From an uncultured Rhodobacteraceae bacterium (GTDB lineage: Bacteria > Pseudomonadota > Alphaproteobacteria > Rhodobacterales > Rhodobacteraceae): a DNA stretch of 64,000 nt. The notes beneath the pieces are model-generated. The model made no database searches and was not told the origin of the DNA. It worked only from the letters and a program-made list of their open reading frames with translations. The translations under genes and the position numbers were made by a program. Shown piece after piece: positions 1 through 64,000 of the stretch. The DNA is taken from NCBI GenBank assembly GCA_913062865.1, contig CAJXWO010000001.1, forward strand, positions 39,646 through 103,645, in the 5' to 3' direction. The stretch's first letter is position 1. Each line of letters starts with the position of its first letter.

Positions 1-1050
1 ATCTACGCGGTTGTGGCGCTGGCGCTGGCGCTGTTCAGCTACAACAAGGGTCTGCCGCTGACGATCCGTTCGGCCTTTTACCCGATCCTGGGCGACCGTG
101 TCTGGGGCTGGTGGGGCCATATCATCGACACGCTGGCGGTGTTTGCCACGCTGTTCGGCCTGGCCACATCGCTCGGGTTCGGCGCGACGCAGGCGACGGC
201 CGGTCTGAACGAGCTCTTCGGCGTGCCGACCGGATCGACCACCGAGGTCATCTTGATTTCGGCCATCACCGCCGTGGCGCTGGTGTCGGTCATGCGTGGT
301 CTGGACGGCGGGGTGAAGGTCCTGTCCGAGATCAACATGGGCCTTGCCGCGCTTCTGTTGCTGTTCGTGCTCTTCGCTGGGCCGACGGTCGCGATCATGA
401 CTGGCTTCGTCGACTACCTGGCGGCCTATCTGCAGTACCTGCCGGCACTGTCGAATCCGCTTGGCCGCGAGGACGTGAACTTCAGCCAGGGCTGGACCTC
501 GTTCTACTGGGCGTGGTGGATCAGCTGGTCGCCCTTCGTGGGCATGTTCATCGCCCGCGTGAGCCGTGGCCGGACCGTGCGCGAGTTCATCATCTGCGTG
601 CTGCTGATCCCGTCGCTGGTCTGCGTGCTGTGGATGTCGGTCTTTGGCGGCGTGGCGATCCAGCAGGTCATCCTTGACGGCTACACCGCCGCGCAGGAGG
701 CCCCGCTCGAGCTGAAGCTGTTCAAGATGCTGGACGAACTGCCGCTGACCTCGATCACGTCCTTTATCGGGATCGTTCTGGTCATCGTGTTCTTCGTGAC
801 CTCGTCGGACTCGGGCAGCCTGGTGATCGACACGATCACCGCAGGCGGCAAGGTCGACGCACCGGTGACCCAGCGGGTCTTCTGGTGCACCTTCGAAGGT
901 GCCGTCGCCATCGTGCTGCTTCTGTCGGCCGGTGGTCTGGCCTCGCTTCAGTCGATGGTCATTTCGACGGGTCTGCCGTTCACGGTGGTGCTTCTGGTGA
1001 TGTGCTGGGCCATCTACAGCGGTCTGGCCAGCGAACGCCGCAACACCTGA
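1..1050 (+). CDS. BCCT-family (betaine/carnitine/choline) transporter, C-terminal part; 5' end lies outside the window
   Basis: The frame is open from base 1. It contains the BCCT signature stretch WTSFYWAWWISWSPFVGMFIARVSRGRTVREF and several hydrophobic helices. Confidence 0.85.
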   Translation: MYAVVALALALFSYNKGLPLTIRSAFYPILGDRVWGWWGHIIDTLAVFATLFGLATSLGFGATQATAGLNELFGVPTGSTTEVILISAITAVALVSVMRGLDGGVKVLSEINMGLAALLLLFVLFAGPTVAIMTGFVDYLAAYLQYLPALSNPLGREDVNFSQGWTSFYWAWWISWSPFVGMFIARVSRGRTVREFIICVLLIPSLVCVLWMSVFGGVAIQQVILDGYTAAQEAPLELKLFKMLDELPLTSITSFIGIVLVIVFFVTSSDSGSLVIDTITAGGKVDAPVTQRVFWCTFEGAVAIVLLLSAGGLASLQSMVISTGLPFTVVLLVMCWAIYSGLASERRNT

Positions 1051-1069
1051 TCCCGTCGCAAACGATTGG

Positions 1070-1098
1070 AAAGGCCCCGGTTTTCCGGGGCCTTTTTG
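1070..1098 (+). terminator. Rho-independent terminator after the BCCT gene
   Basis: GGCCCCGG-TTTT-CCGGGGCC stem-loop followed by TTTTT, 20 nt after the stop codon. Confidence 0.75.
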
Positions 1099-1170
1099 GT
1101 GCGGGGCTTCTTGACCGTATGCTGAAACGGCGTTTTCCTGCGCGCCGAACACCCTAACCGGAGCCGTCCC

Positions 1171-2394
1171 ATGGCGCTTGATACCTCCTTCGTCCGGTCC
1201 CAGTTCCCGGCCTTTTCCGAACCGGGCCTTGCCGGGGCGGCCTTTTTCGAGAATGCGGGCGGCTCTTATGTCTGCCAGCAGGTCATCGACCGGCTGACGC
1301 GGTTCTATACCGCGCGCAAGATGCAGCCCTATGGGCCCTACAGCCCCAGCCGCGAAGGCGGCGAAGAGATGGACGAGGCCCGCACGCGCCTTGCCGCGAT
1401 GATGGGGGTCGAGACCGAGGAGCTGAGCTTTGGCCCCTCGACCACGCAGAACACCTATGTGCTGGCCCGCGCCTTTGCCCAGTGGCTCAAGCCCGGTGAT
1501 GCAATCATCGTGACGAACCAGGATCACGAGGCCAATACCGGCCCTTGGCGGCGTCTGGCCGACGAGGGGATCGAGGTGCGCGAATGGGGCATCGAGCCCA
1601 CGATAGGCCACCTTGACCCCGAACGCCTCGAGGGGCTTCTGGACGAACGTGTGCGGCTGGTCTGCTTTCCGCACTGTTCGAACGTGGTGGCCGAGATCAA
1701 CCCGGTGGCCGAGATCACGGCCATGGCCCATGCTGCCGGGGCATTCGTCTGCGTCGACGGGGTCAGCTATGCGCCCCACGGCCTGCCGGATGTGGGCCGC
1801 ATGGGAGCCGATATCTACCTGTTCTCCACCTACAAGACCTACGGGCCACACCAGGGTGCCATGGTGATCCGTCGCGCCCTGGGCGAGCTGCTGCCGAACC
1901 AGGGGCACTTCTTCAACGCAGGAACGCTCTACAAGCGTTTCACGCCCGCCGGGCCCGACCATGCCCAGATCGCCGCCTGCGCGGGCATCGCGGACTATTT
2001 CGACGCGGTGGCCCAAGCCCATGGCGTGACCGCCGACAGGCGGTCGGACCGGGCGGCATCGGTGCATGACCTGATGCGCGACCACGAAACCGCGCTGTTG
2101 CAGCCGCTGCTGGACTATCTGGCTGACCGCAACGACCTGCGCCTGCTGGGGCCGAAGTGGGCCGAGGGGCGCGCGCCCACGGTGGCGGTGTCGCTCAAGG
2201 GCGATCTGCACGAGATCGTGGCGGCCTTGGGTGCCAAGGGCATCCTGATCGGCGGCAGCGATTTCTACGCGGTGCGCCCGCTACAAGCGATGGGCATCGA
2301 CCCCGAGTGTGGGGTGCTGCGCATGAGTTTCGTACATTACACCACCGAGGACGAGGTCAACCGGCTGATCGCGGCGCTGGACGAAATCCTTTGA
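1171..2394 (+). CDS. Class V aminotransferase-fold PLP enzyme (cysteine desulfurase/SufS-like superfamily)
   Basis: 407 aa. Has the typical layout: NAGGSY near the N terminus, a HCSNV(V)AEINP block, and FSTYKTYGP where the PLP lysine would sit. Confidence 0.7.
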   Translation: MALDTSFVRSQFPAFSEPGLAGAAFFENAGGSYVCQQVIDRLTRFYTARKMQPYGPYSPSREGGEEMDEARTRLAAMMGVETEELSFGPSTTQNTYVLARAFAQWLKPGDAIIVTNQDHEANTGPWRRLADEGIEVREWGIEPTIGHLDPERLEGLLDERVRLVCFPHCSNVVAEINPVAEITAMAHAAGAFVCVDGVSYAPHGLPDVGRMGADIYLFSTYKTYGPHQGAMVIRRALGELLPNQGHFFNAGTLYKRFTPAGPDHAQIAACAGIADYFDAVAQAHGVTADRRSDRAASVHDLMRDHETALLQPLLDYLADRNDLRLLGPKWAEGRAPTVAVSLKGDLHEIVAALGAKGILIGGSDFYAVRPLQAMGIDPECGVLRMSFVHYTTEDEVNRLIAALDEIL

Positions 2395-2472
2395 GCGTCC
2401 GCCTTTGATCTTTCGGCCAGCGGGCTAGGTTTGGCAAAACAAAAGACCCAAGCAAGAACCCGAGGGCGACCG

Positions 2473-3894
2473 GTGTCCGACAATTCTCCCATCCTGATTT
2501 GGTTCCGCCGCGATTTGCGGCTGAGCGATAACCCCGCGCTGTCTGCCGCCTGCGAGACGGGCCGCCCTGTGATCCCGGTCACGATCCGCGACGGGCTGGT
2601 CGATGGGCTGGGGGCGGCGCCGAAATGGCGGCTGGGCCTTGGCCTGAAGGCGTTGAACGATTCACTGCGCGACAAGGGCAGCCAACTGGTCTTTCGCTCG
2701 GGCGACGCACTGTCGGTTCTGCGCGCACTTATCGAAGAGACCGGGGCAGGGGCAGTCTACTGGTCGCGGCTTTACGATCCGGACGCGGTGGAGCGCGACA
2801 CCCGGATCAAGGCCGCGCTGAAAGAGCAAGGGATCGACGCGCGCAGCTTCGGCGGTCATCTGATGTTCGAGCCCTGGACGGTGGAGACCAAGACCGGCGG
2901 TTTCTACAAGGTCTACACGCCCATGTGGCGCGCGGTGAAGGATCGCGACGTGGCCGCGCCGCTGACGACCCCCGGCACGATCCCGGCGCCCGACAGCTGG
3001 CCCGAAAGCGATTATCTGGACGACTGGCGGATGGGCCACGCCATGCAGCGGGGTGCAGACATTGTCCGCCCCTTCGTGCAACTGGGCGAACGTGCGGCCC
3101 AGGACCGGCTGGGCGTTTTCATGCGCGACTGGGTCGACGCCTATGACACCAACCGCGATCGGCCTGCGGTGGCGGGCACCTCGAACCTGTCGGAGAACCT
3201 GGCCCTTGGCGAGATCAGCCCGCACCAGTGCTGGCACGCGGGCCTGCGCGCGCGGGAGGAGGGCAAGGCGGGGGCCGAGATCTTTCTGAAAGAGCTGGTC
3301 TGGCGCGAGTTCGCCTATCACCTGATGCATCACACGCCACGGATCACGACCCGGAACTGGAAAGAGGATTGGGACGCCTTTCCGTGGAACGAGGACGAGC
3401 GCCTGAAAGAGGTGATCGCCTGGAAACGGGCACGTACCGGCATTCCCTTTGTCGATGCGGCCCTGCGCGAGATGTATGTGACCGGCCGGATGCACAACCG
3501 CGGCCGCATGATCGTGGCGAGCTACCTGACCAAGCACCTGATGTGCCATTGGAAGATCGGGATGCGGTGGTTCGAGGACTGCCTGATCGACTGGGACCCG
3601 GCCTCGAACGCGATGGGCTGGCAATGGTCCGCCGGGTCGGGGCCCGACGCCACGCCCTATTTCCGCGTCTTCAACCCGGTCACGCAGCTCGACAAGTTCG
3701 ACCCGAACCGGGATTACGTCAGCCGCTGGATCGCCGAAGGCTATGACAGTCCGTCCAAGGACGCGCTGGCCTATTTCGACGCGATCCCCGAAAGCTGGGC
3801 CATGACGCCAAAGGATACGTATCCCGAGCCCGTCGTGACCCCGGACGAGGGCCGCAAGCGGGCGTTGGACGCGTATGAAAACCGGGACTTCTAG
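2473..3894 (+). CDS. phr: Deoxyribodipyrimidine photolyase (cryptochrome/photolyase family)
   Basis: IWFRRDLRLSDNPAL N-terminal motif, WREFAYHL, and TGIPFVDAALREMYVTGRMHNRGRMIVASYL FAD-binding blocks. The start is uncertain: GTG 2473 follows GAGGG, and the longest ORF starts at TTG 2431. Confidence 0.85.
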   Translation: MSDNSPILIWFRRDLRLSDNPALSAACETGRPVIPVTIRDGLVDGLGAAPKWRLGLGLKALNDSLRDKGSQLVFRSGDALSVLRALIEETGAGAVYWSRLYDPDAVERDTRIKAALKEQGIDARSFGGHLMFEPWTVETKTGGFYKVYTPMWRAVKDRDVAAPLTTPGTIPAPDSWPESDYLDDWRMGHAMQRGADIVRPFVQLGERAAQDRLGVFMRDWVDAYDTNRDRPAVAGTSNLSENLALGEISPHQCWHAGLRAREEGKAGAEIFLKELVWREFAYHLMHHTPRITTRNWKEDWDAFPWNEDERLKEVIAWKRARTGIPFVDAALREMYVTGRMHNRGRMIVASYLTKHLMCHWKIGMRWFEDCLIDWDPASNAMGWQWSAGSGPDATPYFRVFNPVTQLDKFDPNRDYVSRWIAEGYDSPSKDALAYFDAIPESWAMTPKDTYPEPVVTPDEGRKRALDAYENRDF

Positions 3895-3972
3895 GACAAT
3901 CTTAACCTTCGCGCTTGTCTGTACGTCACGGCCGTGGCTAGCTAAGCGCAAGGAAAACAGGGAAAACACCAT

Positions 3973-5181
3973 ATGATCCTGACCACGACCGAGGGCCAAT
4001 CGGACCTGCCACGGTATTTCGCTCGCGTTTTCGCGGCTGCTTGCGAGATGAACAGGGGACGCTTGGACTTCGTACTGCCCGACGGGCGGCGGTTCCGGGC
4101 CGAGGGGCGTAACCCGGGACCCATCGCGGAACTCGTGATCCACAACCCCGAGATCTTTGCGCGGCTCATCCGCGAAGGCGATCTTGGTTTCAGCGATGCC
4201 TATCTCGACGAATGGTGGAGCACGCCCGATCTGCAAGCCTTCATGGATCTCGTGCACGCAGACAATGACGAGCTTTACGACGGGTTCCCGGGCATGGGCA
4301 TGGTGCGCGCCTATGAAAAACTGCGTTTTTGGCTGCAGTCGAACTCCAAGCGGCAGGCGCGCAAGAACATCAGCTACCATTACGACCTGGGCAATGATTT
4401 CTACGGGCTGTGGCTCGACGACACGATGACCTATTCCTCGGCCCTGTTCGAGACCGGGCAGGAAAGCCTGGAACGCGCACAGATTGCCAAATACGCCAGC
4501 ATGGTCGACCAGATGGGCGCCAAGCCCGGCGATCATGTGCTGGAGATCGGCTGCGGCTGGGGGGGCTTCGCGGAATATGCCGCCAAGGAGCGCGGCCTGC
4601 GCGTCACGGGCCTGACGATCAGCCGGGAACAGTTCAACTATGCCCAGCAGCGCATTGAAAAGGCGGGCCTTTCGGATCTGGTCGATTTCAAGCTGCAGGA
4701 TTACCGCGACGAGCGCGGCACCTATGACGGCATCGCCTCGATCGAGATGTTCGAGGCCGTGGGCGAGAAATACTGGCCCACCTATTTCAACGCCGTCCGC
4801 GACCGGCTGCGCCCCGGGGCCAATGCCACGCTGCAGATCATCACCGTGCAGGACCGCCGTTGGGAGACCTATCGCCGGGGCGTCGATTTCATCCAGAAAT
4901 ACATCTTTCCGGGCGGCATGCTGCCCAGCCCCAAGGCGCTGCGCGCCGAGGTCGAACGCGCGGGCCTGACCGTCGCCCGCTCAGTCGAGTTCGGCGAAAG
5001 CTACAGCCAGACGCTGCGGCGCTGGCATGACGTCTTCAACGACCGCTGGGATGAGGTGCGCGGTCTGGGCTTCGACGACCGGTTCCGGCGCATGTGGAAC
5101 TTCTACCTGACCTCTTGTGCGGCCACCTTTCATAGCGGAAACTGCGACGTGACGCAGATCACGATCACAAGACCCACCTGA
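3973..5181 (+). CDS. cfa: Cyclopropane-fatty-acyl-phospholipid synthase-type SAM methyltransferase
   Basis: YDLGNDFY, VLEIGCGWGGFAEYAA (SAM motif I), SIEMFEAVG and FIQKYIFPGG blocks. Confidence 0.85.
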   Translation: MILTTTEGQSDLPRYFARVFAAACEMNRGRLDFVLPDGRRFRAEGRNPGPIAELVIHNPEIFARLIREGDLGFSDAYLDEWWSTPDLQAFMDLVHADNDELYDGFPGMGMVRAYEKLRFWLQSNSKRQARKNISYHYDLGNDFYGLWLDDTMTYSSALFETGQESLERAQIAKYASMVDQMGAKPGDHVLEIGCGWGGFAEYAAKERGLRVTGLTISREQFNYAQQRIEKAGLSDLVDFKLQDYRDERGTYDGIASIEMFEAVGEKYWPTYFNAVRDRLRPGANATLQIITVQDRRWETYRRGVDFIQKYIFPGGMLPSPKALRAEVERAGLTVARSVEFGESYSQTLRRWHDVFNDRWDEVRGLGFDDRFRRMWNFYLTSCAATFHSGNCDVTQITITRPT

Positions 5182-5621
5182 TGCCCACAGCCGCCCGCCT
5201 TGTCGGTGCTCTCAGCCTCGACCTTCTGGGCTATGCCGTGTCGGAGATGATCATCGACGTTATGGTGTGGCGGTCCGAATTCGGCTGGTTCATTCCCCTG
5301 AACGTCGCGCTTGGCGCGGTTTTCGGCTGGCGCACGATCGGGGGGAATGTGGGCCACGGCATGCGCGAGGCGATCAGCAGCGGCATCGGGGCCTTGGTGC
5401 TCATGGTGCTGACCGCGCTTTTCCTGCAATCGGGCAACATGATGATCGCCAAGTCGATGGACCGCCGCTATGACGGGCCCTTCGAGGCGGTGCTGGACAT
5501 CGCCGTGATCGGTTACGAGAATTTCCTGATCATGGCCGAGCCGCAGATCCTGGGGGCCCTGGTGGCGGGGGCCATCCTGTGCGGCACCCTCGCTGAATGG
5601 GCGTCGCGTCGCCGGAGATAA
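5181..5621 (+). CDS. trgA: Small integral membrane protein, TrgA-like (tellurite-resistance locus protein)
   Basis: 146 aa with about 4 hydrophobic segments. Its start overlaps the cfa stop (TGATG). Its position between cfa and a Nudix gene followed by cysK matches the trg locus described in R. sphaeroides; the family assignment is by synteny only. Confidence 0.55.
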   Translation: MPTAARLVGALSLDLLGYAVSEMIIDVMVWRSEFGWFIPLNVALGAVFGWRTIGGNVGHGMREAISSGIGALVLMVLTALFLQSGNMMIAKSMDRRYDGPFEAVLDIAVIGYENFLIMAEPQILGALVAGAILCGTLAEWASRRRR

Positions 5622-5626
5622 CCCCT

Positions 5627-6778
5627 GTGTCCGATCCCCTGTTCCTCTATGGTACGCTGTGCCATCCGCCGCTGTTGCGGATCGTGCTCGGCCGCGATGC
5701 GGAGACCCGGCCCGCGTGTCTTTCGGGGCATCGGGTCATGTGGGTCGAAAACGCGGCCTTTCCCGTGATCGAGCCCTGCGAGGGCGGCGTGGCAGAGGGC
5801 CTGTTGCTCAGCGGTTTGACCAAGGCGGACATGGCGCGGCTCGATTTCTACGAAGGGGGGTACGGCTACCGCACCCATGCCGTGACCGTCACCACCGAAA
5901 CCGGGCCCTGCGCGTCGCGGGTCTACATGCCCGAGCCGGGCCGCTTCACGGCGGCGGCGCCGTGGTCGCTCTCAGACTGGGTGCGGCAGTGGGGGGCGCT
6001 GACCTGCCGCGCCGCAGAGGAGGCGATGGGTTACATGGGCCGCAAGACGCCCGAGGAGCTGGCCGCCATCTTTCCCGCGATCCGGACGCGGGCCGCGGCG
6101 TGGCTTGCAGGGAAGGCCGAGAACCGGACCGGTGGCGGGCTGACCATGCCGCCCGCGGGCCGGCCGGTCGAAACCCGCGATTTGCGGCGGCCCTATGCCG
6201 CGTTCTTCGCCATCGAGGAACACGACCTGGTCGTGCCACGCTTTGCGGACCGTCCCCCGGTCGAGATGCGCCGGGCGGTGTTCATGAGCGCCGACGCGGC
6301 GCTGGTGCTGCCCTACGATCCCGCCACGGACCGGGTGCTTGTGACCGAGCAGTTCCGCGCAGGGCCCCACGCACGCGGCGAGGCCCAGGCCTGGACGCTC
6401 GAGCCCGTCGCAGGCCGCGTCGACCCGGGCGAAACCCCCGAGGCGGCGGCCCATCGCGAAGGGGCCGAAGAGGCGGGCCTGACCTTTCGGGCCCTGATCC
6501 CGGTGTCGCGATGCTATCCGTCGCCGGGCGCGTCGAGCGAATATTACCACCTCTTCCTGGGCCTCACCGACCTTCCCGAGGCGACCGACCATATCGGCGG
6601 GCTTGCGGGCGAGGGCGAAGATATCCGCAGCCATGTGTTTGACGCCACGCGGTTCATCGAGATGTGCGACACGGGGCGGATCTGGGTCGCGCCGCTCGTG
6701 CTTATGGGCCATTGGCTGGCCCGCCACCGCGATGGGTTGCGCGCCCAGGCATCTGCGACCGTTGCCACGAAACCGTGA
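5627..6778 (+). CDS. trgB: Fusion of a gamma-glutamylcyclotransferase-like (AIG2/GGACT) domain and a Nudix ADP-ribose pyrophosphatase domain, TrgB-like
   Basis: N terminus: LFLYGTL...FPVIEP...LDFYEGGYGY. C terminus: Nudix box GRVDPGETPEAAAHREGAEEAGL. GTG 5627 follows GGAGA; the longest ORF starts at 5597. Confidence 0.7.
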   Translation: MSDPLFLYGTLCHPPLLRIVLGRDAETRPACLSGHRVMWVENAAFPVIEPCEGGVAEGLLLSGLTKADMARLDFYEGGYGYRTHAVTVTTETGPCASRVYMPEPGRFTAAAPWSLSDWVRQWGALTCRAAEEAMGYMGRKTPEELAAIFPAIRTRAAAWLAGKAENRTGGGLTMPPAGRPVETRDLRRPYAAFFAIEEHDLVVPRFADRPPVEMRRAVFMSADAALVLPYDPATDRVLVTEQFRAGPHARGEAQAWTLEPVAGRVDPGETPEAAAHREGAEEAGLTFRALIPVSRCYPSPGASSEYYHLFLGLTDLPEATDHIGGLAGEGEDIRSHVFDATRFIEMCDTGRIWVAPLVLMGHWLARHRDGLRAQASATVATKP

Positions 6779-6864
6779 CCGACCGGTGCCCGTCGCTTGA
6801 AGCCCGAAGAGTGGGGCCGTACACCTGAGGGACACGCGACAGGACCATGACGAAGGAACATTCC

Positions 6865-7899
6865 ATGCGCATCGCAAGCGACCTGGCCGAGGCCGTCGGC
6901 AACACGCCCCTGATCAAGCTGCGGCGCGCCAGCGAAGAGACCGGCTGCGAGATCCTGGGCAAGGCGGAGTTCATGAACCCCGGTCAGTCGGTCAAGGACC
7001 GCGCGGCGCTGTCGATCATCCGCGACGCGGTCGCGCGCGGCACGCTCGAGCCCGGCGGCACCATCGTCGAAGGGACGGCGGGCAACACGGGCATCGGTCT
7101 TGCGCTTGTGGGCGCGTCGATGGGCTTCAAGACGGTGATCGTCATCCCCGAGACGCAAAGCCAGGAAAAGAAGGACATGCTGCGGCTTGCGGGTGCGCAG
7201 TTGGTGGAGGTGCCGGCGGCGCCCTATCGGAACCCCAACAACTTCGTGCGCTATTCCGAGCGGCTTGCGAACGAGATGGCAAAGGGCTCGAACCGTGGGG
7301 TGATCTGGGCCAACCAGTTTGACAATGTGGCCAACCGGCAGGCCCATATCGAAACGACCGGCCCCGAGATCTGGGACCAGACCGGGGGCAAGGTGGATGG
7401 GTTCATCTGCGCCTGCGGATCGGGCGGCACGCTGGCGGGCGTGGCCATGGCGCTGCAGGACCGCGGCGTGAAGATCGGCTTGGCCGACCCGATGGGCGCC
7501 GCGCTCTACAGCTATTACACCACCGGCGAGCTGGCGTCCGAGGGCAGCTCCATCGCCGAGGGCATCGGCCAGGCGCGGATCACCGCCAACCTGGACGGGC
7601 TCAAGCCCGACATGGCCTACCAGATCCCCGATGACGAGGCACTGCCCATTGTCTTCGACCTGGTGCAGGAAGAAGGGCTGGTGCTCGGCGCGTCCTCGGG
7701 CGTCAACATCGCGGGCGCGATCCGCATGGCGCGCGAGATGGGGCCGGGCCACACCATCGTGACGATCCTGTGCGACTACGGCACGCGCTACCAATCCAAG
7801 CTGTTCAACCCGGATTTCCTGAAGGAGAAGTCTTTGCCCGTTCCCGATTGGCTCGACCAGCGGCCCGCCGACCTGCCGGAGGTCTTCGAGAATGACTGA
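6865..7899 (+). CDS. cysK: Cysteine synthase / O-acetylserine sulfhydrylase family PLP enzyme
   Basis: GNTPLI, NPGQSVKDRAAL (PLP lysine motif), EGTAGNTGIGLA and GSGGTLAG. ATG 6865 follows GAAGGA; an in-frame ATG at 6847 is also possible. Confidence 0.85.
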   Translation: MRIASDLAEAVGNTPLIKLRRASEETGCEILGKAEFMNPGQSVKDRAALSIIRDAVARGTLEPGGTIVEGTAGNTGIGLALVGASMGFKTVIVIPETQSQEKKDMLRLAGAQLVEVPAAPYRNPNNFVRYSERLANEMAKGSNRGVIWANQFDNVANRQAHIETTGPEIWDQTGGKVDGFICACGSGGTLAGVAMALQDRGVKIGLADPMGAALYSYYTTGELASEGSSIAEGIGQARITANLDGLKPDMAYQIPDDEALPIVFDLVQEEGLVLGASSGVNIAGAIRMAREMGPGHTIVTILCDYGTRYQSKLFNPDFLKEKSLPVPDWLDQRPADLPEVFEND

Positions 7900-10360
7900 C
7901 CCGGCCCTCTCGACGCGGCCCATGGGCCTGTCACCCCTGCGCGCGCTCCTGGTCGCGATCGGCTTCCTGGTGACCCTGGCCACGACGGTCCTGGCGCAGG
8001 AAACGCCCGGCGATATCGACTACGAGGACTGGGAGCGTACCGCGACCCGGGCCGAGGAGGTCGTCGCCGCCGGGCGAGCCTCGAACGAGGCGCTCGAGGC
8101 CTTGCGGGTGCAGATCGCGGACTGGCGGCAGCAATTCCTGGATGCGCAAACGGTGAACGCGACGCGCATTGAAACGGTACAGAACCAGATCGACACGCTG
8201 GGCCCCGTCCCCGAAGACGGCACCGAACCCGAGGATATCGCGGCACGACGCAGCGATTTGAACGCCCAGCTATCCGATTTGCGCGCCCCCGTTCTGCGCG
8301 CCGAAGAAGCCTATAGCAGGGCCGACGGCCTGATCCGCGAGATCGACGCGATCATCCGTGACCGGCAGGCCCGCGATTTGACCCGGCTCGGGCCAAGCCC
8401 GCTGAACCCGGTCTATTGGCGGACGGCACTCGAAAGCCTGTCGGGTGCGCTGGACGCGATCTGGACCGAGCTGCGCGCCGCGATCACGTCGCCGACCCTG
8501 CGCACGGAGTTGCGCAACAACGCGCCTGCCGTGGTCATGCTGCTGGTCGTGGGGTTCGTCCTGTTGCTGCGCGGCAAGCGTTGGGTCGAAGGCTGGGGCA
8601 CGCGCCTGCGCAAGCAGCACCGTCGCGGGATGCCGGTTTGGAGTTTCCTTGTCTCACTTGGCCAGATCGCCCTGCCCATGGTGGGGGTCATGGCCTTTGC
8701 CTCGGCGTTTTATGTGGCCAATGTGCTGGGCGTGCGCAGCGAACCCATCGTGGTCAACCTGCCGCTTTGGGCGTTGATCCTGTTGGGCTTTCGATGGCTG
8801 GGCGGGCGGCTCTTTCCCAAGCACGAGGAAGAGAATCCGCTGAACGTGCCCACGGACTATTTCGCCCGCGCGCGGTGGAACATCGCGGGACTGGCGCTGA
8901 TGGTGGTTATCCAGCTGGTGATCGAACTGCTGACGCGCACAGCACGGTTCGACGAGGCCACGGTCGCGGTGCTGACCTTCCCGGTGCTGGTGATCGCCGC
9001 CTTCCTGCTGTTCGGGCTGGCGCGGTTGATCCTGATGGGTCTGAGCGAGCAGGGGGCGTCCACCGAATCCGAGCATCCCGGCGTGCGCAACCGGATGCTC
9101 CGCCTGCTGGGCCGGGCGGCGATGCTGATCGCGGTTCTGTCGCCGATCCTCGCGGCGCTTGGCTATGGCACGGCGGCCCATGCGCTCCTGTTCCCGGCGA
9201 TCCAGACGCTTGCGGTCATGGGGCTCTTGCTGGTGGTCCAGCGGTTCCTGTCGGACGTCTACGGCTATGTCAGCGGGCAGGGCGAGGCCGCGCGCGAGGC
9301 CCTTCTGCCGGTGCTGGTGGGCTTCTTGCTGGTCATCCTCGCCGTTCCGGTGATCGCGCTGATCTGGGGCGCGCGGGTGGCCGATCTGACCGAGCTCTGG
9401 GCGCAGTTCCGCGAAGGGTTCGCCATCGGCGAGACGCGTATCTCGCCCACGGATTTTCTGACCTTCGTGGTGGTCTTCGCCCTGGGTTACATGCTGACGC
9501 GCCTCGTGCAGGGCACGCTCGCGGGATCGATCCTGCCCAAAACCAAGATCGACCCGGGCGGACAGAATGCCATCGTGTCCGGGATGGGCTATGTCGGTGT
9601 GTTCCTCGCCGCGATCATCGCCATCACCACGGCGGGCATCGACCTGTCGTCACTTGCCATCGTCGCCGGTGCCTTGTCGGTGGGTATCGGGTTCGGCCTG
9701 CAGAACATCGTGTCCAACTTCGTCTCCGGGATCATCCTGCTGATCGAGCGGCCGATTTCCGAGGGCGACTGGATCGAGGTCTCGGGCCAGCACGGCATCG
9801 TCAAGGATATCTCGGTCCGCTCGACCGTGATCGAGACCTTCGACCGGTTCGACGTGATCATCCCCAATGCAGATCTGGTGTCAGGGCAGGTCAACAACTA
9901 CACCCGGGCGAATGTCATGGGCCGGATCATCGTGTCCGTCGGCGTGGCCTACGGCACCGATACCCGCAAGGTGGAGCAGGTGTTGCTGGGCATTGCCCGT
10001 GAGCATCCGATGGTTCTCATGAATCCGGCACCCTATGTCTATTTCTCCGGGTTCGGCGCGGATTCCATGGATTTCGAGATCCGGGCGATCCTGCGCGACG
10101 TGAACGCGACCCTGGGCGTGCGCACCGAGATGAACCACCAGATCGTCGAACGCTTCGCCGAGGAGGGGATCGAGATCCCGTTCGCGCAGCGTGACGTCTG
10201 GCTGCGCAACCCCGAGGTTCTGGTGCAGGGCGGCAAAACCGACCAGACTGGCCCCAAGACGGCCGAGACGGACACGGCCCAAACCGCCCAAGCCACAACG
10301 CAAAGGATGGATCCGCCCGATGACCCGGACACAGGCTCAGACGCAGATGCTGTTTCGTGA
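7892..10360 (+). CDS. Large mechanosensitive ion channel, MscK/KefA-like member of the MscS family
   Basis: 822 aa: signal peptide, periplasmic coiled-coil-like region, many TM helices, and the MscS core GFGLQNIVSNFVSGIILLIERPISEGDWIEV. The start overlaps the end of cysK. Confidence 0.85.
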   Translation: MTDPALSTRPMGLSPLRALLVAIGFLVTLATTVLAQETPGDIDYEDWERTATRAEEVVAAGRASNEALEALRVQIADWRQQFLDAQTVNATRIETVQNQIDTLGPVPEDGTEPEDIAARRSDLNAQLSDLRAPVLRAEEAYSRADGLIREIDAIIRDRQARDLTRLGPSPLNPVYWRTALESLSGALDAIWTELRAAITSPTLRTELRNNAPAVVMLLVVGFVLLLRGKRWVEGWGTRLRKQHRRGMPVWSFLVSLGQIALPMVGVMAFASAFYVANVLGVRSEPIVVNLPLWALILLGFRWLGGRLFPKHEEENPLNVPTDYFARARWNIAGLALMVVIQLVIELLTRTARFDEATVAVLTFPVLVIAAFLLFGLARLILMGLSEQGASTESEHPGVRNRMLRLLGRAAMLIAVLSPILAALGYGTAAHALLFPAIQTLAVMGLLLVVQRFLSDVYGYVSGQGEAAREALLPVLVGFLLVILAVPVIALIWGARVADLTELWAQFREGFAIGETRISPTDFLTFVVVFALGYMLTRLVQGTLAGSILPKTKIDPGGQNAIVSGMGYVGVFLAAIIAITTAGIDLSSLAIVAGALSVGIGFGLQNIVSNFVSGIILLIERPISEGDWIEVSGQHGIVKDISVRSTVIETFDRFDVIIPNADLVSGQVNNYTRANVMGRIIVSVGVAYGTDTRKVEQVLLGIAREHPMVLMNPAPYVYFSGFGADSMDFEIRAILRDVNATLGVRTEMNHQIVERFAEEGIEIPFAQRDVWLRNPEVLVQGGKTDQTGPKTAETDTAQTAQATTQRMDPPDDPDTGSDADAVS

Positions 10361-11057
10361 CGACCCCTACATGACCGAGGCCGAGGCCGAGGTCGTGGCT
10401 CACACCCCCGAGGGCGGCGTGGTTCTGGATGCGTCCCTGTTCTATCCGACCGGCGGCGGTCAGCCCGGCGACAGCGGACGCATCCGCTGGCCTGAGGGCA
10501 GCATGGGGGTCGCAACGGCCGTCAAGGGCGCCGGTGACAACATCGTTCTCGTGCCCGGTGATGCCGCGGTGCTGCCGCCCGTCGGGGCGCGGGTGACGCA
10601 AGAGATCGACTGGGACCGGCGCTTTGGCCACATGCGGGTGCACACGGCACTGCACCTGCTGTCTGTGGTGCTGCCTTATCCGGTCACCGGAGGCAGTATC
10701 AGTCCGACCAAGGGGCGGCTCGATTTCGACATGGCAGAGGCCCCCGAGGACCGCGACGCGATCGAGGCCGCGCTGAACGCGCTTGTGGATCGTGACCTGC
10801 CCGTGGGCGAGGACTGGATCACCGAGGCCGAGCTGGATGCAAATCCGGGTCTCGTCAAGACGATGTCGGTCCAACCCCCGCGCGGCGCGGGCCGCGTGCG
10901 GCTGGTCCGCATCGGCGAGGGGGACCATCTTGTAGATCTGCAGCCCTGTGGTGGCACCCATGTCGCCCGCACCGCGGAAATCGGCGCGCTGCGCCTCGGC
11001 AAGATCGAGAAAAAGGGCCGCCAGAACCGTCGCGTGTCGATCCACCTGGACGATTGA
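10347..11057 (+). CDS. Alanyl-tRNA editing protein (AlaX-type, threonyl/alanyl-tRNA synthetase second additional domain)
   Basis: Zinc motifs HTALHLL and CGGTH. The ATG at 10347 gives a protein starting MLFRDDPYMTEAEAEVV; the longer ORF from 10191 overlaps the channel gene and is basic nonsense. Confidence 0.75.
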   Translation: MLFRDDPYMTEAEAEVVAHTPEGGVVLDASLFYPTGGGQPGDSGRIRWPEGSMGVATAVKGAGDNIVLVPGDAAVLPPVGARVTQEIDWDRRFGHMRVHTALHLLSVVLPYPVTGGSISPTKGRLDFDMAEAPEDRDAIEAALNALVDRDLPVGEDWITEAELDANPGLVKTMSVQPPRGAGRVRLVRIGEGDHLVDLQPCGGTHVARTAEIGALRLGKIEKKGRQNRRVSIHLDD

Positions 11058-11114
11058 GCCGCGCCATATTCCCACTTGCACCCCGGTACGGGCCAAGGCT
11101 AGACAGGCGCCACC

Positions 11115-11204
11115 GGAGAGGTGGCCGAGTGGTCGAAGGCGCACGCCTGGAACGCGTGTAGGCGGGAAACCGTCTCCAGGGTTCGAATCCCTGTCTCTCC
11201 GCCA
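11115..11204 (+). tRNA. tRNA-Ser (anticodon GGA) with long variable arm and encoded CCA
   Basis: Folded by hand. Acceptor GGAGAGG/TCTCTCC. D arm GCC-GAGTGGTCGAA-GGC. Anticodon stem CACGC/GCGTG with loop CTGGAAC. Long variable arm. T arm CAGGG-TTCGAAT-CCCTG. Then GCCA. Confidence 0.9.
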
Positions 11205-11309
11205 TCTTTCCCGTTGAGTTGAGGCGCGCGCGTCAGGTCATGATGTGCCGGCTGGGCTGTGGCTGTGAAGCCCTTCAGGGGCCTGCCGGGCCGAAGAGGG
11301 GGAACGGAC

Positions 11310-12302
11310 ATGCAAAAACGGCGCTTGCTGCAATCCGGGCGACAGGTCTCTGCGATCGGGTTGGGCTGCATGAGTTTCGCGGGCTTCTACGGACCCGCAA
11401 ACGAGCGTGACGCCCACGCGACCCTTGCAGCGGCGGTCGATCTGGGGATCGATCTTCTGGACACGGCGAATGTTTACGGCCTGGGCTTGTCCGAGGAGAT
11501 CATCGGTCGCTTTCTCAAGCACGGCCCGTCGGATTTCGCCATCGCGACCAAGGCCGGGATCTGGCGGGATCGGACGCATGGCAACCGCGGTTTTCGCAAC
11601 GATGCCGCATACCTCCGGTCCGAATTGGAGGGGTCTCTCCGACGGCTCGGGGTCGAGTATGTGGATCTTTTCTACATCCACCGGCGTGATCCCGCGATTG
11701 AGATCGAGGAGGTGATGGGCACGCTGCTCGACCTCAAGGCGGAGGGCAAGATCGGCGGGATCGGGTTTTCCGAGATCGCGCCCGCAAGCCTCCGCCGGGC
11801 GCTTGCGGTGGGCCCCGTCGACGCGGTTCAAAGCGAATACTCCCTGTGGACCCGCCAGCCCGATCTGGGTCTGCTGCAGACTTGCGAGGCCGCAGGTGTG
11901 GCGCTGGTGGCCTACGCCCCGTTGGGGCGTGGCATCTTCGCGGATCGCATGCCGGATCCGGCGGCGTTCGCGGACACGGATTTCCGCAAGCGGAATCCGC
12001 GTTTCCTGCCGCCTCACTTCGATCTGAACATGGCGCGGATCACCGCTTTCAAGGACTACGCGGCCGATCACGGGTACAGCAGTGCGGCTCTCGCACTGGC
12101 CTGGTGTTTGGCGCGGGGAAACCACGTCATCCCGATTCCGGGGACGCGGACCCCCGGACACCTGGCCGAATGTGCCGCTGGGGCCGGGATCGGGATGACC
12201 GATACCATGATGGCCGAGATCGAGGCGCTGTTGCCGGTGGGCTGGGCCCATGGCGACCGCTACTCCGATGATCAATGGAACGGTCCCGAACGGTATTGCT
12301 GA
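11310..12302 (+). CDS. Aldo/keto reductase family oxidoreductase
   Basis: [27 protein letters not shown] and [12 protein letters not shown] blocks. ATG 11310 follows GAGGGGGA. Confidence 0.85.
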
Positions 12303-12357
12303 CGCCCTGCTTCGTGCATTGTGCACGTTTGATGGCCGTGCTGCGGTGTGGTGTTTG

Positions 12358-14685
12358 TCAGTCTGCGCCGCGCACGGGGATCGTGCTGTCCGGTTTCGGG
12401 TGAAAGAGCTTCTGGACGATGTAGACGGCGACGGCCGCGCCGAGGCCGATGATGTCGGTGACGAGGCCGCCTTCGATCATGAAGAGGGCTGCGGCGACGA
12501 GGCCTGCGCGCAAGAACCAGGCGCTGCGGGTGCCCATGAACCAGCCCTGCACTCCCGCGGAGAGCAGGAAGACGCCGAAGGTGGCGGTAAGGCCTGCGCG
12601 GATGATCTCGAACCAGGAGCCTTCCATGAGGATGGCACTGTTGTAGAAGAACATGAAGGGCACGATGAAGGCGGCGATGCCGATCTTGAAGGAGGCGACC
12701 GAGGTCTCCATCGGGTTGGCGCCCGAGATGCCTGCGGCGGCGTAGCTTGCTAGCGCGACGGGGGGCGTGATCGCCGAGACGACGGCGAAGTAGAAGACGA
12801 AGAAATGCGCGGTCAGCGTGGGGATGCCCAGCTGCACGAGACCCGGGGCCACGACGCTTGCGGCCACGGCATAGGCTGCGGTGGTGGGCATGCCCATGCC
12901 CAGCAGGATCGAGATGCACATGGCGAAGAAGAGCGCGAGCAGTTGGCTCACGCCGGCGAGATCGAGCAGCACCGCCGAGAAGCGCGCGCCGACGCCGGTG
13001 AGGCTGATGACGCCGACGATGATGCCCGCGCAGGCGCAGACCGCGATGATCTGGATCGACATGACACCGGCCAGTTCGAAGGCCTTGAGCACCGCGCGCA
13101 GGCCCATGCCGGACACGGCGGCGGCGGGCAGGCTTCCGGGAAAGAGCCGGACCATCAGCACCGGCATCCACGACACCACGGCGGCGGCGACGGTGGCGAG
13201 CGTGCCCGCGCGGATGACCGAATAGCCGAAGAACAGCGCCACGATCAGGATGACGATGGGCACGAAGAGATAGGCCTGTTTGGCCAGGGCGGCGAAGCGG
13301 GGCAGCTCGTCCTCGCGCATGCCGCGCATGTTCAGCTTGGCGGCCTCGAAATCGACCATGAAGTAGATCGATGCGAAATAGAGGACCGCGGGGATGACCG
13401 CGGCGATGGCGATCTCCTGGTAGGGGATGCCGGTGATCTCGGCCATGATGAAGGCGCCCGCGCCCATGATGGGGGGCATGATCTGGCCGCCGGTGGAGGC
13501 GGCGGCCTCGATCGCTCCGGCGGTCTTGCGCTGGTATCCGACCTTCTTCATCAGCGGGATGGTGAGCGATCCGGTGGCCACGACGTTGCCGGCCGAGGTG
13601 CCGTTGATCATGCCCATGAGGCCGGAGGCGAAGATGGCCACCTTGGCGGGTCCGCCGCGCGCGCGGCCTGCGGCGGCGAAGGCGAAGTTCACGAAATAAT
13701 CGCCCACCTTCGAGGCCTGCAGGAAGGCCGCGAAGATGATGAAGAGGATGATATAGGTCGAGGACACCGCGGTCGTCGGTCCCAGGATGCCCGCGTCGGA
13801 ATAGACATGGCCGAAGAAGCGCTGCCAGGTATAGGCGTTCTGCACCGCGAGGATGCCGGGCAGCAGATGCGCGGTAAAGGTATAGGCCAGGAAGACGCCG
13901 GTGATGATCACCAGCGCGAGGCCGGCCACGCGGCGGGTGAGTTCCATGATCATCGCGGCGCCCGCGGTGGCGGCGAAGGCCACGCCGATGGGCACGAAGG
14001 GGGTGCCCACGGAGTTGCGGGCAGCGGTGCCGTAGATGGCAACGAGGTAGATCGCGACGACGACCCCGCAGAGCGCCAGCACGATGTCGGAAGCCGCAAA
14101 GAGCTCGCGCCCGCGACGCTCGAACCAGCCGGTGACGATGGCACCGAGGCTGGCCACCAGGAGCGGGATGCCGAACCAGCGCACCTCGGTCTGGTAGATC
14201 TCGGTGCCGGGGAAGGCGGCCCAGGTGGTCAGCCCGCCCATCTCGGGCAGGGTGCCCGCGCGGATGGTGTTGGCAAAGCCCAGGGCCGTGGCGCCGGCGA
14301 CGAGCGCGGGGATGGCCAGCAGGATGGCGATCAAAGAGACCGCCCGCGTCTCCTTGTGGGGCCGGTCGGGGTGGAAGGCATGGGCCGAGAACAGCAGGAA
14401 CCCCAGCCCCAGCGCGCCGGCGATGTGGACGATGCGGAAGTTCCAGGTCTCGAGCGGAAACTGCGGCAGCAGCGGCAGGGTGATCCCGGTCCAGTCCGAG
14501 ATCGACACGCCGTTCAGCGCCAGCATGTGGAAGGCGGCGTAGAGCGTCGACAGGGTGGCGATGACCAGCGCCGCACGGCCCGAGAACAGGCGACGGTTGC
14601 CCTCGATCACCTCCTCGTCGACACCGTCCGCCAGGGCGACCGCGTCGCGATCTTCCGCTCGTTCATTCCTGTGCGCTTCGGCCAT
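12358..14685 (-). CDS. TRAP transporter fused permease (4TM/12TM fusion, TAXI-type system)
   Basis: About 775 aa and highly hydrophobic, with more than 15 predicted TM segments, directly downstream of a TAXI-type binding-protein gene. ATG 14685 follows GGGGGGAA. Confidence 0.85.
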   Translation of the reverse strand: MAEAHRNERAEDRDAVALADGVDEEVIEGNRRLFSGRAALVIATLSTLYAAFHMLALNGVSISDWTGITLPLLPQFPLETWNFRIVHIAGALGLGFLLFSAHAFHPDRPHKETRAVSLIAILLAIPALVAGATALGFANTIRAGTLPEMGGLTTWAAFPGTEIYQTEVRWFGIPLLVASLGAIVTGWFERRGRELFAASDIVLALCGVVVAIYLVAIYGTAARNSVGTPFVPIGVAFAATAGAAMIMELTRRVAGLALVIITGVFLAYTFTAHLLPGILAVQNAYTWQRFFGHVYSDAGILGPTTAVSSTYIILFIIFAAFLQASKVGDYFVNFAFAAAGRARGGPAKVAIFASGLMGMINGTSAGNVVATGSLTIPLMKKVGYQRKTAGAIEAAASTGGQIMPPIMGAGAFIMAEITGIPYQEIAIAAVIPAVLYFASIYFMVDFEAAKLNMRGMREDELPRFAALAKQAYLFVPIVILIVALFFGYSVIRAGTLATVAAAVVSWMPVLMVRLFPGSLPAAAVSGMGLRAVLKAFELAGVMSIQIIAVCACAGIIVGVISLTGVGARFSAVLLDLAGVSQLLALFFAMCISILLGMGMPTTAAYAVAASVVAPGLVQLGIPTLTAHFFVFYFAVVSAITPPVALASYAAAGISGANPMETSVASFKIGIAAFIVPFMFFYNSAILMEGSWFEIIRAGLTATFGVFLLSAGVQGWFMGTRSAWFLRAGLVAAALFMIEGGLVTDIIGLGAAVAVYIVQKLFHPKPDSTIPVRGAD

Positions 14686-14737
14686 GGTTTCCCCCCGGCG
14701 ACTTGCAAGTCGTCTGTTGTTGTAGAGTTGTGACACG

Positions 14738-14771
14738 ATCGCCCGCGTTCCAGCAAGGAAACGCGGGCGAT
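14738..14771 (-). other. Intercistronic stem-loop between the TAXI binding-protein gene and the permease gene
   Basis: ATCGCCCGCGTT / AACGCGGGCGAT, a perfect 12-bp inverted repeat with a 10-nt loop. The position is typical of elements that raise binding-protein mRNA stability. Confidence 0.5.
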
Positions 14772-14810
14772 GCAAAAGCGTCCCGGCGCGCGGGGCGCCT
14801 GTTGGGCAAC

Positions 14811-15818
14811 TTACATGCCGCCGTGGATCATGTCAGCGGGGATCTCGGCACCGGCGTTCTCGGTGAACCAGCGGGCCGCGCCCGGGTGCCACATCATCAC
14901 GCCGTTTTTGTCCCAGTTCTCGGGCACGGTCGACCGCGCCGCGCGGTGGATGTTCACCATGCGCTCGTTGTCGGACATGACCACGTCCACCACGGCATGC
15001 ACGAAGCTTTCGGGCAGATCGCAATTGGCGATTGCGAAGTTCCACATCGATACCGAGCGGGCCGGGGCCTCGAGCGTGGTGTAGGTGTCGGCGGCAATGT
15101 CGAAGGGCGACACGGGGAAGGCCTCCATAATGGCGGCCTGTTCTTCCTCGGTGAACTCGATGATGTTCACGTCGGTTTGCACCTCAAGCTGGCTGACCGC
15201 CGGCACCGGCACGCCCGCGGCAAAGGCGATCACGTCCAGCAGACCGTCCTGCAGCTGGCCGCCCAGGTCCGACCAGCCACCGTTGCGGCGCTCGAAATCG
15301 ACGCCCATCTCTTCCATCATGCGCGGGAAATAGGTGTCCGAGGTCGAGCCCGCCGGGCCGAAGCCGATCCGCGCGCCCTCGGGAATGTCGGCCACCGAGG
15401 TGATGCCCGACGAGGCCAGCGCCGTGATCGAGAAGGGCGTCTGATACATCGGGAACATCGCGCAGGCATTGGTCATCTGAAGACCGGGCGCGATCGGGTT
15501 GGTGCCTTCGATCGATTCCCGCGCCGGGCCCATGGTGGTCATGCCGAACTGTGCCTCGCCGGTATGCACCAGCGCCATATTCTGCATCGGACCGCCCGTG
15601 ACTTCGCCACCGCCGGTCAGGCCCAGTTCTTCGGCAACGAGGTTGGCCCAGCCCGAGCCGTAGGCGAAATACGTCCCGCCCTGTGACGCGGTGCCCACGG
15701 TGAAACTCTCAGGCCAATCACTCCGGTCAACCTCTTGTGCCGAAACCGATGTCGCGCCGGCCGACAGGGCGGCGGCCGCCACCAAGGCGGTCAGGCGCGT
15801 GTAAGCAGTCATCTGCAT
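14811..15818 (-). CDS. TAXI-family TRAP transporter solute-binding protein
   Basis: Signal peptide MQMTAYTRLTALVAAAALSAGATSVSA, then FTVGTASQGGTYFAYG and GFGPAGSTSD, typical of TAXI receptors. ATG 15818 follows GGAGGA. Confidence 0.8.
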   Translation of the reverse strand: MQMTAYTRLTALVAAAALSAGATSVSAQEVDRSDWPESFTVGTASQGGTYFAYGSGWANLVAEELGLTGGGEVTGGPMQNMALVHTGEAQFGMTTMGPARESIEGTNPIAPGLQMTNACAMFPMYQTPFSITALASSGITSVADIPEGARIGFGPAGSTSDTYFPRMMEEMGVDFERRNGGWSDLGGQLQDGLLDVIAFAAGVPVPAVSQLEVQTDVNIIEFTEEEQAAIMEAFPVSPFDIAADTYTTLEAPARSVSMWNFAIANCDLPESFVHAVVDVVMSDNERMVNIHRAARSTVPENWDKNGVMMWHPGAARWFTENAGAEIPADMIHGGM

Positions 15819-15998
15819 GTCTTCCTCCATTCTGGTTTGCCGCCGTGACGCAGCATGTCCTCCGACCTGCGCCGCGCGGCATGCACCCCTCCAAGGCACA
15901 CTGGCATCAACGCTAAGGGGAGCGGGCGGCCGGTCTAAAGGAAAATGCGGCGTGACCGGCTCGTATGGATTTATACAAAATTTTCGAATAATCTTGTG

Positions 15999-16925
15999 TC
16001 AGGCCGAGCGCGAAAGCTGTGCGGCCTTTTCCCCGAGCAGGTCGAGAAAAGCGTCCCGGGCCGAATGTCGCGTATCGCGCAGCCAGACCACGGACAGGGC
16101 CAGCTTGTCTCGTGCCAGGCCCGTGGGCAGCGACAGCGGCACGAACGTGACGCCGCCGACCGCCAGCCGTGACGCCCATCGTGGCACGATCGCCAGCCCG
16201 ACGCCGGTGCCGACAAGGCTTACGATCGTCTGCTTTTCCTCGGCGATCTGTGCAACGCGCGCGGTGTGGCCCGAGTCGAGGAAAAGCTTCATCGTCAGGT
16301 CATGGCTATGGGGGCGCGAGCTTCGGTCGGGCACGATGAGCGGCGCGTCGGCCATGTCTTCGACCGTGATTTCACTCCGCGAGGCCAGCGGATGTCCGTC
16401 CGGGACAGCGACGACCGCGGTCTCGTGGAACAGAAAGCGGAAGGTGAGCCGGGGGTCTGCCACCTCGGGCGGGCGCACGATCGCCGCGTCGAGCCGTCCC
16501 GACAGCACGCGCGGCAGGAGCCGGATCGTCTTCTGTTCAAGAAGCTCGATGTCGATCTCGGGATGGGCGTCGCGGAACTGGGGCAGGAACTGCGGCATCA
16601 GACCCGCCGCCGCGCTGTCGATCGCGCCAATTCTCAGGATCGGGGCCGTCGCCTGCTGGTTTTCCCGGAACTCGGCCTCGAGTCGGTCGGCCCGATTCAT
16701 GATGTCGCGCGCGGCCTCGACAAAGACGCGCCCGGCGTCGCTTAGTGCGACGTGGCGCGTCGTGCGCGACAACAAACGTGTTCCAAGGTGTTCCTCGAGC
16801 AGGCGGATCTGGCGGCTGAACGAGGCCGGCAACATGTCCATCTTCTGCGCGGCCTTGCCGAAATGCAGCGTATCCGCGACGGCGATCAGGCATTTGAGTT
16901 GTCGAAGTTCCATGGGCCGGCACAT
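15999..16925 (-). CDS. LysR-family transcriptional regulator, divergent from ttuC
   Basis: N-terminal HTH: MELRQLKCLIAVADTLHFGKAAQKMDMLPASFSRQIRLLEEHLG. 308 aa. Confidence 0.85.
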   Translation of the reverse strand: MCRPMELRQLKCLIAVADTLHFGKAAQKMDMLPASFSRQIRLLEEHLGTRLLSRTTRHVALSDAGRVFVEAARDIMNRADRLEAEFRENQQATAPILRIGAIDSAAAGLMPQFLPQFRDAHPEIDIELLEQKTIRLLPRVLSGRLDAAIVRPPEVADPRLTFRFLFHETAVVAVPDGHPLASRSEITVEDMADAPLIVPDRSSRPHSHDLTMKLFLDSGHTARVAQIAEEKQTIVSLVGTGVGLAIVPRWASRLAVGGVTFVPLSLPTGLARDKLALSVVWLRDTRHSARDAFLDLLGEKAAQLSRSA

Positions 16926-17001
16926 TATTGCAGAAATTTATATGATCAGTGCCGTGTTGCTGCGATCCGGTCAAGTTGCGACTGTCGAGCGAGAGGTTTG
17001 G

Positions 17002-17037
17002 GGATCCGGAGGCGCGCATCGCACGGCCTCCGGATCC
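17002..17037 (+). other. GC-rich stem-loop in the ttuC leader
   Basis: GGATCCGGAGGC / GCCTCCGGATCC, a perfect 12-bp stem with a 12-nt loop, ending 20 nt before the ttuC ATG. GGATCCGGA then occurs again directly afterwards. Confidence 0.4.
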
Positions 17038-17057
17038 GGAGATATCGGAGGGCGACC

Positions 17058-18131
17058 ATGCGAAGCTACAGGATTGCGGCCATTCCGGCCGACGGGATCG
17101 GACCGGAAGTGATCGAAGCGGGCGCTGAAGTGCTGTCCGCCCTCGAAAAACGTGATGGCGGCATCGAGTTCAAGCTGACCACGTTCGATTGGGGATCGGA
17201 TTACTACAAGAAACACGGCGTGATGATGCCCGAGGACGGGCTCGACCAGATCAAGTCTTTCGACGCGATCTACTTCGGGGCTGTGGGGGCACCGGACGTT
17301 CCGGATCACATTACCCTGTGGGGCCTGCGTCTTCCGATTTGCCAGGGTTTCGATCAATACGCCAATGTCCGTCCGACCAAGATCATCCCGGGCGTGACCT
17401 CGCCCCTGCGGGGTGTCGAGGTGGGTGATCTGGACTGGGTCATCGTGCGCGAGAATTCCGAGGGCGAATACTCGGGCCATGGCGGGCGGGCGCATAAGGG
17501 CCTGCCCGAAGAGGTGGGCACCGAGGTTTCCATCTTCACCCGCGTGGGCGTCACCCGGATCATGCGCTACGCATTTGCGCTGGCCCAGTCGCGCCCGCGC
17601 AAGCAGCTGACCGTGGTTACAAAGTCGAACGCCCAGCGGTTCGGCATGGTGATGTGGGACGAGATTGCCGCCGAGGTCGCTGCCGAGTTTCCCGACGTGA
17701 CCTGGGACAAGATGCTGGTGGATGCGATGACGGTGCGCATGGTGAAGAACCCGCAATCCATCGATACGATCGTGGCCACCAACCTGCATGCAGATATCCT
17801 GTCCGATCTGGCCGGGGCGCTGGCCGGATCGCTTGGGGTCGCGCCCACAGGCAATATCGACCCGGAACGGCGTTTTCCGTCCATGTTCGAACCGATCCAC
17901 GGCTCGGCCTTCGATATCACGGGCAAGGGCATTGCGAATCCGGTGGCCACCTTCTGGACAGCCAGCCAGATGCTCGACCACCTGGGCGAGACGGAGGCCT
18001 CGGACCGGCTGATGCGCGCTGTGGAAAAAGTGTGTGCCGAAGGCATACTGACGCCAGATGTGGGCGGTAACGCCACCACTCGCGAGGTCACCGACGCGGT
18101 TCGCGAGGCGATCCGCGGCGAAAACGCCTGA
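17058..18131 (+). CDS. ttuC: Tartrate dehydrogenase/decarboxylase (D-malate dehydrogenase; isocitrate/isopropylmalate dehydrogenase family)
   Basis: Begins MRSYRIAAIPADGIGPEV and contains RENSEGEYSG, NLHADILSDLAGALAGSLG and SMFEPIHGSAFDI. Confidence 0.8.
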   Translation: MRSYRIAAIPADGIGPEVIEAGAEVLSALEKRDGGIEFKLTTFDWGSDYYKKHGVMMPEDGLDQIKSFDAIYFGAVGAPDVPDHITLWGLRLPICQGFDQYANVRPTKIIPGVTSPLRGVEVGDLDWVIVRENSEGEYSGHGGRAHKGLPEEVGTEVSIFTRVGVTRIMRYAFALAQSRPRKQLTVVTKSNAQRFGMVMWDEIAAEVAAEFPDVTWDKMLVDAMTVRMVKNPQSIDTIVATNLHADILSDLAGALAGSLGVAPTGNIDPERRFPSMFEPIHGSAFDITGKGIANPVATFWTASQMLDHLGETEASDRLMRAVEKVCAEGILTPDVGGNATTREVTDAVREAIRGENA

Positions 18132-18143
18132 CGCGGCTGGCCG

Positions 18144-19400
18144 ATGCCCGTTCTCGATCCACAGGCCCTGCTGCGCCAGATGCTTGACGCGACGATCGCG
18201 GCGGCCGATCCCGGCGAGGTCGTCGCGCGGCACCTGCCCGAGAAACCGACCGGGCGCTGCATCGTCGTCGGTGCGGGCAAGGCGGCGGCCAGCATGGCCC
18301 GCGCGGTCGAGCGCGCCTGGCCCGACGTGGCGGTGTCCGGTGTCGTGGTCACGCGCTACGGCCATGCCGTTCCGACCGACCGCGTCACGGTGCGCGAAGC
18401 ATCCCATCCGGTGCCGGACGCGGCCGGGCTGGCGGCGGCGCAGGAGATCCTGTGCGCGGCCGAAGCGGCCGGACCGGATGATCTGGTGCTGGCCTTGATT
18501 TCCGGGGGTGGGTCTGCCCTGATGCCAATGCCGCGCCCGCCGCTCGGCGTCGAGGACGAGATCGCCGTGAACAAGGCGCTCCTGCGCTCGGGGCTGCCCA
18601 TCGACGACATGAACCGGATCCGGCGGCGGCTTTCGGTGCTCAAGGGTGGCGGGCTGGCCCGCGCCGCGCACCCTGCACGGGTGGTGACGCTTGCCATATC
18701 CGATGTGCCGGGCGATGATCCGGCGGCGATCGCGTCGGGGCCCACCGTGCCGGACCTGAGCGCCGGGGATGACCTGTCGGCGCTCGTAGCGCGTCTCGGG
18801 CCGGTCCTGTCGGAACCAGTGCGATCCGTTCTGCGCGAGAGGCCCGACCCCGTGGCGCCGGTCGCGGCGGAGTATCGGTTGATCGCATCGCCGCAACTGG
18901 CGCTGGAAGCCGCAGCACGCGTTGCGCGCGCTGCCGGGATTACGCCTCATCTTCTGGGCGATGCGCTGGAGGGCGAGGCCCGTGAGCTGGGCACTGTCAT
19001 GTCGGGGATCGCAAAGGCGGTGCGGACCCACGGCACGCCTGGGCCCGCACCCTTGGTGGTCTTGTCTGGCGGCGAGACGACGGTGACCATCGGACAGGGT
19101 CGCCCCGGGCGCGGCGGGCGCAATACGGAATTCCTGCTGGGGCTTGCGCTGGGTCTGGACGGACTGGACGGCGTGCACGCCATTGCGGCGGATACGGATG
19201 GGATCGACGGAAGCGCGGATGCGGCCGGGGCTCTGATCGGGCCCGACACGCTGGCACGGGGGCGGGCGGCCGGGCAGGACCCGGTTCACAGCCTGGCCTC
19301 CCACGACAGCTATGGTTTTTTCGAGGCGGCGGGTGCGCTGATCAAGACGGGGCCCACGCTGACCAATGTGAACGATTTCCGCGCGGTTCTGGTTCTCTAG
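18144..19400 (+). CDS. ttuD: Glycerate 2-kinase / hydroxypyruvate reductase-like protein (DUF4147 + MOFRL)
   Basis: VVGAGKAAASMA, LISGGGSALM, LSGGETTV and TDGIDG blocks, in the position directly after ttuC. Confidence 0.75.
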   Translation: MPVLDPQALLRQMLDATIAAADPGEVVARHLPEKPTGRCIVVGAGKAAASMARAVERAWPDVAVSGVVVTRYGHAVPTDRVTVREASHPVPDAAGLAAAQEILCAAEAAGPDDLVLALISGGGSALMPMPRPPLGVEDEIAVNKALLRSGLPIDDMNRIRRRLSVLKGGGLARAAHPARVVTLAISDVPGDDPAAIASGPTVPDLSAGDDLSALVARLGPVLSEPVRSVLRERPDPVAPVAAEYRLIASPQLALEAAARVARAAGITPHLLGDALEGEARELGTVMSGIAKAVRTHGTPGPAPLVVLSGGETTVTIGQGRPGRGGRNTEFLLGLALGLDGLDGVHAIAADTDGIDGSADAAGALIGPDTLARGRAAGQDPVHSLASHDSYGFFEAAGALIKTGPTLTNVNDFRAVLVL

Positions 19401-19438
19401 CGCGCCGGGGCGGCCGGAGCGTGCGCCGGGTGGCGCGG

Positions 19439-20722
19439 TCACGCGGTGGGCCCGACATCGTCATCATCTTGCGCCGACCATGCAAGCCGGGCGGCGCCAA
19501 ATGCAGGTTCGGCATGCGGGGTTGTCTGCAGTGGCGGCGCAAGCCCCGCTGCGCGCAGGCGCATCCACGCCGGGTTGCGTGTACCGCCGCCGGTCGAGAA
19601 CAGCCGTGCCGCGGCGGGTCCGCCCAGCCGGGCGATCGTTGCGTAACCCTCGGCCTCGATCCGGACAAGCGCTTCGAGCAGCCCCTGAAGATAGAGCGCG
19701 TCATCGGCGGGCCGCGGCCCCATGACAGGCGCGCGGTCGGGGTCGTCGACGGGAAACCGCTCTCCGGGCGCGGTCAGCGGCACGTAGCGCAGGCCGGTGG
19801 GGCGGTCGGGATCGATCCGCCCGGCAAGGGCGGTCATCTGCGCATCGGAAAAGACTGTGCGCAGGGCCGCGCCGCCCGCGTTCGACGCTCCGCCCACCAG
19901 CCAGCGACCTAGAAGGCGGTGACTGTAGATGCCGTGGCGGGGCGCGGTCACCGGGGTGTCGGACAGGATCTTGAGGATCAGGGTCGAGCCCAGCGAGGTG
20001 ACTGCGTCGCCGGCATGCGCCAGCCCCGCCGCCAGCGCCGCGGCGCACCCGTCCGTGGTGCCGGAGACCAGCCGCAGGCTGGCAGGCAGACCCAGCGCGC
20101 GGGCCATGTCCGGTGCGATCGGGCCCAGATCGGTGCCGGGGGCCACGAGACCGGGCAGGCGCGCGCGGTCCACCTTCAGCGCGTCGAACCAGTCGGGCCA
20201 GGTTGCGTGCAGCGGGTCGGCTCCGGCCTTGAGCGTGGTGTTCACATCCGCAGGCAGCGCGCGGCCTGCGAGGCGCCCCAGGATGAAATCCCCCTCGAAG
20301 GCGACGCGGGTCACCCGCGGCGTGACCAGGCAGGCGATCAGGCGTGCCAATGGCGACGTGGCACCGTGAACGGCTGCGGTGTCCGGCGCATGGGCGCGGA
20401 TCCGGTCCAGCACCGCCTCGGGCCCCCGGTCGGAGTAGAGCGCAATCGGCGTGACGGCCCGGCCCGTTGTGTCGAGCCCCAGCAGCGAGCCGGAGGTGGC
20501 CGCGATGGCCAGCGCCACGGGTCTTGCGTCAGTGCCCGTCGCGTCGACAAGCGCGCTCAGGCAATCGGCGACCGCGCGCCATAGGTGCGCGGGATCGGTC
20601 CGTTCGACAGGACCAACGCGCGCACTGCGTACCATGGCCCGAAACGTGCCCGCACGGCTCAGCGCCACCGCCCGCACGCCGGAGGTGCCCAGGTCCAGCC
20701 CGATGGCGACCGGCTCAGGCAT
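19439..20722 (-). CDS. FGGY-family carbohydrate kinase; last gene of the cbb operon
   Basis: N-terminal IGLDLGTSGVRAV actin-fold phosphate-1 motif, GTTDGCAA, GGASNAGG and STGGG blocks. Overlaps the cbbY stop by 8 nt. Confidence 0.75.
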   Translation of the reverse strand: MPEPVAIGLDLGTSGVRAVALSRAGTFRAMVRSARVGPVERTDPAHLWRAVADCLSALVDATGTDARPVALAIAATSGSLLGLDTTGRAVTPIALYSDRGPEAVLDRIRAHAPDTAAVHGATSPLARLIACLVTPRVTRVAFEGDFILGRLAGRALPADVNTTLKAGADPLHATWPDWFDALKVDRARLPGLVAPGTDLGPIAPDMARALGLPASLRLVSGTTDGCAAALAAGLAHAGDAVTSLGSTLILKILSDTPVTAPRHGIYSHRLLGRWLVGGASNAGGAALRTVFSDAQMTALAGRIDPDRPTGLRYVPLTAPGERFPVDDPDRAPVMGPRPADDALYLQGLLEALVRIEAEGYATIARLGGPAAARLFSTGGGTRNPAWMRLRAAGLAPPLQTTPHAEPAFGAARLAWSAQDDDDVGPTA

Positions 20723-21407
20723 CGAGGTGACGCGTCAGCTCCTCGGGGAGATGGGGCAGGGTGAGGTCTGGGACGATCCATTCGGCGCCCGCGAAATCAT
20801 CCTGCGCCGTGTAGGCCGAGGGCGTCACGATCACCGGCAGCCCCGCGCCCTTGGCCGAGAGCACGCCGTTGCGGCTGTCCTCGAAGGCCATGGCGGCGTC
20901 CGGTGCGATCCCCAGCCGCGACACCGCCAGGGCGAAGACGTCCGGCGCGGGCTTTTTCCGCGCCACCTCGTCGCCGGCGGCGATGATCTCGAACACGTCC
21001 TTCATGGGCGCGCAGAAGCAGGCCCGGCAGAGCGCATCCACATTGGGCCGGTTCGTGGTGGTCGCGACCGCCAGGCGCAGCCCACGAGCGCGGGCCCGGT
21101 CGATCAGCGAGGCCACGCCCGGGCGCAGGTCGAGCGCGCCACTGGCGATGATCTGGGCATAGCGCGCTGTCTTTCGCTGGTGCAGTGCCGCGATGGTGTC
21201 ATCGTCGGGCCCTTGGCCAACATGGTCGCGGTAGGCGCGCATGCGTTCCTTGCCGCCGGTGGTCCGTAAGAGCCAGGTGTAGTCCTCGACCGACCAGTGC
21301 CAATCCATCCCGGCCTCGGCAAAGGTGTCGTTGAAGGCGTGCCTGTGCGCCTCTTCGGTCTCGGCCAGGGTGCCGTCGACATCGAAGATCAGCGCCTCGA
21401 GGGTCAT
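20715..21407 (-). CDS. cbbY: CbbY-type HAD phosphatase (xylulose-1,5-bisphosphate phosphatase family)
   Basis: LIFDVDGTLAETEEAHRHAFNDTF...TTGGKERM...LAVATTT...KKPAPDV. Closely resembles R. sphaeroides CbbY as I remember it. Confidence 0.85.
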   Translation of the reverse strand: MTLEALIFDVDGTLAETEEAHRHAFNDTFAEAGMDWHWSVEDYTWLLRTTGGKERMRAYRDHVGQGPDDDTIAALHQRKTARYAQIIASGALDLRPGVASLIDRARARGLRLAVATTTNRPNVDALCRACFCAPMKDVFEIIAAGDEVARKKPAPDVFALAVSRLGIAPDAAMAFEDSRNGVLSAKGAGLPVIVTPSAYTAQDDFAGAEWIVPDLTLPHLPEELTRHLDA

Positions 21408-22060
21408 TCGGCCTCGGCCAGCATCCGGTCGACCAGCGCGGGCAGGTCGGCAAAGTCGGAAAAGGCCGCTGTGTGCGGCATCTCTTCCACCGGCGCCTTG
21501 CGGTAGCCTTCGGTGAAGAGAAGAAAGGGCACCATGGCCCGCTGTGCGGTCTCGGCATCGACGCCGCTGTCACCCACATATAGCTCTGGCCCCTCGGGCA
21601 GGGCGTCAAAGGCGGCGTTGAGCGGTTTCGGGTCGGGTTTGTGCACGGGCAGGCTGTCGCCGCCCCAGACGGTCTGGAAATACCCGTCGAGACCCAGATG
21701 GGCGATGACCGCCTTGCAGGGCGCGATGGGCTTGTTGGTGCAGATGCCCAGATCGTGCCCGGCCTCGGTCAGGGCGATCAGCGTGGCCTCGACATTGGGA
21801 TAGGGTTCAGTCAGGTGCACCGCGTGGTCGTAACGCGCGATGAACTGCGCAAGCAGCCGATCATGTTGATCGTCGCCGATGCCGCGCAGGGCGCGCAGCT
21901 TTTCCACGAAGACTGAGGCACCGTTGCCGATGAAATCGCGCGCCTGCTCCAGCGTGATCGGATCCAGCCCTTCCTGGGCCATGAGCGCGTTAGCAATGCC
22001 GTGGATGTCCGGCGCGCTGTCGATGAGCGTCCCGTCGAGGTCGAAGACGATGCGCGCCAT
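21404..22060 (-). CDS. cbbZ: Phosphoglycolate phosphatase
   Basis: HAD motifs IVFDLDGTLIDS, CTNK and VGDSGVD. ATG 22060 overlaps the upstream stop (TGATG); the longest ORF starts at 22075. Confidence 0.8.
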   Translation of the reverse strand: MARIVFDLDGTLIDSAPDIHGIANALMAQEGLDPITLEQARDFIGNGASVFVEKLRALRGIGDDQHDRLLAQFIARYDHAVHLTEPYPNVEATLIALTEAGHDLGICTNKPIAPCKAVIAHLGLDGYFQTVWGGDSLPVHKPDPKPLNAAFDALPEGPELYVGDSGVDAETAQRAMVPFLLFTEGYRKAPVEEMPHTAAFSDFADLPALVDRMLAEAE

Positions 22061-22614
22061 CAGGCGGCTTTCCACTTGATCGAACAGCCCATGGAGGGGA
22101 CCTGCTCGGCCGGGCCCTTGCCGGTTTCGGCTACCTGTTTCATGGCCTCGAAAAGATCGCGGCGCAGGTCGGGCGGGCCAGCCTCCTTGCGGCTGGCATC
22201 CAGTCGCCCGCGGTATTGCAGGCCCAGATCGGCGTTGAAGCCGAAGAAATCCGGTGTGCAGGCCGCGTCATAGGCGCGGGCGACCGATTGATCCTCATCG
22301 TAGAGATAGGGGAAGGTGAACCCCTTCTCCTGCGCGAGCTTGCCCATGTTCTCGAAACTGTCGGCGGGGTAGGCCACCACGTCGTTCGAGGAAATGGCCG
22401 CCACGCCGATGCCCATGGCCTGCAGATCCCGCGCGTCGCGCACGATCCGGTCGATCACGGCCAGCACATAGGGGCAGTGATTGCAGATGAACATCACCAG
22501 CGCGCCCTTGGGCCCGGCCACATCGGCCAGGCTGTAGGTCTTGCCGTCCGTCGCCGGGAGGGAAAACCCGGGCGCGGGCCAGTCGAAATCGCAGACGGGG
22601 GGCGTGGCGGCCAT
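22060..22614 (-). CDS. Thioredoxin-fold protein (AhpC/TSA-like) with a CNHCP motif
   Basis: 184 aa. APGFSLPATDGKTYSL...LVMFICNHCPYV is typical of the thioredoxin-like redoxin family. Confidence 0.7.
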   Translation of the reverse strand: MAATPPVCDFDWPAPGFSLPATDGKTYSLADVAGPKGALVMFICNHCPYVLAVIDRIVRDARDLQAMGIGVAAISSNDVVAYPADSFENMGKLAQEKGFTFPYLYDEDQSVARAYDAACTPDFFGFNADLGLQYRGRLDASRKEAGPPDLRRDLFEAMKQVAETGKGPAEQVPSMGCSIKWKAA

Positions 22615-22625
22615 GGCAGGCTCCT

Positions 22626-23750
22626 TTACTCGGCAGGCTCGGAAACAAGCGCGTCGTTCAGCGCCTCGAGCAGCAGGTCGACCCGTTCGGGCCGGGCGTT
22701 TTCACCCATGAGGCCCAGCCGCCAGACCTTGCCCGCGAGCGGACCGAGGCCCGCACCGATCTCGATGTTCTTGTCCTTGAGCAGCCGGGCCCGCACCGCG
22801 GCCTCGTCCACGCCCTCGGGCACCTTGACGACATTGAGCTGGGGCAGGCGATGGGGCGCGTCGACCAGGAAATCGAGGCCGAGACGCGCAAGACCCTGAT
22901 CGAGGCGGCGATGCGCCTCTTCATGGCGCGCGCGGGCGGCGTCGAGCCCTTCGTCCAGCACGGCCTTGAGCCCGGCATGCAGGCCGTAAATGGCGTTCAC
23001 AGGGGCCGTGTGATGATAGGACCGCGCGCCGTCACCGGACCAGTAGCCCAGAACGAGGTTCAGGTCGCAGAACCAGGATTGCACCTTGGTCTCGCGGCTT
23101 CTGATCACCTCGATGGCGCGGTCGGAAAAGGTGATGGGCGCCAGGCCCGGCGGCACAGACAGGCATTTTTGCGTGCCGGAATAAACCACGTCGGCGCCCC
23201 AGCCATCCACGTCGACATTGCTGCCGATGAGGCCCGTGACCGTGTCCACGATGCTGAGCATGCCGGCCTCGCTGGCCGCGGCGCATATGGGACCGGGATC
23301 GGTGCAGGTGCCGGTCGAGGTCTCGGCATGGACGAAAGCCACCAGCTTGGCGTCCGGGTTGGCTGCGATCGCCTCTTTCATCGCGTCTGCATCAACGGGC
23401 GTGCCCCAGTCGTTTTCCACGGTCACCAAGTGGGCGCCCGCGCGGGTCACGATATCGGCCATGCGGCCACCGAAGACGCCGTTGATGCCCACGATGGCGG
23501 TGTCGCCGGGTTCGAGCAGGTTGACGAGCGCGGCCTCCATCGCCAGCGAGGCAGGGGCCGAGATCGGAAAGGTCATGGCGTTGCGGGTGCGGAACACCTG
23601 GCGCAGCATTTCTTTCACCTCGTCCATGATCTGGCCGAAGACCGGGTCGAGATGGCCGATGCAGGGCAGGGCGGTCGCGTCCAGCACCTCTTGGGACACG
23701 TTGCTGGGGCCCGGTCCGAACAGGTCGCGCGAGGGGATATTCAGGGTCAT
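22626..23750 (-). CDS. Class V aminotransferase of the serine-glyoxylate / alanine-glyoxylate type
   Basis: Starts MTLNIPSRDLFGPGPSNVSQEVL. Contains HAETSTG and SGTQKCL (PLP lysine). The 576-aa ORF in the track is an upstream extension that runs through rpe in another frame. Confidence 0.75.
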   Translation of the reverse strand: MTLNIPSRDLFGPGPSNVSQEVLDATALPCIGHLDPVFGQIMDEVKEMLRQVFRTRNAMTFPISAPASLAMEAALVNLLEPGDTAIVGINGVFGGRMADIVTRAGAHLVTVENDWGTPVDADAMKEAIAANPDAKLVAFVHAETSTGTCTDPGPICAAASEAGMLSIVDTVTGLIGSNVDVDGWGADVVYSGTQKCLSVPPGLAPITFSDRAIEVIRSRETKVQSWFCDLNLVLGYWSGDGARSYHHTAPVNAIYGLHAGLKAVLDEGLDAARARHEEAHRRLDQGLARLGLDFLVDAPHRLPQLNVVKVPEGVDEAAVRARLLKDKNIEIGAGLGPLAGKVWRLGLMGENARPERVDLLLEALNDALVSEPAE

Positions 23751-23755
23751 TGGGG

Positions 23756-24457
23756 TCACTCCGCTGCTTGGGCGCAGGCCGCCTGCGCGGCCGTGCGGAT
23801 TGCAGAAATGTTCTGTCCATAGGGCGCCGGGTTCGACACGGACCCCCCTTTGAACACAGCGGATCCGGCCACGAGAACATCGGCGCCTGCGGCTGCCACC
23901 AATGGCGCAGTTTCGGTGGTTACGCCACCGTCGATTTCGATATGCACGGGCCGGTCGCCGATCATCGCGCGCAGCGCGCGGACCTTGTCCGTCATGTCGA
24001 GGAATTTCTGACCGCCGAAGCCGGGGTTTACGGTCATCACGCAGACCAGGTCCGCGAGGTCCAGCAGATGCTCGACAGAGGCCGCGGGCGTGCCCGGGTT
24101 CAGCGCCACGCCGGCCTTCATGCCTGCGCCACGAATGGCCTGGAGCGTGCGGTGGATATGGGGGCCCGCCTCGACATGGGCGGTCAGGATATCGGCACCC
24201 GCCTCGGCATAGACGTCGATATAGGGATCGACCGGCGCGATCATAAGGTGGACATCCATCACCGTCTTCACATGGGGGCGGAATGCCTTGACCGCGGGCG
24301 GGCCGAAGGTGAGGTTCGGCACGAAATGCCCGTCCATCACATCCACATGGACCCAATCGGCACCCTCGGCCTCGATGGCCCGAATTTCACGGCCGAAATC
24401 GGCGAAATCGGCCGACAGGATCGACGGCGCGATCTTGATGGAACGCTCAAAGCTCAT
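23756..24457 (-). CDS. rpe: Ribulose-phosphate 3-epimerase
   Basis: IAPSILSADFADFG, HVDVMDGHFVPN, MTVNPGFGGQKF and IEIDGG. An AAGGAG RBS lies 7 nt upstream. Confidence 0.95.
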   Translation of the reverse strand: MSFERSIKIAPSILSADFADFGREIRAIEAEGADWVHVDVMDGHFVPNLTFGPPAVKAFRPHVKTVMDVHLMIAPVDPYIDVYAEAGADILTAHVEAGPHIHRTLQAIRGAGMKAGVALNPGTPAASVEHLLDLADLVCVMTVNPGFGGQKFLDMTDKVRALRAMIGDRPVHIEIDGGVTTETAPLVAAAGADVLVAGSAVFKGGSVSNPAPYGQNISAIRTAAQAACAQAAE

Positions 24458-24575
24458 GGGATGTCTCCTTTCAACATGCCCTGTCGGGCATAGCCTATCG
24501 GCGTGGGGCGCGCCACGGTTCCGGTGGGACGCCCCGCCGCGCGTCTTTTCGCCCGCGCGGCAGAGCGGGGGGCCG

Positions 24576-25655
24576 TCAGGCGGCCTTGGCCGTGCCGATC
24601 ACCGGGTCGAGCGTGCCGTCTGCATAACGCTTGGCCATATCGTCCATCGCGATCACCTTGATCTTCGACGCATTGCCCGCGGTGCCGAAGCGTTCGAACC
24701 GGTCGCGGCACAGATCCTCCATCTCCTTCATCGCCGGAACGAGGAACTTGCGCGGATCGAACTGCGTGGGGCTTTCGGTGGCGATCTTGCGGAACTGGCC
24801 GGTCATGGCCATGCGGCAATCGGTGTCGATATTGACCTTGCGCACACCCGAGCGGATGCCCTTTTCGATCTCTTCGACCGGCACGCCGTAGGTTTGGGGC
24901 ATCTCGCCGCCGTACTGGTTGATCAGGTCCTGCAGATACTGCGGCACCGAGGACGAGCCGTGCATGACAAGGTGCACGTTGGGGATCCGCTCGTGGATCT
25001 CGGCGATGCGGGCCATGGCAAGGATCTCGCCATCGGGCTTGCGCGAGAACTTGTAGGCGCCGTGCGAGGTCCCGCAGGCGATGGCCAGCGCATCGACCTT
25101 GGTCTTGGCGACGAAATCGGCGGCCTGGTCGGGATCGGTCAAGAGGTCGTCCATGCTGAGCTTGCCGACCGCGCCCGAGCCGTCCTCTTCGGCGGCCTCG
25201 CCGGTTTCGAGGCTGCCCAGAACACCCAGCTCGCCCTCGACCGAGGCACCGACCCAATGGGCCATCTGGGCCACGCGCGCGGTGATGTCGACGTTATACT
25301 CATACGAGGCGGGCGTCTTCATGTCCGCCTCGAGCGAGCCGTCCATCATCACCGAGGTGAAGCCGTGGCCGATGGCCGACAGGCAGGTCTGTTCGTTGTT
25401 GCCATGGTCCTGGTGCATGCAGATCGGGTTGTCGGGGAACATCTCGGCCAGGGCCTGGACCATGTGGCGCAGCATGATGTCGCCCGCGTAGGACCGCGCC
25501 CCGCGGCTGGCCTGCAGGATTACCGGCGCGTCCACGGCCTGGGCGGCCTTCATGATCGCAAGACCCTGTTCCATGTTGTTGATGTTGAAGGCGGGCACGC
25601 CATAGCCGTTCTCGGCAGCGTGATCGAGCAGTTGGCGAAGGGTGATAAGTGCCAT
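24576..25655 (-). CDS. cbbA: Class II fructose-1,6-/sedoheptulose-1,7-bisphosphate aldolase (Calvin-cycle subtype)
   Basis: [44 protein letters not shown] and [10 protein letters not shown]. An AAGGAG RBS precedes ATG 25655. Confidence 0.95.
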
Positions 25656-25669
25656 GTGGGGTCTCCTTT

Positions 25670-26878
25670 TCAGGCGGCTTTGGTGGCCTGCATCAAGGCC
25701 GCGATGCCGGGGAGCGTCTTGCCCTCCAGCCATTCCAGGAATGCACCCCCGGCAGAGGATACATAGGTGAAGTCATCGGCCACGTGCGCCGCGTTCAGCG
25801 CCGCGACCGTGTCGCCGCCACCGGCGACCGACACGGTGCGTCCGGCCTTGGTCAGCTCGGCTGCAGTCTTTGCCAGCGCGACGGTGGCCGCGTCGAAGGG
25901 CGGGATCTCGAACGCGCCCAGCGGTCCGTTCCACAGGATCGTTTTCGCCTCGGACAGCACTTGGCTGAAGCTTGCAACCGCCAAGGGCCCTGCATCGAGG
26001 ATCATCGCGGTCTCGGGGCATTGGTGCGCCTCGACCGTCACATGGGGCGCGTGGGCCGCGAACTCGGTCGCGCAGACCACGTCCTGGGGCAGCAGGATGC
26101 GGCAGCCCGAGGCACGGGCCAGCGCGTTGATCTCGGCCACGGTGCCGGCCTGGTCGGCCTCGTGGAGGGACTTGCCCATGGGCTTGCCTTCGGCAAAGAG
26201 GAACGTGTTGGCCATGCCGCCGCCAATAATGACCGCGTCGAGCTTCTGGACGAGGTTCTTCAGCACCGCGATCTTGGTCGACACTTTCGCGCCGCCCACG
26301 ATGGCAACGGCAGGCGATTGCGGCGCTTCGAGCGCGGCGCTCAGCGCCTCGATCTCTTCGATCAGGAGCGGGCCTGCGGCGGCGGGCAACAGCCGTGCCA
26401 CCGCCTCGGTCGAGGCATGGGCGCGGTGCGCGCAGGAAAATGCGTCATTGACGTAGATATCGCCCAGCTTGGCCAATTCGGCCGCGAAGCCCGGGTCATT
26501 GCCGGTCTCGCCTGCGTGGTAGCGCAGGTTTTCGCACAGCATCGCCTCGCCATCTTGCAGCGCATTGGCGTGGATCTCGGCCGAGGGGCCATAGCACACA
26601 TCCGAAAAGCGCACGGGCACCCCGAGCGCCTCGGCCAGCGCCGGGCGCAGCTTGTCCGTGGAAAAGGCCGGGTCCAGCTCGTTCGGGGTGGGTCGCCCGA
26701 AATGGGTGATGATGACCAGCCGCGCGCCCCGGGCCAGAAGCGGTTTCATGCCGTCGGCAAAGCGCGTGATCCGGGTGGCATCGGTCACCTCGCCATTCTC
26801 GACCGGTACGTTGAGGTCCGCCCGGACAAGCAGGCGCTTGCCGCGAACGTCCATGTCGGTGATGCGGGGCAGGTCCAT
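25670..26878 (-). CDS. pgk: Phosphoglycerate kinase
   Basis: [11 protein letters not shown]-type N terminus, [32 protein letters not shown] and GGGDTVAA. The ATG overlaps the gap stop (TGATG). Confidence 0.95.
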
Positions 26879-27879
26879 CAGATCAGCTTTCCCATGGCGA
26901 CGGCGGTTTCCGCCATCCGGTTCGAAAAGCCCCATTCGTTGTCATACCACGACAGGATGCGGACCATGTTGCCGTCCATCACCTTGGTCTGATCCATGTG
27001 GAAGACCGAGGAATGGGGGTCATGGTTGAAGTCGATCGAGACATTCGCCGCCTCGGTATAGCCCAGGATGCCCTTCATCGGGCCATCGGCGGCAGCCTTG
27101 ATCGCGGCGTTGACCTCTTCGATGGTGGTCGACTTCGAGGCCTCGAACACAAGGTCCACGACCGACACGTTCGGTGTGGGCACCCGGATTGCGACGCCGT
27201 CGAGCTTGCCGTTCAGCTCGGGCAGCACCAGGCCCACGGCCTTGGCCGCGCCGGTCGAGGTGGGGATCATCGACATGGCCGCGGCACGCGCGCGGTAGAG
27301 ATCCTTGTGCATCGTGTCGAGCGTGGGCTGGTCGCCCGTGTAGCTGTGGATCGTCGTCATAAAGCCGCGCTTGATGCCGATGGCGTCATTCAGCGCCTTG
27401 GCCACGGGCGACAGGCAGTTCGTGGTGCAGGACGCGTTCGACACCACCGTGTCCTCGGCGGTCAGGCTGTCGTGGTTCACGCCGAAGACGATGGTCTTGT
27501 CCGCGCCCGAAGCCGGAGCCGAGACCAGAACGCGCTTCGATCCGTTCTCGAGGTGGAACGCCGCCTTGTCACGGTCGGTAAAGATGCCGGTGCATTCCAG
27601 CGCGATGTCCACATCGCCCCAGGGCAGCTCTTTCGGGTCGCGGATCGCGGTGACCTTGATGGGGCCGCGGCCCACGTCGATCGTGTCGCCCGACACGGTG
27701 ACGGTGCCCGGAAAGCGGCCGTGAACACTGTCGAAGCGCACGAGGTGTGCATTGGTTTCCACCGGGCCCAGGTCGTTTATCGCGACCACCTCGATATCGG
27801 TACGACCGGATTCGACGATGGCGCGCAGCACGTTGCGGCCGATGCGGCCAAACCCGTTGATGGCAACTTTGACTGTCAT
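26878..27879 (-). CDS. gap: Glyceraldehyde-3-phosphate dehydrogenase
   Basis: INGFGRIGR, the active site [10 protein letters not shown], and [12 protein letters not shown]. Confidence 0.95.
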
Positions 27880-27909
27880 GGTCTTTTTCTTCCTTATGTC
27901 TTCACTGTC

Positions 27910-29895
27910 TCAGAGAAGGCCGCGCGCGGCGTCGGCCACGGCCTCGGGCGTGATGCCGAAATGGCGGTATAGGTCGCCGGCCGGGGCGGAGGCGCCGAAG
28001 CCGGTCATGCCGACGAAGGCGCCATCTGAGCCGATGATCGCATCCCAGCCCTGGCGCACGGCGGCCTCGACACCGACCTTTGGCGCGGTGCCCAGGACGC
28101 TGGCGCGGTAGGCTTCGTCCTGGGCCGCGAAAAGCTCGAAGGACGGGACGGAGACCACGGCGGCCTTGACCCCGCCCTCGGCCAACAGGTCCGCGGCCTT
28201 AAGCGCGATTTCCACCTCGGAGCCGGTGGCGAACAGCGTCACGTCGCGCGGTCCCTCGGCCTCGCGCAGAACATAGGCGCCCTTGGCGCTTTGGTTTTCG
28301 CCCGCATCGGTCCGCACGGTGGGCAGGCCCTGGCGCGACAGGCACAGAAGCGTGGGCGTCGTCTCGGACGCGACCGCGATCTCCCAGGCCTCGGCGGTTT
28401 CCACCGCATCGGCGGGGCGCAGCACGGTCAGGTTCGGCATGGCGCGCAAGCTTGCGATGGTCTCGACCGGCTGGTGGGTCGGGCCGTCCTCGCCCAGGCC
28501 GATGCTGTCATGGGTCATCACATAGGCCACGGGCACGCCCATCAGCGCCGAAAGCCGGATCGCCGGGCGGCAGTAATCGGCAAAGGCCAGGAAGGTGCCG
28601 CCATAGGTGAAGAACCCGCCATGGAGCGCGATGCCGTTCATCGCCGCGGCCATGCCTTGTTCGCGGATGCCGTAATGGATATAGTCGCCGCCGTAATCGG
28701 CGCGAGTGACCGGGCGCATGCCCGAGGTGATCGTGTTGTTCGACCCCGTCAGGTCCGCCGAGCCGCCCACGGAATTGGGCAGGGTGGCATTGACCACCTC
28801 GAGCGCCATTTCGCTGGACTTGCGGGTGGCCACCTTGGGCGCGTCGGTGGCCAGTTTGGCCTTGTAGTCCGCCATGGCCTTGCTCAGTGCTGCGGTGTCC
28901 GGACGGGCCATGGCGGTGTCAAAGGCCCCGGCGTGGGCGCTGGCGGCCTTACGGGTCTCCCACGCGGCGCGGGCGGCGGCACCCCGCTCGGCGATGGCGG
29001 CCCAGGCGGTCTTCACATCCTCGGGCACATCGAAGGGGGCATGGTCCCAGCCAAGGGCGGCTCGGGTCGCGGCGATTTCCTCGTCGCCCAGGGGCGCGCC
29101 GTGGACCTTGTGGCTGCCCGCCTTGTTGGGCGCGCCCTTGCCGATCACGGTGCGGCAGGCGATCATCGACGGCTTGCCCGTCTCGGCGCGGGCGGCCTCG
29201 ATAGCGGCGGCAATCGCGTCGTTATCATGGCCATCCACCGCTTGCACATGCCAGCCCGCGGCGGCGAAACGCGCCATCTGGTCGGTCGAGGTCGACAGAT
29301 CCGTGGAGCCGTCGATGGTGATCTTGTTGTCGTCCCAGCAGACGATCAGACGGCCCAGGCCCAGATGGCCGGCCATGTCGATCGCCTCGTGGCTGATGCC
29401 TTCCATCAGGCAGCCGTCACCGGCCAGCACATATGTGTAGTGATCGACAAGTTCGTCGCCAAAGCGCGCGTTCATCATGCGCTCGGCCAGCGCCATGCCG
29501 ACCGAGGTGGCGATGCCCTGGCCCAGGGGGCCCGTGGTGGTTTCGATCCCCTTGGCATGGCCGTATTCCGGGTGGCCCGCGGTGCGGTAGCCCAGCTGGC
29601 GGAAGTTCCGCAATTGGTCCGCGTCCATGTCATCATAGCCCAGCAGGTGGTTGATCGCGTAGACCAGCATCGACCCGTGGCCCGCGCTCATGACAAAGCG
29701 GTCGCGGTCGGGCCAGGTGTCGTGGGCCGGGTCGATCCGGATGAAACGGTTGAACAGGACCGTCGCCACGTCCGCCAGGCCCATGGGGGCGCCGGGATGG
29801 CCGGAATTGGCCGCCTGCACCGCGTCCATGGCCAGGACACGGATGGCACTGGCCATGGCGGTTTCGTGGGTGTTCACGGGTGTCTGGATGTTCAT
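27910..29895 (-). CDS. tkt: Transketolase
   Basis: [32 protein letters not shown] and [19 protein letters not shown] 29895 follows GAGGAG; the 795-aa ORF is an extension through prk. Confidence 0.95.
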
Positions 29896-29906
29896 GGCTC
29901 TGCTCC

Positions 29907-30779
29907 TCAGGCGCGCTTGGATTCGCTGACCAGCCGATTGACCATCGGCGTGAAGATCAGCTGCATGGCCAGGTCCATCTTGCCGCCCGGGATGACCAGG
30001 CTGTTGGCGCGGGTCATCCAGCTGTCGTGGATCATCGACATCAGGTAGGGAAAATCGATGCCGCGCGGGTTGGCGAAACGGATCACGACCAGGCTTTCGT
30101 CGGCGGTGGGGATCCAGCGCGCGATGAACGGGTTCGAGGTGTCGACCACGGGCACCCGCTGGAAGTTGATATCGGTCTGGGTGAATTGCGGGCAGATGCA
30201 GTGCACATAGGCATGCATGCGCCGCAGGATCACATCCGTGACGGCCTCGGTTGAGTAGCCCCGGCTGGCCTTGTCGCGGTGGATCTTCTGGATCCATTCG
30301 AGATTGACCACCGGCACCACGCCGATCTTGAGATCGGCGAGCGCGGCCAGATTGACCTCGTCATTGACCACGGCACCGTGCAGACCCTCGTAGAACAGAA
30401 GGTCCGAGTTTTCCTCGAAGGGCGCCCAGGCGGTGAAATGGCCGGGGGGCACGCCGTAGCGTTCGGATTCCTCGTCGTCATGGACGTAGTGACGGGTGCG
30501 GCCCTGGCCGGTTTCGCCATATTCGCGGAACACGCGCTCAAGCTCGCCCAGCTCGTTGGCTTCATAGCTGAAATGGCTGAAGGTCGCGTCGTTCTCGTCG
30601 TAGCGGCGGGCCAGTTCGGCCGTCATCGCGGCGCGGTCGTATTTGTGGAACGCATCGCCCTCGATCGAGACCGCCTTGACCCCTTCGCGGCGAAAGATCT
30701 GGTCAAAGGTCTTCTTGACCGTGCTGGTGCCTGCGCCGGACGAGCCGGTGACGCAGATGATCGGGTGTTTCTTGGACAT
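29907..30779 (-). CDS. prk: Phosphoribulokinase
   Basis: [17 protein letters not shown]-loop. 290 aa, the typical bacterial PRK length and sequence. Confidence 0.95.
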
Positions 30780-30792
30780 CTCTCAACCTTCC

Positions 30793-31812
30793 TTATTCGA
30801 CGCGGAACAGGCCGCGATTGCCGAAGAGCGCAGAGCGCTCTTCCTGGGGCAGGTCGTGGTAGCCCGCCACGCGCATGACCTTTTCCGCGCCGCCAAAGAC
30901 CAGCGGCACCCGCTCGTGGAGTGTTTCGGGCACGATATCGAGGATGGGCTCACTGCCGTCCGATGCCTTGCCGCCCGCGTTCTCGACCAGAAAGCCGATG
31001 GGCGCGCATTCGTAGACCAGCCGCAGGCGGCCCCGGGCGTAGCCCTCGCGCCGGTCGCCGGGATAGAGAAAGATGCCGCCACGGGTCAGGATGCGGTGGG
31101 TTTCGGCCACCAGCGACGCGATCCAGCGCAGATTGAAGTTGCGCCCGCGTGGACCTTCGGCACCGGCGACCAGATCGTCGATATAGGCGCGGATCGGATC
31201 GGGCCAGTGGCGGTAGTTCGATGCGTTGATCGCATATTCGTCCGAGTCGATGCCGACCCCGCTGGGGGCGTCCACCTCGACAAAGCTCTGCGTGTCGGGG
31301 TCCAGCACGAATTTCACGATGCCGTCGCCATAGGTCATCACGACGCTGCACTGGGGGCCGAAGATGGCATAGCCCGACGCGATCAGCTCGCGCCCCGGGC
31401 GCAGCACGCTGGCATCGCCTGTCTCGGCGGCGGGATAGAAGCCGAAGATCGTGCCGATGGAGACGTTGGTGTCGATGTTGGACGAGCCATCAAGCGGGTC
31501 GATGGCCAGGGCAAGCGTGCCGCCTGCGTTCAGCTCGACCACGCTGTCCTGCTCCTCGGACGCGTAGAAGCGCACGGCGCTGCCCGCGAGCTTGGCCATG
31601 AAGGCCTCGTCCGCGATCACGTCCAGCGCTTTTTGATGGTCGCCGCCGGTATTGGTGCCTGCGGCCTCGGCCAGGTCCTGGTCAATGCCGCCACGGGCGA
31701 TGCGGTGGGCAATCTCGGCAAAAACCTCGGCCATGCGCGCCATGGCGTCGGCAAGGCCCGGGTCGACGGTGGCTGATGCGGGCACCAGCGCCTTGGGTGT
31801 CGATGATGTCAC
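30793..31812 (-). CDS. cbbF: Class 1 fructose-1,6-/sedoheptulose-1,7-bisphosphatase
   Basis: [26 protein letters not shown] and RLVYECAP motifs. GTG start 31812 preceded by GGAGGAG. Confidence 0.9.
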
Positions 31813-31913
31813 GACGTTTCTCCTCCCAGAAACTCGAAGAAAGCGTCACACATTGCCCCAAGAGAAAAAATTTAATATTTTGAACGCAGCCTTAAATTTT
31901 TTGGAATTTAGTC
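31813..31913. promoter_or_regulatory. Divergent cbbR / cbbF control region
   Basis: A 101-bp spacer with a sharply AT-rich core (AAAAAATTTAATATTTTGAACGCAGCCTTAAATTTTTTGGAATTTAG) in an otherwise high-GC sequence. This is where CbbR operators and both promoters sit in known cbb regulons. Confidence 0.5.
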
Positions 31914-32846
31914 ATGCTCGAAAGGCTTACCCTCAAGCAGTTGCGCAGCCTCAAGGCGATTGCCGCCTGCGGCTCCTTGGCCGATGCCGCGCGCGAACAG
32001 GCGCTGAGCTCTCCGGCAATTCACAGTCATATCAAGAAGATGGAAGATGTTCTGGGTCAGGCGACCCTGACCAAGGACGCCACCGACAAGAAACTGGTGC
32101 CCACCGCCCATGGCCAGGTGCTGATCGATGCCACGCGCCAGATCGAGGCCATCCTCGAGCGGGCCCGCGACAATTTGGACGCGTTGAGCCGCGGGAACAG
32201 GGGCCATGTGCGGCTTGGCTTCGAGTCCACGGGCCGTCTTTTCGCCGCCCGGCTGGTCGCCACGCTGCAAAAGACCTGCCCGGATATCGAGATTTCCTTC
32301 ACCGTCGCGAATCGTGCGCGAATCATCGAAGAGCTGGCGACCGGTCAGGTCGAGCTTGCGATCATGGGGCGGCCCCCGCGCGTGCCCCGTGTCGAGGCGG
32401 TGCCGGTCGGGTCGCACCCGTTCGGCGTGTTCGTGGCCCCGGACAGCCCGCTTGCGGACATGCAGGATTACGCCCCCGAAGAGCTTGTCCAGCACACGGT
32501 TCTGGCCCGGGAAAAGGGATCGACCACGCGTATCCTGCTGGACCGGTTCCTCGACCGGATCGAGGGCTACGGCACGCCGCGCATCGTCGAAATGGATTCG
32601 AACGAGACGATCAAGGAAGGCGTGATCGCGGGTCTTGGCGTGGCCATGCTGTCGCTGCACGTGGTCGAGCGGGAAATGCGGCAAAAGCTGCTGCGCCCGT
32701 TGGACTGGCCGGGTCTGCCGGTCATGCGCTACTGGTATTTGGTGGTGCCCGACGGACCAAAGATCCTGGAAAGCACGCATCGCGTCGAAGAGGCGATCCG
32801 CGCCCTGAACGGAGCCTTCCTGCCGCCGCAGTCCCGACCGGCCTGA
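31914..32846 (+). CDS. cbbR: LysR-family regulator CbbR, divergent from the Calvin-cycle operon
   Basis: HTH: LKQLRSLKAIAACGSLADAAREQALSSPAIHSHIKKMEDVLG. 310 aa, in the classic divergent position. Confidence 0.85.
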   Translation: MLERLTLKQLRSLKAIAACGSLADAAREQALSSPAIHSHIKKMEDVLGQATLTKDATDKKLVPTAHGQVLIDATRQIEAILERARDNLDALSRGNRGHVRLGFESTGRLFAARLVATLQKTCPDIEISFTVANRARIIEELATGQVELAIMGRPPRVPRVEAVPVGSHPFGVFVAPDSPLADMQDYAPEELVQHTVLAREKGSTTRILLDRFLDRIEGYGTPRIVEMDSNETIKEGVIAGLGVAMLSLHVVEREMRQKLLRPLDWPGLPVMRYWYLVVPDGPKILESTHRVEEAIRALNGAFLPPQSRPA

Positions 32847-32897
32847 CGGCGTGGCGCCCGGACGGGCGACGCGGCGCGGCGCAACTTCGGGATGGGC

Positions 32898-33221
32898 TCA
32901 GCTGTCGGGGCTGCTCTTGCCCGGCTTGCGGGGCATGATGTTGATGTCTTGATAGAACGCCTTGACGCGGTAGCCGCGCGACATGAACTTGTCCATGTCC
33001 ACCAGAACCCGTTCAAGCCGCGCTTCGGACATGATGATGTAGATGATTACGCTTGAGTCGCTCATCAGCATCCCGGATTCGAGCCCCGCGGTGCCTGCGC
33101 CCGAGGCCGAGACCACGGTGTAGCCGCCGATCCCACGCTTCTTGAGCTGTTCGATGACCATGCGCTGAAGCTCGCCCGCCGTGATGATGGTCAGAAGCTT
33201 CTTCTGTTCGATTTGTCTCAT
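32898..33221 (-). CDS. sbtB: PII-like signalling protein, SbtB-type
   Basis: 107 aa. The pattern KKLLTIITAGELQRMVIEQLKKRGIGGYTVVSASGAG...IIYIIMSEARLERVL parallels cyanobacterial SbtB (KLVIVTEK...GAKGYTVMNTGGKG...). It sits directly downstream of sbtA. Confidence 0.65.
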   Translation of the reverse strand: MRQIEQKKLLTIITAGELQRMVIEQLKKRGIGGYTVVSASGAGTAGLESGMLMSDSSVIIYIIMSEARLERVLVDMDKFMSRGYRVKAFYQDINIMPRKPGKSSPDS

Positions 33222-33296
33222 GACGGTCTCATAGTTCCTGGGTGTCGGGCCCCATGGGCCGGTCGGGGCGTGCGGTCATGGGCGCGGGCGTCACGC

Positions 33297-34322
33297 TCAC
33301 ATACCCCACAGCATCTGTACCATGGCATAGTACAGCGGAATGCCGACGATGATGTTGAACGGAAAGGTCAGCCCCAGCGCCATGGTGAAATAGATCCCGG
33401 GCCGGGCTTCGGGGATGGCATAGCGTGCCACGGCGGGCACCACGATATACGAGGCCGAGGCCGAGAGCACCGCCAACAGCACCGCGTCGCCCACGCCAAG
33501 CCCGATCCAGAAGGCCAGCAGGATCGCGATGGCCGCGTTGACCGGCGGCGAAACGAAGGCGAAGGCAAAAAGCGCCTTGTCGATCTTGGCGCGCCCTTCG
33601 CTCATCTGCTTGCCCACCAGAAGGCCCATCTCGAGCAGGAAGAAGGCGAGCATGCCCTTGAAGATGTCATAGGTGAAGGGCAGCATCTCCGCCGTGCCCT
33701 CGGGGCCCGCGAGATACCCGATCACGAGGCTGCCGATCAGCAACAGCTGCGCGCCGTCGGTCAACGCCTCCTGCAGAACGTCGCGGATCGAGAGTGGTGC
33801 GAAATCGTCGTCCTCCTCGGGCGCGGTGCCGGTCTCGGCCGCCTGTTGCTGCATCGCTTCCTTCGCCCGCACCGCCGTGGCCAGAACAACGGCCATCAGG
33901 ATCGCGGGCGTTTCCATCAGCACCATGGCCACCGTCATATAGCCCCCGAACTCGACGGCGCGGTCGGCCAGGAACTGCTGCGTCGTGATGAAGGTCACGG
34001 CGCTGATCGAGCCGTAGGTCGCGGCGACGGCCGCGCTGTCGAACGGGTTGATCCGACGCGACAGGATATAGAAGGACACCGCCGGGACGAGGGCCGCCAT
34101 GAAGATCGCGGCGATGATCGCATAGATCCCGTCCGCGGGCAGGCCCCCCTCGGCCAGGGCCGATCCGCCCTTGAGGCCAAGCGCGACCAGAAGGTACAGC
34201 GTCAGGAACTTGGCGATCGCCGGCGGGATTTCCAGGTTCGAGCGCAACAGCCCGACACCCGTGCCCAGAACGAAGAACAGAACCGCGGGGTCCAGAAGGT
34301 TCGACAGAGCAGAGCTTAGCAT
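33297..34322 (-). CDS. sbtA: SbtA-family (DUF897) sodium-dependent bicarbonate transporter-like permease
   Basis: 341 aa with about 10 TM segments in two halves separated by an acidic loop (APEEDDDF). C-terminal ASASYIVVPAVARYAIPEARPGIYFTMALGLTFPFNIIVGIPLYY is typical of the family. ATG 34322 overlaps the upstream gene by 7 nt. Confidence 0.7.
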   Translation of the reverse strand: MLSSALSNLLDPAVLFFVLGTGVGLLRSNLEIPPAIAKFLTLYLLVALGLKGGSALAEGGLPADGIYAIIAAIFMAALVPAVSFYILSRRINPFDSAAVAATYGSISAVTFITTQQFLADRAVEFGGYMTVAMVLMETPAILMAVVLATAVRAKEAMQQQAAETGTAPEEDDDFAPLSIRDVLQEALTDGAQLLLIGSLVIGYLAGPEGTAEMLPFTYDIFKGMLAFFLLEMGLLVGKQMSEGRAKIDKALFAFAFVSPPVNAAIAILLAFWIGLGVGDAVLLAVLSASASYIVVPAVARYAIPEARPGIYFTMALGLTFPFNIIVGIPLYYAMVQMLWGM

Positions 34323-35311
34323 GCGCGCCCCCCATAAGCGTTCAAGGAGACCGAAGGTTCGGCCAGGCAGACACCGTAGGCGCCCGTTTCGATGAGCATG
34401 TCCGGGTCCGGGTCCATCCCGTCGGCCAGAACGGGATAAAGCGCGGCGGACGTGGTCCGGGCGATCCGGGCCAGGTTGGCGTGCCAGTCGGGCAGGGCGG
34501 TGCGTGTGGCCGGAAGGGGCAGGAGAACCACGTCGAGCCCCTCCAGCGCGCCGGGCCGGTCCGCAGCGGCCGGGTCGATCACGGCGGCGCGCAGCCCGTC
34601 GCCGCTGAAGGCCGGGCGGGTTTCGGCGCGCCCCCGGGCGAAGACGGGACGGAAATCCCTCCCCAGCCGCGATCCGTGCCAAACCAGGAGCCCACGCGGC
34701 GCCGCAGAGGCGCAGAGCCTGCGGGCCAGGGCCGCCGATTGTGCCATGGTCAGGCGCGGGTCGTGCAAATAGAGCGCGCCCACGCCATCGCGCAGGGCCC
34801 GCGCAACGCAGTCCCGCGCCCAAAGCGCGGGGTCCGCCGCGGGCGGCGTCACAAGGGCCACGCGCATGGGCAGGGCCAGCCGCGCCAGAACCCGCAGGTT
34901 CGACGGCAGGATCGGGCCCACGGCGGGCTGTGCCGGGTCCACCCAGGCAAGCTCGTTGCCCTCAATGCCCGTCGGCAGGCCGGAGCAGGCGGCGGCCTCG
35001 AAGACACTGAGATGGATGCGCCGGGTGGGAAAGTCATGGATATGCCGGATCAGCGGCCGCAGGCCTTGGGCCGACAGGCCGGTTTCCTCGTGAAGTTCGC
35101 GCAGAGCGGCCTGGGCCGCGCTCTCGCCCGGTTCGATCTTGCCGCCGGGAATTTCCCAACAGCCGGGCGAGGATTGGTCGGCCCGGCGCCGCGCCATGAG
35201 CACATGGCCCGCCGGGTTGCGTACCACGCAGGCAGCGACCTCCACCGGCCGCATCGACAACGCACGGGGGGAGGGACGAATGAGGGTTTTCATTCGGTCC
35301 ATGGCCAGCAT
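34316..35311 (-). CDS. Nudix (MutT-like) hydrolase fused to a thiamine-phosphate-synthase/TenI-like domain
   Basis: Nudix box WEIPGGKIEPGESAAQAALRELHEETGL, followed by an alpha/beta region of about 180 aa with the look of a TMP-TenI domain. ATG 35311 overlaps the upstream stop (TGATG); the longest ORF starts at 35323. Confidence 0.7.
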   Translation of the reverse strand: MLAMDRMKTLIRPSPRALSMRPVEVAACVVRNPAGHVLMARRRADQSSPGCWEIPGGKIEPGESAAQAALRELHEETGLSAQGLRPLIRHIHDFPTRRIHLSVFEAAACSGLPTGIEGNELAWVDPAQPAVGPILPSNLRVLARLALPMRVALVTPPAADPALWARDCVARALRDGVGALYLHDPRLTMAQSAALARRLCASAAPRGLLVWHGSRLGRDFRPVFARGRAETRPAFSGDGLRAAVIDPAAADRPGALEGLDVVLLPLPATRTALPDWHANLARIARTTSAALYPVLADGMDPDPDMLIETGAYGVCLAEPSVSLNAYGGRAC

Positions 35312-35526
35312 CAGTCCGGCCACACCCCGTAGGACGGCACGCTGGCAATGGCCGGTTGCGCCGGTGTCTTCTCCGAAGATGTTTTGGTGTGCTGGGCCCG
35401 TGCCCCAGCGGCGGACTCCGCCTGCGGCTTGCGCGCGGGCCGTTGCTTGGACGGGGCGGCGGGCTTGGCCGCCGTGCCCCGCTTGGCGGTGGGGCCGGAT
35501 TTTCCGGTGGCAGATTTCTCGCTCAT
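35311..35526 (-). CDS. Small basic, low-complexity (A/K/P/S-rich) protein ending in WPD; candidate McdB-like carboxysome protein
   Basis: 71 aa. The start overlaps the acRAF stop (ATGA) and the stop overlaps the next ATG (TGATG), so it fills the gap exactly on the operon strand. Composition suggests intrinsic disorder. The C terminus is SVPSYGVWPD. Confidence 0.55.
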   Translation of the reverse strand: MSEKSATGKSGPTAKRGTAAKPAAPSKQRPARKPQAESAAGARAQHTKTSSEKTPAQPAIASVPSYGVWPD

Positions 35527-35831
35527 GGTCCGAACTCTCCGAAAAGGGCGTCCGCCCGTGCCGCGAAGGCGCGCTGCGCCTTGTCAGCCGCGCCGTCCGC
35601 GCCGTCCTCGGAGGGGACGGTCACGTTGGCGTGGGTCTTGGCGAAACTGAGATCGGGATGGATGCCGGTCTCTTCTGACAGGTTTGCCAGGGCCTCGAGA
35701 AAGGCGCTGGTTTGGGCATAGGAGTCGAATTCGAAGCGCCTATGGATCGCCGCGCTCCCTGCGACCTGTTTCCAGGGCTCCGGCAGATCCGGGCCGGGTG
35801 TCGAAGCCGTGTTGTCTTGGTTCTTGGTCAT
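35523..35831 (-). CDS. Pterin-4a-carbinolamine dehydratase-like protein (acRAF-type alpha-carboxysome RuBisCO assembly factor)
   Basis: PCD/DCoH-like core: RRFEFDSYAQTSAFLEALANLSEETGIHPDLSFAKTHANVTV. The canonical HHP is replaced by IHP, consistent with the non-catalytic carboxysomal subgroup. It occupies the position after the shell genes. Confidence 0.7.
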   Translation of the reverse strand: MTKNQDNTASTPGPDLPEPWKQVAGSAAIHRRFEFDSYAQTSAFLEALANLSEETGIHPDLSFAKTHANVTVPSEDGADGAADKAQRAFAARADALFGEFGP

Positions 35832-35917
35832 GGTCTTCCGCTTTCATGTTCTGGACTGCCGGGCAGTGCGCCCGACAATCCAGACAGAACGAAGCCAGAA
35901 GTTTCCTTCAAGCCGTG

Positions 35918-36217
35918 TCAGGGCGTCGCCGTGGTGGGCAGGACGTTTTCCACCTCGCCGTGGGGACGGGCGATGATATGCGCCGCGGCCAGGCCGTCGC
36001 CCACGCGTTCGCACGCATCGGCACCCGCACGCACGGCGGCGTTGACGGCACCGGTTTCGCCCCGGACCATGACGGTCACGTAGCCCCCGCCGACGAACTG
36101 CCGCGCGATCAGGCGAACCTCCGACGCCTTGGTCATGGCGTCGGCCGCCTCGATGGCCGGGACCAACCCGCGGGTTTCGATCATTCCGAGGGCGATGCCC
36201 ACTTTTTCACTCGCCAT
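35918..36217 (-). CDS. csoS1: Carboxysome shell hexamer protein CsoS1 (BMC-H, Pfam00936)
   Basis: ALGMIETRGLVPAIEAADAMTKASEVRLI...GGGYVTVMVRGETGAVNAAVRAG...AHIIARPH, the canonical BMC domain. Confidence 0.95.
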   Translation of the reverse strand: MASEKVGIALGMIETRGLVPAIEAADAMTKASEVRLIARQFVGGGYVTVMVRGETGAVNAAVRAGADACERVGDGLAAAHIIARPHGEVENVLPTTATP

Positions 36218-36288
36218 GGTGTTCTCCTTTCTGGCTAAGTATTCTCTCGTTCATCGCGCCACCCGGACCGTCCAGGTGCCGCAAACTC

Positions 36289-36567
36289 TCAGGGACTGGC
36301 CCGCAACGGGCCGTGCCATTTATCTTCGGTCCAATCGTCGATGATGCCGCCGATGGTCAGGTCGGTCATCACGCGGGGATCGCCTGTGGCGATCCGGGCG
36401 GACGAGTAGGCGATGGTGATGACGAAATCGCCTTCCCGGGCGCCGACCGCGTCGACCGCGACCTCGACATTGCCCTTGGCATCCTCGAGCACCCGCAGTT
36501 TCCGGGCCTGAAGTCCGGCCACCCGCTGGGTGGTCACGAGATCACGGACGACACGCATGATGTTCAT
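36289..36567 (-). CDS. csoS4B: Carboxysome vertex pentamer protein CsoS4B (BMC-P, EutN/CcmL family)
   Basis: 92 aa: MNIMRVVRDLVTTQRVAGL...AVDAVGAREGDFV... The ATGA overlaps csoS4A. Confidence 0.85.
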   Translation of the reverse strand: MNIMRVVRDLVTTQRVAGLQARKLRVLEDAKGNVEVAVDAVGAREGDFVITIAYSSARIATGDPRVMTDLTIGGIIDDWTEDKWHGPLRASP

Positions 36568-36833
36568 GTCGCCACCTCGCCGGGCTCGTCCGCATCCCAG
36601 TAGTCGATAATGCCCACGATGGTCAGGTCCGAGGGGTATTTGGAGCTGCCCGCGGCATCCTTGGCCGCCGAACTGCCCACGGCAATGACCCAGTCGCCCT
36701 TTTTGCACCCGATGGGGTCCACGGCCACCGACCGGCTGCCGCTTTTCTCGCGCAGGACCAAAAGACGGTTGTTCTCGAGCTGGGTAATCCGCGCTGTGGC
36801 CACCAGGGTGCCCTCGACTTGAAAGATCTTCAT
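36564..36833 (-). CDS. csoS4A: Carboxysome vertex pentamer protein CsoS4A (BMC-P)
   Basis: 89 aa: MKIFQVEGTLVATARI...LLVLRE...AVDPIGCKKGDWVIAV. The ATGA overlaps csoS3. Confidence 0.85.
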   Translation of the reverse strand: MKIFQVEGTLVATARITQLENNRLLVLREKSGSRSVAVDPIGCKKGDWVIAVGSSAAKDAAGSSKYPSDLTIVGIIDYWDADEPGEVAT

Positions 36834-38329
36834 TGTTCGGCCTCCAGAAACTCGAGCGCGCCGCCGGTGCCGGGCCGCAGCGCGGCCTCCACCTCGAGCG
36901 CGGTGTCCGGTCTCATCGCCAGGACCGCCGCGCGCATGCGCCGGGCGACCTCGGCGGCCGCCGCATCGTCGCCGGGGATGTCCGGATCGTAGCTGCGCAG
37001 GACGAGCACCGGGACGGTGTGCATCCGCGCGCCCAGAATATGCAGCCCGACCCTGAGATCGGCGGCGCCTTCCTCGACGGAATTCATCTGGGCCTGAAAG
37101 GCCAGGTTGCGCAGCTGCACGTCATCCACCGGATCGCCGATCACGATCAGCTTTTCTGCATGGCCGGCCTCGATATAGGGGCCGGCAAATTTTTGCAGCA
37201 CCGCGTCGACCTGGGCGATGTTGTTCTTGAGAAGGTAGCCGCAGAACCAGCGCATCCCCTCGGTTGCGGTATCATCGGGATGCACGCCTGCGGCGCGGGC
37301 CACCTCGGTGCGCACGGCCTCCTTGGCCGCGTCGCGCGGCTTGTCCAGCGTCATGCGGTAAAGATCGGCGGCATCGACAAAACGGTCCGGGTCCATCCGG
37401 CCCGCTGCATCGGGGACATGGACGCGGATCGCATCCGTGTCGGTGTCGAGCCCGATCAGCAGAAGCGCGATCTCGTCGCCCGCGCCGTGCATGGCCTGGG
37501 CCGCGGCCTGAAACTCGATCAGGCGCTCGTGCAGGGCGGTGATGGCGCGGCTGTTGCAGCTGCCATGAGCTGCGCAGCCGGCGTGGGACGGGTCGACGCT
37601 CGAAAAATGGTAGACACCCACCTTGAGGTAACGCGTGCCCGCATCGGGCCTGTTGGGCCGGCCTTCACGGTGGCGGGTCAGCTCGACCTCTTCCCATTCG
37701 TGCAGGTTCTGCGCCACGTTGAACATCGCGCCTGCAAAGGACTTGCGCGCGGTCACGATCGACAGCGGGATCCGCAGCACCGCGCCCAGAAGGCCCGCAA
37801 GTCGACCGTCCGCGCAGGGCGTGATGTCGACCGCGTGAAAGCCCCAGCGCCGGATCAGCACATCCACGGGCTCACCATCGTCCGAGGCATAGCGATCCCG
37901 CTCGGTGCCGCTTTTGACCAGGGTGGCGAACAGACGGCAGGCCGCGCGGGCATGAAGCGCGCCCATGTTCAGCGGGGTCGTCCAGTCGGCTTCGAACCAG
38001 GCTGGATCGGTATCGAAACCGATGGCGGCCAGCCGTGCGGCGGCTTGGTCCGGAAAGCCTGCGTCGAACTGCTGGGGGGCAAGGCCGCGCAGCGTCTCGG
38101 ACAAGGTGGCAAAGCCGGTCTCGACCTCTGCCTCGCGGCGGTCGAGATCGCGCGCGATCTCGGGCTCGGCAAAGGGGTGGCGCCGTCCACCGGCCCGCAG
38201 ACCGGGTGCCGGGGCCGCCTGCGCCATCGCCGGTGCCATCGCAGGGCCGGGGCGCTGAGCGTAGGCGGGCGTCACTCGGTTGCCGCGCCAGGCCTTGTTC
38301 GGCCCGGAAGTGGTACGAAGCGCCGACAT
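36830..38329 (-). CDS. csoS3: Carboxysome shell carbonic anhydrase CsoSCA (CsoS3)
   Basis: 499 aa in the canonical position after csoS2. It has a CxDxR motif (TPCADGRL) and a later His/Cys pair (HFSSVDPSHAGCAAHGS), consistent with the beta-CA-like zinc site of CsoSCA. Confidence 0.85.
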   Translation of the reverse strand: MSALRTTSGPNKAWRGNRVTPAYAQRPGPAMAPAMAQAAPAPGLRAGGRRHPFAEPEIARDLDRREAEVETGFATLSETLRGLAPQQFDAGFPDQAAARLAAIGFDTDPAWFEADWTTPLNMGALHARAACRLFATLVKSGTERDRYASDDGEPVDVLIRRWGFHAVDITPCADGRLAGLLGAVLRIPLSIVTARKSFAGAMFNVAQNLHEWEEVELTRHREGRPNRPDAGTRYLKVGVYHFSSVDPSHAGCAAHGSCNSRAITALHERLIEFQAAAQAMHGAGDEIALLLIGLDTDTDAIRVHVPDAAGRMDPDRFVDAADLYRMTLDKPRDAAKEAVRTEVARAAGVHPDDTATEGMRWFCGYLLKNNIAQVDAVLQKFAGPYIEAGHAEKLIVIGDPVDDVQLRNLAFQAQMNSVEEGAADLRVGLHILGARMHTVPVLVLRSYDPDIPGDDAAAAEVARRMRAAVLAMRPDTALEVEAALRPGTGGALEFLEAEQ

Positions 38330-40416
38330 CAGCCCGCCGCCCCGCCGGAAACGGTGACCTTGGCGCAGCTGTCGGGCGTGCCGCCGGTCGCGCCGGTGAC
38401 CGGGCTCACGGGATCATTCGTGGGCGCTTTGGATTTGAACGGTTTGGCGCCTGCGAAGGCCTGAGCGCTGCCCGCCCGCTGGGACGGGTTGCGGTTCGTC
38501 GCGATATAGCCCTCGGTGCCGGTGACAGAGCTGTTTTCGCTCCAGCCCGAGCCGGTGATGGCGGCCCCGCGGGTCGCGCCTTCGCCGGTGATGTTGCCAT
38601 GGGCTGGACGCTGGCAGGGCTGACCGCCACGGCTGGGGGCCTGGAACTCGACATTGCCGGTGATCTTGCCGTCGCCCTGGGCGAAGGTGCCGGTGATGGC
38701 GGATGCGCCGCCCGGCTTGGCTGCCTCGGGGGCGGCTTCGCGGGCCCGGACATGGGAGGCGCGCTGGGGCGAGGAGACCGAGAACCCGGCGATCGACTGG
38801 GTCACGGGATCCTGTGCCCCGGCGTCGGGCTGGGTTTCGCCCTGCACGAAGTAGGCAGAGCCGGTGATGGCGCGGTCGGCACCCCGTCCGGTGCCGGACA
38901 CGGTGGGATCGTTCAGCGGCACGTCGCCGGTGATGGCGCGGGGGGCGCGCGGCGCGCGGCGGGCCGCCTCGGCCTCGGCCTGGGCAGGGTCGCACCAGTC
39001 CTGGGCCCCGGTGGCGCCATAGTAGGGCGTCCCGGTCATCGCCGCGCAGGTGCCGTGCTCCGAGCCGGTCACGCGGCCGTCATGTTCCATCATCGGGCCC
39101 GAGACCGTCTGGCCGCCCCAGGTCTGCGACAGGGTCACCTTGGCGCCGGTGGCGGGGTCAGAGCGTCCGTCAGCCGGGGCCGGGTCCATTTCGTCGCGGG
39201 CAGGGGCCAGGTATTGCGAGCCCGTAAGGCTGCGCGCGGCACCACCCTCGTCGCCGGTCACCCGGACCGAACGACCGATGGCGGTGCCCGAGACGGCGTG
39301 CCCGCTCAGCGTCTGTTCCACGGGGCGTTCCGTGTCCCGGCTGCGCGATCCCACGGCCCGGGCCGAACGGCCCAGATTGCTGCCAAACACCGACTGGCCA
39401 TGGGGCTGGGACTGGCGTTGGAACTGGGCACCGACGGCGACATAGCTGTCGGGGCGTGCGTCGAGATCGTCGGCCACGGTCTGATCCGCATTACCGGTGA
39501 TCCGCACATCGGCGCTGTCCTCGTCGCCGGTGATGCGCACGGTCGAGCGGACCATGGTGCCCGAGACGGTGAGGCCTGCATTGGTGCGGGCATGGCCGAC
39601 CTTGCCCATGGAGGCGCGGTAGCCGCCCTCGGCGCCGCCCACGTACTGGGTGCCGGTCAGGGGCTTGTCATAGCCCGCCTCGGCCCCGGTCATGGCGCGG
39701 CCTGCGGCATAGCTGAGCCCGGTCACGGTTGCGTTCGACACGGCGGTGGTGACGCTGGGCACCTTGGGCGGATGGGTGAGCTCGCCCCGGCGCGGGGACC
39801 GGGCGGGTTGAGCGGCCGCGGGTGCGGGTGCCCCGGACGCGGCTGGGGCAAGCTGTGAGCTGGGCACATCGGCGGGCATGGCTGCCTCGCGAAAGCCCGA
39901 GCGGACCCGCTCCTGCGCGGGCGGCAGGCCGCCCTTGCCCGCGGACAGCGCCTTGCGTCGGGCGATGGAGGCCTCGCGGCCCGACCCGAAAGCGGCCGAT
40001 GCGGCGGGTGCCGGAGTTGCAGGGGTGGCGGCCGCGACGTGCGGTGTGGCGGTGTCGGTATCGTTCGGCATGGCGGCCTCCCGGAAGCCTGAGCGCACGC
40101 GCTCCTTGGCCGGCGGCAATCCCCCCTTACCGGCCGACAGCGCCTTGCGGCGGGCGACGGACGCCTCGCGACCGCTGGGCACATGAACGGGGGGCAGGGG
40201 GGCGCTGACGGGCGCGGATGGGGCGGTGTCCGGCTCGTGCGCCGCCATCGGGGCGGGGGCGGCCGGCGTGTCGGTGGGCATCGCTGCGTCGCGGAAGCCC
40301 GAGCGAACCCGCTCCGATGCGGCGGGCAGACCCGCCTTTCCCTGGGACAGCGCCCGGCGCCGCGCCATCGAGGCCGCGCGTCCGGACATCCCTTGAAAAT
40401 TCGCATCAGTGCTCAT
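38329..40416 (-). CDS. csoS2: Carboxysome scaffold protein CsoS2
   Basis: 695 aa, repetitive and likely disordered. Three N-terminal repeats of the form GRxAS(M/V/I)ARR(R/K)ALSxGKxGLP(A/P)AxERVRSGFR(D/E)AAMP. The middle and C-terminal regions are full of (V/I/L)(T/S)G triplets. It lies between cbbS and csoS3. Confidence 0.9.
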   Translation of the reverse strand: MSTDANFQGMSGRAASMARRRALSQGKAGLPAASERVRSGFRDAAMPTDTPAAPAPMAAHEPDTAPSAPVSAPLPPVHVPSGREASVARRKALSAGKGGLPPAKERVRSGFREAAMPNDTDTATPHVAAATPATPAPAASAAFGSGREASIARRKALSAGKGGLPPAQERVRSGFREAAMPADVPSSQLAPAASGAPAPAAAQPARSPRRGELTHPPKVPSVTTAVSNATVTGLSYAAGRAMTGAEAGYDKPLTGTQYVGGAEGGYRASMGKVGHARTNAGLTVSGTMVRSTVRITGDEDSADVRITGNADQTVADDLDARPDSYVAVGAQFQRQSQPHGQSVFGSNLGRSARAVGSRSRDTERPVEQTLSGHAVSGTAIGRSVRVTGDEGGAARSLTGSQYLAPARDEMDPAPADGRSDPATGAKVTLSQTWGGQTVSGPMMEHDGRVTGSEHGTCAAMTGTPYYGATGAQDWCDPAQAEAEAARRAPRAPRAITGDVPLNDPTVSGTGRGADRAITGSAYFVQGETQPDAGAQDPVTQSIAGFSVSSPQRASHVRAREAAPEAAKPGGASAITGTFAQGDGKITGNVEFQAPSRGGQPCQRPAHGNITGEGATRGAAITGSGWSENSSVTGTEGYIATNRNPSQRAGSAQAFAGAKPFKSKAPTNDPVSPVTGATGGTPDSCAKVTVSGGAAG
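39874..40383 (-). repeat. Three tandem coding repeats (108 nt each, separated by P/A-rich linkers) encoding the CsoS2 N-peptides
   Basis: Repeats at 40276-40383, 40066-40173 and 39874-39981. Copies 2 and 3 differ at only 3 of 36 residues. Confidence 0.85.
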
Positions 40417-40484
40417 GGTTTATCCCGTTTTTCTGGGTCAGGCGGCTGGCAGAGCAGCGGCGCGGTGCGGCGTGCGGCGGCGGA

Positions 40485-40814
40485 TCAGGCGCGGTGGACG
40501 ACGAAGGCCATGCCCTGCGACTGGGCGTAGTTGTCATAGGCGATCAGGCGCACATGCATGCCCGGGTTGGCACGACGGCAGGCCTCGATCTCGGTCAGGA
40601 CCTCTTCGACCGACTGGGTGCCGAAAAGCGGCAGCTTCCACAGGTACCAGAAGTTCGAGAACGCTTTTTCCGGTTCGGTATATTCGACCGCCGGGTTCCA
40701 CCCGCGCGCGATGCAATAGGCGATCTGCTGGGCGATGCGTTCCGGCGTCATGGGCGGCAGGTACGAGAAGGTCTCGGTCCGGGGCTGTGTGGCGGGATAG
40801 GCGGCTTGGGACAT
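40485..40814 (-). CDS. cbbS: RuBisCO small subunit, form IA
   Basis: 109 aa: [10 protein letters not shown]...[16 protein letters not shown]...[11 protein letters not shown]...VRLIAYDN. Confidence 0.95.
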
Positions 40815-40852
40815 GGGTCTCTCCGTAAATCTCTGGGCAGCGGGCGATGGGA

Positions 40853-42271
40853 TCAGCGCTGAACGTCAAGCTTGTCGACAGTGTCGAAGTCGAACTTGAT
40901 TTCCTTCCAGGTCTCCATGGCGATCGCCAGTTCCGGGCTGTGCTTGGCGGCGTCGGTGAGGATGGCGCGGCCTTCCTTTTCGACGGCGCGGCCCTGGTTG
41001 CGGGCCTCGGTACAGGCTTCGAGCGCCACGCGGTTGGCATGGGCCCCTGCCGCGTTGCCCCAGGGGTGACCCAGCGTGCCGCCGCCGAACTGCAGGCAGG
41101 CGTCATCGCCGAAGATCTGCACCAGCGCTGGCATGTGCCAGACATGGATGCCGCCCGAAGCGACGGGCATCACGCCCGGCATCGCGCCCCAGTCCTGGTC
41201 GAAGAACAGGCCGCGCACGCGGTTTTCCGGCACGAAGTGTTCGCGCATGAGGTCGACCCAGCCCAGCGTGGCCTCGCGGTCGCCCTCGAGCTTGCCCACG
41301 ACTGTGCCCGAGTGCAGGTGGTCGCCGCCCGACAGGCGCAGACACTTGGTCAGCACGCGGAAATGGATGCCGTGCATCGGGTTGCGGTCGACCACGGCGT
41401 GCATCGCGCGGTGGATGTGCAGCAGCATCCCGTTTTCGCGACACCAGTTGGCGAGGCCCGTGTTGGCCGTGAAGCCCGCTGTGAAGAAGTCGTGCATGAT
41501 GATCGGCGCGCCAAGCTCCTTGGCGAATTCGGCGCGCTTGTACATCTCTTCCGGGGTGGCGGCGGTGACGTTCAGGTAGTGGCCCTTGCGTTCGCCGGTC
41601 TCGGCCTCGGCCTTCTGGACGGCTTCCATGACGAACTCGAACCGGTGCTGCCAGCGCATGAAGGGCTGCGAGTTGATGTTCTCGTCATCCTTGGTGAAGT
41701 CGAGACCGCCGCGAAGACATTCATAAACGGCGCGGCCGTAGTTCTTCGCAGACAGGCCCAGTTTGGGCTTGATGGTACAGCCCAGAAGCGCGCGGCCATA
41801 CTTGTTCAGCCGGTCGCGCTCGACCTGGATGCCGTTGGGCGGGCCGCCGCAGGTCTTCACATAGGCCATGGGAAAGCGGATGTCCTCGAGCCGCAGCGAG
41901 CGCACGGCCTTGAAGCCGAAGACGTTGCCGACGAGCGAGGTCAGAACGTTCACGACCGAGCCTTCTTCGAACAGGTCGATCGGATAGGCGATGAAGGCGT
42001 AGAAAGCGGTGTTGTCGCCTGGGACCGCTTCGATCCGGTAGGCGCGTCCCTTGTAGTATTCGAGGTCTGTCAGAAGGTCGGTCCAGACGGTGGTCCAGGT
42101 GCCCGTCGAGCTTTCGGCGGCCACGGCGGCCGCTGCTTCCTCGAAAGGCACGCCCTCCTGGGGGACAACCTTGAACACCGCCAACAGGTCCGAGTCGAGC
42201 GGGATATAATCGGGGGTCCAATACGTCTTGGCGTAATCCTTGACGCCGGCTTGGTACGTTTTCTGAGCCAC
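40853..42271 (-). CDS. cbbL: RuBisCO large subunit, form IA (GTG start)
   Basis: 472 aa: [67 protein letters not shown] and [12 protein letters not shown]. An AGGAG RBS lies 7 nt upstream of the GTG. Confidence 0.97.
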
Positions 42272-42342
42272 GCAACATCTCCTAAAGTCGAAATTCTGAG
42301 CAGGTGACTGCCCCGGTTGCTCAAACGTTACGCCCTGTGTGA

Positions 42343-42363
42343 ATTATTCGACCAATTAATAAT
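42343..42363. promoter_or_regulatory. Candidate LysR/CbbR operator in the cbbL / cbbR-like divergent spacer
   Basis: ATTATT-N9-AATAAT perfect inverted repeat (contains a T-N11-A core) in an AT-rich patch of the 117-bp spacer. Confidence 0.35.
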
Positions 42364-42388
42364 TGCGCCAAACGCATAAGTATGAGTA

Positions 42389-43279
42389 ATGGAATGTATG
42401 AGGGTCGAACTACGCCAACTCGAGATGCTGGATGCCGTTGCGCGGCACGGGTCCGTGACCCAGGCGGCGGGGGCGCTGGGGGTCACCCAACCGGCAATTT
42501 CCATTCAAATGCGGAAACTTGAAGATGTCGTGGGCCTTCCCGTCTTCGAGAAGGTCGGCCGCACGATCCAGCTGACCGAGGCCGGGCAGGAGGTGCTCAG
42601 CCACGCCCAGCGGGTGCGCCGTGTGCTCGACGATCTGGAAGAAAGCATTCACCACTACAAGGGTGTCAGCCGCGGCAGCCTGCGAATCGCGGTCGTGTCC
42701 ACGGCGAATTATTTCATCACCGAAGACATCGCGCGGTTCCGCAGGGCCCACCCGGATGTAGAGATCAATCTCAAGGTCGCCAACCGCGACCGCATCCTTG
42801 CCATGCTCGAGGCGAACGAGGTCGATCTGGCCATCACCGGGCAGCCGCCCGAGGACTCAGACCTCGTCGCACGGCCCTTCAAGGACAACCCGCTGGTCAT
42901 TATCGCACCCACGGATCACCCCCTGGTGGGCAGCCGGATCAGTGATCCGTCAGACCTTGCGCGGTTTCCTTTCGTCGTGCGCGAACCGGGCTCGGGAACG
43001 CGGGCCGCGATGGAGCGGATCTTTGGTGAACACGGGGTCGAGGTGAAGATTTCCTGCGTCCTGTCCTCGAACGAGGCGGTCAAGCAGGCGGTGCAGGCCG
43101 GGCTGGGGCTGGCCATGATCTCGCGCCAGACCACGGATCTCGAGATCGAGACAGGGCGGCTGGCCTGCCTGGTCAGCCATGTCTTTGCCATGGAGCGGAA
43201 GTGGTATGTCGTCTACCGCAATTTCCGCCGGATGCCGCCCGCCGCGTCCAAGTTCCGCAGTCAGCTCCTGAAGGCCTAG
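42389..43279 (+). CDS. cbbR: Second LysR-family regulator of CbbR type, divergent from the carboxysome operon
   Basis: HTH: LRQLEMLDAVARHGSVTQAAGALGVTQPAISIQMRKLEDVVG. 296 aa. An alternative ATG lies at 42398. Confidence 0.8.
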   Translation: MECMRVELRQLEMLDAVARHGSVTQAAGALGVTQPAISIQMRKLEDVVGLPVFEKVGRTIQLTEAGQEVLSHAQRVRRVLDDLEESIHHYKGVSRGSLRIAVVSTANYFITEDIARFRRAHPDVEINLKVANRDRILAMLEANEVDLAITGQPPEDSDLVARPFKDNPLVIIAPTDHPLVGSRISDPSDLARFPFVVREPGSGTRAAMERIFGEHGVEVKISCVLSSNEAVKQAVQAGLGLAMISRQTTDLEIETGRLACLVSHVFAMERKWYVVYRNFRRMPPAASKFRSQLLKA

Positions 43280-43497
43280 GCCGGCGCGGTCTGGCCCAGG
43301 CGTTGCGCCGCGTCGAGCGCGAGCGGCGACAGGCCGGTGCCACCCTCTGCGACAATTGCATCCAGTTCGGCCCGCATGCGCGGGTCCCAGAAATCGCGCA
43401 GATGCGCGGCCACGGCGCCGGGCTTGTCTGCGATGGGCTGGGTCTCGAAGAACCCGGCGATCTGGTTGGCCATGCGGATCAGCTTGTCATGCGACAT
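43276..43497 (-). CDS. fdsD: Formate dehydrogenase delta subunit
   Basis: 73 aa, MSHDKLIRMANQIAGFFE...HLRDFWDPRM, the typical FdsD family sequence. Last gene of the fds operon. Confidence 0.85.
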   Translation of the reverse strand: MSHDKLIRMANQIAGFFETQPIADKPGAVAAHLRDFWDPRMRAELDAIVAEGGTGLSPLALDAAQRLGQTAPA

Positions 43498-44308
43498 CGT
43501 GGGCTCCGGTCTCGATACGAGAGGGGTGGGCGTAAAGGTCGAACGCGCCCTTGCGGGCGAAGGCGGCGATGGTGATGCCGGCTGCCTGGGCTATCTCGAC
43601 CGCGCGGGCGGTCGGGGCCGAGACGGCGATCAGAACGGGGATGCCCGCCAGCGCGCATTTCTGAACGAGTTCGACACTGACGCGGCTGGTCATGACCACG
43701 GCGCCGGTGCCGGGATCTTCGCGCGATGCGGCCAGAGCGCCGATCAGCTTGTCCAGCGCATTGTGCCGCCCCACGTCCTCGCGCACGGCTACAAGCGTGC
43801 CGTCGGGCCGCAGGAAGCCTGCCGCATGGGCGGCATGGGTCCTGTCATGAAGCTGCTGATGCGCGCGCAACTGGTCGGGTGCCGAGGCGATCACGTCGCG
43901 GTTCCATCGCAGGTCCGGCGCGGCGACACGAGGCAGGGGGCGGATAGCTTGCTGCAGGCTGTCGATGCCGCACAGGCCACAACCCACCGGACCGGCCATG
44001 GCGCGGCGCCGTTCGGCCATCGCAGCGGCCCGCTCCGGGGACAGCCACATGCGCGCCTCGATGCCCTGGAGCTGTTCGACGATCTCGATCTCGCCCAACT
44101 GGGCCGGGTCCGACACGATCCCCTCGCTCAGGGAAAAGCCGCGCGCGAAATCCTCAAGGTCCGCCGGCGTGGCCATCATCACCGCCTGGGTCGCGCCATT
44201 GTAGACCAGCGCCACGGGCACCTCGTCGGGCAGCGCCCGGGTGATCCCGCGCGCCCCGTCCCCCCGGCTGGAGACACCGGGCACCGAGATATGCGCCCGC
44301 TTGGTCAT
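43487..44308 (-). CDS. fdhD: Formate dehydrogenase accessory sulfurtransferase FdhD (FdsC)
   Basis: 273 aa. Contains GCGLCG (the conserved cysteine loop), EDVGRHNALDKLIG and MTSRVSVELVQK. Confidence 0.9.
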   Translation of the reverse strand: MTKRAHISVPGVSSRGDGARGITRALPDEVPVALVYNGATQAVMMATPADLEDFARGFSLSEGIVSDPAQLGEIEIVEQLQGIEARMWLSPERAAAMAERRRAMAGPVGCGLCGIDSLQQAIRPLPRVAAPDLRWNRDVIASAPDQLRAHQQLHDRTHAAHAAGFLRPDGTLVAVREDVGRHNALDKLIGALAASREDPGTGAVVMTSRVSVELVQKCALAGIPVLIAVSAPTARAVEIAQAAGITIAAFARKGAFDLYAHPSRIETGAHDVA

Positions 44309-47214
44309 TCAGCGGCCGGCAGGATGCGGCGCGACCGGTCGGCCTGGGCTTCGTAGCTGTCTTGCCACGCGGTCGGCCCGTTCGACAACGACACCTGCAC
44401 CGCCGTCACCTTGTATTCCGGGCAGTTCGTGGCCCAGTCGGAATGGTCCGTGGTCACCACATTGGCCTGGGTCGCCGGATGGTGGAAGGTGGTGTAGACA
44501 ACGCCCGGGCTCACGCGGTCGGTGATCTTGGCGCGTAGCGACGTGGCGCCCGAGCGCGAGGCAAGCTTGACCCAATCGCCGTCGTTGACGCCGCGCTGTT
44601 CGGCGTCGTGGGGGTGAATTTCCAGCACGTCCTCGTCATGCCAGACGGTGTTGGCCGTCCGCCGGGTCTGTGCACCCACGTTGTACTGCGACAGGATGCG
44701 CCCCGTCGTCAGCAAGAGCGGGAAGCGCGGGCCGGTCCGTTCCTCGGTCGCGATATACTCGGTGATGATGAACTGGCCCTTGCCGCGCACGAAGCCGCCC
44801 ACATGCATGATGGGCGAGCCGTCGGGGTTGGCCTCGTTGCAGGGCCATTGCACCGATCCGCGTTCTTCCAGAAGGGCGTAATCCACATTGGCGAAACTGG
44901 GCGTGGTCGCCGCGATCTCGTCCATGATCTGGGCCGGGTGGGTATAGTGCCAGCCCGCGCCCATGGCATTGGCCAGAAGCTGCGTGACCTCCCAATCGGC
45001 ATAACCGTTGCGGGGGGCCATGACCTTGCGCACGCGGTTGATGCGGCGTTCTGCATTGGTAAAGGTGCCGTCCTTTTCCAGGAAGGTGGAGCCCGGCAGG
45101 AAGACATGGGCGTAATTTGCCGTCTCGTTCAGGAAAAGATCGTGAACGATGACGCAGTCCATAGCCGCAAGGCCCGCCGCCACATGCTTGGTGTCCGGGT
45201 CGGACTGCAGGATATCCTCGCCTTGGATATAGATGCCCTTGAACGTGCCATCGACGGCCGCATCCAGCATGTTAGGGATGCGCAGGCCCGGTTCGGCCTC
45301 GAGCGTGGTGCCCCAGATCTTTTCAAACACCTCGCGCGCGGCATCGTCCGAAACATGGCGATAGCCGGGCAACTCGTGCGGGAACGATCCCATGTCGCAA
45401 GAGCCCTGCACGTTGTTCTGACCGCGCAGCGGGTTCACGCCCACGCCGCGGCGACCGATATTGCCGGTCATCATCGCCAGGTTGGCGATGGCCATGACGG
45501 TGGTCGACCCCTGGCTGTGTTCGGTCACGCCGAGGCCATAGTAGATGGCCCCGTTGCCGCCGGTCGCGAAAAGGCGCGCCGCGGCGCGCAACGCGTCCGC
45601 GGGCACGCCGGTCAGAAGCGCGGTCGCCTCGGGGCTGTGGCGCGGGTCGGCGGCGAACTCGGCATAGTGCTGGAACTCGTCCCAGTCGCACCTCTCGCGA
45701 ATGAACGCTTCGTTCATCAGCCCCTCGGTCACGATGACATGGGCCATCGCGGTCAGCACGGCCACGTTGGTGCCGGGGCGCAGGGGCAGGTGATGGGCGG
45801 CCTCCACATGGGGGGTGCGGACAAGGTCGATGCGACGCGGGTCGATGACGATCAGCTTCGCGCCCTGGCGCAGGCGCTTTTTCAGCCGCGAGCCAAAGAC
45901 CGGATGGCCGTCGGTGGGGTTCGCGCCGATCACGATCACCACATCGGTGTCTTCAACGCTGTCGAAATCCTGGGTGCCGGCCGAGGTGCCGAAGGTCGTC
46001 TTGAGCCCGTAGCCCGTGGGCGAATGGCAGACGCGCGCGCAGGTGTCGGTGTTGTTGTTGCCAAAGACTGCTCGGATCATTTTTTGCACGAGGAAGGTTT
46101 CCTCGTTCGTGCAGCGGCTCGACGTGATGCCGCCGATGGCGCCCTTGCCATGCTTGGCCTGAAGATCGCGCAGGCGCGTGGCGGCAAAGCCGATGGCCTC
46201 GTCCCAGCTGACCTCGCGCCAGGGATCGTTGAGGCTGTCGCGGATCATCGGGTGCAGGATGCGGTCGGCATGGTTGGCATAGCCATAGGCAAAGCGGCCC
46301 TTGACGCAGCTGTGCCCACGATTGGCCTTGCCGTGCTTGTAGGGCACCATGCGCACCAGCTCGTCGCCATTCAGCTCGGCCTTGAACGAACAGCCCACGC
46401 CGCAATAGGCGCAGGTGGTCACGACCGAGCGTTCGGGCGTGCCAAGCTCGATCACCGATTTCTCTTGCAGTGTCGCGGTGGGGCAGGCCTGCACACAGGC
46501 GCCGCAGCTCACGCAATCGGAGCCCAGGAAATCGTCGCCCGCCATGCCCGCCGACACGCGGCTGTCCCAGCCCCGGCCCTCGATGGTCAGCGCAAAGGTG
46601 CCCTGCACCTCTTCGCAGGCCCGCACGCAGCGCGAGCAGACAATGCATTTCGACGGGTCATAGGTGAAATAGGGGTTCGAATCGTCCTTGGGCAGCCAGT
46701 CCGGATTGGCCTCGCCACTGGTGTTGCGCGCCTCGAAATGATTGGAGAGCCCTGCGCCCTCGCGGGCCTCGTAGCGCACGTCGCGCAGGCCCACCATGCC
46801 GGCCATGTCCTGCAATTCGCAGTCGCCGTTGGCCGCGCAGGTCAGGCAGTCGAGCGGGTGGTCGGAGATATAGAGCTCCATTACCCCGCGGCGGATCTTG
46901 CGCACCTTGGAGGATTGCGTCGTGACGACCATACCCTCGGCCACCGGTGTGGTGCAGGACGCGGGCGTGCCGCGCCGGCCTTCGATTTCCACGACGCAAA
47001 GCCGGCAGGACCCGAACGCCTCCAGACTGTCGGTGGCACAGAGCTTGGGCACCTGGATGCCCGCCTCGGCGGCGGCGCGCATGACGCTGGTGCCTTCGGG
47101 CACGGTCACGTGGAAGCCGTCGATCGTCAGCGTGACGGGCGCGCCGGTCTTGGCGGGTGTGCCCATGTCGCGGTCGTCGTCCCAGGGGATGATGAAGTCT
47201 TTCATGGGGTGCAT
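44305..47214 (-). CDS. fdsA: NAD-dependent formate dehydrogenase alpha subunit (NuoG-like Fe-S N terminus + molybdopterin domain)
   Basis: 969 aa. Has 2Fe-2S and 4Fe-4S cysteine clusters (CRLCVVE, CxxCxxCxxxC sets), a molybdopterin oxidoreductase core and a C-terminal barrel. There is no in-frame TGA, so it is the Cys type. An alternative ATG at 47205 has better RBS spacing. Confidence 0.92.
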   Translation of the reverse strand: MHPMKDFIIPWDDDRDMGTPAKTGAPVTLTIDGFHVTVPEGTSVMRAAAEAGIQVPKLCATDSLEAFGSCRLCVVEIEGRRGTPASCTTPVAEGMVVTTQSSKVRKIRRGVMELYISDHPLDCLTCAANGDCELQDMAGMVGLRDVRYEAREGAGLSNHFEARNTSGEANPDWLPKDDSNPYFTYDPSKCIVCSRCVRACEEVQGTFALTIEGRGWDSRVSAGMAGDDFLGSDCVSCGACVQACPTATLQEKSVIELGTPERSVVTTCAYCGVGCSFKAELNGDELVRMVPYKHGKANRGHSCVKGRFAYGYANHADRILHPMIRDSLNDPWREVSWDEAIGFAATRLRDLQAKHGKGAIGGITSSRCTNEETFLVQKMIRAVFGNNNTDTCARVCHSPTGYGLKTTFGTSAGTQDFDSVEDTDVVIVIGANPTDGHPVFGSRLKKRLRQGAKLIVIDPRRIDLVRTPHVEAAHHLPLRPGTNVAVLTAMAHVIVTEGLMNEAFIRERCDWDEFQHYAEFAADPRHSPEATALLTGVPADALRAAARLFATGGNGAIYYGLGVTEHSQGSTTVMAIANLAMMTGNIGRRGVGVNPLRGQNNVQGSCDMGSFPHELPGYRHVSDDAAREVFEKIWGTTLEAEPGLRIPNMLDAAVDGTFKGIYIQGEDILQSDPDTKHVAAGLAAMDCVIVHDLFLNETANYAHVFLPGSTFLEKDGTFTNAERRINRVRKVMAPRNGYADWEVTQLLANAMGAGWHYTHPAQIMDEIAATTPSFANVDYALLEERGSVQWPCNEANPDGSPIMHVGGFVRGKGQFIITEYIATEERTGPRFPLLLTTGRILSQYNVGAQTRRTANTVWHDEDVLEIHPHDAEQRGVNDGDWVKLASRSGATSLRAKITDRVSPGVVYTTFHHPATQANVVTTDHSDWATNCPEYKVTAVQVSLSNGPTAWQDSYEAQADRSRRILPAAE

Positions 47215-47234
47215 CCTTTGGGGGTCAGCGGGGA

Positions 47235-47326
47235 AAGACGCGTCGACGCGTCTTGGGCGCGCGGGGTCGACCCCGCGCGTAAAGCCGTTTCGAAACGGCT
47301 TGAAACAAGGGCCTTCGAAGGCCCTT
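47235..47326. repeat. Array of four adjacent perfect palindromes in the fdsB-fdsA spacer
   Basis: AAGACGCGTCGACGCGTCTT (47235-47254), CGCGCGGGGTCGACCCCGCGCG (47258-47279), AAGCCGTTTCGAAACGGCTT (47282-47301) and AAGGGCCTTCGAAGGCCCTT (47307-47326). Each was checked base by base. Confidence 0.9.
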
Positions 47327-47344
47327 TTCCTGCGGCGCGGGCGG

Positions 47345-48862
47345 TCATTCGGCGGCCTCCTTCGCAGCGGCGAACTCGTCGGGGAAATGCGTGAGCGCTG
47401 ACATCACCGGGAAGGGCGTGAAGCCCCCCAGCGCGCAGAGCGAGCCGTCCTTCATCGTCTCGCACAGGTCTTCCAACAGCGGGATCGCCGATGCGTCGCC
47501 TTGTCCGATCCGGTCGATGGTCTCGACCCCGCGCACCGCACCGATGCGGCAGGGGGTACATTTCCCGCAGCTTTCCACGGCGCAGAATTCCATGGCGAAG
47601 CGGGCGAGCCCCCGCATATCCGCAGTGTCGTCGAACACGACAAGCCCCGCATGGCCGATCAGCCCGCCCTGGGCATCCAGTTCCTCGTATCCCAGGGGCG
47701 TGTCGAATTTCGACACCGGAAGATAGGCACCCAGCGGCCCGCCCACCTGCACCGCCTTGACCGGACGACCGCTCAGGGTTCCGCCCGCGATATCGTTCAC
47801 GACCTCGCCCAGGGAGACGCCGAACGCGGTCTCGAAGAGCCCGCCGCGGGCCACGTTGCCAGCGATCTGCAGGGTCACGGTGCCGCGCGACCGGCCCAGC
47901 CCGAAATCCGCATAATGCTGCGCGCCCCGCTCGAAGATCACCGGCACGGTGGCCAGGCTGATCACGTTGTTCACAACCGTGGGCTTGCCCAGGAAACCTT
48001 CGAGTGCCGGGAGCGGCGGCTTGGCGCGCACCACGCCGCGCTTGCCCTCGAGGCTGTTGAGAAGCGAGGTTTCCTCGCCGCAGACATAGGCGCCCGCGCC
48101 GACGCGGATCTCCATGTCGAAGTGGTGGCCGGAGTGAAGAACGTCGCCCAATACATTGTTGTTTCGTGCAATATCGACTGCGCGCTCCATCACGTCGATG
48201 GCGTCGGGATATTCCGAGCGCAGATAGACATAGCCCTGGGTCGCGCCCACGCCGAGGCCGGCGATCACCATGCCTTCGATCAGGGAAAACGGGTCGCCCT
48301 CCATGATCATGCGGTCGGCGAAGGTGCCGCTGTCGCCCTCGTCGGCGTTGCAGACGATGTATTTCTGGTCGGCGTCCGCCTGGCGGACGGTGTTCCACTT
48401 GATGCCCGTGGGAAAGCCCGCGCCACCGCGGCCGCGCAGGCCGCTTGCGGTGACTTCCTCCACTATGGCCTCCGCACCCATCCCGAGCGCACGACGCAGG
48501 CCGGTCAGGCCGCCATGGGCCTCGTAATCGCTCAAGGACAGCGGGTCGATCACGCCGCAACGTGCAAATGTCAGTCGGGTCTGGCGACGCATCCAGTCCA
48601 GATCTTCGGTCGGGCCCAGAGCCTTGTCGCCGTCGCCGTCGAAAAGACCCGGCACATCGGCGGGGGTCATGGGGCCAAAGGCGTGGCGGACGCCGTCACG
48701 GTCGATCTCGACCAGCGGTTCGAGCCAGACCATGCCGCGGCTGCCGTTGCGGATGATCTCAACATCCATGCCACGGCGGCCAGCCTCGGCAGCCAGTGCC
48801 TTGGCCACGGCATCGGCGCCCAGGGCGCGGGCCGCGGCGTCGCGGGGAACGTAGATTTTCAT
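47345..48862 (-). CDS. fdsB: Formate dehydrogenase beta subunit (NuoF-like, FMN/NAD-binding)
   Basis: Starts MKIYVPRDAAA. Contains GLRGRGGAGFPTG, CNADEGDSGTF, YVCGEETSLLNSLEG and ESCGKCTPCR. The 682-aa ORF is an extension through fdsG. Confidence 0.92.
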   Translation of the reverse strand: MKIYVPRDAAARALGADAVAKALAAEAGRRGMDVEIIRNGSRGMVWLEPLVEIDRDGVRHAFGPMTPADVPGLFDGDGDKALGPTEDLDWMRRQTRLTFARCGVIDPLSLSDYEAHGGLTGLRRALGMGAEAIVEEVTASGLRGRGGAGFPTGIKWNTVRQADADQKYIVCNADEGDSGTFADRMIMEGDPFSLIEGMVIAGLGVGATQGYVYLRSEYPDAIDVMERAVDIARNNNVLGDVLHSGHHFDMEIRVGAGAYVCGEETSLLNSLEGKRGVVRAKPPLPALEGFLGKPTVVNNVISLATVPVIFERGAQHYADFGLGRSRGTVTLQIAGNVARGGLFETAFGVSLGEVVNDIAGGTLSGRPVKAVQVGGPLGAYLPVSKFDTPLGYEELDAQGGLIGHAGLVVFDDTADMRGLARFAMEFCAVESCGKCTPCRIGAVRGVETIDRIGQGDASAIPLLEDLCETMKDGSLCALGGFTPFPVMSALTHFPDEFAAAKEAAE

Positions 48863-49362
48863 TCCGAAAGCCCTTCGATCAGGGTGTCCAGCCGGTCTGC
48901 ATCGACGCGGGCGACGACGTCGCCATCGACCAGAACCGCCGGTCCGCAGGCACAGAGCCCCAGGCAATAGATCGGTTCGAGGGTGATCCCGCCATCCTCG
49001 GTGGTCTGGTGCCAGTCGATCCCCAACCGCCGCTTGGCATGGTCGGAAAGCGCGGCACCGCCCACGGCCTGGCAGGCCTCGGACCGGCAGATCTTGAGTG
49101 AGTGGCGCCCGGCGGGCTGGTCGCGGAAATCGTGGTAGAAACTGATCACGCCATGCACTTCGGCCCGGGTCAGATTCAAATGGTCGGCGATGCGCGGGAT
49201 CGCGGCGGCCGGGATATGGCCGAAGCTGTCCTGCATGTCGTGCAGGATGGGTAGAAGCGGCCCCTCGCGCGTCATGTGGCGGGACACGATCTGGTCCGTT
49301 TCGGCCAGAATATCTGTCTCGGCCAGGGCGTTTTGGGTGGACTGGGGGGGCTGCATGCGCAT
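48859..49362 (-). CDS. fdsG: Formate dehydrogenase gamma subunit (NuoE-like 2Fe-2S)
   Basis: 167 aa, with the cysteines C-x4-C ... C-x3-C (ICRSEACQ ... CLGLCACGP). The ATGA overlaps fdsB. Confidence 0.88.
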   Translation of the reverse strand: MRMQPPQSTQNALAETDILAETDQIVSRHMTREGPLLPILHDMQDSFGHIPAAAIPRIADHLNLTRAEVHGVISFYHDFRDQPAGRHSLKICRSEACQAVGGAALSDHAKRRLGIDWHQTTEDGGITLEPIYCLGLCACGPAVLVDGDVVARVDADRLDTLIEGLSE

Positions 49363-49427
49363 CTCCGTGTGGGTGCGCGGACCGTGACGGCAAATGATCC
49401 GTCTTTCAATATCGCTTTTCCGTCATG

Positions 49428-49446
49428 TGATAGGTGATGCCTATCA
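49428..49446. promoter_or_regulatory. Inverted repeat upstream of fdsG, overlapping the LysR gene stop (possible operator or terminator stem)
   Basis: TGATAGG-TGATG-CCTATCA, a 7-bp arm inverted repeat containing a T-N11-A core, about 65-85 nt upstream of the fdsG ATG. Confidence 0.3.
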
Positions 49447-50337
49447 ATTGTCATCCCTTTGTGCCATCCCGCGTGCTTCGGTCAGCAAAGCGTCCAAAAC
49501 CGGCGTATGGGGTTCCCGAAACGGCGCGATCAGCCCGATCCCGTGGCGCGCGCGCGGCTTGTTGATGGGCCGCACCGCAAGGTTTTTTCCCGCGGCCAGA
49601 AAGCCAGCCATCTGCACGGGCAGGACCGTGGCATAATCGCCCGTCGCCACGAGGCCCATCAGCACCACGGTCGAGTTCGATTCGACCACCGCCTCGGGGT
49701 TCACCCCGGCGCGCAGAAACGCCTGGTTGATGATCCTGCGGTTCTGCATTTCCGGCGTCAGCAGGCAAAGCGGCAGGTCCGACACCTCGGCCCAGGTCAC
49801 CTGCGGCTTGGCGGCGATGGGCGCGGCCGCGTCGCAGACCAGCCTGTAGTCCTCGGTGATGAGCGGGGTCGCGGTCACACGGCCCAGAGGCTCGTTATCG
49901 AGATAGGTGATCCCGGCATCGGCCTCGAGATTGTCGAGCATCGACAAGATCTCGCTTGACGGGCGGGACAGGATCGTGAAGCGCACGTTGGGATGGGTCG
50001 CACGGAACCGCGCCGCCAGCTCTGCGCCGGTGGTCAGCGCGGTGGGGATCACGGCAAGGCGCAGGTCACCGGACAGACCCTGGCGGGCGACGCGCATCTC
50101 TTCGCGCAGGGTCCGCGTGTCGCCAACGATCTGCCGGGCCCAGACCAGCGCGCGCTGGCCTTCCGGGGTGAGCCCGCCATAGCGCGACCCGCGCCAGACC
50201 AGTTGCACGCCCAGCTGCTCTTCGAGCTGCTTGATCCCGGCGGAAAGACTGGGCTGCGTGATCCCGAGGCTTTCGGCGGCGCGTCCGAAATGCTCTTCGC
50301 GGCTCAGCGCGATGAACATCTCAAGCTTGTCGATCAT
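49444..50337 (-). CDS. LysR-family transcriptional regulator upstream of the fds operon
   Basis: HTH: MIDKLEMFIALSREEHFGRAAESLGITQPSLSAGIKQLEEQLG. 297 aa. The longer 369-aa ORF has a nonsense N terminus. Confidence 0.85.
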   Translation of the reverse strand: MIDKLEMFIALSREEHFGRAAESLGITQPSLSAGIKQLEEQLGVQLVWRGSRYGGLTPEGQRALVWARQIVGDTRTLREEMRVARQGLSGDLRLAVIPTALTTGAELAARFRATHPNVRFTILSRPSSEILSMLDNLEADAGITYLDNEPLGRVTATPLITEDYRLVCDAAAPIAAKPQVTWAEVSDLPLCLLTPEMQNRRIINQAFLRAGVNPEAVVESNSTVVLMGLVATGDYATVLPVQMAGFLAAGKNLAVRPINKPRARHGIGLIAPFREPHTPVLDALLTEARGMAQRDDN

Positions 50338-50573
50338 GGGCCTCTCCCTTGCCTGTCTCCGGGCCGTCAACCGGCGGTGATCCGCCCGGCCCGCGCTCGG
50401 GACCATAAGGCCACGGTTTCGCCAGATTTGCGATTTTTCTTTGCAATTGCGCGGGAGTTGCCACGGCTCCGCCGGGGCGCTTCCACAAATCGGACCCGCC
50501 GCGCCCGCAGGCTGACATCGCGTTTCGCGGTAGCGGCCCGACCCGGGCGGCACGGGTTCCAGTGGAGGGTGAT

Positions 50574-51176
50574 GTGGCGCGTATCCTGATTGCCGATGGC
50601 GATATCCTGTTTTGTGGGCTGCTGGAAAAGGTCCTGCGCCTTGACGGGCACAAGATCCACGCCGCAGGCTCCCTGTCGGCGCTGGACAGCGCAGTGCGGG
50701 AGATCCCGGGGCCGGATCTGGTGCTAGTCGATCTGCGCCTGCCCGGGATGAACGGGCTGGAACGCTTCGCGTCGGCGGTCGCGGCCGCCGCCTGTCCGGT
50801 GGCTTTGGTCGCCGGGCCGCTCAGGTTTCGCATCGCCCGCGAGGCATCGGCCCTGGGTGCCGCGGGAACGGTGAGCAAGAGCCTTGCGCTTCGGGATTTC
50901 ACCGATGCCCTCGACCAGCTTCTGGCGGGGATGCCGGTGATCCTCACCGATCCCGACGTGACCGGCCCGCCCGCTGCCACGCCTGACGAACTGACCGTGC
51001 GTGAGCATGAGGTCATCACGCTTGTCGCCGCGGGCTGGTCGAACCGCGAGGTGGCCGAGCGGATGGGATTGCGGGAAACCACGGTCAAACTGCATCTCAA
51101 GACGCTGTCGGGAAAGCTGGGTGCGCGCAACCGGACCCATGCGGCGGTCATCGCCCGGGACAAGGGTTTGATCTGA
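50574..51176 (+). CDS. Response regulator with a LuxR/FixJ-type HTH output domain
   Basis: A receiver-like N terminus (ILIADGD...LVLVDLRLPGMNG) and a C-terminal LTVREHEVITLVAAGWSNREVAERMGLRETTVKLHLKTL. GTG 50574 follows GGAGGG; the longest ORF starts at GTG 50562. Confidence 0.8.
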   Translation: MARILIADGDILFCGLLEKVLRLDGHKIHAAGSLSALDSAVREIPGPDLVLVDLRLPGMNGLERFASAVAAAACPVALVAGPLRFRIAREASALGAAGTVSKSLALRDFTDALDQLLAGMPVILTDPDVTGPPAATPDELTVREHEVITLVAAGWSNREVAERMGLRETTVKLHLKTLSGKLGARNRTHAAVIARDKGLI

Positions 51177-51198
51177 GATCTGATCCGAGCGGGTGACG

Positions 51199-52179
51199 TC
51201 AGTCGCGCCGTTGCGCAAGATCGGTCAGGTGGCTCGCCGCACCGGTCAGGGCGGCATAGTCGTCCTCGACGACAAAGACCGGGAACTGGTCCAGGAATTC
51301 GGAAAACCGGCCCTTGTCGCGGAACGCCTCGGCAAAGCCGAACCGGTGCAGATAGGGCGCCAGCGCGCGGGACACGCCGCCCACCAGGTAAAGCCCGCCG
51401 AAGGGCAGCATGATCAGGGCCAGATCGCCGGCGACACGGCCCATGAAGCGCGCGAAATCGGCCACCGCCCGTTCGGCCACCGGGTCTGCGTCGGTCTTGC
51501 AGGCCTCCATGATCTCGGCCGCCTTGGGGCGCGCATCGCTGCCCACCGCGTGGGCATGCACCCGGTAGAGCATTTCCAGCCCGCGGCCCGACAATACCTC
51601 TTCGACGGCGGCAAAGCCGTGCTTGTCCTCGATGAAACGGGCGATCTTCAGGTCGTCCTGATCATGCACGGGCAGGCTGACATGGCCCGATTCCGACGGC
51701 GGCACGAAGACTCCCAACTCGGTGCGAAAGACCGAGGCCGCGTTGAACCCGGTGCCCACCCCCATAACCATCTGCGCGGCATGTTCGCTGGCGGGTTGGC
51801 CCTCGCAGATGCGGGTCACGTTGGCCGGGTCGAGATGGGGCAGGGCATGGCCCTGGGCCTGCAGATCGTTCAGGATCGCGAGGATTTGCGCGCCGGTCGC
51901 CCGGCCCAGCGTGTCGCGGTCGAAGGTCCAGTCGTGATTGGTCAGCTGTCCGACCCCATCGCGCACCGGCCCTGCAACGGCGACGCAGGCGGCATCGACC
52001 TCGGGGCTGCCGCACTCTTCCAGAAAGCGCGAGAGCACATGGGCGAGGTCGCGATGCTCGGCATTCTTGTAGCGCTTGACGCTACCTGACCGCACCACGG
52101 GCCCATCGGCCAACGCCACGCGGGTATTGGTGCCGCCGATATCGGCGACCAGGGCGACAAGGGGGTCTGGCGGGGTCAT
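51199..52179 (-). CDS. glk: Glucokinase
   Basis: LVADIGGTNTRVAL N-terminal ATP motif. 326 aa, consistent with the bacterial Glk family. Confidence 0.85.
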   Translation of the reverse strand: MTPPDPLVALVADIGGTNTRVALADGPVVRSGSVKRYKNAEHRDLAHVLSRFLEECGSPEVDAACVAVAGPVRDGVGQLTNHDWTFDRDTLGRATGAQILAILNDLQAQGHALPHLDPANVTRICEGQPASEHAAQMVMGVGTGFNAASVFRTELGVFVPPSESGHVSLPVHDQDDLKIARFIEDKHGFAAVEEVLSGRGLEMLYRVHAHAVGSDARPKAAEIMEACKTDADPVAERAVADFARFMGRVAGDLALIMLPFGGLYLVGGVSRALAPYLHRFGFAEAFRDKGRFSEFLDQFPVFVVEDDYAALTGAASHLTDLAQRRD

Positions 52180-52183
52180 GGGA

Positions 52184-53506
52184 TCACCTGGTTAGCGCTA
52201 ACTTCAGCGCCTCATAGGACGCTTTCGGTGTGCGCTGCAAGCTGTCGAAATCCACATGCACAAGGCCAAAGCGCTTGTCATAGCCCAGGGCCCATTCATA
52301 ATTGTCCAGAAGCGACCAGATGAAATAGCCATGCACCGGCACGCCCTCGGCCAGCGCCTTTTGCACCATGGCCACATGGGCGTTGAGATAGTCGATGCGG
52401 TCGGTGTCCTCGATCCGGCCACCCTCGATCCGGTCGGGCGCGGCCATGCCGTTCTCGGTCACGATCAGCGGCAGGTCGCCGGTATACTCCTCGGCGGTGC
52501 GCTTGAGAAACCGGTAGAGGCCTTCGGGATAGATCTCCCAGCCCATCTCGGTCTTGGGCAGCGGGCCGTCGACCTCGTCGAGCGACGGCCAGGGCTCGTT
52601 GTTGGGCGCGATGATCTTGCGGGTGTAGTAGTTCAGGCCGCACCAGTCGACCGGCGCGGTTATGGTCGCGAAATCATCCTGCCAGCCCGCGGGCATGTGC
52701 GGGCCCAACCCTTCCATCACGCTGTCCGGGTAGGCGCCCTTGAAGACGCCGCCCAGGAAGAAACGGTTGTAATAGCCGTCATAGCGTTGCGCCGCGGCCT
52801 GTGCGACCTCGCTGCCATCCACAGGCGTGGGCCATTCGAAGTTGAAGACCGCGCCCAGGTTACCCAGCCCCAGGCCCCGCAGCGCCTGGATCGCGGTGCC
52901 ATGGGCCAGAAGCACATGGTGCATGGCCCGGGCCGTGGCGCGGATGTCGCGCAGGCCCGGCGCGTGGTGGCCCATGAAATGGCTTAGCCAACCCACGCAC
53001 CAGGGCTCGTTGATGGGCGCCACCGAATACATCCGGTCGCCGATCCGGCCCATGATCACCTGCGCGAACTCACCGAACCAGCCCGCGATGTCGCGGTTGC
53101 GCCAGCCGCCCAGATCGGCGAGCGGGCTGGGCAGCTCCCAGTGATAGAGCGTGGCGCAGGGCTTCAGCCCGCGCTCCAGCATCGCGTCGGTGAGCCGGTC
53201 GTAGAAATCGAGCCCCTCGGCATTGGGCGTGCCGCGCCCTTCGGGCAGGACGCGTGCCCAGCTGGTGGAAAAGCGGTAGCAATCGAAGCCTACGGCGGCG
53301 ACAAGATCCAGATCCTCTTCGTAGCGGTGGTAGTGATCGCAGGCGCGGTCGCCGTTTTCGGCCTTGACCACGTTGCCGGGGGTGCGCGCGAACGTGTCCC
53401 AATGGGTTTCGCCGGCGCCACCGAAGCGGTGGCCCTCGATCTGGTAGCTCGACGTGGCGGTCCCGAAGAGGAAGCCATCGGGAAAATCGGATCGTTTGAA
53501 CTGCAT
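52184..53506 (-). CDS. bglA: GH1 beta-glucosidase
   Basis: FLFGTATSSYQIEG, TLYHWELP, the acid/base motif NEPW, and the nucleophile motif VTENG. Confidence 0.92.
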   Translation of the reverse strand: MQFKRSDFPDGFLFGTATSSYQIEGHRFGGAGETHWDTFARTPGNVVKAENGDRACDHYHRYEEDLDLVAAVGFDCYRFSTSWARVLPEGRGTPNAEGLDFYDRLTDAMLERGLKPCATLYHWELPSPLADLGGWRNRDIAGWFGEFAQVIMGRIGDRMYSVAPINEPWCVGWLSHFMGHHAPGLRDIRATARAMHHVLLAHGTAIQALRGLGLGNLGAVFNFEWPTPVDGSEVAQAAAQRYDGYYNRFFLGGVFKGAYPDSVMEGLGPHMPAGWQDDFATITAPVDWCGLNYYTRKIIAPNNEPWPSLDEVDGPLPKTEMGWEIYPEGLYRFLKRTAEEYTGDLPLIVTENGMAAPDRIEGGRIEDTDRIDYLNAHVAMVQKALAEGVPVHGYFIWSLLDNYEWALGYDKRFGLVHVDFDSLQRTPKASYEALKLALTR

Positions 53507-53518
53507 GTCGGGGCTTTC

Positions 53519-54544
53519 TCAGGTTGGGGCAGGACCGGTGGACTGGCCGACGGTCAGATCGGCCTCCATCAGGTGTTGGGCAGGGCCGCTTCCGGGCGCT
53601 TCGATCAGGTCGAGCAGCATGCGCGCGCAGCGCCGCCCGGCCTCGCGCACCGAAGAGCGGGTGGCGGTAAAAAGCGGGACGGTATCGCCGTTGCGTAGGT
53701 AGGACAGGTCATCGTCATGGGTGATGACCGACACGTCGCGTCCCATGATCAGGCCCGCATCCTGGATCGCCCGGCGGATGCCGATCGCGCAGATCATCGA
53801 GGCGCTCAGAAAGGCTGTGGGGGCATCCGCGCGGTCCAGCATGTCGCGCGCGGCACGGTAGCCGTAGACCTCGGTCATCTCGCCCGAGCGCATCAGCGAC
53901 GGGTCGGGCTGCAGGCCCCGCGCCGACAATGCCGCCTCGAACCCGTCGCGGCGCCGGTGGGCGAAATCCATCTCCTCGAGCCCGTTGACGAGCGCGATGC
54001 GTCGGTGGCCCAGATCCAGCAGGAACTCGGCCGCCCGGCGAAAGGCACGCGTGTTGTTCACGTCGAGCCAGGAATAGGGCAGGTTCACGTCCGATGCACG
54101 GCCATGCACGACGAAGGGCAGGCCCAGATCCGTCAGAAGCGGTATGCGCGGCTCCATCATCTTGGGGCCGTGCACGATGATGCCGTCAACGTGCCCCTTG
54201 GCCCGCAATTCGCGGTAGACCCGCGCCTCGGCCCCGTCATCGACAAGCGACAGCATCATGTCGTAGCCCGCACCGGAGTAGGTCTCGCCCGCGCCGGCGA
54301 TGAAGTCCCCGAAGACGGGGTTCACCATCTCGTGCTGGGTCGAGACGGGAATCACGTGTCCGATGGTCATGGACCGGCCCGTGGCGAGGCTGCGCGCCCG
54401 GGTGTTGGGGCTGTAATCGAACCGGCGCGCCGCCGACAGAACCCGTTCGCGGGTGGCCTCGCTGACCTCGGGATAGCCGTTCAGCGCACGGCTGACGGTG
54501 GTCTGGGACAGTCCAAGGGTCTGGGCCAGTTCTTTGAGGTTCAT
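53519..54544 (-). CDS. aglR: LacI-family transcriptional repressor, divergent from the alpha-glucoside ABC operon
   Basis: HTH: MNLKELAQTLGLSQTTVSRALNG, followed by a periplasmic-binding-protein-like sugar-binding domain. Confidence 0.85.
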   Translation of the reverse strand: MNLKELAQTLGLSQTTVSRALNGYPEVSEATRERVLSAARRFDYSPNTRARSLATGRSMTIGHVIPVSTQHEMVNPVFGDFIAGAGETYSGAGYDMMLSLVDDGAEARVYRELRAKGHVDGIIVHGPKMMEPRIPLLTDLGLPFVVHGRASDVNLPYSWLDVNNTRAFRRAAEFLLDLGHRRIALVNGLEEMDFAHRRRDGFEAALSARGLQPDPSLMRSGEMTEVYGYRAARDMLDRADAPTAFLSASMICAIGIRRAIQDAGLIMGRDVSVITHDDDLSYLRNGDTVPLFTATRSSVREAGRRCARMLLDLIEAPGSGPAQHLMEADLTVGQSTGPAPT

Positions 54545-54556
54545 GCCTAAGGGTCT

Positions 54557-54570
54557 TCAAAGCGCTTTCA
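54557..54570. promoter_or_regulatory. LacI-family operator candidate 1
   Basis: TCAAAGCGCTTTCA; the core AAAGCGCTTT is a perfect 10-bp palindrome, 13 nt upstream of the aglR ATG. Confidence 0.5.
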
Positions 54571-54717
54571 ATTGATCGGACGATACGAAGAGTTTTCCGA
54601 CCCGTCAAAGCCTGTCTGATGCTGCGCCGCGTCTTTGCAAATGCAGCATAATTCAAGGGTTAAGCAGCCGCAAAGAGCGATTGACACGGCGCGTGCGATG
54701 GGGAAGTGTGACCGTGT

Positions 54718-54731
54718 CCAAAGCGCTTTGG
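54718..54731. promoter_or_regulatory. LacI-family operator candidate 2
   Basis: CCAAAGCGCTTTGG, a perfect 14-bp palindrome with the same core as site 1, 77 nt upstream of the aglE ATG. Confidence 0.55.
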
Positions 54732-54807
54732 GGTGACTCGGGCGCGTCAACGTGTTTCGTGGGCACGCGCCGGTTTGATCCCTGCGCGTGCGAACAGGGA
54801 GGTTACC

Positions 54808-56163
54808 ATGAAATCCACTTTCTACGCAGGTGTCGCCGCGGCCGCTTTGACGGCGGGCATGGCGCAGGCCCAGGAGCTTGTCTTCACCCCCGGTGAAGGC
54901 GATTTTAACTGGGACAGCTACAACAGCTTTGCCGATGCGAACGATTACAGCGGCCAGCAGGTCACGGTGTTCGGCCCTTGGCTGGGTCCGGACCAGGAAC
55001 TGGTTGAAAGCGTGCTGGCCTATTTCAACGCCGCCACGGGCGCCGATGTGCGCTATACCGGCTCGGACAGCTTCGAGCAGCAGATCGTCGTGGACGCCGA
55101 AGCGGGCAGTGCGCCCAACGTGGCCGTCTTCCCGCAGCCGGGCCTGGCGGCGGACATGGCATCGCGCGGGTTCCTGACGCCCCTTGGCGAGGATACCGGT
55201 GAATGGGTGGCCGAGAACTATGCCGCTGGCCAGTCCTGGGTCGATCTGGGTACCTATGCGGGCCCCGATGGAAACGATGACCTGTATGGCTTCTTCTACA
55301 AGGTCGATGTGAAATCGCTGGTCTGGTACGTGCCGGAGAACTTCGAGGATTTCGGCTACGAGATCCCGCAGTCCATGGAAGAGCTCAAGGCGCTGACCGA
55401 CCAGATGGTCGCCGATGGCGAAACGCCCTGGTGCATCGGTCTGGGCTCGGGCGGCGCCACCGGCTGGCCCGCGACCGACTGGGTCGAGGACCTGATGCTG
55501 CGCACGCAGGAACCTGCGGTCTATGACGCCTGGGTGGCGAACGAGATGCCCTTCGACGATCCCGCCGTCGTGGCCGCGATCGAGGAGTTCGGCTATTTCG
55601 CGCTGAACGATGACTACGTCGCCGGCGGCTCTGATGCCGTGGCCTCGACCGATTTCCGTGACAGCCCCAAGGGTCTGTTCTCGGCGCCGCCCCAGTGCAT
55701 GATGCACCGCCAGGCCAGTTTCATCCCCGCCTTCTTCCCCGAAGGCACCGAGGTGGGCGTGGATGTCGATTTCTTCTACTTCCCCGCCTATGAGGAAAAG
55801 GATCTTGGCAGCCCGGTCCTGGGCGCCGGCACGCTCTGGGCGATCACCAATGACAGTCCTGTGGCCCATGGCTTGATCGACTTCCTCCAGACGCCCATCG
55901 CGCATGAGCTGTGGATGGCGCAGCAGGGCTTCCTGACCCCGCATTCGGGCGTCAACACGGAGCTTTATGCCAATGCCGCGCTCAGGGGCATGGGCGAGAT
56001 CCTGCTGGGCGCGACCACCTTCCGCTTCGACGGGTCCGACCTGATGCCCGGCGGCGTCGGTGCGGGCAGCTTCTGGACCGGCATGGTCGACTATGCCTCG
56101 GGCGCCAAATCGGCCGAAGAGGTGGCGTCGGAAATCCAGTCCTCCTGGGACGCGCTGAAGTAA
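54808..56163 (+). CDS. aglE: ABC transporter periplasmic sugar (alpha-glucoside)-binding protein
   Basis: Signal peptide MKSTFYAGVAAAALTAGMAQAQE. 451 aa of family-1 solute-binding type. ATG 54808 follows GGGAGG. Confidence 0.8.
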   Translation: MKSTFYAGVAAAALTAGMAQAQELVFTPGEGDFNWDSYNSFADANDYSGQQVTVFGPWLGPDQELVESVLAYFNAATGADVRYTGSDSFEQQIVVDAEAGSAPNVAVFPQPGLAADMASRGFLTPLGEDTGEWVAENYAAGQSWVDLGTYAGPDGNDDLYGFFYKVDVKSLVWYVPENFEDFGYEIPQSMEELKALTDQMVADGETPWCIGLGSGGATGWPATDWVEDLMLRTQEPAVYDAWVANEMPFDDPAVVAAIEEFGYFALNDDYVAGGSDAVASTDFRDSPKGLFSAPPQCMMHRQASFIPAFFPEGTEVGVDVDFFYFPAYEEKDLGSPVLGAGTLWAITNDSPVAHGLIDFLQTPIAHELWMAQQGFLTPHSGVNTELYANAALRGMGEILLGATTFRFDGSDLMPGGVGAGSFWTGMVDYASGAKSAEEVASEIQSSWDALK

Positions 56164-56185
56164 CCGGCGCCCAGCGCCTTCCCCC

Positions 56186-56206
56186 GTCCCGGGCCTGACC
56201 CGGGAC
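56186..56206 (+). other. Intercistronic stem-loop after the binding-protein gene
   Basis: GTCCCGGG-CCTGA-CCCGGGAC, an 8-bp perfect stem, 23 nt after the aglE stop. Confidence 0.45.
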
Positions 56207-56317
56207 CTCGCGGCCCGCCACGGGCGCAGGTCCCCGGTCCATCACTGGGGCGGGATCTTTCCGAAAGCGAACTGACCGGTCCGCGCGGGCGGCGGCACGA
56301 GTGGGGAGGAGACCACC

Positions 56318-57325
56318 ATGCATCCAGCCATTCAGGGGCTTATCACCATCGTCATCGGCGTAGGCGGATGCGCAGGGTATTTCTACTTTTCCAACATGCT
56401 GCTGGACAAGGTCCTGTTCCCGGCCAAGGGCCCCAATGCCGGGCGCAACATCAAGCGCGCCAACATGATCCGGCCCTGGCTGTTCCTGTTTCCCGCGCTG
56501 TTCGTGCTGGGTCTTTACCTGACCTATCCCGTGATCGAGACCCTGCGCCTGTCGCTGACCGACCGGGTGCCGGGGGGCGGATACACCTTCGTGGGCCTCG
56601 ACAATTACGCCCAGATGTTCGGCGAGCCCAAGTTCTGGGAGGCGATGCGCAACAACATGCTCTGGCTCGTTGTTGTGCCCGCCGCCGCCACCGGGTTCGG
56701 CCTTCTGGCAGCGCAGCTGACCGACCGGATCTCCTGGGGCAACCTGGCCAAATCGCTGATCTTCATGCCGATGGCCATTTCTTTTGTCGGCGCGGCGGTG
56801 ATCTGGAAACTCGTCTACGACGCGCGGCCCATCGACCAGGAGCAGATCGGCATCCTGAACGCGGTCTACCTGGCCCTGGGCGGGGCCGAGCCGCAGCAAT
56901 GGCTGACCATTCCGTTCTGGAACAACTTCTTTCTCATGGCCGTGCTGATCTGGATCCAGACGGGCTTTGCCATGGTGATCCTGTCGGCCGCCCTGCGCGG
57001 CATCCCCGAGGAAACGGTCGAGGCGGCCATCGTCGACGGGGCGGGGCCCTTCCAGATCTTCTTCAAGATCAAGGTGCCACAGATCATGGGCACCATCGTC
57101 GTCGTCTGGACCACGATCACCATCATCGTGCTCAAGATCTTCGACATCGTCTTTGCCATGACCAATGGCCAGTGGGAGACGCAGGTGCTGGCCAACTACA
57201 TGTACGACAAGCTCTTCCGCGCCAATGACTGGGGCGTGGGATCGGCGAGCGCCATGGTCATCATGCTGCTGGTGACACCGATCCTTGTCTGGAACGTCTA
57301 CAACGCGCGCAAAGAGATGCGCTGA
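56318..57325 (+). CDS. aglF: ABC sugar transporter permease (MalF-type)
   Basis: 335 aa with 6 TM segments. EAA-loop region EAAIVDGAGPFQIFFKIKVPQ. Confidence 0.85.
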   Translation: MHPAIQGLITIVIGVGGCAGYFYFSNMLLDKVLFPAKGPNAGRNIKRANMIRPWLFLFPALFVLGLYLTYPVIETLRLSLTDRVPGGGYTFVGLDNYAQMFGEPKFWEAMRNNMLWLVVVPAAATGFGLLAAQLTDRISWGNLAKSLIFMPMAISFVGAAVIWKLVYDARPIDQEQIGILNAVYLALGGAEPQQWLTIPFWNNFFLMAVLIWIQTGFAMVILSAALRGIPEETVEAAIVDGAGPFQIFFKIKVPQIMGTIVVVWTTITIIVLKIFDIVFAMTNGQWETQVLANYMYDKLFRANDWGVGSASAMVIMLLVTPILVWNVYNARKEMR

Positions 57326-57339
57326 GGGGGGCTGGGCAC

Positions 57340-58506
57340 ATGGACAATATCGCCGGCAAGAAATCGAGCCTGACCTGGGCCGTACATATCTCGGTGGCGC
57401 TGCTCGTGCTGCTTTGGCTTCTGCCCACCATCGGGCTTTTCGTGTCGTCCTTCCGGACCGCGGACCAGATTTCGTCGACGGGCTGGTGGAAGGCGCTGTT
57501 CCCCACCGAACAGACCCTGACCCTCCGCACCAAGACCGCCGAGGCGCAGACGCAGGAAAACGGCGTCTACGTGATCGAGGGCAATATCTACGAGGACGAC
57601 CCGGCGGGCGAAGGCAAGGGCGAGGCCGACATCACGTCCTGGGGCATCAGTTCGCGCGACGTGTCTGCTTTTGCCCCCGGCGATACGGCCGAACTGCGAG
57701 GCGGTGGCACGCTCACGCTCGAGGCCAGTGGCGCCTACCGCATGGAAAGCGTCGAGGAATTCAGCGGCAGCCGCGGGCAGCGCGTGTTCGTCACCGCCGA
57801 GGTTCCGCCGGAATTCACCCTTGAGAACTACGAGACCGTGCTTCTGAGCGGCAACGCGACCGACAGCATGGCCAAGGCGTTCTTCAACACGCTGACGGTG
57901 ACGATCCCTGCGACGATCATCCCGATCCTCATCGCGGCCTTCGCGGCCTATGCGCTGGCCTGGATGGATTTCCCGGGCCGGGCGCTCTTGATCGCCTTCG
58001 TCGTGGCGCTTCTGGTGGTGCCGCTGCAACTGGCGCTCATCCCGCTACTCAAGCTGCATCTGGGGATCGGCATCGGCAAGGGCTACCTGGGCGTGTGGCT
58101 GGCCCATACGGGCTTTGGTATGCCGCTGGCCGTTTATCTCTTGCGCAATTACATGGTCGGCCTGCCGCGCGACATCATCGAGAACGCGCGCGTCGACGGC
58201 GCGACCGAGTTCCAGATATTTGTGCGCATCATCTTGCCGCTCAGCTTTCCCGCGCTCGCCAGTTTCGCGATCTTCCAGTTCTTGTGGACCTGGAACGATC
58301 TTCTGGTGGCGATCGTGTTCCTGATCGACGCGACCGGGGACACCACCGTGATGACGCGCCAGATTGTTGAGCTTCTGGGCACGCGCGGCGGCAATTGGGA
58401 GATCCTCGCGACTGCCGCCTTCGTATCCATCGCGGTGCCGCTCTTGGTGTTCTTCGCGATGCAAAAATACCTGGTGCGCGGCCTGTTGGCGGGATCGGTG
58501 AAATAG
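57340..58506 (+). CDS. aglG: ABC sugar transporter permease (MalG-type) with a large periplasmic loop
   Basis: 388 aa. EAA-loop region ENARVDGATEFQIFVRIILPLS. Confidence 0.85.
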   Translation: MDNIAGKKSSLTWAVHISVALLVLLWLLPTIGLFVSSFRTADQISSTGWWKALFPTEQTLTLRTKTAEAQTQENGVYVIEGNIYEDDPAGEGKGEADITSWGISSRDVSAFAPGDTAELRGGGTLTLEASGAYRMESVEEFSGSRGQRVFVTAEVPPEFTLENYETVLLSGNATDSMAKAFFNTLTVTIPATIIPILIAAFAAYALAWMDFPGRALLIAFVVALLVVPLQLALIPLLKLHLGIGIGKGYLGVWLAHTGFGMPLAVYLLRNYMVGLPRDIIENARVDGATEFQIFVRIILPLSFPALASFAIFQFLWTWNDLLVAIVFLIDATGDTTVMTRQIVELLGTRGGNWEILATAAFVSIAVPLLVFFAMQKYLVRGLLAGSVK

Positions 58507-58589
58507 GACAACCCGACCCCGGACCTGATCCGGGGTCTCATGGCCCGCCGGGGATGCGCCCCGGGGCTGCGACGAAAAGGAAAACGGAA

Positions 58590-60239
58590 ATGAACGTGCA
58601 AACCGACATGCGGGCGGCACAAAGCTTGGAAAAGGATTGGTGGCGCGGTGCGGTGATCTACCAGATCTACCCCCGCAGCTTTCAGGACAGCAACGGCGAC
58701 GGCATCGGCGATCTTCTGGGCATCGTCCAGCGCCTGCCCCATATCGCGGCGCTGGGGGCGGATGCGGTCTGGATCTCGCCCTTCTTCACCTCGCCGATGA
58801 AGGATTTCGGCTATGACGTGAGCGATTATTGCGGCGTCGATCCGATGTTCGGCACGCTCGCCGATTTCGACGCGGTGGTCGAGACCGCCCATGCCTTGGG
58901 GCTCAAGGTGATGATCGACCTGGTGCTCAGCCACACTTCGGACCAGCATCCCTGGTTCGCCGAAAGCCGCGCCAGCCGAGACAACGCGCGCGCCGATTGG
59001 TATGTCTGGGCCGACCCCAGGCCCGACGGGACACCGCCCAACAACTGGCTGTCGATCTTCGGCGGGCAGGCCTGGCAATGGGACAGCCGGCGCGAACAGT
59101 ACTACCTGCACAACTTTCTGGTCAGCCAGCCGGACCTGAACTTCCACAATATCGAGGTGCAGGATGCGCTGCTGGATGTGGCGCGGTTCTGGCTCGACCG
59201 CGGGGTGGACGGGTTCCGGCTCGACACGATTAACTTCTACTTCCACGACGCGCAACTGCGCGACAACCCGGCCATGCCGTTCGAAGAGCGCAACGACACG
59301 ATCGCACCTCGCGTGAATCCCTATAATCACCAGCGGCATGTCTACGACCGCAACCGCCCCGAGAACCTCGATTTCCTGCGCCGCTTCCGCGCGGTACTGG
59401 ACGATTACGGTGCCACCACGGCCCTGGGCGAGGTGGGCGATGCGCAGCGCGGGCTCGAGATCCTGGGCGAATACACCGCCGACGGCGATAAGGTGCACAT
59501 GTGCTACGCCTTTGAGCTTCTGTCCTCGGCCAAGCCGACGGCGGCGCGCATCGCCGATGTGTTCGATCACTTCCAAGAGGCGGCCTCGGAGGGCTGGGCC
59601 TGCTGGGCCTATTCAAACCATGACGTGGTCCGCCACGCCACGCGCTGGGGGCTCTCGGATGCCGCGCAGCGGGCCTATGCCACGCTGATGATGTGCCTGC
59701 GTGGCTCGGCCTGCCTCTATCAGGGCGAGGAACTGGGTCTGGCCGAGGCCGAGATCGCCTATGCCGACCTTCAGGATCCCTACGGCATCGCGTTCTGGCC
59801 CGAGTTCAAGGGCCGGGACGGGTGCCGCACGCCCATGGTCTGGGAGAACAACAATCACAACGGCGGCTTTACCACGGGCGATCCGTGGTTGCCGGTCAGC
59901 CATGACCATCTGCCCCGGGCGGTCAGCGCACAGGAAGAGGATCCCAGCGCGCTGTTGCACCATTACCGCCGCGCCATCGCCTTCCGCCGCGCCCATCCTG
60001 CGCTGGCAAAAGGCGCGATGACAGACATGACTGCGTCGGGCAACGTCGTGCATTTCCTGCGCCGGGACGGGGACGAAACGCTGTTCGTGGCCGTCAATCT
60101 TGGCGACGAGCCCGCCACATGCGCACCGCCCGAGGGCGACTGGGCCCAGATCGGGGCGGAACTGGGCAGCGTGGCGCCGGGGCCGGACGGACAGCTGCAC
60201 CTGGGTCCCTGGCAGCCCAGCCTGCTGCGGCGGATCTGA
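58590..60239 (+). CDS. aglA: GH13 alpha-glucosidase (oligo-1,6-glucosidase/sucrose isomerase-like)
   Basis: WWRGAVIYQIYPRSFQDSNGDGIGDL, DLVLSHTS, GVDGFRLDTI, GEV and YSNHD, the conserved GH13 regions. ATG 58590 is preceded by AAAGGAAAACGGAA. Confidence 0.9.
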   Translation: MNVQTDMRAAQSLEKDWWRGAVIYQIYPRSFQDSNGDGIGDLLGIVQRLPHIAALGADAVWISPFFTSPMKDFGYDVSDYCGVDPMFGTLADFDAVVETAHALGLKVMIDLVLSHTSDQHPWFAESRASRDNARADWYVWADPRPDGTPPNNWLSIFGGQAWQWDSRREQYYLHNFLVSQPDLNFHNIEVQDALLDVARFWLDRGVDGFRLDTINFYFHDAQLRDNPAMPFEERNDTIAPRVNPYNHQRHVYDRNRPENLDFLRRFRAVLDDYGATTALGEVGDAQRGLEILGEYTADGDKVHMCYAFELLSSAKPTAARIADVFDHFQEAASEGWACWAYSNHDVVRHATRWGLSDAAQRAYATLMMCLRGSACLYQGEELGLAEAEIAYADLQDPYGIAFWPEFKGRDGCRTPMVWENNNHNGGFTTGDPWLPVSHDHLPRAVSAQEEDPSALLHHYRRAIAFRRAHPALAKGAMTDMTASGNVVHFLRRDGDETLFVAVNLGDEPATCAPPEGDWAQIGAELGSVAPGPDGQLHLGPWQPSLLRRI

Positions 60240-60266
60240 GAAGAAGAACGAGGGGAGGAGCGCGTC

Positions 60267-61355
60267 ATGGCCGAATTGAAACTGACCGATGTCGCAAAGA
60301 CATATGGCGGCACGGTCGAGGTGCTGAAACATATCGACCTTGATATCAAGACGGGCGAGCTGATCGTCTTTGTCGGGCCATCGGGCTGCGGGAAATCCAC
60401 GCTTCTGCGGATGATCGCGGGGTTGGAAAGGATCACCGGCGGCACGCTCGAGATCGACGGCCAGGTGATGAACGATGTCCCGCCTGCACAGCGCGGCATC
60501 GCCATGGTGTTCCAGTCCTACGCGCTTTATCCGCATATGACGGTCAAGGACAACATGTCCTTCGCGCTGAAGATCGCCGGCAAGTCGCAATCCGAGATCG
60601 ACGCGGCGGTGGAGAAGGCCGCGAAGATCCTGCAGCTTGAGCCTTACCTCGACCGTCTGCCCAAGGCGCTGTCAGGCGGCCAGCGGCAACGCGTCGCCAT
60701 CGGTCGCGCCATCGTGCGCGACCCCAAGGTGTACCTGTTCGACGAGCCGCTGTCGAACCTCGACGCCGCACTCCGTGTGGCCACGCGGATCGAGATCGCG
60801 CAGTTGAAGGAATCCATGCCCGACTCGACCATGATCTACGTCACCCACGACCAGGTGGAGGCGATGACACTGGCGAGCCGCATCGTGGTTCTGGCCAACA
60901 AGGGCATCGCCCAGGTGGGCACGCCGCTCGAGCTGTACGAACGGCCCGAAAACGAGTTCGTGGCGCAATTTATTGGCTCGCCCGCGATGAACCTGATCCC
61001 GGGCGAGATCGTGGGCACCGGCGCGCAGACCACCGTCAAGCTCGAGGGCGAGGGCACTGCCGTGTCCGCCGTGCCCACAACCGAGGCGGATATGGGCCTC
61101 AAGGTCAATGTGGGCGTCCGCCCCGAGGATTTGCGCGAGACCGAGGGCGATTACCTTCTCGACGGCAAGGTCGATATCCTCGAGGCCCTGGGCGAGGTCA
61201 CGGTGCTCTATTTCGTGGCCGAGCATGGCCGCGACCCGGTGATTGCCAAACTGCCCGGCATCCATGACGACTTGCGCGGCAAATCCGTGCGCCTCACCGC
61301 CGACCCCGCCAAGGTGCAGATCTTTCACGAAGGCAAATCGCTCTGGTATCGCTAG
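60267..61355 (+). CDS. aglK: ABC sugar transporter ATPase (MalK/UgpC type)
   Basis: Walker A GPSGCGKST, signature LSGGQRQRVAIGRA, Walker B VYLFDEP, and a C-terminal regulatory TOBE-like domain. Confidence 0.92.
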   Translation: MAELKLTDVAKTYGGTVEVLKHIDLDIKTGELIVFVGPSGCGKSTLLRMIAGLERITGGTLEIDGQVMNDVPPAQRGIAMVFQSYALYPHMTVKDNMSFALKIAGKSQSEIDAAVEKAAKILQLEPYLDRLPKALSGGQRQRVAIGRAIVRDPKVYLFDEPLSNLDAALRVATRIEIAQLKESMPDSTMIYVTHDQVEAMTLASRIVVLANKGIAQVGTPLELYERPENEFVAQFIGSPAMNLIPGEIVGTGAQTTVKLEGEGTAVSAVPTTEADMGLKVNVGVRPEDLRETEGDYLLDGKVDILEALGEVTVLYFVAEHGRDPVIAKLPGIHDDLRGKSVRLTADPAKVQIFHEGKSLWYR

Positions 61356-61410
61356 GCCCCGCAGGCCCCGCCCGCTATGCTGGTGCAAAAGCGGGCAGGG
61401 CAGGCAGGCC

Positions 61411-62764
61411 ATGAATATCCTTTTCGCCTCGATCGAGGATCTGAACGACTGGATCGAGCCCTTGGGCGGGCATCCCCAGGTGAAAACGCCGAACCTGACG
61501 CGCCTTGCGGCGCGCGGCATGCTGTTCCGCCACGCCTATGCGCCCGTGCCCGCCTGCTCGCCGTCGCGCACGGCGGCGCTTTTCGGGCAGGCGCCCTGGC
61601 GGACGGGGGTCTATTCCAATGGCCAGAAATGGACAGACGCCTATCCCAAGGGACAGCGCCTGTCGCTGATCGGAGCCTTGCGCGACGCGGGCTACCGAAC
61701 CGAGGGCGCGGGCAAGATCTTTCACCTCGACACCCGCGGCATCGACCCAGAGGATTGGGACCGCTACCACCGCAAGGCCGCGCATCTGAAATATCCGCCC
61801 ATCAGCCGCGCGAGTGCCGAAGGCAAGATGGGCCCCCTGGGCGATTTCGGCCCGGCGCCGGACGACCGGCCCGATTTCGACCGGATCAACACCGACTGGA
61901 TCTGCAGCCGCATCCAGCCCGGCGCGGATGGCCAGGTCTGGGGCTTTGGCCTGTACCGGCCGCATCTGCCCTTTATCGCGCCGCAAGCGTTTTTCGACCT
62001 TTATGCAGGCCCCATCGACCCGCCGCCGGGGCTGGGCATGCGCCGGTTCCGCCCTGGCAATGACAAGGTGCTGGAGGGGTTGCCAGAGGAGGCGCGGGCA
62101 GTCATCCGCCGCTTCACGGGCCGTGTGCTGCACCGGTCCGGCGAATACGCGGATTACCTGCGCGCCTATCTGGCCTCGGTCAGCTATGCCGATGCGCTTC
62201 TGGGCGAGGTGCTGGACCGGCTGGAGGAAACCGGGCAGGCCGAAAGCACGCTGGTCGTGCTCTGGTCGGACCATGGCTGGCAATTCGGCGAGAAACTGGC
62301 CTTTCGCAAGTTCACGCTGTGGGAGCGCGCGCTGCGCGTGCCGCTGATCTTCGCCGGCCCCGGTGTGGCCCGGGGTGTGCGACGAGCCTGTCTCACTCCT
62401 CGATCTCTATCCGACCCTCATGGCCCAAGGGGGCGGTCGGGCGAAACATGCGCTCGATGGCTGCGATCTGAGCCCGGCCTTGCGCGGTGATCCCTGGCAA
62501 AGACCCACGCCCGTGATCTAGACCTGGGGCACCTTCGAGGACGCGCAAGACAGCCGCATGGCTTTTTCCCTGCGCAGCCGGTCGCATCGCTACACGCTCT
62601 ACTGGAACGGCGGTGAGGAACTGTATGACAGCGAGGCCGACCCGTTCGAGCATCGCAACCTGTTGGCCGAGGGGGCCAGCGGCAACCTGCGTGCTCTGGC
62701 CGACAGCTACCAGGCCAGCATGAACGACGCGATCCCCAGTGTCGCCGCGCAGGCAGGGGCCTGA
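61411..62764 (+). pseudogene. Disrupted type I (formylglycine) sulfatase: one frameshift plus one in-frame TAG
   Basis: The N-terminal part carries the CSPSR formylglycine motif and runs in frame 1 to about 62375. The homologous continuation EPVSLLDLYPTLMAQGG... is in frame 2 and hits TAG at 62519-62521. The same frame then resumes with ...RYTLYWNGGEELYDSEADPFEHRNLL, the typical sulfatase C terminus. Confidence 0.7.
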
Positions 62765-62870
62765 TTTTTCGCAGAAAAATCCAAATTACAAAACACTTCT
62801 GCGAAGGGTTTTGCCCGGGGCCACACTCTTCGCAGAAGAGTGTGGCGGAACGGTCTTCTGCGAAGACCGT
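62763..62870. repeat. Array of four tandem hairpins sharing a TTC-GCA/TGC-GAA core in alternating orientation
   Basis: GATTTTTC-GCA-GAAAAATC (62763-62781). AAAACACTTC-TGC-GAAGGGTTTT (62790-62812, one mismatch). CCACACTCTTC-GCA-GAAGAGTGTGG (62821-62845). ACGGTCTTC-TGC-GAAGACCGT (62850-62870). Confidence 0.85.
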
Positions 62871-62871
62871 G

Positions 62872-63102
62872 TCAGCAGATCACCTGAAGCGGCTTGGCAT
62901 TGCAGATGATGATGAACTGCCCATCGCTTTCGATCAGGTGATAGCCGCGACGGCGCACCTCGAGCTCCAGCGTTTCGCGGCCGATCTCGCGCACCACATG
63001 GGCCACGGAGCGGCGCACCACGCCGCCTGCGGCGGCGGATTTGGCACTGAAGATCTGGTCGATCCAGGGGCGGGGGTCGGAGAGGCGGGCAAGGTCTGAC
63101 AT
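62872..63102 (-). CDS. Small conserved-looking hypothetical protein
   Basis: A 76-aa ORF with non-degenerate composition (…REIGRETLELEVRRRGYHLIESDGQFIIICNAKPLQVIC), on the same strand as the upstream methyltransferase gene. No family recognised. Confidence 0.45.
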   Translation of the reverse strand: MSDLARLSDPRPWIDQIFSAKSAAAGGVVRRSVAHVVREIGRETLELEVRRRGYHLIESDGQFIIICNAKPLQVIC

Positions 63103-63142
63103 GGACCGACCTTGCCCGTGCTTGGGTTAAGGGCGGGTTACC

Positions 63143-64000
63143 TCACGCCCGGCGCCGCCGCCGGCCGCCACGACCGCCGCCGGCGGCCGCCGCAGCGGCC
63201 GCGGCCTGGGCCGCCTCGGGGAAGGTCTGCCCCTCGGCCACGGCATCGAGCACGCGCGAGAACTTGATCCACTCGCCGCCATTCGCATCGTTATTCATCA
63301 GGAAATTGGCCGCCTTGATCGCCTCCATCTCCACCTGGCGGACCGGGTTCATGATCGCGCTGGTCATGCCCGCGCCGATGGCCATGGGCAGGAAGGCCGC
63401 GTTGATCCCGTGCCGGTTGGGCAGGCCGAAGCTGATGTTCGACGCGCCGCAGGTGGTGTTCACGCCCAGCTCTTCGCGCAGCTTGCGCACGAGGGTAAAG
63501 ACCTGCCGGCCAGCCGTGGCCATGGCCCCCACGGGCATCACCAGCGGATCGACCACGATGTCATGGGCGGGAATGCCGAAATCGGCGGCGCGCTCCACGA
63601 TCTTCTTGGCGACGGCAAAACGGACATCGGGATCTTCCGAGATGCCGGTGTCGTCGTTCGAAATGGCCACCACTGGCACGTTGTATTTCTTGACGAGCGG
63701 CAGGATCGCTTCGAGCCGCTCCTCTTCGCCCGTGACCGAGTTCAGAAGCGGGCGGCCCTCTGCGGCGGCCAGCCCGGCCTCGAGCGCGGCGGGCACCGAG
63801 CTGTCGATGCAGAGCGGCACGTCTACAAGGCCCTGGACCAGTTCGATCATCCGGGTCATCAGCGGCGGCTCGGTCTCGTTCGGGTTGGGGTTCGAGTTGT
63901 AGACGACGCCCGCATTCACATCGAGCACCATCGCTCCGCAGGCCACCTGTTCCAGCGCATCCTTCTCCACGGTCGAGAAATCGCCCGCTTCCAGTTCTGC
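63143..64000 (-). CDS. Pterin-binding (methyltetrahydrofolate:corrinoid methyltransferase / MetH-like pterin domain) protein; N terminus lies outside the window
   Basis: The frame is open to base 64000. Contains VLDVNAG, PLCIDSS, LLNSVTGEEE, IVVDPLVMPVGA and CGASNISFGLPNR, blocks characteristic of the DHPS-like pterin-binding barrel. It ends in an unusual tail, AAAAAAAAGGGRGGRRRRRA. Confidence 0.75.
   Translation of the reverse strand, partial: AELEAGDFSTVEKDALEQVACGAMVLDVNAGVVYNSNPNPNETEPPLMTRMIELVQGLVDVPLCIDSSVPAALEAGLAAAEGRPLLNSVTGEEERLEAILPLVKKYNVPVVAISNDDTGISEDPDVRFAVAKKIVERAADFGIPAHDIVVDPLVMPVGAMATAGRQVFTLVRKLREELGVNTTCGASNISFGLPNRHGINAAFLPMAIGAGMTSAIMNPVRQVEMEAIKAANFLMNNDANGGEWIKFSRVLDAVAEGQTFPEAAQAAAAAAAAGGGRGGRRRRRA

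Follow-up and report, generated by a model that had tools for sequence, protein, structure and literature searches.

A complete alpha-carboxysome locus joined to a Rhodobacter-type Calvin-cycle operon in an uncultured Rhodobacterales bacterium

The window, that is, the whole 64-kb stretch of DNA analysed here, carries an alpha-carboxysome locus that runs on the minus strand from 42271 to 32898. It contains form IA cbbL/cbbS, csoS2, csoSCA, csoS4A, csoS4B, one csoS1 and acRAF, followed 3′ of acRAF by four more genes that encode an McdB-like protein, a NUDIX hydrolase, an SbtA-family bicarbonate transporter and a P-II-like protein (Table 1). Gene identities were assigned through Pfam, NCBIfam and PDB searches. 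These confirm every gene of the complete operon proposed in the first-pass annotation, all on one strand. The four downstream genes had been missed, and acRAF had been taken as the last gene at the 32898 end, a position that in fact belongs to the P-II-like gene. Every gene is full length, and each has a family-level match except the 71-aa McdB-like ORF, for which the Pfam search returned no match. No frameshifts or truncations are found in the cso locus, and the catalytic and scaffold motifs are retained. The overlapping junctions claimed from csoS2 to csoS4B can be read in the sequence as TGATG at csoS2/csoSCA and ATGA at both csoSCA/csoS4A and csoS4A/csoS4B. Further downstream, the McdB-like ORF overlaps acRAF by ATGA, and the NUDIX gene overlaps the McdB-like ORF by TGATG and sbtA by 7 nt. 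Stop/start overlaps thus tie csoS2 through csoS4B and acRAF through sbtA; translational coupling is predicted for most genes of the locus.

Table 1. Features of the locus and its flanks, in window coordinates.
Feature	Position	Strand	Length (aa)	Basis
cbb operon: cbbF, prk, tkt, gap, pgk, cbbA, rpe, class-V aminotransferase, redoxin, cbbZ, cbbY	20715–31812	-		NCBIfam and Pfam
Rhodobacter-type cbbR, divergent from cbbF	31914–32846	+		NCBIfam NF045990 "CbbR (Rhodobacter)", 353 bits, full length
P-II-like regulator paired with transporter	32898–33221	-	107	Pfam P-II, 44 bits
SbtA-family putative Na+/bicarbonate transporter	33297–34322	-	341	Pfam Sbt_1, 352 bits, full length
MutT-like NUDIX hydrolase, divergent C-terminal extension	34316–35311	-	331	Pfam NUDIX; NCBIfam PRK08999
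Orphan alpha-McdB-like protein, A/P/K/S-rich, VWPD C-terminus	35311–35526	-	71	Motif and composition
acRAF, PCD-like	35523–35831	-		Pfam Pterin_4a; PDB 4LOW "acRAF", E=6e-19
csoS1, single BMC-H hexamer shell protein	35918–36217	-	99	Pfam BMC domain
csoS4B, pentameric vertex protein	36289–36567	-	92	Pfam EutN_CcmL, 70.6 bits
csoS4A, pentameric vertex protein	36564–36833	-	89	Pfam EutN_CcmL, 80 bits
csoSCA (csoS3), carboxysomal carbonic anhydrase	36830–38329	-	499	Pfam CsoSCA_N, CsoSCA_cat, CsoSCA_C
csoS2, disordered scaffold protein	38329–40416	-	695	Pfam CsoS2_M
cbbS, RuBisCO small subunit	40485–40814	-	109	Pfam RuBisCO_small, 130.6 bits
cbbL, form IA RuBisCO large subunit	40853–42271	-	472	Pfam RuBisCO_large, 464 bits
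cbbR-cbbL intergenic control region: promoter-like site and cbbL ribosome-binding site	42272–42397	-
cso-linked LysR/CbbR-type regulator, divergent from cbbL	42398–43279	+		Pfam HTH_1 and LysR_substrate
NAD-linked formate dehydrogenase cluster fdsG-B-A, fdhD, fdsD, adjoining the cso regulator	43276–49356	-		Pfam and NCBIfam

The large subunit is assigned to form IA because its best PDB match, the H. neapolitanus enzyme (1SVD/6UEW), scores about 947 bits, whereas form IC entries reach 603–613 bits (1BXN, 613). Two RuBisCO catalytic motifs are present in CbbL. The intergenic region upstream is A/T-rich. An AGGAG lies 9 nt 5′ of the cbbL GTG start, and a sigma-70-like TTGGCG-17-AATAAT at 42371–42343 on the minus strand is a putative promoter, by consensus match only. 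The divergent regulator beyond it, a 293-aa protein in the public gene call, scores 272 bits with the NCBIfam CbbR model NF045990 and has a homolog at the equivalent position in the related loci examined.

CsoS2 bears three N-peptide repeats of the form GRxASxARRxALSxGKxGLP....RVRSGF, encoded by three 117-nt direct repeats (39869–40387). C-terminal to this region are 23 [VILM][TS]G motifs, mostly in triplets at 11-residue spacing, and the protein aligns colinearly with H. neapolitanus CsoS2B through to the C-terminal end that binds the shell. Its score of 181 bits falls under the NCBIfam equivalog cutoffs (850 and 1100), as is expected for a divergent disordered protein. CsoSCA matches PDB 2FGY with E=1e-87, and its PCADGR and H...GCAAHGS motifs align to the H. 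neapolitanus sequence. CsoS1 scores 184 bits with NCBIfam BMC_CsoS1 (cutoff 166 bits) and is 93–98% identical to its homologs in related loci. BMC-T (CsoS1D), McdA, CbbQ/O and CbbX are not encoded within the 64 kb; if required, they must be encoded outside it.

The small ORF after acRAF ends in VWPD and is biased and of low complexity in its composition, the features that define alpha-McdB (PMC8359340). VWPD-ending ORFs occur at the equivalent position in related loci L001–L004 and L016. The order acRAF then NUDIX gene recurs in virtually every related locus whose sequence extends far enough downstream, and many NUDIX homologs of comparable length also have PF02581 TMP-TENI. In related loci a DIC transporter fills the slot after the NUDIX gene, either SbtA with P-II or DabB/DabA, which is typical of working CCM loci. 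The transporter of the window matches Synechocystis SbtA (PDB 7CYE) partially, with E=3.5e-20. The P-II-like protein matches TTHA0516 (2CZ4, E=4e-6) and, weakly, the carboxysome-associated CPII (5D4N, E=9e-4); SbtB is absent among its PDB matches. A Sbt_1 membrane protein followed by a small P-II-fold gene beside carboxysome genes is thus an arrangement shared with cyanobacterial SbtA/SbtB and chemoautotroph CPII. The window proteins are nevertheless distant from cyanobacterial SbtA and CPII, and their substrate, ion coupling and ligand control are putative, by likeness.

The core order cbbL-cbbS-csoS2-csoSCA-csoS4A-csoS4B-csoS1-...-acRAF is that of H. neapolitanus (1SVD, 2FGY, 8B12, 4LOW-type acRAF). 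Form IA RuBisCO, CsoSCA catalytic motifs, CsoS2 N-peptides, [VI][TS]G repeats and the C-terminal peptide are shared as well. The differences lie in number and in company. The window has one csoS1 and three N-peptides, against three and four in H. neapolitanus, and a CsoS2 of 695 aa against 863–869 aa in the PDB CsoS2B chains. A bacterioferritin-like gene, McdA, CbbO/Q and CsoS1D are missing nearby, the linked transporter is SbtA with P-II instead of DAB, and the window locus has a NUDIX gene and a direct joint to a Rhodobacter-type cbb operon. Nitrobacter is the textbook alphaproteobacterial carboxysome host. Other alphaproteobacterial loci (Bradyrhizobium ORS278/STM3809/denitrificans, Geminicoccaceae, Elioraea/Acetobacteraceae) have the same order, a divergent LysR gene upstream and acRAF followed by NUDIX. 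In most of them, however, csoS1 occurs twice and a DabB-like gene usually lies downstream, and their CsoSCA is only 50–57% identical to that of the window.

The flanks bear out the first-pass annotation in cfa-trgA-trgB-cysK, aglEFGAK, a cbbF-P-T-G-A layout (found as cbbF-P-T-G-(pgk)-A) and an R. sphaeroides-like CbbY, which scores 251 bits with PDB 4UAR "Protein CbbY", presumably the R. sphaeroides protein. Public gene calls concur for both the cbb operon and the formate dehydrogenase cluster. Named TrgB homologs are all from Rhodobacterales, a distance of about 1.2 kb separates trgB from mscK in replicons of Paracoccus and Pseudorhodobacter, and the best matches of FdsA are Rhodobacteraceae. 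A homolog of the Rhodobacter-type cbbR occupies the equivalent position in loci L004, L001, L016 and L051. The sequence supports a Rhodobacterales backbone. The host, proposed earlier as of Rhodobacteraceae type, is placed at the level of the order, by flank genes, synteny and the Rhodobacter-type CbbR, and no finer, since neither rRNA nor ribosomal markers lie in the window. With the cbb regulon of Cereibacter (Rhodobacter) sphaeroides (cbbR; cbbII F-P-T-G-A; CbbY) the window shares a Rhodobacter-type CbbR divergent from cbbF-prk-tkt-gap-...-cbbA. Unlike that regulon, the operon here has no form IC or form II RuBisCO gene, RuBisCO coming instead from the divergently placed carboxysomal form IA operon, and it has pgk, rpe, the aminotransferase, redoxin and cbbZ in addition.

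The first-pass annotation regarded a Rhodobacteraceae carboxysome as unusual. "Unusual and undescribed" is fair, as we found no publication describing carboxysomes in Rhodobacterales, yet the locus is no one-off. The same cso-plus-cbb cluster is found in at least six other public Rhodobacterales genomes, cultured strains included: Brevirhabdus pacifica DSM 27767, Roseivivax sediminis, Ruegeria sp. THAF57, a Salibaculum MAG and MAGs labelled Aliiroseovarius and Planktomarina. Rhodobacterales is an under-appreciated host order for a canonical alpha-carboxysome CO2-concentrating module. Automated annotation already labels some of the proteins, for example as "carboxysome shell carbonic anhydrase". 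The distribution over Rhodobacterales genera is patchy, and the NCBI record with the Ruegeria THAF57 cluster, only 210 kb long, could be an extrachromosomal replicon.

Gene order is common to Brevirhabdus, Salibaculum, Roseivivax, Ruegeria THAF57 and the L016 MAG. These same-clade loci share with the window the single csoS1, the McdB-like ORF, NUDIX and the second cbbR facing cbbF-prk-tkt. Brevirhabdus and Salibaculum differ in having DabB-x-DabA in place of SbtA/P-II, and the outer flank of Roseivivax carries NiFe hydrogenase genes where the window has formate dehydrogenase. CsoSCA is 57–79% identical over all five loci. The closest relatives of the window protein are on a partial GOS contig (89%) and in Brevirhabdus (79%), and the window organism is a distinct uncultured lineage. 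In a concatenated five-protein neighbor-joining (NJ) tree, with loci picked by similarity to the query, the Rhodobacterales loci are monophyletic (200/200 bootstraps) and sister to Geminicoccaceae/Elioraea loci. The CsoSCA tree, also NJ, gives the same sister group, with Bradyrhizobium and other Acetobacteraceae branching further off. The Rhodobacterales clade falls within the alphaproteobacterial loci, well away from the gamma/beta clade, and was probably inherited or exchanged inside the order.

We consider it quite probable that the locus is a functional-looking alpha-carboxysome CCM module within the Calvin-cycle regulon of an uncultured Rhodobacterales bacterium, belonging to a Rhodobacterales-specific clade and not recently imported from gamma- or betaproteobacteria. 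A mechanism can be drawn by homology to characterised systems. The SbtA-family transporter would accumulate bicarbonate in the cytoplasm under modulation by its P-II-like partner. CsoS1 hexamers and CsoS4A/B pentamers would form the shell, to which the [VI][TS]G repeats and C-terminus of CsoS2 would bind while its three N-peptides bind form IA RuBisCO. Within the shell CsoSCA would convert bicarbonate to CO2, acRAF may aid RuBisCO assembly, and the orphan McdB-like protein may act on carboxysome distribution. The adjacent cbb operon would regenerate RuBP, remove the inhibitor XuBP (CbbY) and salvage 2-phosphoglycolate (CbbZ and others). The two CbbR-type regulators, one cso-specific and one Rhodobacter-type facing cbbF, would control the operons, and the neighbouring NAD-formate dehydrogenase is a possible source of NADH and CO2.

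Alternatively, the carboxysome may be real and its role non-autotrophic: a CO2-recapture or electron-sink device in mixotrophic or photoheterotrophic cells, for example refixing CO2 from formate or organics in obligate organoheterotrophs. Purple non-sulfur bacteria (Rhodobacter, Rhodopseudomonas) use the CBB cycle as an electron sink, the cultured relatives with the locus are reportedly chemoheterotrophs in their species descriptions, and the window also encodes sugar and compatible-solute uptake and catabolism (agl, beta-glucosidase, TRAP, BCCT), besides a formate dehydrogenase that would release CO2 beside the operon. However, a bicarbonate pump and a carboxysome are costly; they fit low external CO2, and a pure redox sink would not need them. 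Linked to the locus, moreover, are a full cbb operon that includes CbbY and CbbZ, and lithotrophic energy modules, namely formate dehydrogenase in the window and NiFe hydrogenase in Roseivivax. We regard this role as possible, though rather unlikely.

It is considerably less probable that the intact-looking locus is an evolutionary relic, silent or non-assembling in a heterotroph. The single csoS1 paralog and the lack of CsoS1D, McdA and CbbQ/O from the 64 kb would agree with decay. Against this stand the unbroken, untruncated reading frames with their retained motifs, host-like codon usage and an architecture kept in at least six Rhodobacterales genomes. Across genera CbbL is 92–95% identical (in four close loci) and CsoS1 similarly conserved, whereas CsoS2 is about 60% identical, and this contrast points to purifying selection on the structured proteins. 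Nor would the missing genes be needed for assembly: the H. neapolitanus alpha-carboxysome has reportedly been reconstituted in E. coli, and Prochlorococcus has a single csoS1.

In line with the first-pass claim that mobility genes and a composition break are lacking, the annotated ORFs of the 64 kb include no integrase or transposase, no island-like flanking repeats were found around the locus, and the cso genes and the flanks are correlated in synonymous codon usage at r=0.983 (split-halves control 0.989). GC peaks at 0.73 over csoS2, which is explained by amino-acid composition at codon position 2 (GC2 0.66), GC3 being unchanged. The locus is supported as compositionally ameliorated. A chimeric contig, raised earlier as a possible refutation, is ruled out because both locus junctions recur identically in 4–6 independent contigs from four samples (the formate dehydrogenase/cso junction in 6 contigs from 4 samples). 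It is hardly credible that a gamma- or betaproteobacterial chemoautotroph recently donated the locus as a horizontal island, or that assembly or binning fused a chemoautotroph operon to a Rhodobacterales backbone. Horizontal movement of alpha-carboxysome loci is documented (PMC1904183, PMC8359340), and the GC peak, the patchy occurrence and the short Ruegeria record might suggest such an origin, yet tree position, codon usage and recurring junctions largely refute both readings. Exchange inside Rhodobacterales may have taken place, possibly via plasmids or chromids.

The interval 32898–42271 codes on the minus strand and holds 12 genes, as determined from ORFs and translations with Pfam and NCBIfam. 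The features that define an alpha-carboxysome locus are cbbLS, CsoS2, CsoSCA, shell proteins and acRAF, and a divergent CbbR is usual; acRAF is a common core gene in this scheme, and CsoS1D is frequent but outside the core (Axen 2014, PMC4207490). All of the defining sequence features are present in the window, and the locus is therefore a member of the known family. The complete alpha-carboxysome operon proposed in the first-pass annotation is thus borne out. Its core gene list agrees with the ORFs, Pfam and NCBIfam, and the overlapping junctions it described from csoS2 to csoS4B are exact: the stop and start codons read TGATG at csoS2/csoSCA, and ATGA at csoSCA/csoS4A and csoS4A/csoS4B. Its map stopped short, however, since four more genes follow acRAF inside the same interval, the 32898 end being that of the P-II-like gene. 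The coupling goes on into these genes, with ATGA at acRAF/ORF71, TGATG at ORF71/NUDIX and a 7-nt overlap of NUDIX and sbtA. By sequence match, 42371..42343 is a promoter-like site of sigma-70 type, and the GTG start of cbbL is preceded by an AGGAG ribosome-binding site. The public gene call of the divergent LysR-type regulator begins 3 codons later than ours.

Genes of the cso locus and the two adjoining regulators
Feature	Position	Strand	Assignment and basis
cbbL	40853-42271	-	form IA RuBisCO large subunit; Pfam, PDB
cbbS	40485-40814	-	RuBisCO small subunit; Pfam
csoS2	38329-40416	-	scaffold; Pfam CsoS2_M
csoSCA (CsoS3)	36830-38329	-	beta-class carbonic anhydrase; three CsoSCA Pfam domains
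csoS4A	36564-36833	-	BMC-P; Pfam EutN_CcmL
csoS4B	36289-36567	-	BMC-P; Pfam EutN_CcmL
csoS1, single copy	35918-36217	-	BMC-H; Pfam BMC
acRAF	35523-35831	-	pterin-dehydratase-like (PCD-like); PDB 4LOW
McdB-like ORF, 71 aa	35311-35526	-	C-terminal GVWPD
NUDIX gene, MutT-like	34316-35311	-	
SbtA-family gene	33297-34322	-	Sbt_1
P-II-like gene	32898-33221	-	P-II fold
cso-linked LysR/CbbR-type regulator	42398-43279	+	divergent from cbbL
second regulator, Rhodobacter-type CbbR	31914-32846	+	full-length NCBIfam match, 353 bits

The individual proteins appear intact in their diagnostic parts. The best PDB match of CbbL is the form IA RuBisCO of H. neapolitanus carboxysomes (1SVD/6UEW, ~947 bits), as against 613 bits for 1BXN and 603 bits for 5NV3 of form IC, and CbbL keeps the active-site motifs (Lys-Pro-Lys, carbamylated-Lys/Asp/Glu, His and Lys). 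CsoSCA matches 2FGY with E ~1e-87, and its catalytic Cys/Asp/Arg/His/Cys residues are kept in PCADGR and H...GCAAHGS when aligned to the 2FGY-type sequence. CsoS2 scores below the NCBIfam equivalog cutoffs despite its Pfam CsoS2_M match. Nevertheless, alignment finds it colinear with H. neapolitanus CsoS2B up to the C-terminal shell-binding end. It carries three near-identical N-peptides (GRxASxARRxALSxGKxGLP....RVRSGF), encoded by three 117-nt direct repeats at 39869–40387 that are 78–79% identical and spaced by 192 and 210 nt, and past the N-terminal region it has 23 [VILM][TS]G motifs, mainly in triplets with 11-residue spacing. The shell genes comprise one BMC and two EutN_CcmL proteins by Pfam, with the NCBIfam BMC_CsoS1 score above cutoff, and acRAF matches the solved structure 4LOW (E=6e-19). 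The ORFs annotated in the 64 kb include no further BMC-domain protein that could be CsoS1D (BMC-T), whose gene may lie elsewhere in the genome. CbbQ/O, CbbX and a second RuBisCO were not found in the 64 kb either.

The 71-residue ORF directly after acRAF, which overlaps the acRAF stop codon, has no Pfam match. It is rich in A/P/K/S and ends in GVWPD, and small ORFs with a VWPD end lie at the equivalent position in five related loci (L001–L004 and L016). All alpha-McdB proteins are disordered, have 51–169 residues and terminate in V(I)WPD (MacCready et al. 2021, PMC8359340). The ORF fits this signature at the sequence level, with its disorder judged from composition alone. The window shows no ParA- or McdA-like ORF, which makes the arrangement an "orphan" one, and mcdB within a cso operon lacking mcdA is known from other loci (PMC8359340). 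Further downstream, the SbtA-family protein matches Sbt_1 over its full length (352 bits) and shares distant similarity with SbtA of Synechocystis (7CYE). For the P-II-like protein, TTHA0516 is a somewhat better match than the carboxysome-associated CPII (5D4N), to which the resemblance is weak. By family and by adjacency, the two genes form a putative SbtA/SbtB-type bicarbonate uptake pair.

The NUDIX gene between them and mcdB, coupled translationally to both mcdB and sbtA in the window, comes after acRAF/McdB in essentially every related locus whose downstream sequence is long enough (~38 loci). These span Alpha-, Beta- and Gammaproteobacteria and Vulcanimicrobiota, and the gene lies 1.2–4.3 kb downstream of csoSCA across the related loci L001–L051. 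The C-terminal half of the protein has no Pfam match even at E=5; comparison with homologs identifies it as a degenerate TMP-TENI-like domain. Many of the homologs are fusions of MutT and TMP-TENI annotated as 8-oxo-dGTP diphosphatase. A full-text search, with subscription-only papers outside its reach, returned no report of a carboxysome-linked NUDIX protein. Cyanobacterial alpha loci always have a Ham1-family gene (Axen 2014, PMC4207490), and Ham1, as a nucleotide house-cleaning enzyme, is a possible parallel by analogy.

Just beyond the P-II-like gene, the Rhodobacter-type CbbR gene diverges from a cbb operon with the order cbbF, prk, tkt, gap, pgk, cbbA, rpe, class-V aminotransferase, redoxin, cbbZ and cbbY. 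Its CbbY matches PDB 4UAR ("Protein CbbY"), which we take to be the R. sphaeroides enzyme, with 251 bits. On the other side of the cso locus lies an NAD-linked formate dehydrogenase cluster, fdsGBA-fdhD-fdsD (43276–49356). The rest of the window holds cfa-trgA-trgB-cysK-mscK, a photolyase, TRAP and BCCT transporters, glycerate kinase, glucokinase, beta-glucosidase and aglEFGAK. At 16900–23750, next to the cbb operon, lies a gene set related to 2-phosphoglycolate and glycerate. It includes glycerate 2-kinase, CbbY, CbbZ, the redoxin, the class-V (aspartate/serine-glyoxylate-type) aminotransferase, and a tartrate/isocitrate-dehydrogenase-like gene and an FGGY-type sugar kinase, the last two identified from sequence alone.

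A CsoSCA scan of one genome per GTDB species gave 44 loci. None matched at 100%, which leaves the species of the window either outside the GTDB representatives or masked. The closest CsoSCA proteins belong to Brevirhabdus pacifica DSM 27767 (79%) and a Salibaculum MAG (74%), followed by a Sphingomonadaceae-labelled MAG (73%), Roseivivax sediminis (64%), a "Rhodospirillales" MAG (61%) and a fragment from an Aliiroseovarius MAG; Ruegeria sp. THAF57 and a Planktomarina MAG were found in addition in a large protein database. The named genera are Rhodobacterales in the NCBI taxonomy. The order from the upstream LysR gene to NUDIX is kept in all the closest relatives. The whole supercluster, namely LysR divergent from cbbLS-csoS2-csoSCA-csoS4AB-csoS1-acRAF-(McdB)-NUDIX-SbtA-P-II and, beyond it, cbbR divergent from cbbF-prk, is present in the Ruegeria isolate and in the MAG locus L016, and in Ruegeria the synteny carries on through tkt-gap-pgk. 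The transporter genes after NUDIX are SbtA and P-II in the window (32898–34322), L016, Roseivivax, Ruegeria and an Elioraea MAG. By Pfam, Brevirhabdus has DabB, a 249-aa ORF and DabA there instead, and Salibaculum has the same DabB-x-DabA arrangement by tblastn and ORF size (L004 13876–19428 and L001 13411–18975 for Brevirhabdus and Salibaculum). Judging from these gene orders, the position behaves as an interchangeable slot for DIC transporters.

Neighbor-joining trees were built for CsoSCA, for CbbL and for concatenated CbbL+CbbS+CsoSCA+CsoS4A+CsoS4B (1171 columns). The Rhodobacterales-type loci cluster together in all three, and their clade is monophyletic in 200/200 bootstraps of the concatenated tree. 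Geminicoccaceae/Elioraea loci form its sister group, and the gamma/beta clade is far removed from it. The clade has one csoS1 copy, versus two in most other alphaproteobacterial loci of the set. Two MAG loci, L016 (CAYOSE010000039.1, "uncultured Sphingomonadaceae"), with full cso-cbbR-cbbF-prk synteny to the window, and L003 (CAZCBM010000209.1, "uncultured Rhodospirillales"), nest within the clade; their labels may reflect mis-binning or misclassification. Few close relatives were obtained when metagenomes were scanned with CsoSCA. Identical fragments occur on L049 and L050 (JGI 3300000547 and 3300000517; PR_CR_10_Liq_2 and PR_CR_10_Liq_3), from samples that may be saline, going by their names alone. 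The closest non-identical CsoSCA, partial and at 89%, is on L054 (AACY020521958.1), presumably from Global Ocean Sampling data, as we take the AACY prefix to indicate.

The locus is not a new kind of system; it is a canonical alpha-carboxysome in an unusual but not unique host. The first-pass annotation had made a real observation, and its reading of an unusual Rhodobacteraceae carboxysome holds in part: the host is not unique, as several Rhodobacterales genomes carry the cluster. A full-text search, with subscription-only literature beyond it, found no paper on carboxysomes in Rhodobacteraceae, Roseobacter, Brevirhabdus, Roseivivax, Salibaculum or THAF57, and in a portion of the supplements to the Sutter 2021 BMC catalogue the only BMC entered for Rhodobacteraceae is MIC2. 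Public annotations already name some of these proteins. Less familiar are the host order, the way the locus is joined directly to a Rhodobacter-type cbb regulon that contains two CbbR paralogs, and the NUDIX gene after acRAF/McdB. Rhodobacterales may even possess an order-specific, streamlined lineage of the CO2-concentrating module, with a single CsoS1, an orphan McdB, NUDIX, a swappable SbtA/P-II or DAB slot, and cbb-regulon fusion with a second CbbR; we put this forward tentatively and would not yet favor it.

The simplest reading of the gene set is a standard alpha-carboxysome CO2-concentrating module. Bicarbonate would be taken up by the SbtA-type transporter, which the P-II-like protein would control. 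Form IA RuBisCO, with CsoS2 as the scaffold, would be packed into a shell made of CsoS1 and CsoS4A/B; CsoSCA would produce CO2 inside this shell, and acRAF and McdB would serve as accessory factors. Transcription would start from the CbbR-controlled divergent promoter. The cbb operon, CbbY, CbbZ, the aminotransferase and glycerate kinase would provide RuBP regeneration, inhibitor removal and 2-phosphoglycolate salvage. The energy modules beside the cluster vary with the host: the locus of Roseivivax sediminis is bordered by genes for the large and small subunits of a NiFe hydrogenase (L002 1974–3548 and 17710–18672), that of the window by fdsGBA-fdhD-fdsD. The adjoining formate dehydrogenase and the Roseivivax hydrogenase suggest, from gene content, facultative autotrophy driven by formate or H2. 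Alternatively, the carboxysome may have a CO2-recapture or redox role during mixotrophy, which is the main physiological alternative.

Roseobacter and Rhodobacter groups are usually regarded as heterotrophs or photoheterotrophs, and CO2 fixation in them, where present, uses non-carboxysomal form IC or II RuBisCO. The module of carboxysome and bicarbonate pump, conserved in several genera, adds an overlooked group of potential facultative autotrophs. If the tentative reading of an order-specific lineage is right, several "heterotrophic" roseobacters and paracocci would be carboxysome-building facultative lithoautotrophs that use formate or H2, and the carboxysome-linked NUDIX hydrolase would be an unrecognized accessory factor of this alpha-carboxysome lineage. 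Since three cultured Rhodobacterales strains, Brevirhabdus pacifica DSM 27767, Roseivivax sediminis KCTC 23444 and Ruegeria sp. THAF57, carry the cluster, carboxysome formation and facultative autotrophy can be tested directly in relatives that are genetically tractable, and this is the main value of the finding. The locus also illustrates a cso operon wired into the native cbb regulon by two CbbR regulators, and the compact set of ten genes plus a transporter pair may help engineering.

The Rhodobacteraceae-type host suggested in the first-pass annotation holds at the level of the order. Among the best 120 TrgB homologs, all matches with a name at order rank or lower belong to Rhodobacterales (Albidovulum, Shimia, Sulfitobacter, Aliiroseovarius, Thalassovita and others). 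Their identities are at most 54% save for the self-match and one 71% match, and thus TrgB has no close sequenced relative. The best five FdsA matches are Rhodobacteraceae, and trgB lies ~1.2 kb from an mscK-like gene in secondary replicons of Paracoccus and Pseudorhodobacter. Together with the Rhodobacter-type CbbR and CbbY, this sequence evidence supports a host in Rhodobacterales (Rhodobacteraceae sensu lato). The placement stays at the order level because, among other limits, no rRNA is in the window, nor are ribosomal protein genes. The only RNA gene that Rfam detected there is tRNA-Ser(GGA) at 11115–11204 (+); the cso operon is 21 kb away, and no integrase lies near this tRNA gene.

The absence of a composition break and of mobility genes, as first described, was also confirmed. 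A foreign-island composition is ruled out: in synonymous codon usage the cso block and the non-CBB flanks are correlated at r=0.983 (0.989 in a split-halves control), and GC3 is flat at 0.81–0.87. The local GC peak (0.73) arises at codon position 2 of csoS2 (GC2 0.66), owing to its richness in Ala/Gly/Pro/Arg. Boundaries of a mobile element are ruled out as well, as no integrase or transposase was found in the 64 kb, no direct or inverted repeats bracket the cso block, and the only notable repeats are those internal to csoS2 that encode the N-peptides. A chimeric contig, raised at the outset as a possible refutation, is excluded by recurrence of the junctions in independent assemblies: exact CsoSCA, CbbR and cso-linked LysR proteins have the same neighbors on 4–6 contigs from four samples, with the cbb/cso junction in 4 contigs and an identical cso/fds junction in 6 (two ENA assemblies and the two JGI metagenomes PR_CR_10_Liq_*). 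The ENA contig shares sequence with the window only from ~15.4 kb on and reaches ~89 kb beyond the right end of the window, which hence derives from a different, independent assembly.

Plasmid carriage found no support, the CsoSCA tblastn against PLSDB matching Thiodictyon and Nitrobacter plasmids only and none from Rhodobacterales. In the same database, trgB and an mscK-like gene (5181–10360 in the window) are adjacent on 1.5–2.2 Mb "plasmid" records, NZ_CP039965.1 and NZ_CP141053.1, the secondary replicons of Pseudorhodobacter turbinis and Paracoccus species. The window itself may thus be part of a chromid and not of the main chromosome. The NCBI record of Ruegeria sp. THAF57 that carries the cluster is only 210 kb.

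What the first reader, a model, noticed from the sequence alone, without database searches (positions are those of the whole stretch)
35311..35526. Orphan McdB-like disordered protein (C-terminal WPD) with no McdA partner nearby
A 71-aa ORF fits exactly between acRAF and the Nudix gene. Its start overlaps the acRAF stop (ATGA) and its stop overlaps the next ATG (TGATG), which argues it is translated. It is basic, A/K/P/S/T-rich low complexity and ends in ...SYGVWPD. As I recall the literature on the McdAB system in alpha-carboxysome proteobacteria, McdB proteins are intrinsically disordered, sit near acRAF/csoS1D, and share an invariant C-terminal tryptophan (WPD-type ending). Those McdB proteins are paired with a ParA-type McdA. 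I saw no ParA/Walker-A ATPase anywhere in this 64 kb window. This may be a minimal or orphan carboxysome-positioning adaptor, or a new disordered carboxysome component.
Basis: partly seen in the sequence, partly recalled or inferred. Interest (0 to 1): 0.75.

Follow-up and report, generated by a model that had tools for sequence, protein, structure and literature searches.

The report
Orphan McdB-type carboxysome adaptor gene
This small gene at the end of a carboxysome operon is real, and it encodes a floppy 71-residue protein of the known McdB family, which attaches carbon-fixing organelles to the cell's positioning machinery; versions without the partner ATPase gene next door were already described in 2021, so this is a new member of a known kind.

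Summary
A 71-codon ORF lies on the minus strand at 35311-35526, between acRAF and a Nudix gene. Its start overlaps the acRAF stop (ATGA) and its stop overlaps the Nudix start (TGATG). The protein is basic (pI 10.5), 66% A/P/K/S/T, and ends in SYGVWPD.

It is a real gene. GC3 matches its neighbours and a GGAGAG ribosome-binding site lies 8 nt upstream. A small ORF ending in [V/I]WPD sits at the same position in 26 of 44 related cso loci. Against the closest relative, dN/dS is 0.07 for the last 19 codons and about 1-1.5 in the other two frames.

It fits the published definition of alpha-McdB: small, disordered, A/P/K/S/T-biased, invariant C-terminal WPD. It is of the "orphan" kind, in a cso operon without mcdA, described by MacCready et al. 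2021.

No ParA-type gene occurs in the 64-kb window or in about 10 kb fetched beyond each end. Whether mcdA lies elsewhere in the genome could not be tested.

Two features set this Rhodobacteraceae-like subgroup apart. The N-terminal McdA-binding motif is absent (-4.1 bits against 34-47 for McdA-linked McdBs). Only VWPD remains of the usual LHPxR[V/I]WPD ending.

It most likely docks on the carboxysome shell through the VWPD end. What its basic tail binds is unresolved. Interest is modest.

The parts
35311..35526 (-). mcdB-like gene (ORF71): 71 aa plus stop, orphan alpha-McdB type
   Evidence: ORF and translation; called as a gene in NCBI, JGI and ENA assemblies; GC3 0.81, composition; positional counterparts in 26 of 44 related loci; dN/dS 0.44 overall, against about 1.0 and 1.55 in the other two frames.
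35314..35370 (-). Conserved C-terminal block, residues 53-71 (KTPAQPAIASVPSYGVWPD). It ends in the VWPD-COOH motif and is the inferred carboxysome-shell docking peptide.
   Evidence: dN/dS 0.07 against contig L047. W69, P70 and D71 are the only invariant columns across 13 McdBs. In H. neapolitanus the last 10 aa are sufficient for carboxysome association and the tryptophan is required (PMC11321042). Docking by ORF71 itself is inferred, not shown.
35419..35526 (-). Basic, Gly/Pro-rich N-terminal region, residues 1-36 (9 K+R, 1 D+E). It is the effector end; its partner is unknown.
   Evidence: charge; no hydrophobic residue and 4 G/P in residues 2-20; -4.1 bits against an HMM of the N-termini of McdA-adjacent McdBs, which themselves score 34-47 bits. 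AF2 predicts no helix; dN/dS 0.58.
35535..35540 (-). GGAGAG Shine-Dalgarno-like site, 8 nt upstream of the ORF71 ATG, inside the end of acRAF
   Evidence: Read directly from the sequence. The same sequence is present in the relative L047.
35523..35831 (-). acRAF (Pterin_4a-like Rubisco assembly factor). Its stop overlaps the ORF71 start (ATGA).
   Evidence: Pfam PF01329, E=4e-8. The same overlap with the WPD ORF occurs in 13 of 14 alphaproteobacterial orphan loci.
34316..35311 (-). Nudix-family gene (331 aa). Its ATG overlaps the ORF71 stop (TGATG), so it is translationally coupled as the downstream neighbour.
   Evidence: Pfam NUDIX, E=4e-21; NCBIfam PRK08999, 147 bits, below its cutoff; conserved downstream in most related cso loci.
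35918..42271 (-). Core cso operon upstream: cbbL 40853-42271, cbbS 40485-40814, csoS2 38329-40416, csoSCA 36830-38329, csoS4A 36564-36833, csoS4B 36289-36567, csoS1 35918-36217
   Evidence: Pfam hits and public gene calls with Pfam. The junctions csoS2/csoSCA, csoSCA/csoS4A and csoS4A/csoS4B also overlap by 1-4 nt.

Best explanation
ORF71 is a real, translated gene for an intrinsically disordered carboxysome adaptor of the alpha-McdB kind, in the published 'orphan' arrangement: mcdB in the cso operon with no adjacent mcdA.

Shown here:
- It is translationally coupled to acRAF and Nudix within the cso operon.
- It occupies the position that mcdB holds in acRAF-mcdA-mcdB operons.
- It has the family's size, composition, lack of fold and invariant WPD C-terminus.
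- Selection acts almost only on the last 19 residues.

Inferred from experiments on H. neapolitanus McdB:
- The C-terminal ...SYGVWPD-COOH peptide docks the protein on the outside of the alpha-carboxysome shell.
- The rest projects as a disordered, N-terminally basic tail.

Inferred with much less certainty: the tail helps keep carboxysomes dispersed and inherited. My split is as follows.
- About 0.4: the basic N-terminal patch engages a ParA-type ATPase encoded elsewhere in the genome. This could be a distant mcdA, possibly next to a second, Type-1 mcdB.
- About 0.35: it acts without any McdA.

Either way it lacks the canonical helical McdA-binding motif, so it is unlikely to be a standard McdA activator itself.
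For: 1. Real gene. GC3, ribosome-binding site and 4-nt/1-nt overlaps; called in public assemblies. The closest relative, GOS contig L047, keeps exactly 71 codons and the same ATGA and TGATG overlaps. dN/dS against it is 0.44 overall and 0.07 for codons 53-71, against 0.98 and 1.55 in the shifted frames.

2. Positional homology. A small ORF ending in [V/I]WPD-stop lies just after acRAF in 26 of 44 cso loci. In nine gammaproteobacterial loci it follows a 212-aa ParA with KGGVGKTT; there the junctions show acRAF-ATGA-mcdA-ATGA-mcdB in L024. In 14 alphaproteobacterial loci it follows acRAF directly, and its start overlaps the acRAF stop in 13 of them.

3. Family features. 71 aa, 66% APKST, GRAVY -0.97. 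AF2 gives no secondary structure and pTM 0.13. WPD are the only invariant columns, as published (PMC11321042).

4. Function of the motif. [quoted passage not shown]

5. Orphans are a described class (PMC8359340). An annotated complete-plasmid example is Thiodictyon pTs417, with acRAF followed by an 84-aa ...ERVWPD protein, then LysR, BMC and NUDIX, and no parA in the stretch.

6. A basic patch (3-7 K+R in residues 2-20) is present in all seven Rhodobacteraceae-type sequences. Basic N-termini are the general hallmark of ParA/MinD partner proteins (PMC12139897).
Against: - No sequence-level homology to any other McdB can be demonstrated. An exhaustive HMMER search of 1.84 billion representatives found only itself and one relative, and Pfam and NCBIfam have no model. 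Membership therefore rests on a 4-residue motif, composition and synteny.
- The published consensus is R(V/I)WPD. Here the residue at -5 is Gly, and the extended LHPxR motif seen in the other groups is missing: 2.8 bits against 25-32 bits on a 12-aa C-terminal HMM.
- The N-terminal motif of McdA-linked McdBs is absent (-4.1 bits, no hydrophobic residues, 4 G/P). In H. neapolitanus the N-terminal 20-residue helix (K7, L4, L8, I12) is what binds McdA.
- No binding, localisation or expression data exist for this protein.
- The rest of the genome could not be searched for mcdA.
Confidence: 0.75

Rival explanations
1. McdA-independent, one-component role. The VWPD end binds the shell. The disordered basic tail then either tethers carboxysomes directly to nucleoid DNA by electrostatics (as PhaM/PhaF do for PHB granules, from my own knowledge) or forms a charged or condensate-like coat that prevents carboxysome aggregation. 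No dedicated ATPase is involved.
For: - No ParA-type gene in about 83 kb around the gene, nor in any of the 14 alphaproteobacterial orphan loci of about 20 kb each.
- The canonical McdA-binding N-terminal motif is absent.
- The sequence of the N-terminal and middle parts evolves nearly neutrally (dN/dS 0.58-0.70) while composition is kept, as expected if bulk charge and disorder matter rather than a specific interface.
- About 9% of surveyed genomes had no McdA.
- All McdB types phase-separate in vitro.
Against: - H. neapolitanus McdB alone does not bind DNA, and deleting residues 2-20 phenocopies the full deletion. A shell-bound tail alone is therefore not enough in that organism.
- Net charge is not conserved in the subgroup: +8 here, but -1 to +1 in L003, L005, L002 and L017.
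- 76% of the 'McdA-less' genomes in the survey were incomplete.
- Ten loci with an intact acRAF region, mostly alphaproteobacterial, have no McdB-like ORF at all in the stretch fetched. The protein therefore seems dispensable for the carboxysome itself in those lineages.
Confidence: 0.35
2. ORF71 is the 'Type 2' paralogue of arrangement (iii). A distant locus in the same genome encodes mcdA plus a Type-1 mcdB that does the positioning. ORF71 has a separate, still unknown accessory role on the shell.
For: - Published precedent: 12% of genomes carry an orphan in the cso operon plus mcdA-mcdB elsewhere, and the orphans lack the conserved N-terminus.
- ORF71 lacks the Type-1 N-terminal motif.
- The Thiodictyon pTs417 orphan has a similar build.
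Against: - Published Type 2 orphans are said to lack a charged N-terminus. ORF71 and all its near relatives keep a basic N-terminal patch.
- No second WPD ORF or ParA was found in any sequence available here.
- The published two-mcdB clade is described for gammaproteobacteria such as Thiohalospira.
Confidence: 0.3
3. It is a disordered carboxysome component unrelated to McdB, for example an internal scaffold or encapsulation peptide. In that case the WPD ending would be convergent or coincidental.
For: - No profile-level homology to McdBs.
- Only four residues are shared with canonical McdBs.
Against: - It sits at the exact syntenic position of mcdB.
- There is a graded series of forms: gamma McdBs next to McdA with LHPxRIWPD; Acetobacteraceae orphans with LHPxR[V/I]WPD; and Rhodobacteraceae-type orphans with xVWPD.
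- The chance expectation for [V/I]WPD-stop is about 0.01 per window (my estimate), yet it recurs at this position in 26 loci.
Confidence: 0.05
4. It is a spurious ORF in GC-rich intergenic DNA.
For: - Long chance ORFs are very common in this DNA.
- The protein is low-complexity.
Against: - There is no intergenic space: 4-nt and 1-nt overlaps on both sides.
- Frame-specific purifying selection.
- Conserved start-stop coupling in 13 of 14 alphaproteobacterial loci.
- GC3 and a ribosome-binding site.
Confidence: 0.02

Closest known systems
Orphan ('Type 2' / arrangement ii-iii) alpha-McdB of proteobacterial cso operons (MacCready, Tran et al. 2021, PMC8359340). An example read here is Thiodictyon syntrophicum pTs417 WP_100922726.1 (84 aa, ...ERVWPD).
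   Same: - Small, disordered protein encoded inside the cso operon just after acRAF, with no adjacent mcdA.
- Ends in VWPD.
- Lacks the N-terminal motif of McdA-linked McdBs.
   Different: - ORF71 and its six near relatives keep a basic N-terminal patch, whereas published Type 2 proteins are described as lacking the charged N-terminus.
- The residue before VWPD is Gly/Ala/Ser, not Arg.
- The lineage is alphaproteobacterial and Rhodobacteraceae-like (closest CsoSCA: Brevirhabdus pacifica, 79%).
- Whether a second mcdB and a mcdA exist elsewhere is unknown.
Halothiobacillus neapolitanus McdB (Type 1 alpha-McdB), and the McdA-adjacent McdBs of loci L019-L035, L046 and Nitrobacter hamburgensis WP_011504805.1
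   Same: - Same size class (67-89 aa in the loci read here).
- Monomeric-type disordered build with no coiled coil.
- A/P/K/S/T bias and WPD at the extreme C-terminus.
- Same operon position relative to acRAF.
   Different: - Not preceded by mcdA.
- Lacks the amphipathic N-terminal motif (consensus MSKKIGSKLAESLRQRR here; K7/L4/L8/I12 in Hn) that binds McdA.
- Lacks the LHPxR part of the C-terminal motif.
Beta-McdB of cyanobacteria (e.g. Synechococcus elongatus PCC 7942)
   Same: - Carboxysome adaptor with an invariant C-terminal tryptophan.
- Basic N-terminus and partial disorder.
- Orphan beta-McdBs also exist.
   Different: - Beta-McdBs are 132-394 aa.
- They have a central coiled coil and Gln-rich stretches, and form dimers or hexamers.
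- They have no WPD triplet.
PhaM/PhaF-type granule-to-nucleoid tethers. This is a functional analogy only, from my own knowledge.
   Same: A cargo-binding end plus a Lys/Ala/Pro-rich basic tail. Such a tail could bind DNA and spread an organelle-like inclusion over the nucleoid without a dedicated ATPase.
   Different: - No sequence relation.
- DNA binding by ORF71 is untested.
- Hn McdB does not bind DNA on its own.

Membership tests
alpha-McdB (carboxysome positioning adaptor) | Invariant WPD at the extreme C-terminus, preceded by V or I | tested here: met
   The protein ends ...SYGVWPD-stop. W69, P70 and D71 are the only invariant columns in a 13-sequence alignment that includes McdA-adjacent McdBs. 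The definition comes from PMC8359340 and PMC11321042.
alpha-McdB (carboxysome positioning adaptor) | Consensus Arg before the motif (R(V/I)WPD), and the extended LHPxR[V/I]WPD seen in most members read here | tested here: not met
   ORF71 has G at -5. It scores 2.8 bits on a 12-aa C-terminal HMM, against 25-32 bits for McdA-adjacent McdBs. All seven Rhodobacteraceae-type sequences have G/A/S at that position. This is a consensus feature, not an invariant one.
alpha-McdB (carboxysome positioning adaptor) | Small size (51-169 aa), low hydrophobicity, A/P/K/S/T-biased composition | tested here: met
   71 aa; GRAVY -0.97; A/P/K/S/T 66%; 8% hydrophobic residues.
alpha-McdB (carboxysome positioning adaptor) | Near-complete intrinsic disorder, no coiled coil | tested here: met
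   AF2 gives no DSSP secondary structure, pTM 0.13 and mean pLDDT 66, though with only a 2-sequence alignment. On the charge-hydropathy plot, mean normalised hydropathy is 0.39 against a boundary of 0.45 at net charge 0.11, which is the disordered side (computed by me). No dedicated disorder predictor was available.
alpha-McdB (carboxysome positioning adaptor) | Encoded in or next to the cso operon, at the acRAF-(mcdA)-mcdB position | tested here: met
   ORF71 holds the same slot as mcdB in 26 related loci, in Nitrobacter plasmid 1 and in Thiodictyon pTs417.
alpha-McdB Type 1 | Immediately downstream of mcdA (ParA with a deviant Walker A) | tested here: not met
   No ParA-type gene in the window or in about 10 kb on either side.
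alpha-McdB Type 1 | Conserved charged N-terminal motif / predicted helix that binds McdA (first 20 residues; K7 plus hydrophobic residues in Hn) | tested here: not met
   -4.1 bits against an HMM of McdA-adjacent N-termini, which score 34-47 bits. Residues 2-20 hold no I/L/V/M/F and 4 G/P. AF2 predicts no helix. The region is nevertheless basic: 4 K+R in residues 2-20 and 9 in residues 1-36.
alpha-McdB Type 2 (orphan) | Orphaned in the cso operon and lacking the charged N-terminus, with a second mcdB next to mcdA at a distant locus | tested here: inconclusive
   Orphaned in the operon: yes. Lacks the Type-1 motif: yes. But the N-terminus is still positively charged.
alpha-McdB (carboxysome positioning adaptor) | Binds carboxysomes through the C-terminal Trp motif, interacts with McdA, and phase-separates | not testable with these tools
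   These are experimental properties, known only for H. neapolitanus McdB.
alpha-McdB (carboxysome positioning adaptor) | Detectable sequence homology to other members | tested here: not met
   A profile search of 1.84 billion representatives returned only itself and P0002, and there is no Pfam or NCBIfam model. The family as published has about 15% mean identity and is not defined by a profile, so this failure is expected and does not exclude membership.

The most novel reading that the evidence does not exclude
In this Rhodobacteraceae-like clade the McdB has been stripped to a minimal form. It has lost both the adjacent mcdA and the helical McdA-binding N-terminus, and it keeps only xVWPD of the shell-binding motif. 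It would then work as a one-component system. The VWPD end sits on the shell and the basic Gly/Pro-rich N-terminal patch binds the nucleoid, or another non-dedicated ParA such as the chromosomal one, directly. Carboxysomes would be distributed without a dedicated ATPase.
Probability: 0.2. Interest if true: 0.6.

Novelty: new member of a known kind. Interest (0 to 1): 0.3.

Why it matters
Carboxysome positioning by McdAB is a model for how bacteria organise protein organelles. What the 'orphan' McdBs do is an acknowledged open point: I found no follow-up on them after the 2021 paper.

This locus adds an alphaproteobacterial, Rhodobacteraceae-like subgroup of orphans. Two cultured relatives carry the same gene, Brevirhabdus pacifica DSM 27767 and Roseivivax sediminis. 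In this subgroup the two functional ends of the protein have diverged differently. The shell-binding end is reduced to xVWPD but is under strong selection. The McdA-binding motif is gone, but a basic patch is kept.

That makes the subgroup a convenient natural 'minimal McdB' for two questions: whether the VWPD tetrapeptide is sufficient for shell binding, and whether positioning can work without a dedicated ATPase. For annotation, these genes are currently unnamed or called 'hypothetical protein'. They could be recognised by the simple rule used here: a small ORF that follows acRAF directly, or follows a mcdA placed after acRAF, and ends in [V/I]WPD.

Tried and rejected
1. Looking for a sequence family. 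The word-indexed search and the exhaustive HMMER profile search found only the protein itself and one relative, a GOS marine contig (52% identity, also 71 aa). A 1215-aa repeat protein hit at E=5e-4 is a low-complexity artefact. Pfam and NCBIfam gave nothing.

2. A metagenome scan with the two-sequence profile found only that same GOS contig.

3. Trying to find mcdA in the same genome. A profile of six cso-linked McdAs was searched against 5.8 billion proteins. It returned 4317 hits, of which only the best 120 are listed, and none carried the window genome's source fingerprint. Two candidates on long or marine contigs were followed up: P0121 and P0111. Both lie in other samples, inside ordinary acRAF-mcdA-mcdB operons. 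This route cannot answer the question.

4. Extending the window by 10 kb at each end showed no ParA-type gene, but this covers only about 83 kb of the genome.

5. Plasmid search for cso loci. Only Nitrobacter hamburgensis plasmid 1 (with parA plus a 70-aa ...DRIWPD protein) and Thiodictyon pTs417 (orphan) were found. They are useful as annotated references but are not relatives.

6. A recurring 'RKP' tripeptide in the basic region of 4 of 6 independent Rhodobacteraceae-type sequences looked like a motif. However, 36% of composition-preserving shuffles reach the same level of sharing for some tripeptide, so I rejected it.

7. The antisense ORFs on the plus strand (35139..35678 and others). The largest, 35139..35678, reads in a frame with GC3 0.69 and GC2 0.82, and the only plus-strand frame with high GC3 (0.82) has a stop inside the region. 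I rejected them as non-coding.

8. Organism name. Cluster look-ups gave no names. Taxonomy is inferred only from cso-gene similarity.
Full report
**1. The observation**

The finding's coordinates delimit an ATG-started 71-codon ORF on the minus strand, 35311..35526. It encodes MSEKSATGKSGPTAKRGTAAKPAAPSKQRPARKPQAESAAGARAQHTKTSSEKTPAQPAIASVPSYGVWPD.

The gene upstream on that strand, 35523..35831, is a Pterin_4a-type protein, that is acRAF (Pfam E=4e-8). The gene downstream, 34316..35311, has a Nudix domain (E=4e-21). The ORF's ATG overlaps the acRAF TGA (ATGA), and its TGA overlaps the Nudix ATG (TGATG). Public assemblies call the three genes with exactly these boundaries.

The ORF closes an alpha-carboxysome operon on the minus strand: cbbL, cbbS, csoS2, csoSCA, csoS4A, csoS4B, csoS1, acRAF, ORF71, Nudix. 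An Sbt_1-family transporter, a P-II protein and Calvin-cycle genes follow.

The protein is basic (12 K+R, 4 D+E, pI 10.5), 66% A/P/K/S/T, and has GRAVY -0.97.

No ParA-type P-loop exists in any frame of the 64-kb window. tblastn with nine McdA proteins finds nothing in it. About 10 kb fetched beyond each end holds no ParA-family gene either.

**2. Is it a gene?**

ORF length alone is worthless in 66% GC DNA. Several independent lines say it is translated.

- GC3 is 0.81, like its neighbours at 0.77-0.86. The overlapping antisense ORF 35139..35678 reads in a frame with GC3 0.69 and GC2 0.82, which is not coding-like.
- GGAGAG lies 8 nt upstream of the ATG.
- There is no intergenic space on either side.
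- The closest relative is a 3.2-kb marine GOS contig, L047. Its CsoSCA, CsoS4A, CsoS4B, CsoS1, acRAF and Nudix are 89, 98, 97, 100, 77 and 84% identical to the window's. It keeps a 71-codon ORF with the same ATGA and TGATG overlaps, at only 52% protein identity.
- Nei-Gojobori dN/dS for that pair is 0.44 overall, 0.58 for codons 1-36, 0.70 for codons 37-52 and 0.07 for codons 53-71. The same DNA read in the other two frames gives 0.98 and 1.55.

Selection is therefore frame-specific and concentrated on the C-terminal 19 residues.

**3. Related loci**

A scan of one genome per species, using the window's CsoSCA, returned 44 cso loci. The nearest are Brevirhabdus pacifica (79%), a Salibaculum MAG (74%), a MAG labelled Sphingomonadaceae (73%) and Roseivivax sediminis (64%). 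The window is thus from a Rhodobacteraceae-like alphaproteobacterium whose own genome is not among the species representatives.

Six-frame scanning found a small ORF ending in [V/I]WPD-stop just downstream of acRAF in 26 of the 44 loci. There were only three off-position matches to the looser scan pattern W[PA][DE]-stop: two among the 44 loci and one...WWPE, elsewhere in the window.

- In nine gammaproteobacterial loci the ORF directly follows a 212-aa ParA with KGGVGKTT, that is McdA. In L024 the junctions are acRAF-ATGA-mcdA-ATGA-mcdB.
- The same acRAF-parA-small ORF order is annotated on Nitrobacter hamburgensis plasmid 1. There the 70-aa 'hypothetical protein' ends DRIWPD. It also occurs in two metagenomic loci.
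- In 14 alphaproteobacterial loci there is no ParA in the roughly 20 kb fetched. The WPD ORF follows acRAF directly, and its start overlaps the acRAF stop in 13 of the 14.
- Three beta/gamma loci (two Pelomicrobium and one gammaproteobacterial MAG) also lack McdA in the locus.

ORF71 is therefore the positional counterpart of mcdB in an operon from which mcdA is absent.

**4. Comparison with the published family**

MacCready, Tran et al. 2021 (PMC8359340) define alpha-McdBs by the following:
- a conserved charged N-terminus;
- an invariant C-terminal tryptophan, with all sequences ending V(I)WPD;
- low hydrophobicity;
- A/P/K/S/T bias;
- about 95% disorder.

They also describe 'orphaned' McdBs in cso operons. 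These occur either alone (about 9% of genomes had no McdA, and 76% of those genomes were incomplete) or together with a distant mcdA plus a second mcdB (12% of genomes). Orphans that lack the charged N-terminus are called Type 2.

Basalla et al. 2024 (PMC11321042) show that WPD are the only invariant residues and that the consensus is R(V/I)WPD. They also show that the tryptophan is required for carboxysome association of H. neapolitanus McdB and that its last 10 residues are sufficient.

A 2025 preprint (PMC12139897) shows that the first 20 residues of Hn McdB are necessary and sufficient to bind McdA. These residues form a predicted helix with K7 and hydrophobic L4, L8 and I12. The same preprint shows that McdB alone does not bind DNA.

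**5. How ORF71 measures up**

Features that are met:
- Size, composition, hydrophobicity and the WPD ending.
- Lack of fold. AF2 gives no secondary structure and pTM 0.13, and the charge-hydropathy position is on the disordered side.
- Position in the operon.

Features that are not met:
- Adjacency to mcdA.
- The N-terminal motif. An HMM of the first 22 residues of ten McdA-adjacent McdBs (consensus about MSKKIGSKLAESLRQRR) scores those proteins at 34-47 bits. ORF71 scores -4.1 bits, and residues 2-20 contain no I/L/V/M/F and four G/P.
- The extended C-terminal motif. A 12-residue HMM (LHPxRIWPD type) scores 25-32 bits on McdA-adjacent McdBs and about 10-22 bits on most Acetobacteraceae-type orphans. 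It scores only 2.8 bits on ORF71, which shares just VWPD.

The seven Rhodobacteraceae-type sequences are the window, the GOS contig, and L002, L003, L004, L005 and L017. They form a subgroup ending [Y/F/L]-[G/A/S]-VWPD, and all keep a basic patch (3-7 K+R in residues 2-20).

There is thus a graded series from canonical McdA-linked McdBs, through orphans with a full C-terminal motif, to this minimal form. That series, with the synteny, supports common descent even though no profile method can demonstrate homology. In an alignment of 13 McdBs of all groups only W69, P70 and D71 are invariant, which matches the published picture.

**6. Mechanism**

Shown: the gene is part of the cso transcription and translation unit and is under selection mainly on its C-terminal block.

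Inferred from the H. neapolitanus experiments: the ...SYGVWPD-COOH end docks on the alpha-carboxysome shell, and the rest is a disordered tail.

What the tail does is open, and I split the possibilities as follows.
- About 0.4: the basic N-terminal patch contacts a ParA-type ATPase encoded elsewhere. Basic N-termini are the common currency of ParA/MinD partners. Most orphan-bearing genomes in the 2021 survey did have a distant mcdA.
- About 0.35: it acts without McdA, as a direct nucleoid tether or an anti-aggregation coat.
- The remainder covers other roles.

Some evidence argues against a pure coat or tether. Hn McdB lacking residues 2-20 behaves like a full deletion. Hn McdB does not bind DNA. 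Net charge is not conserved in the subgroup, ranging from +8 to -1.

Some evidence argues against a canonical McdA activator: the helix motif is missing.

The question that would decide between these, whether the genome has a mcdA at all, could not be answered with the tools available.

**7. Novelty and verdict**

However, orphan alpha-McdBs inside cso operons are a published category, so this is a new member of a known kind and not a new component.

The modest new points are these.
- The alphaproteobacterial, Rhodobacteraceae-like subgroup.
- Reduction of the shell motif to xVWPD, with Arg at -5 lost.
- Loss of the McdA-binding motif with retention of a basic patch.
- The evolutionary rate pattern: the C-terminus is strongly constrained while the rest is nearly free.

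I found no follow-up work on orphan McdB function after 2021, so their role remains an open question that this subgroup could help address. Two relatives are cultured isolates. Interest: 0.3.

Noticed in passing
window 34316-35311 (-); also L003, L004, L005, L007-L010, L012, L014-L019, L021, L022, L024, L025, L027, L028, L031, L034, L035, L038, L039, L042, L044, L046, L047, L053: A Nudix-family gene is a conserved member of these cso loci in both alpha- and gammaproteobacteria (35-49% identity by tblastn; 84% in L047). In alphaproteobacteria it directly follows mcdB or acRAF. In gammaproteobacteria it follows a LysR gene. In L046 the product also carries a TMP-TENI domain. In the window the 331-aa protein has an unassigned C-terminal half. 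I do not know what it does in a carboxysome context.
   Followed up: partly
L006, L007, L009, L012, L015, L016, L021, L036, L038, L039: Ten loci have an intact csoS1-acRAF region but no [V/I]WPD ORF, no other McdB-like ORF and no ParA within the stretch fetched. They include a complete Geminicoccaceae genome, two Bradyrhizobium and a Bauldia MAG. In seven of them acRAF is followed by Nudix after at most about 110 bp. This sits oddly with the published statement that 100% of alpha-carboxysome proteobacterial genomes have a McdB, unless the gene lies elsewhere in those genomes.
   Followed up: partly
L018 13376-13579, L028 13911-14117, L026 14131-14343: Two Pelomicrobium loci and one gammaproteobacterial MAG carry a McdB with the full LHPxR[V/I]WPD ending. 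In L028 the N-terminus still resembles the McdA-binding type (14 bits). Yet no McdA or remnant of one is in the locus. L028 has an unexplained gap of about 540 bp between acRAF and mcdB.
   Followed up: no
window 35311-35526 compared with L047 2244-2459: ORF71 is by far the fastest-evolving gene of the operon: 52% identity, against 77-100% for its neighbours in the same genome pair. Its apparent dS (0.81) is also about three times that of csoS1, csoS4A and csoS4B (0.23-0.28). The middle third may not be truly alignable, or codon-level constraint may be weaker.
   Followed up: partly
window 33297-34322 (-) and 32898-33221 (-): An Sbt_1-family (PF05982) putative bicarbonate transporter and a P-II protein follow the Nudix gene, with a 7-nt overlap between Nudix and the transporter. 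The pair also follows the operon in L003, L017 and L032, and lies upstream in several beta/gamma loci. It is probably the inorganic-carbon uptake arm of the same CO2-concentrating module.
   Followed up: no
L046 1-2400; L048-L050 (marine Tara contigs): In these metagenomic cso operons the gene calls go from csoS2 straight to the two EutN/CsoS4 genes, with no csoSCA (carbonic anhydrase) gene between them. They nevertheless keep acRAF-mcdA-mcdB.
   Followed up: no
window 42398-47214: A divergently transcribed LysR/CbbR gene lies directly beside cbbL. Beyond it is a formate dehydrogenase cluster: an FdsA-like 966-aa subunit, FdhD and FdsD. This suggests formate-driven autotrophy in this organism.
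   Followed up: no
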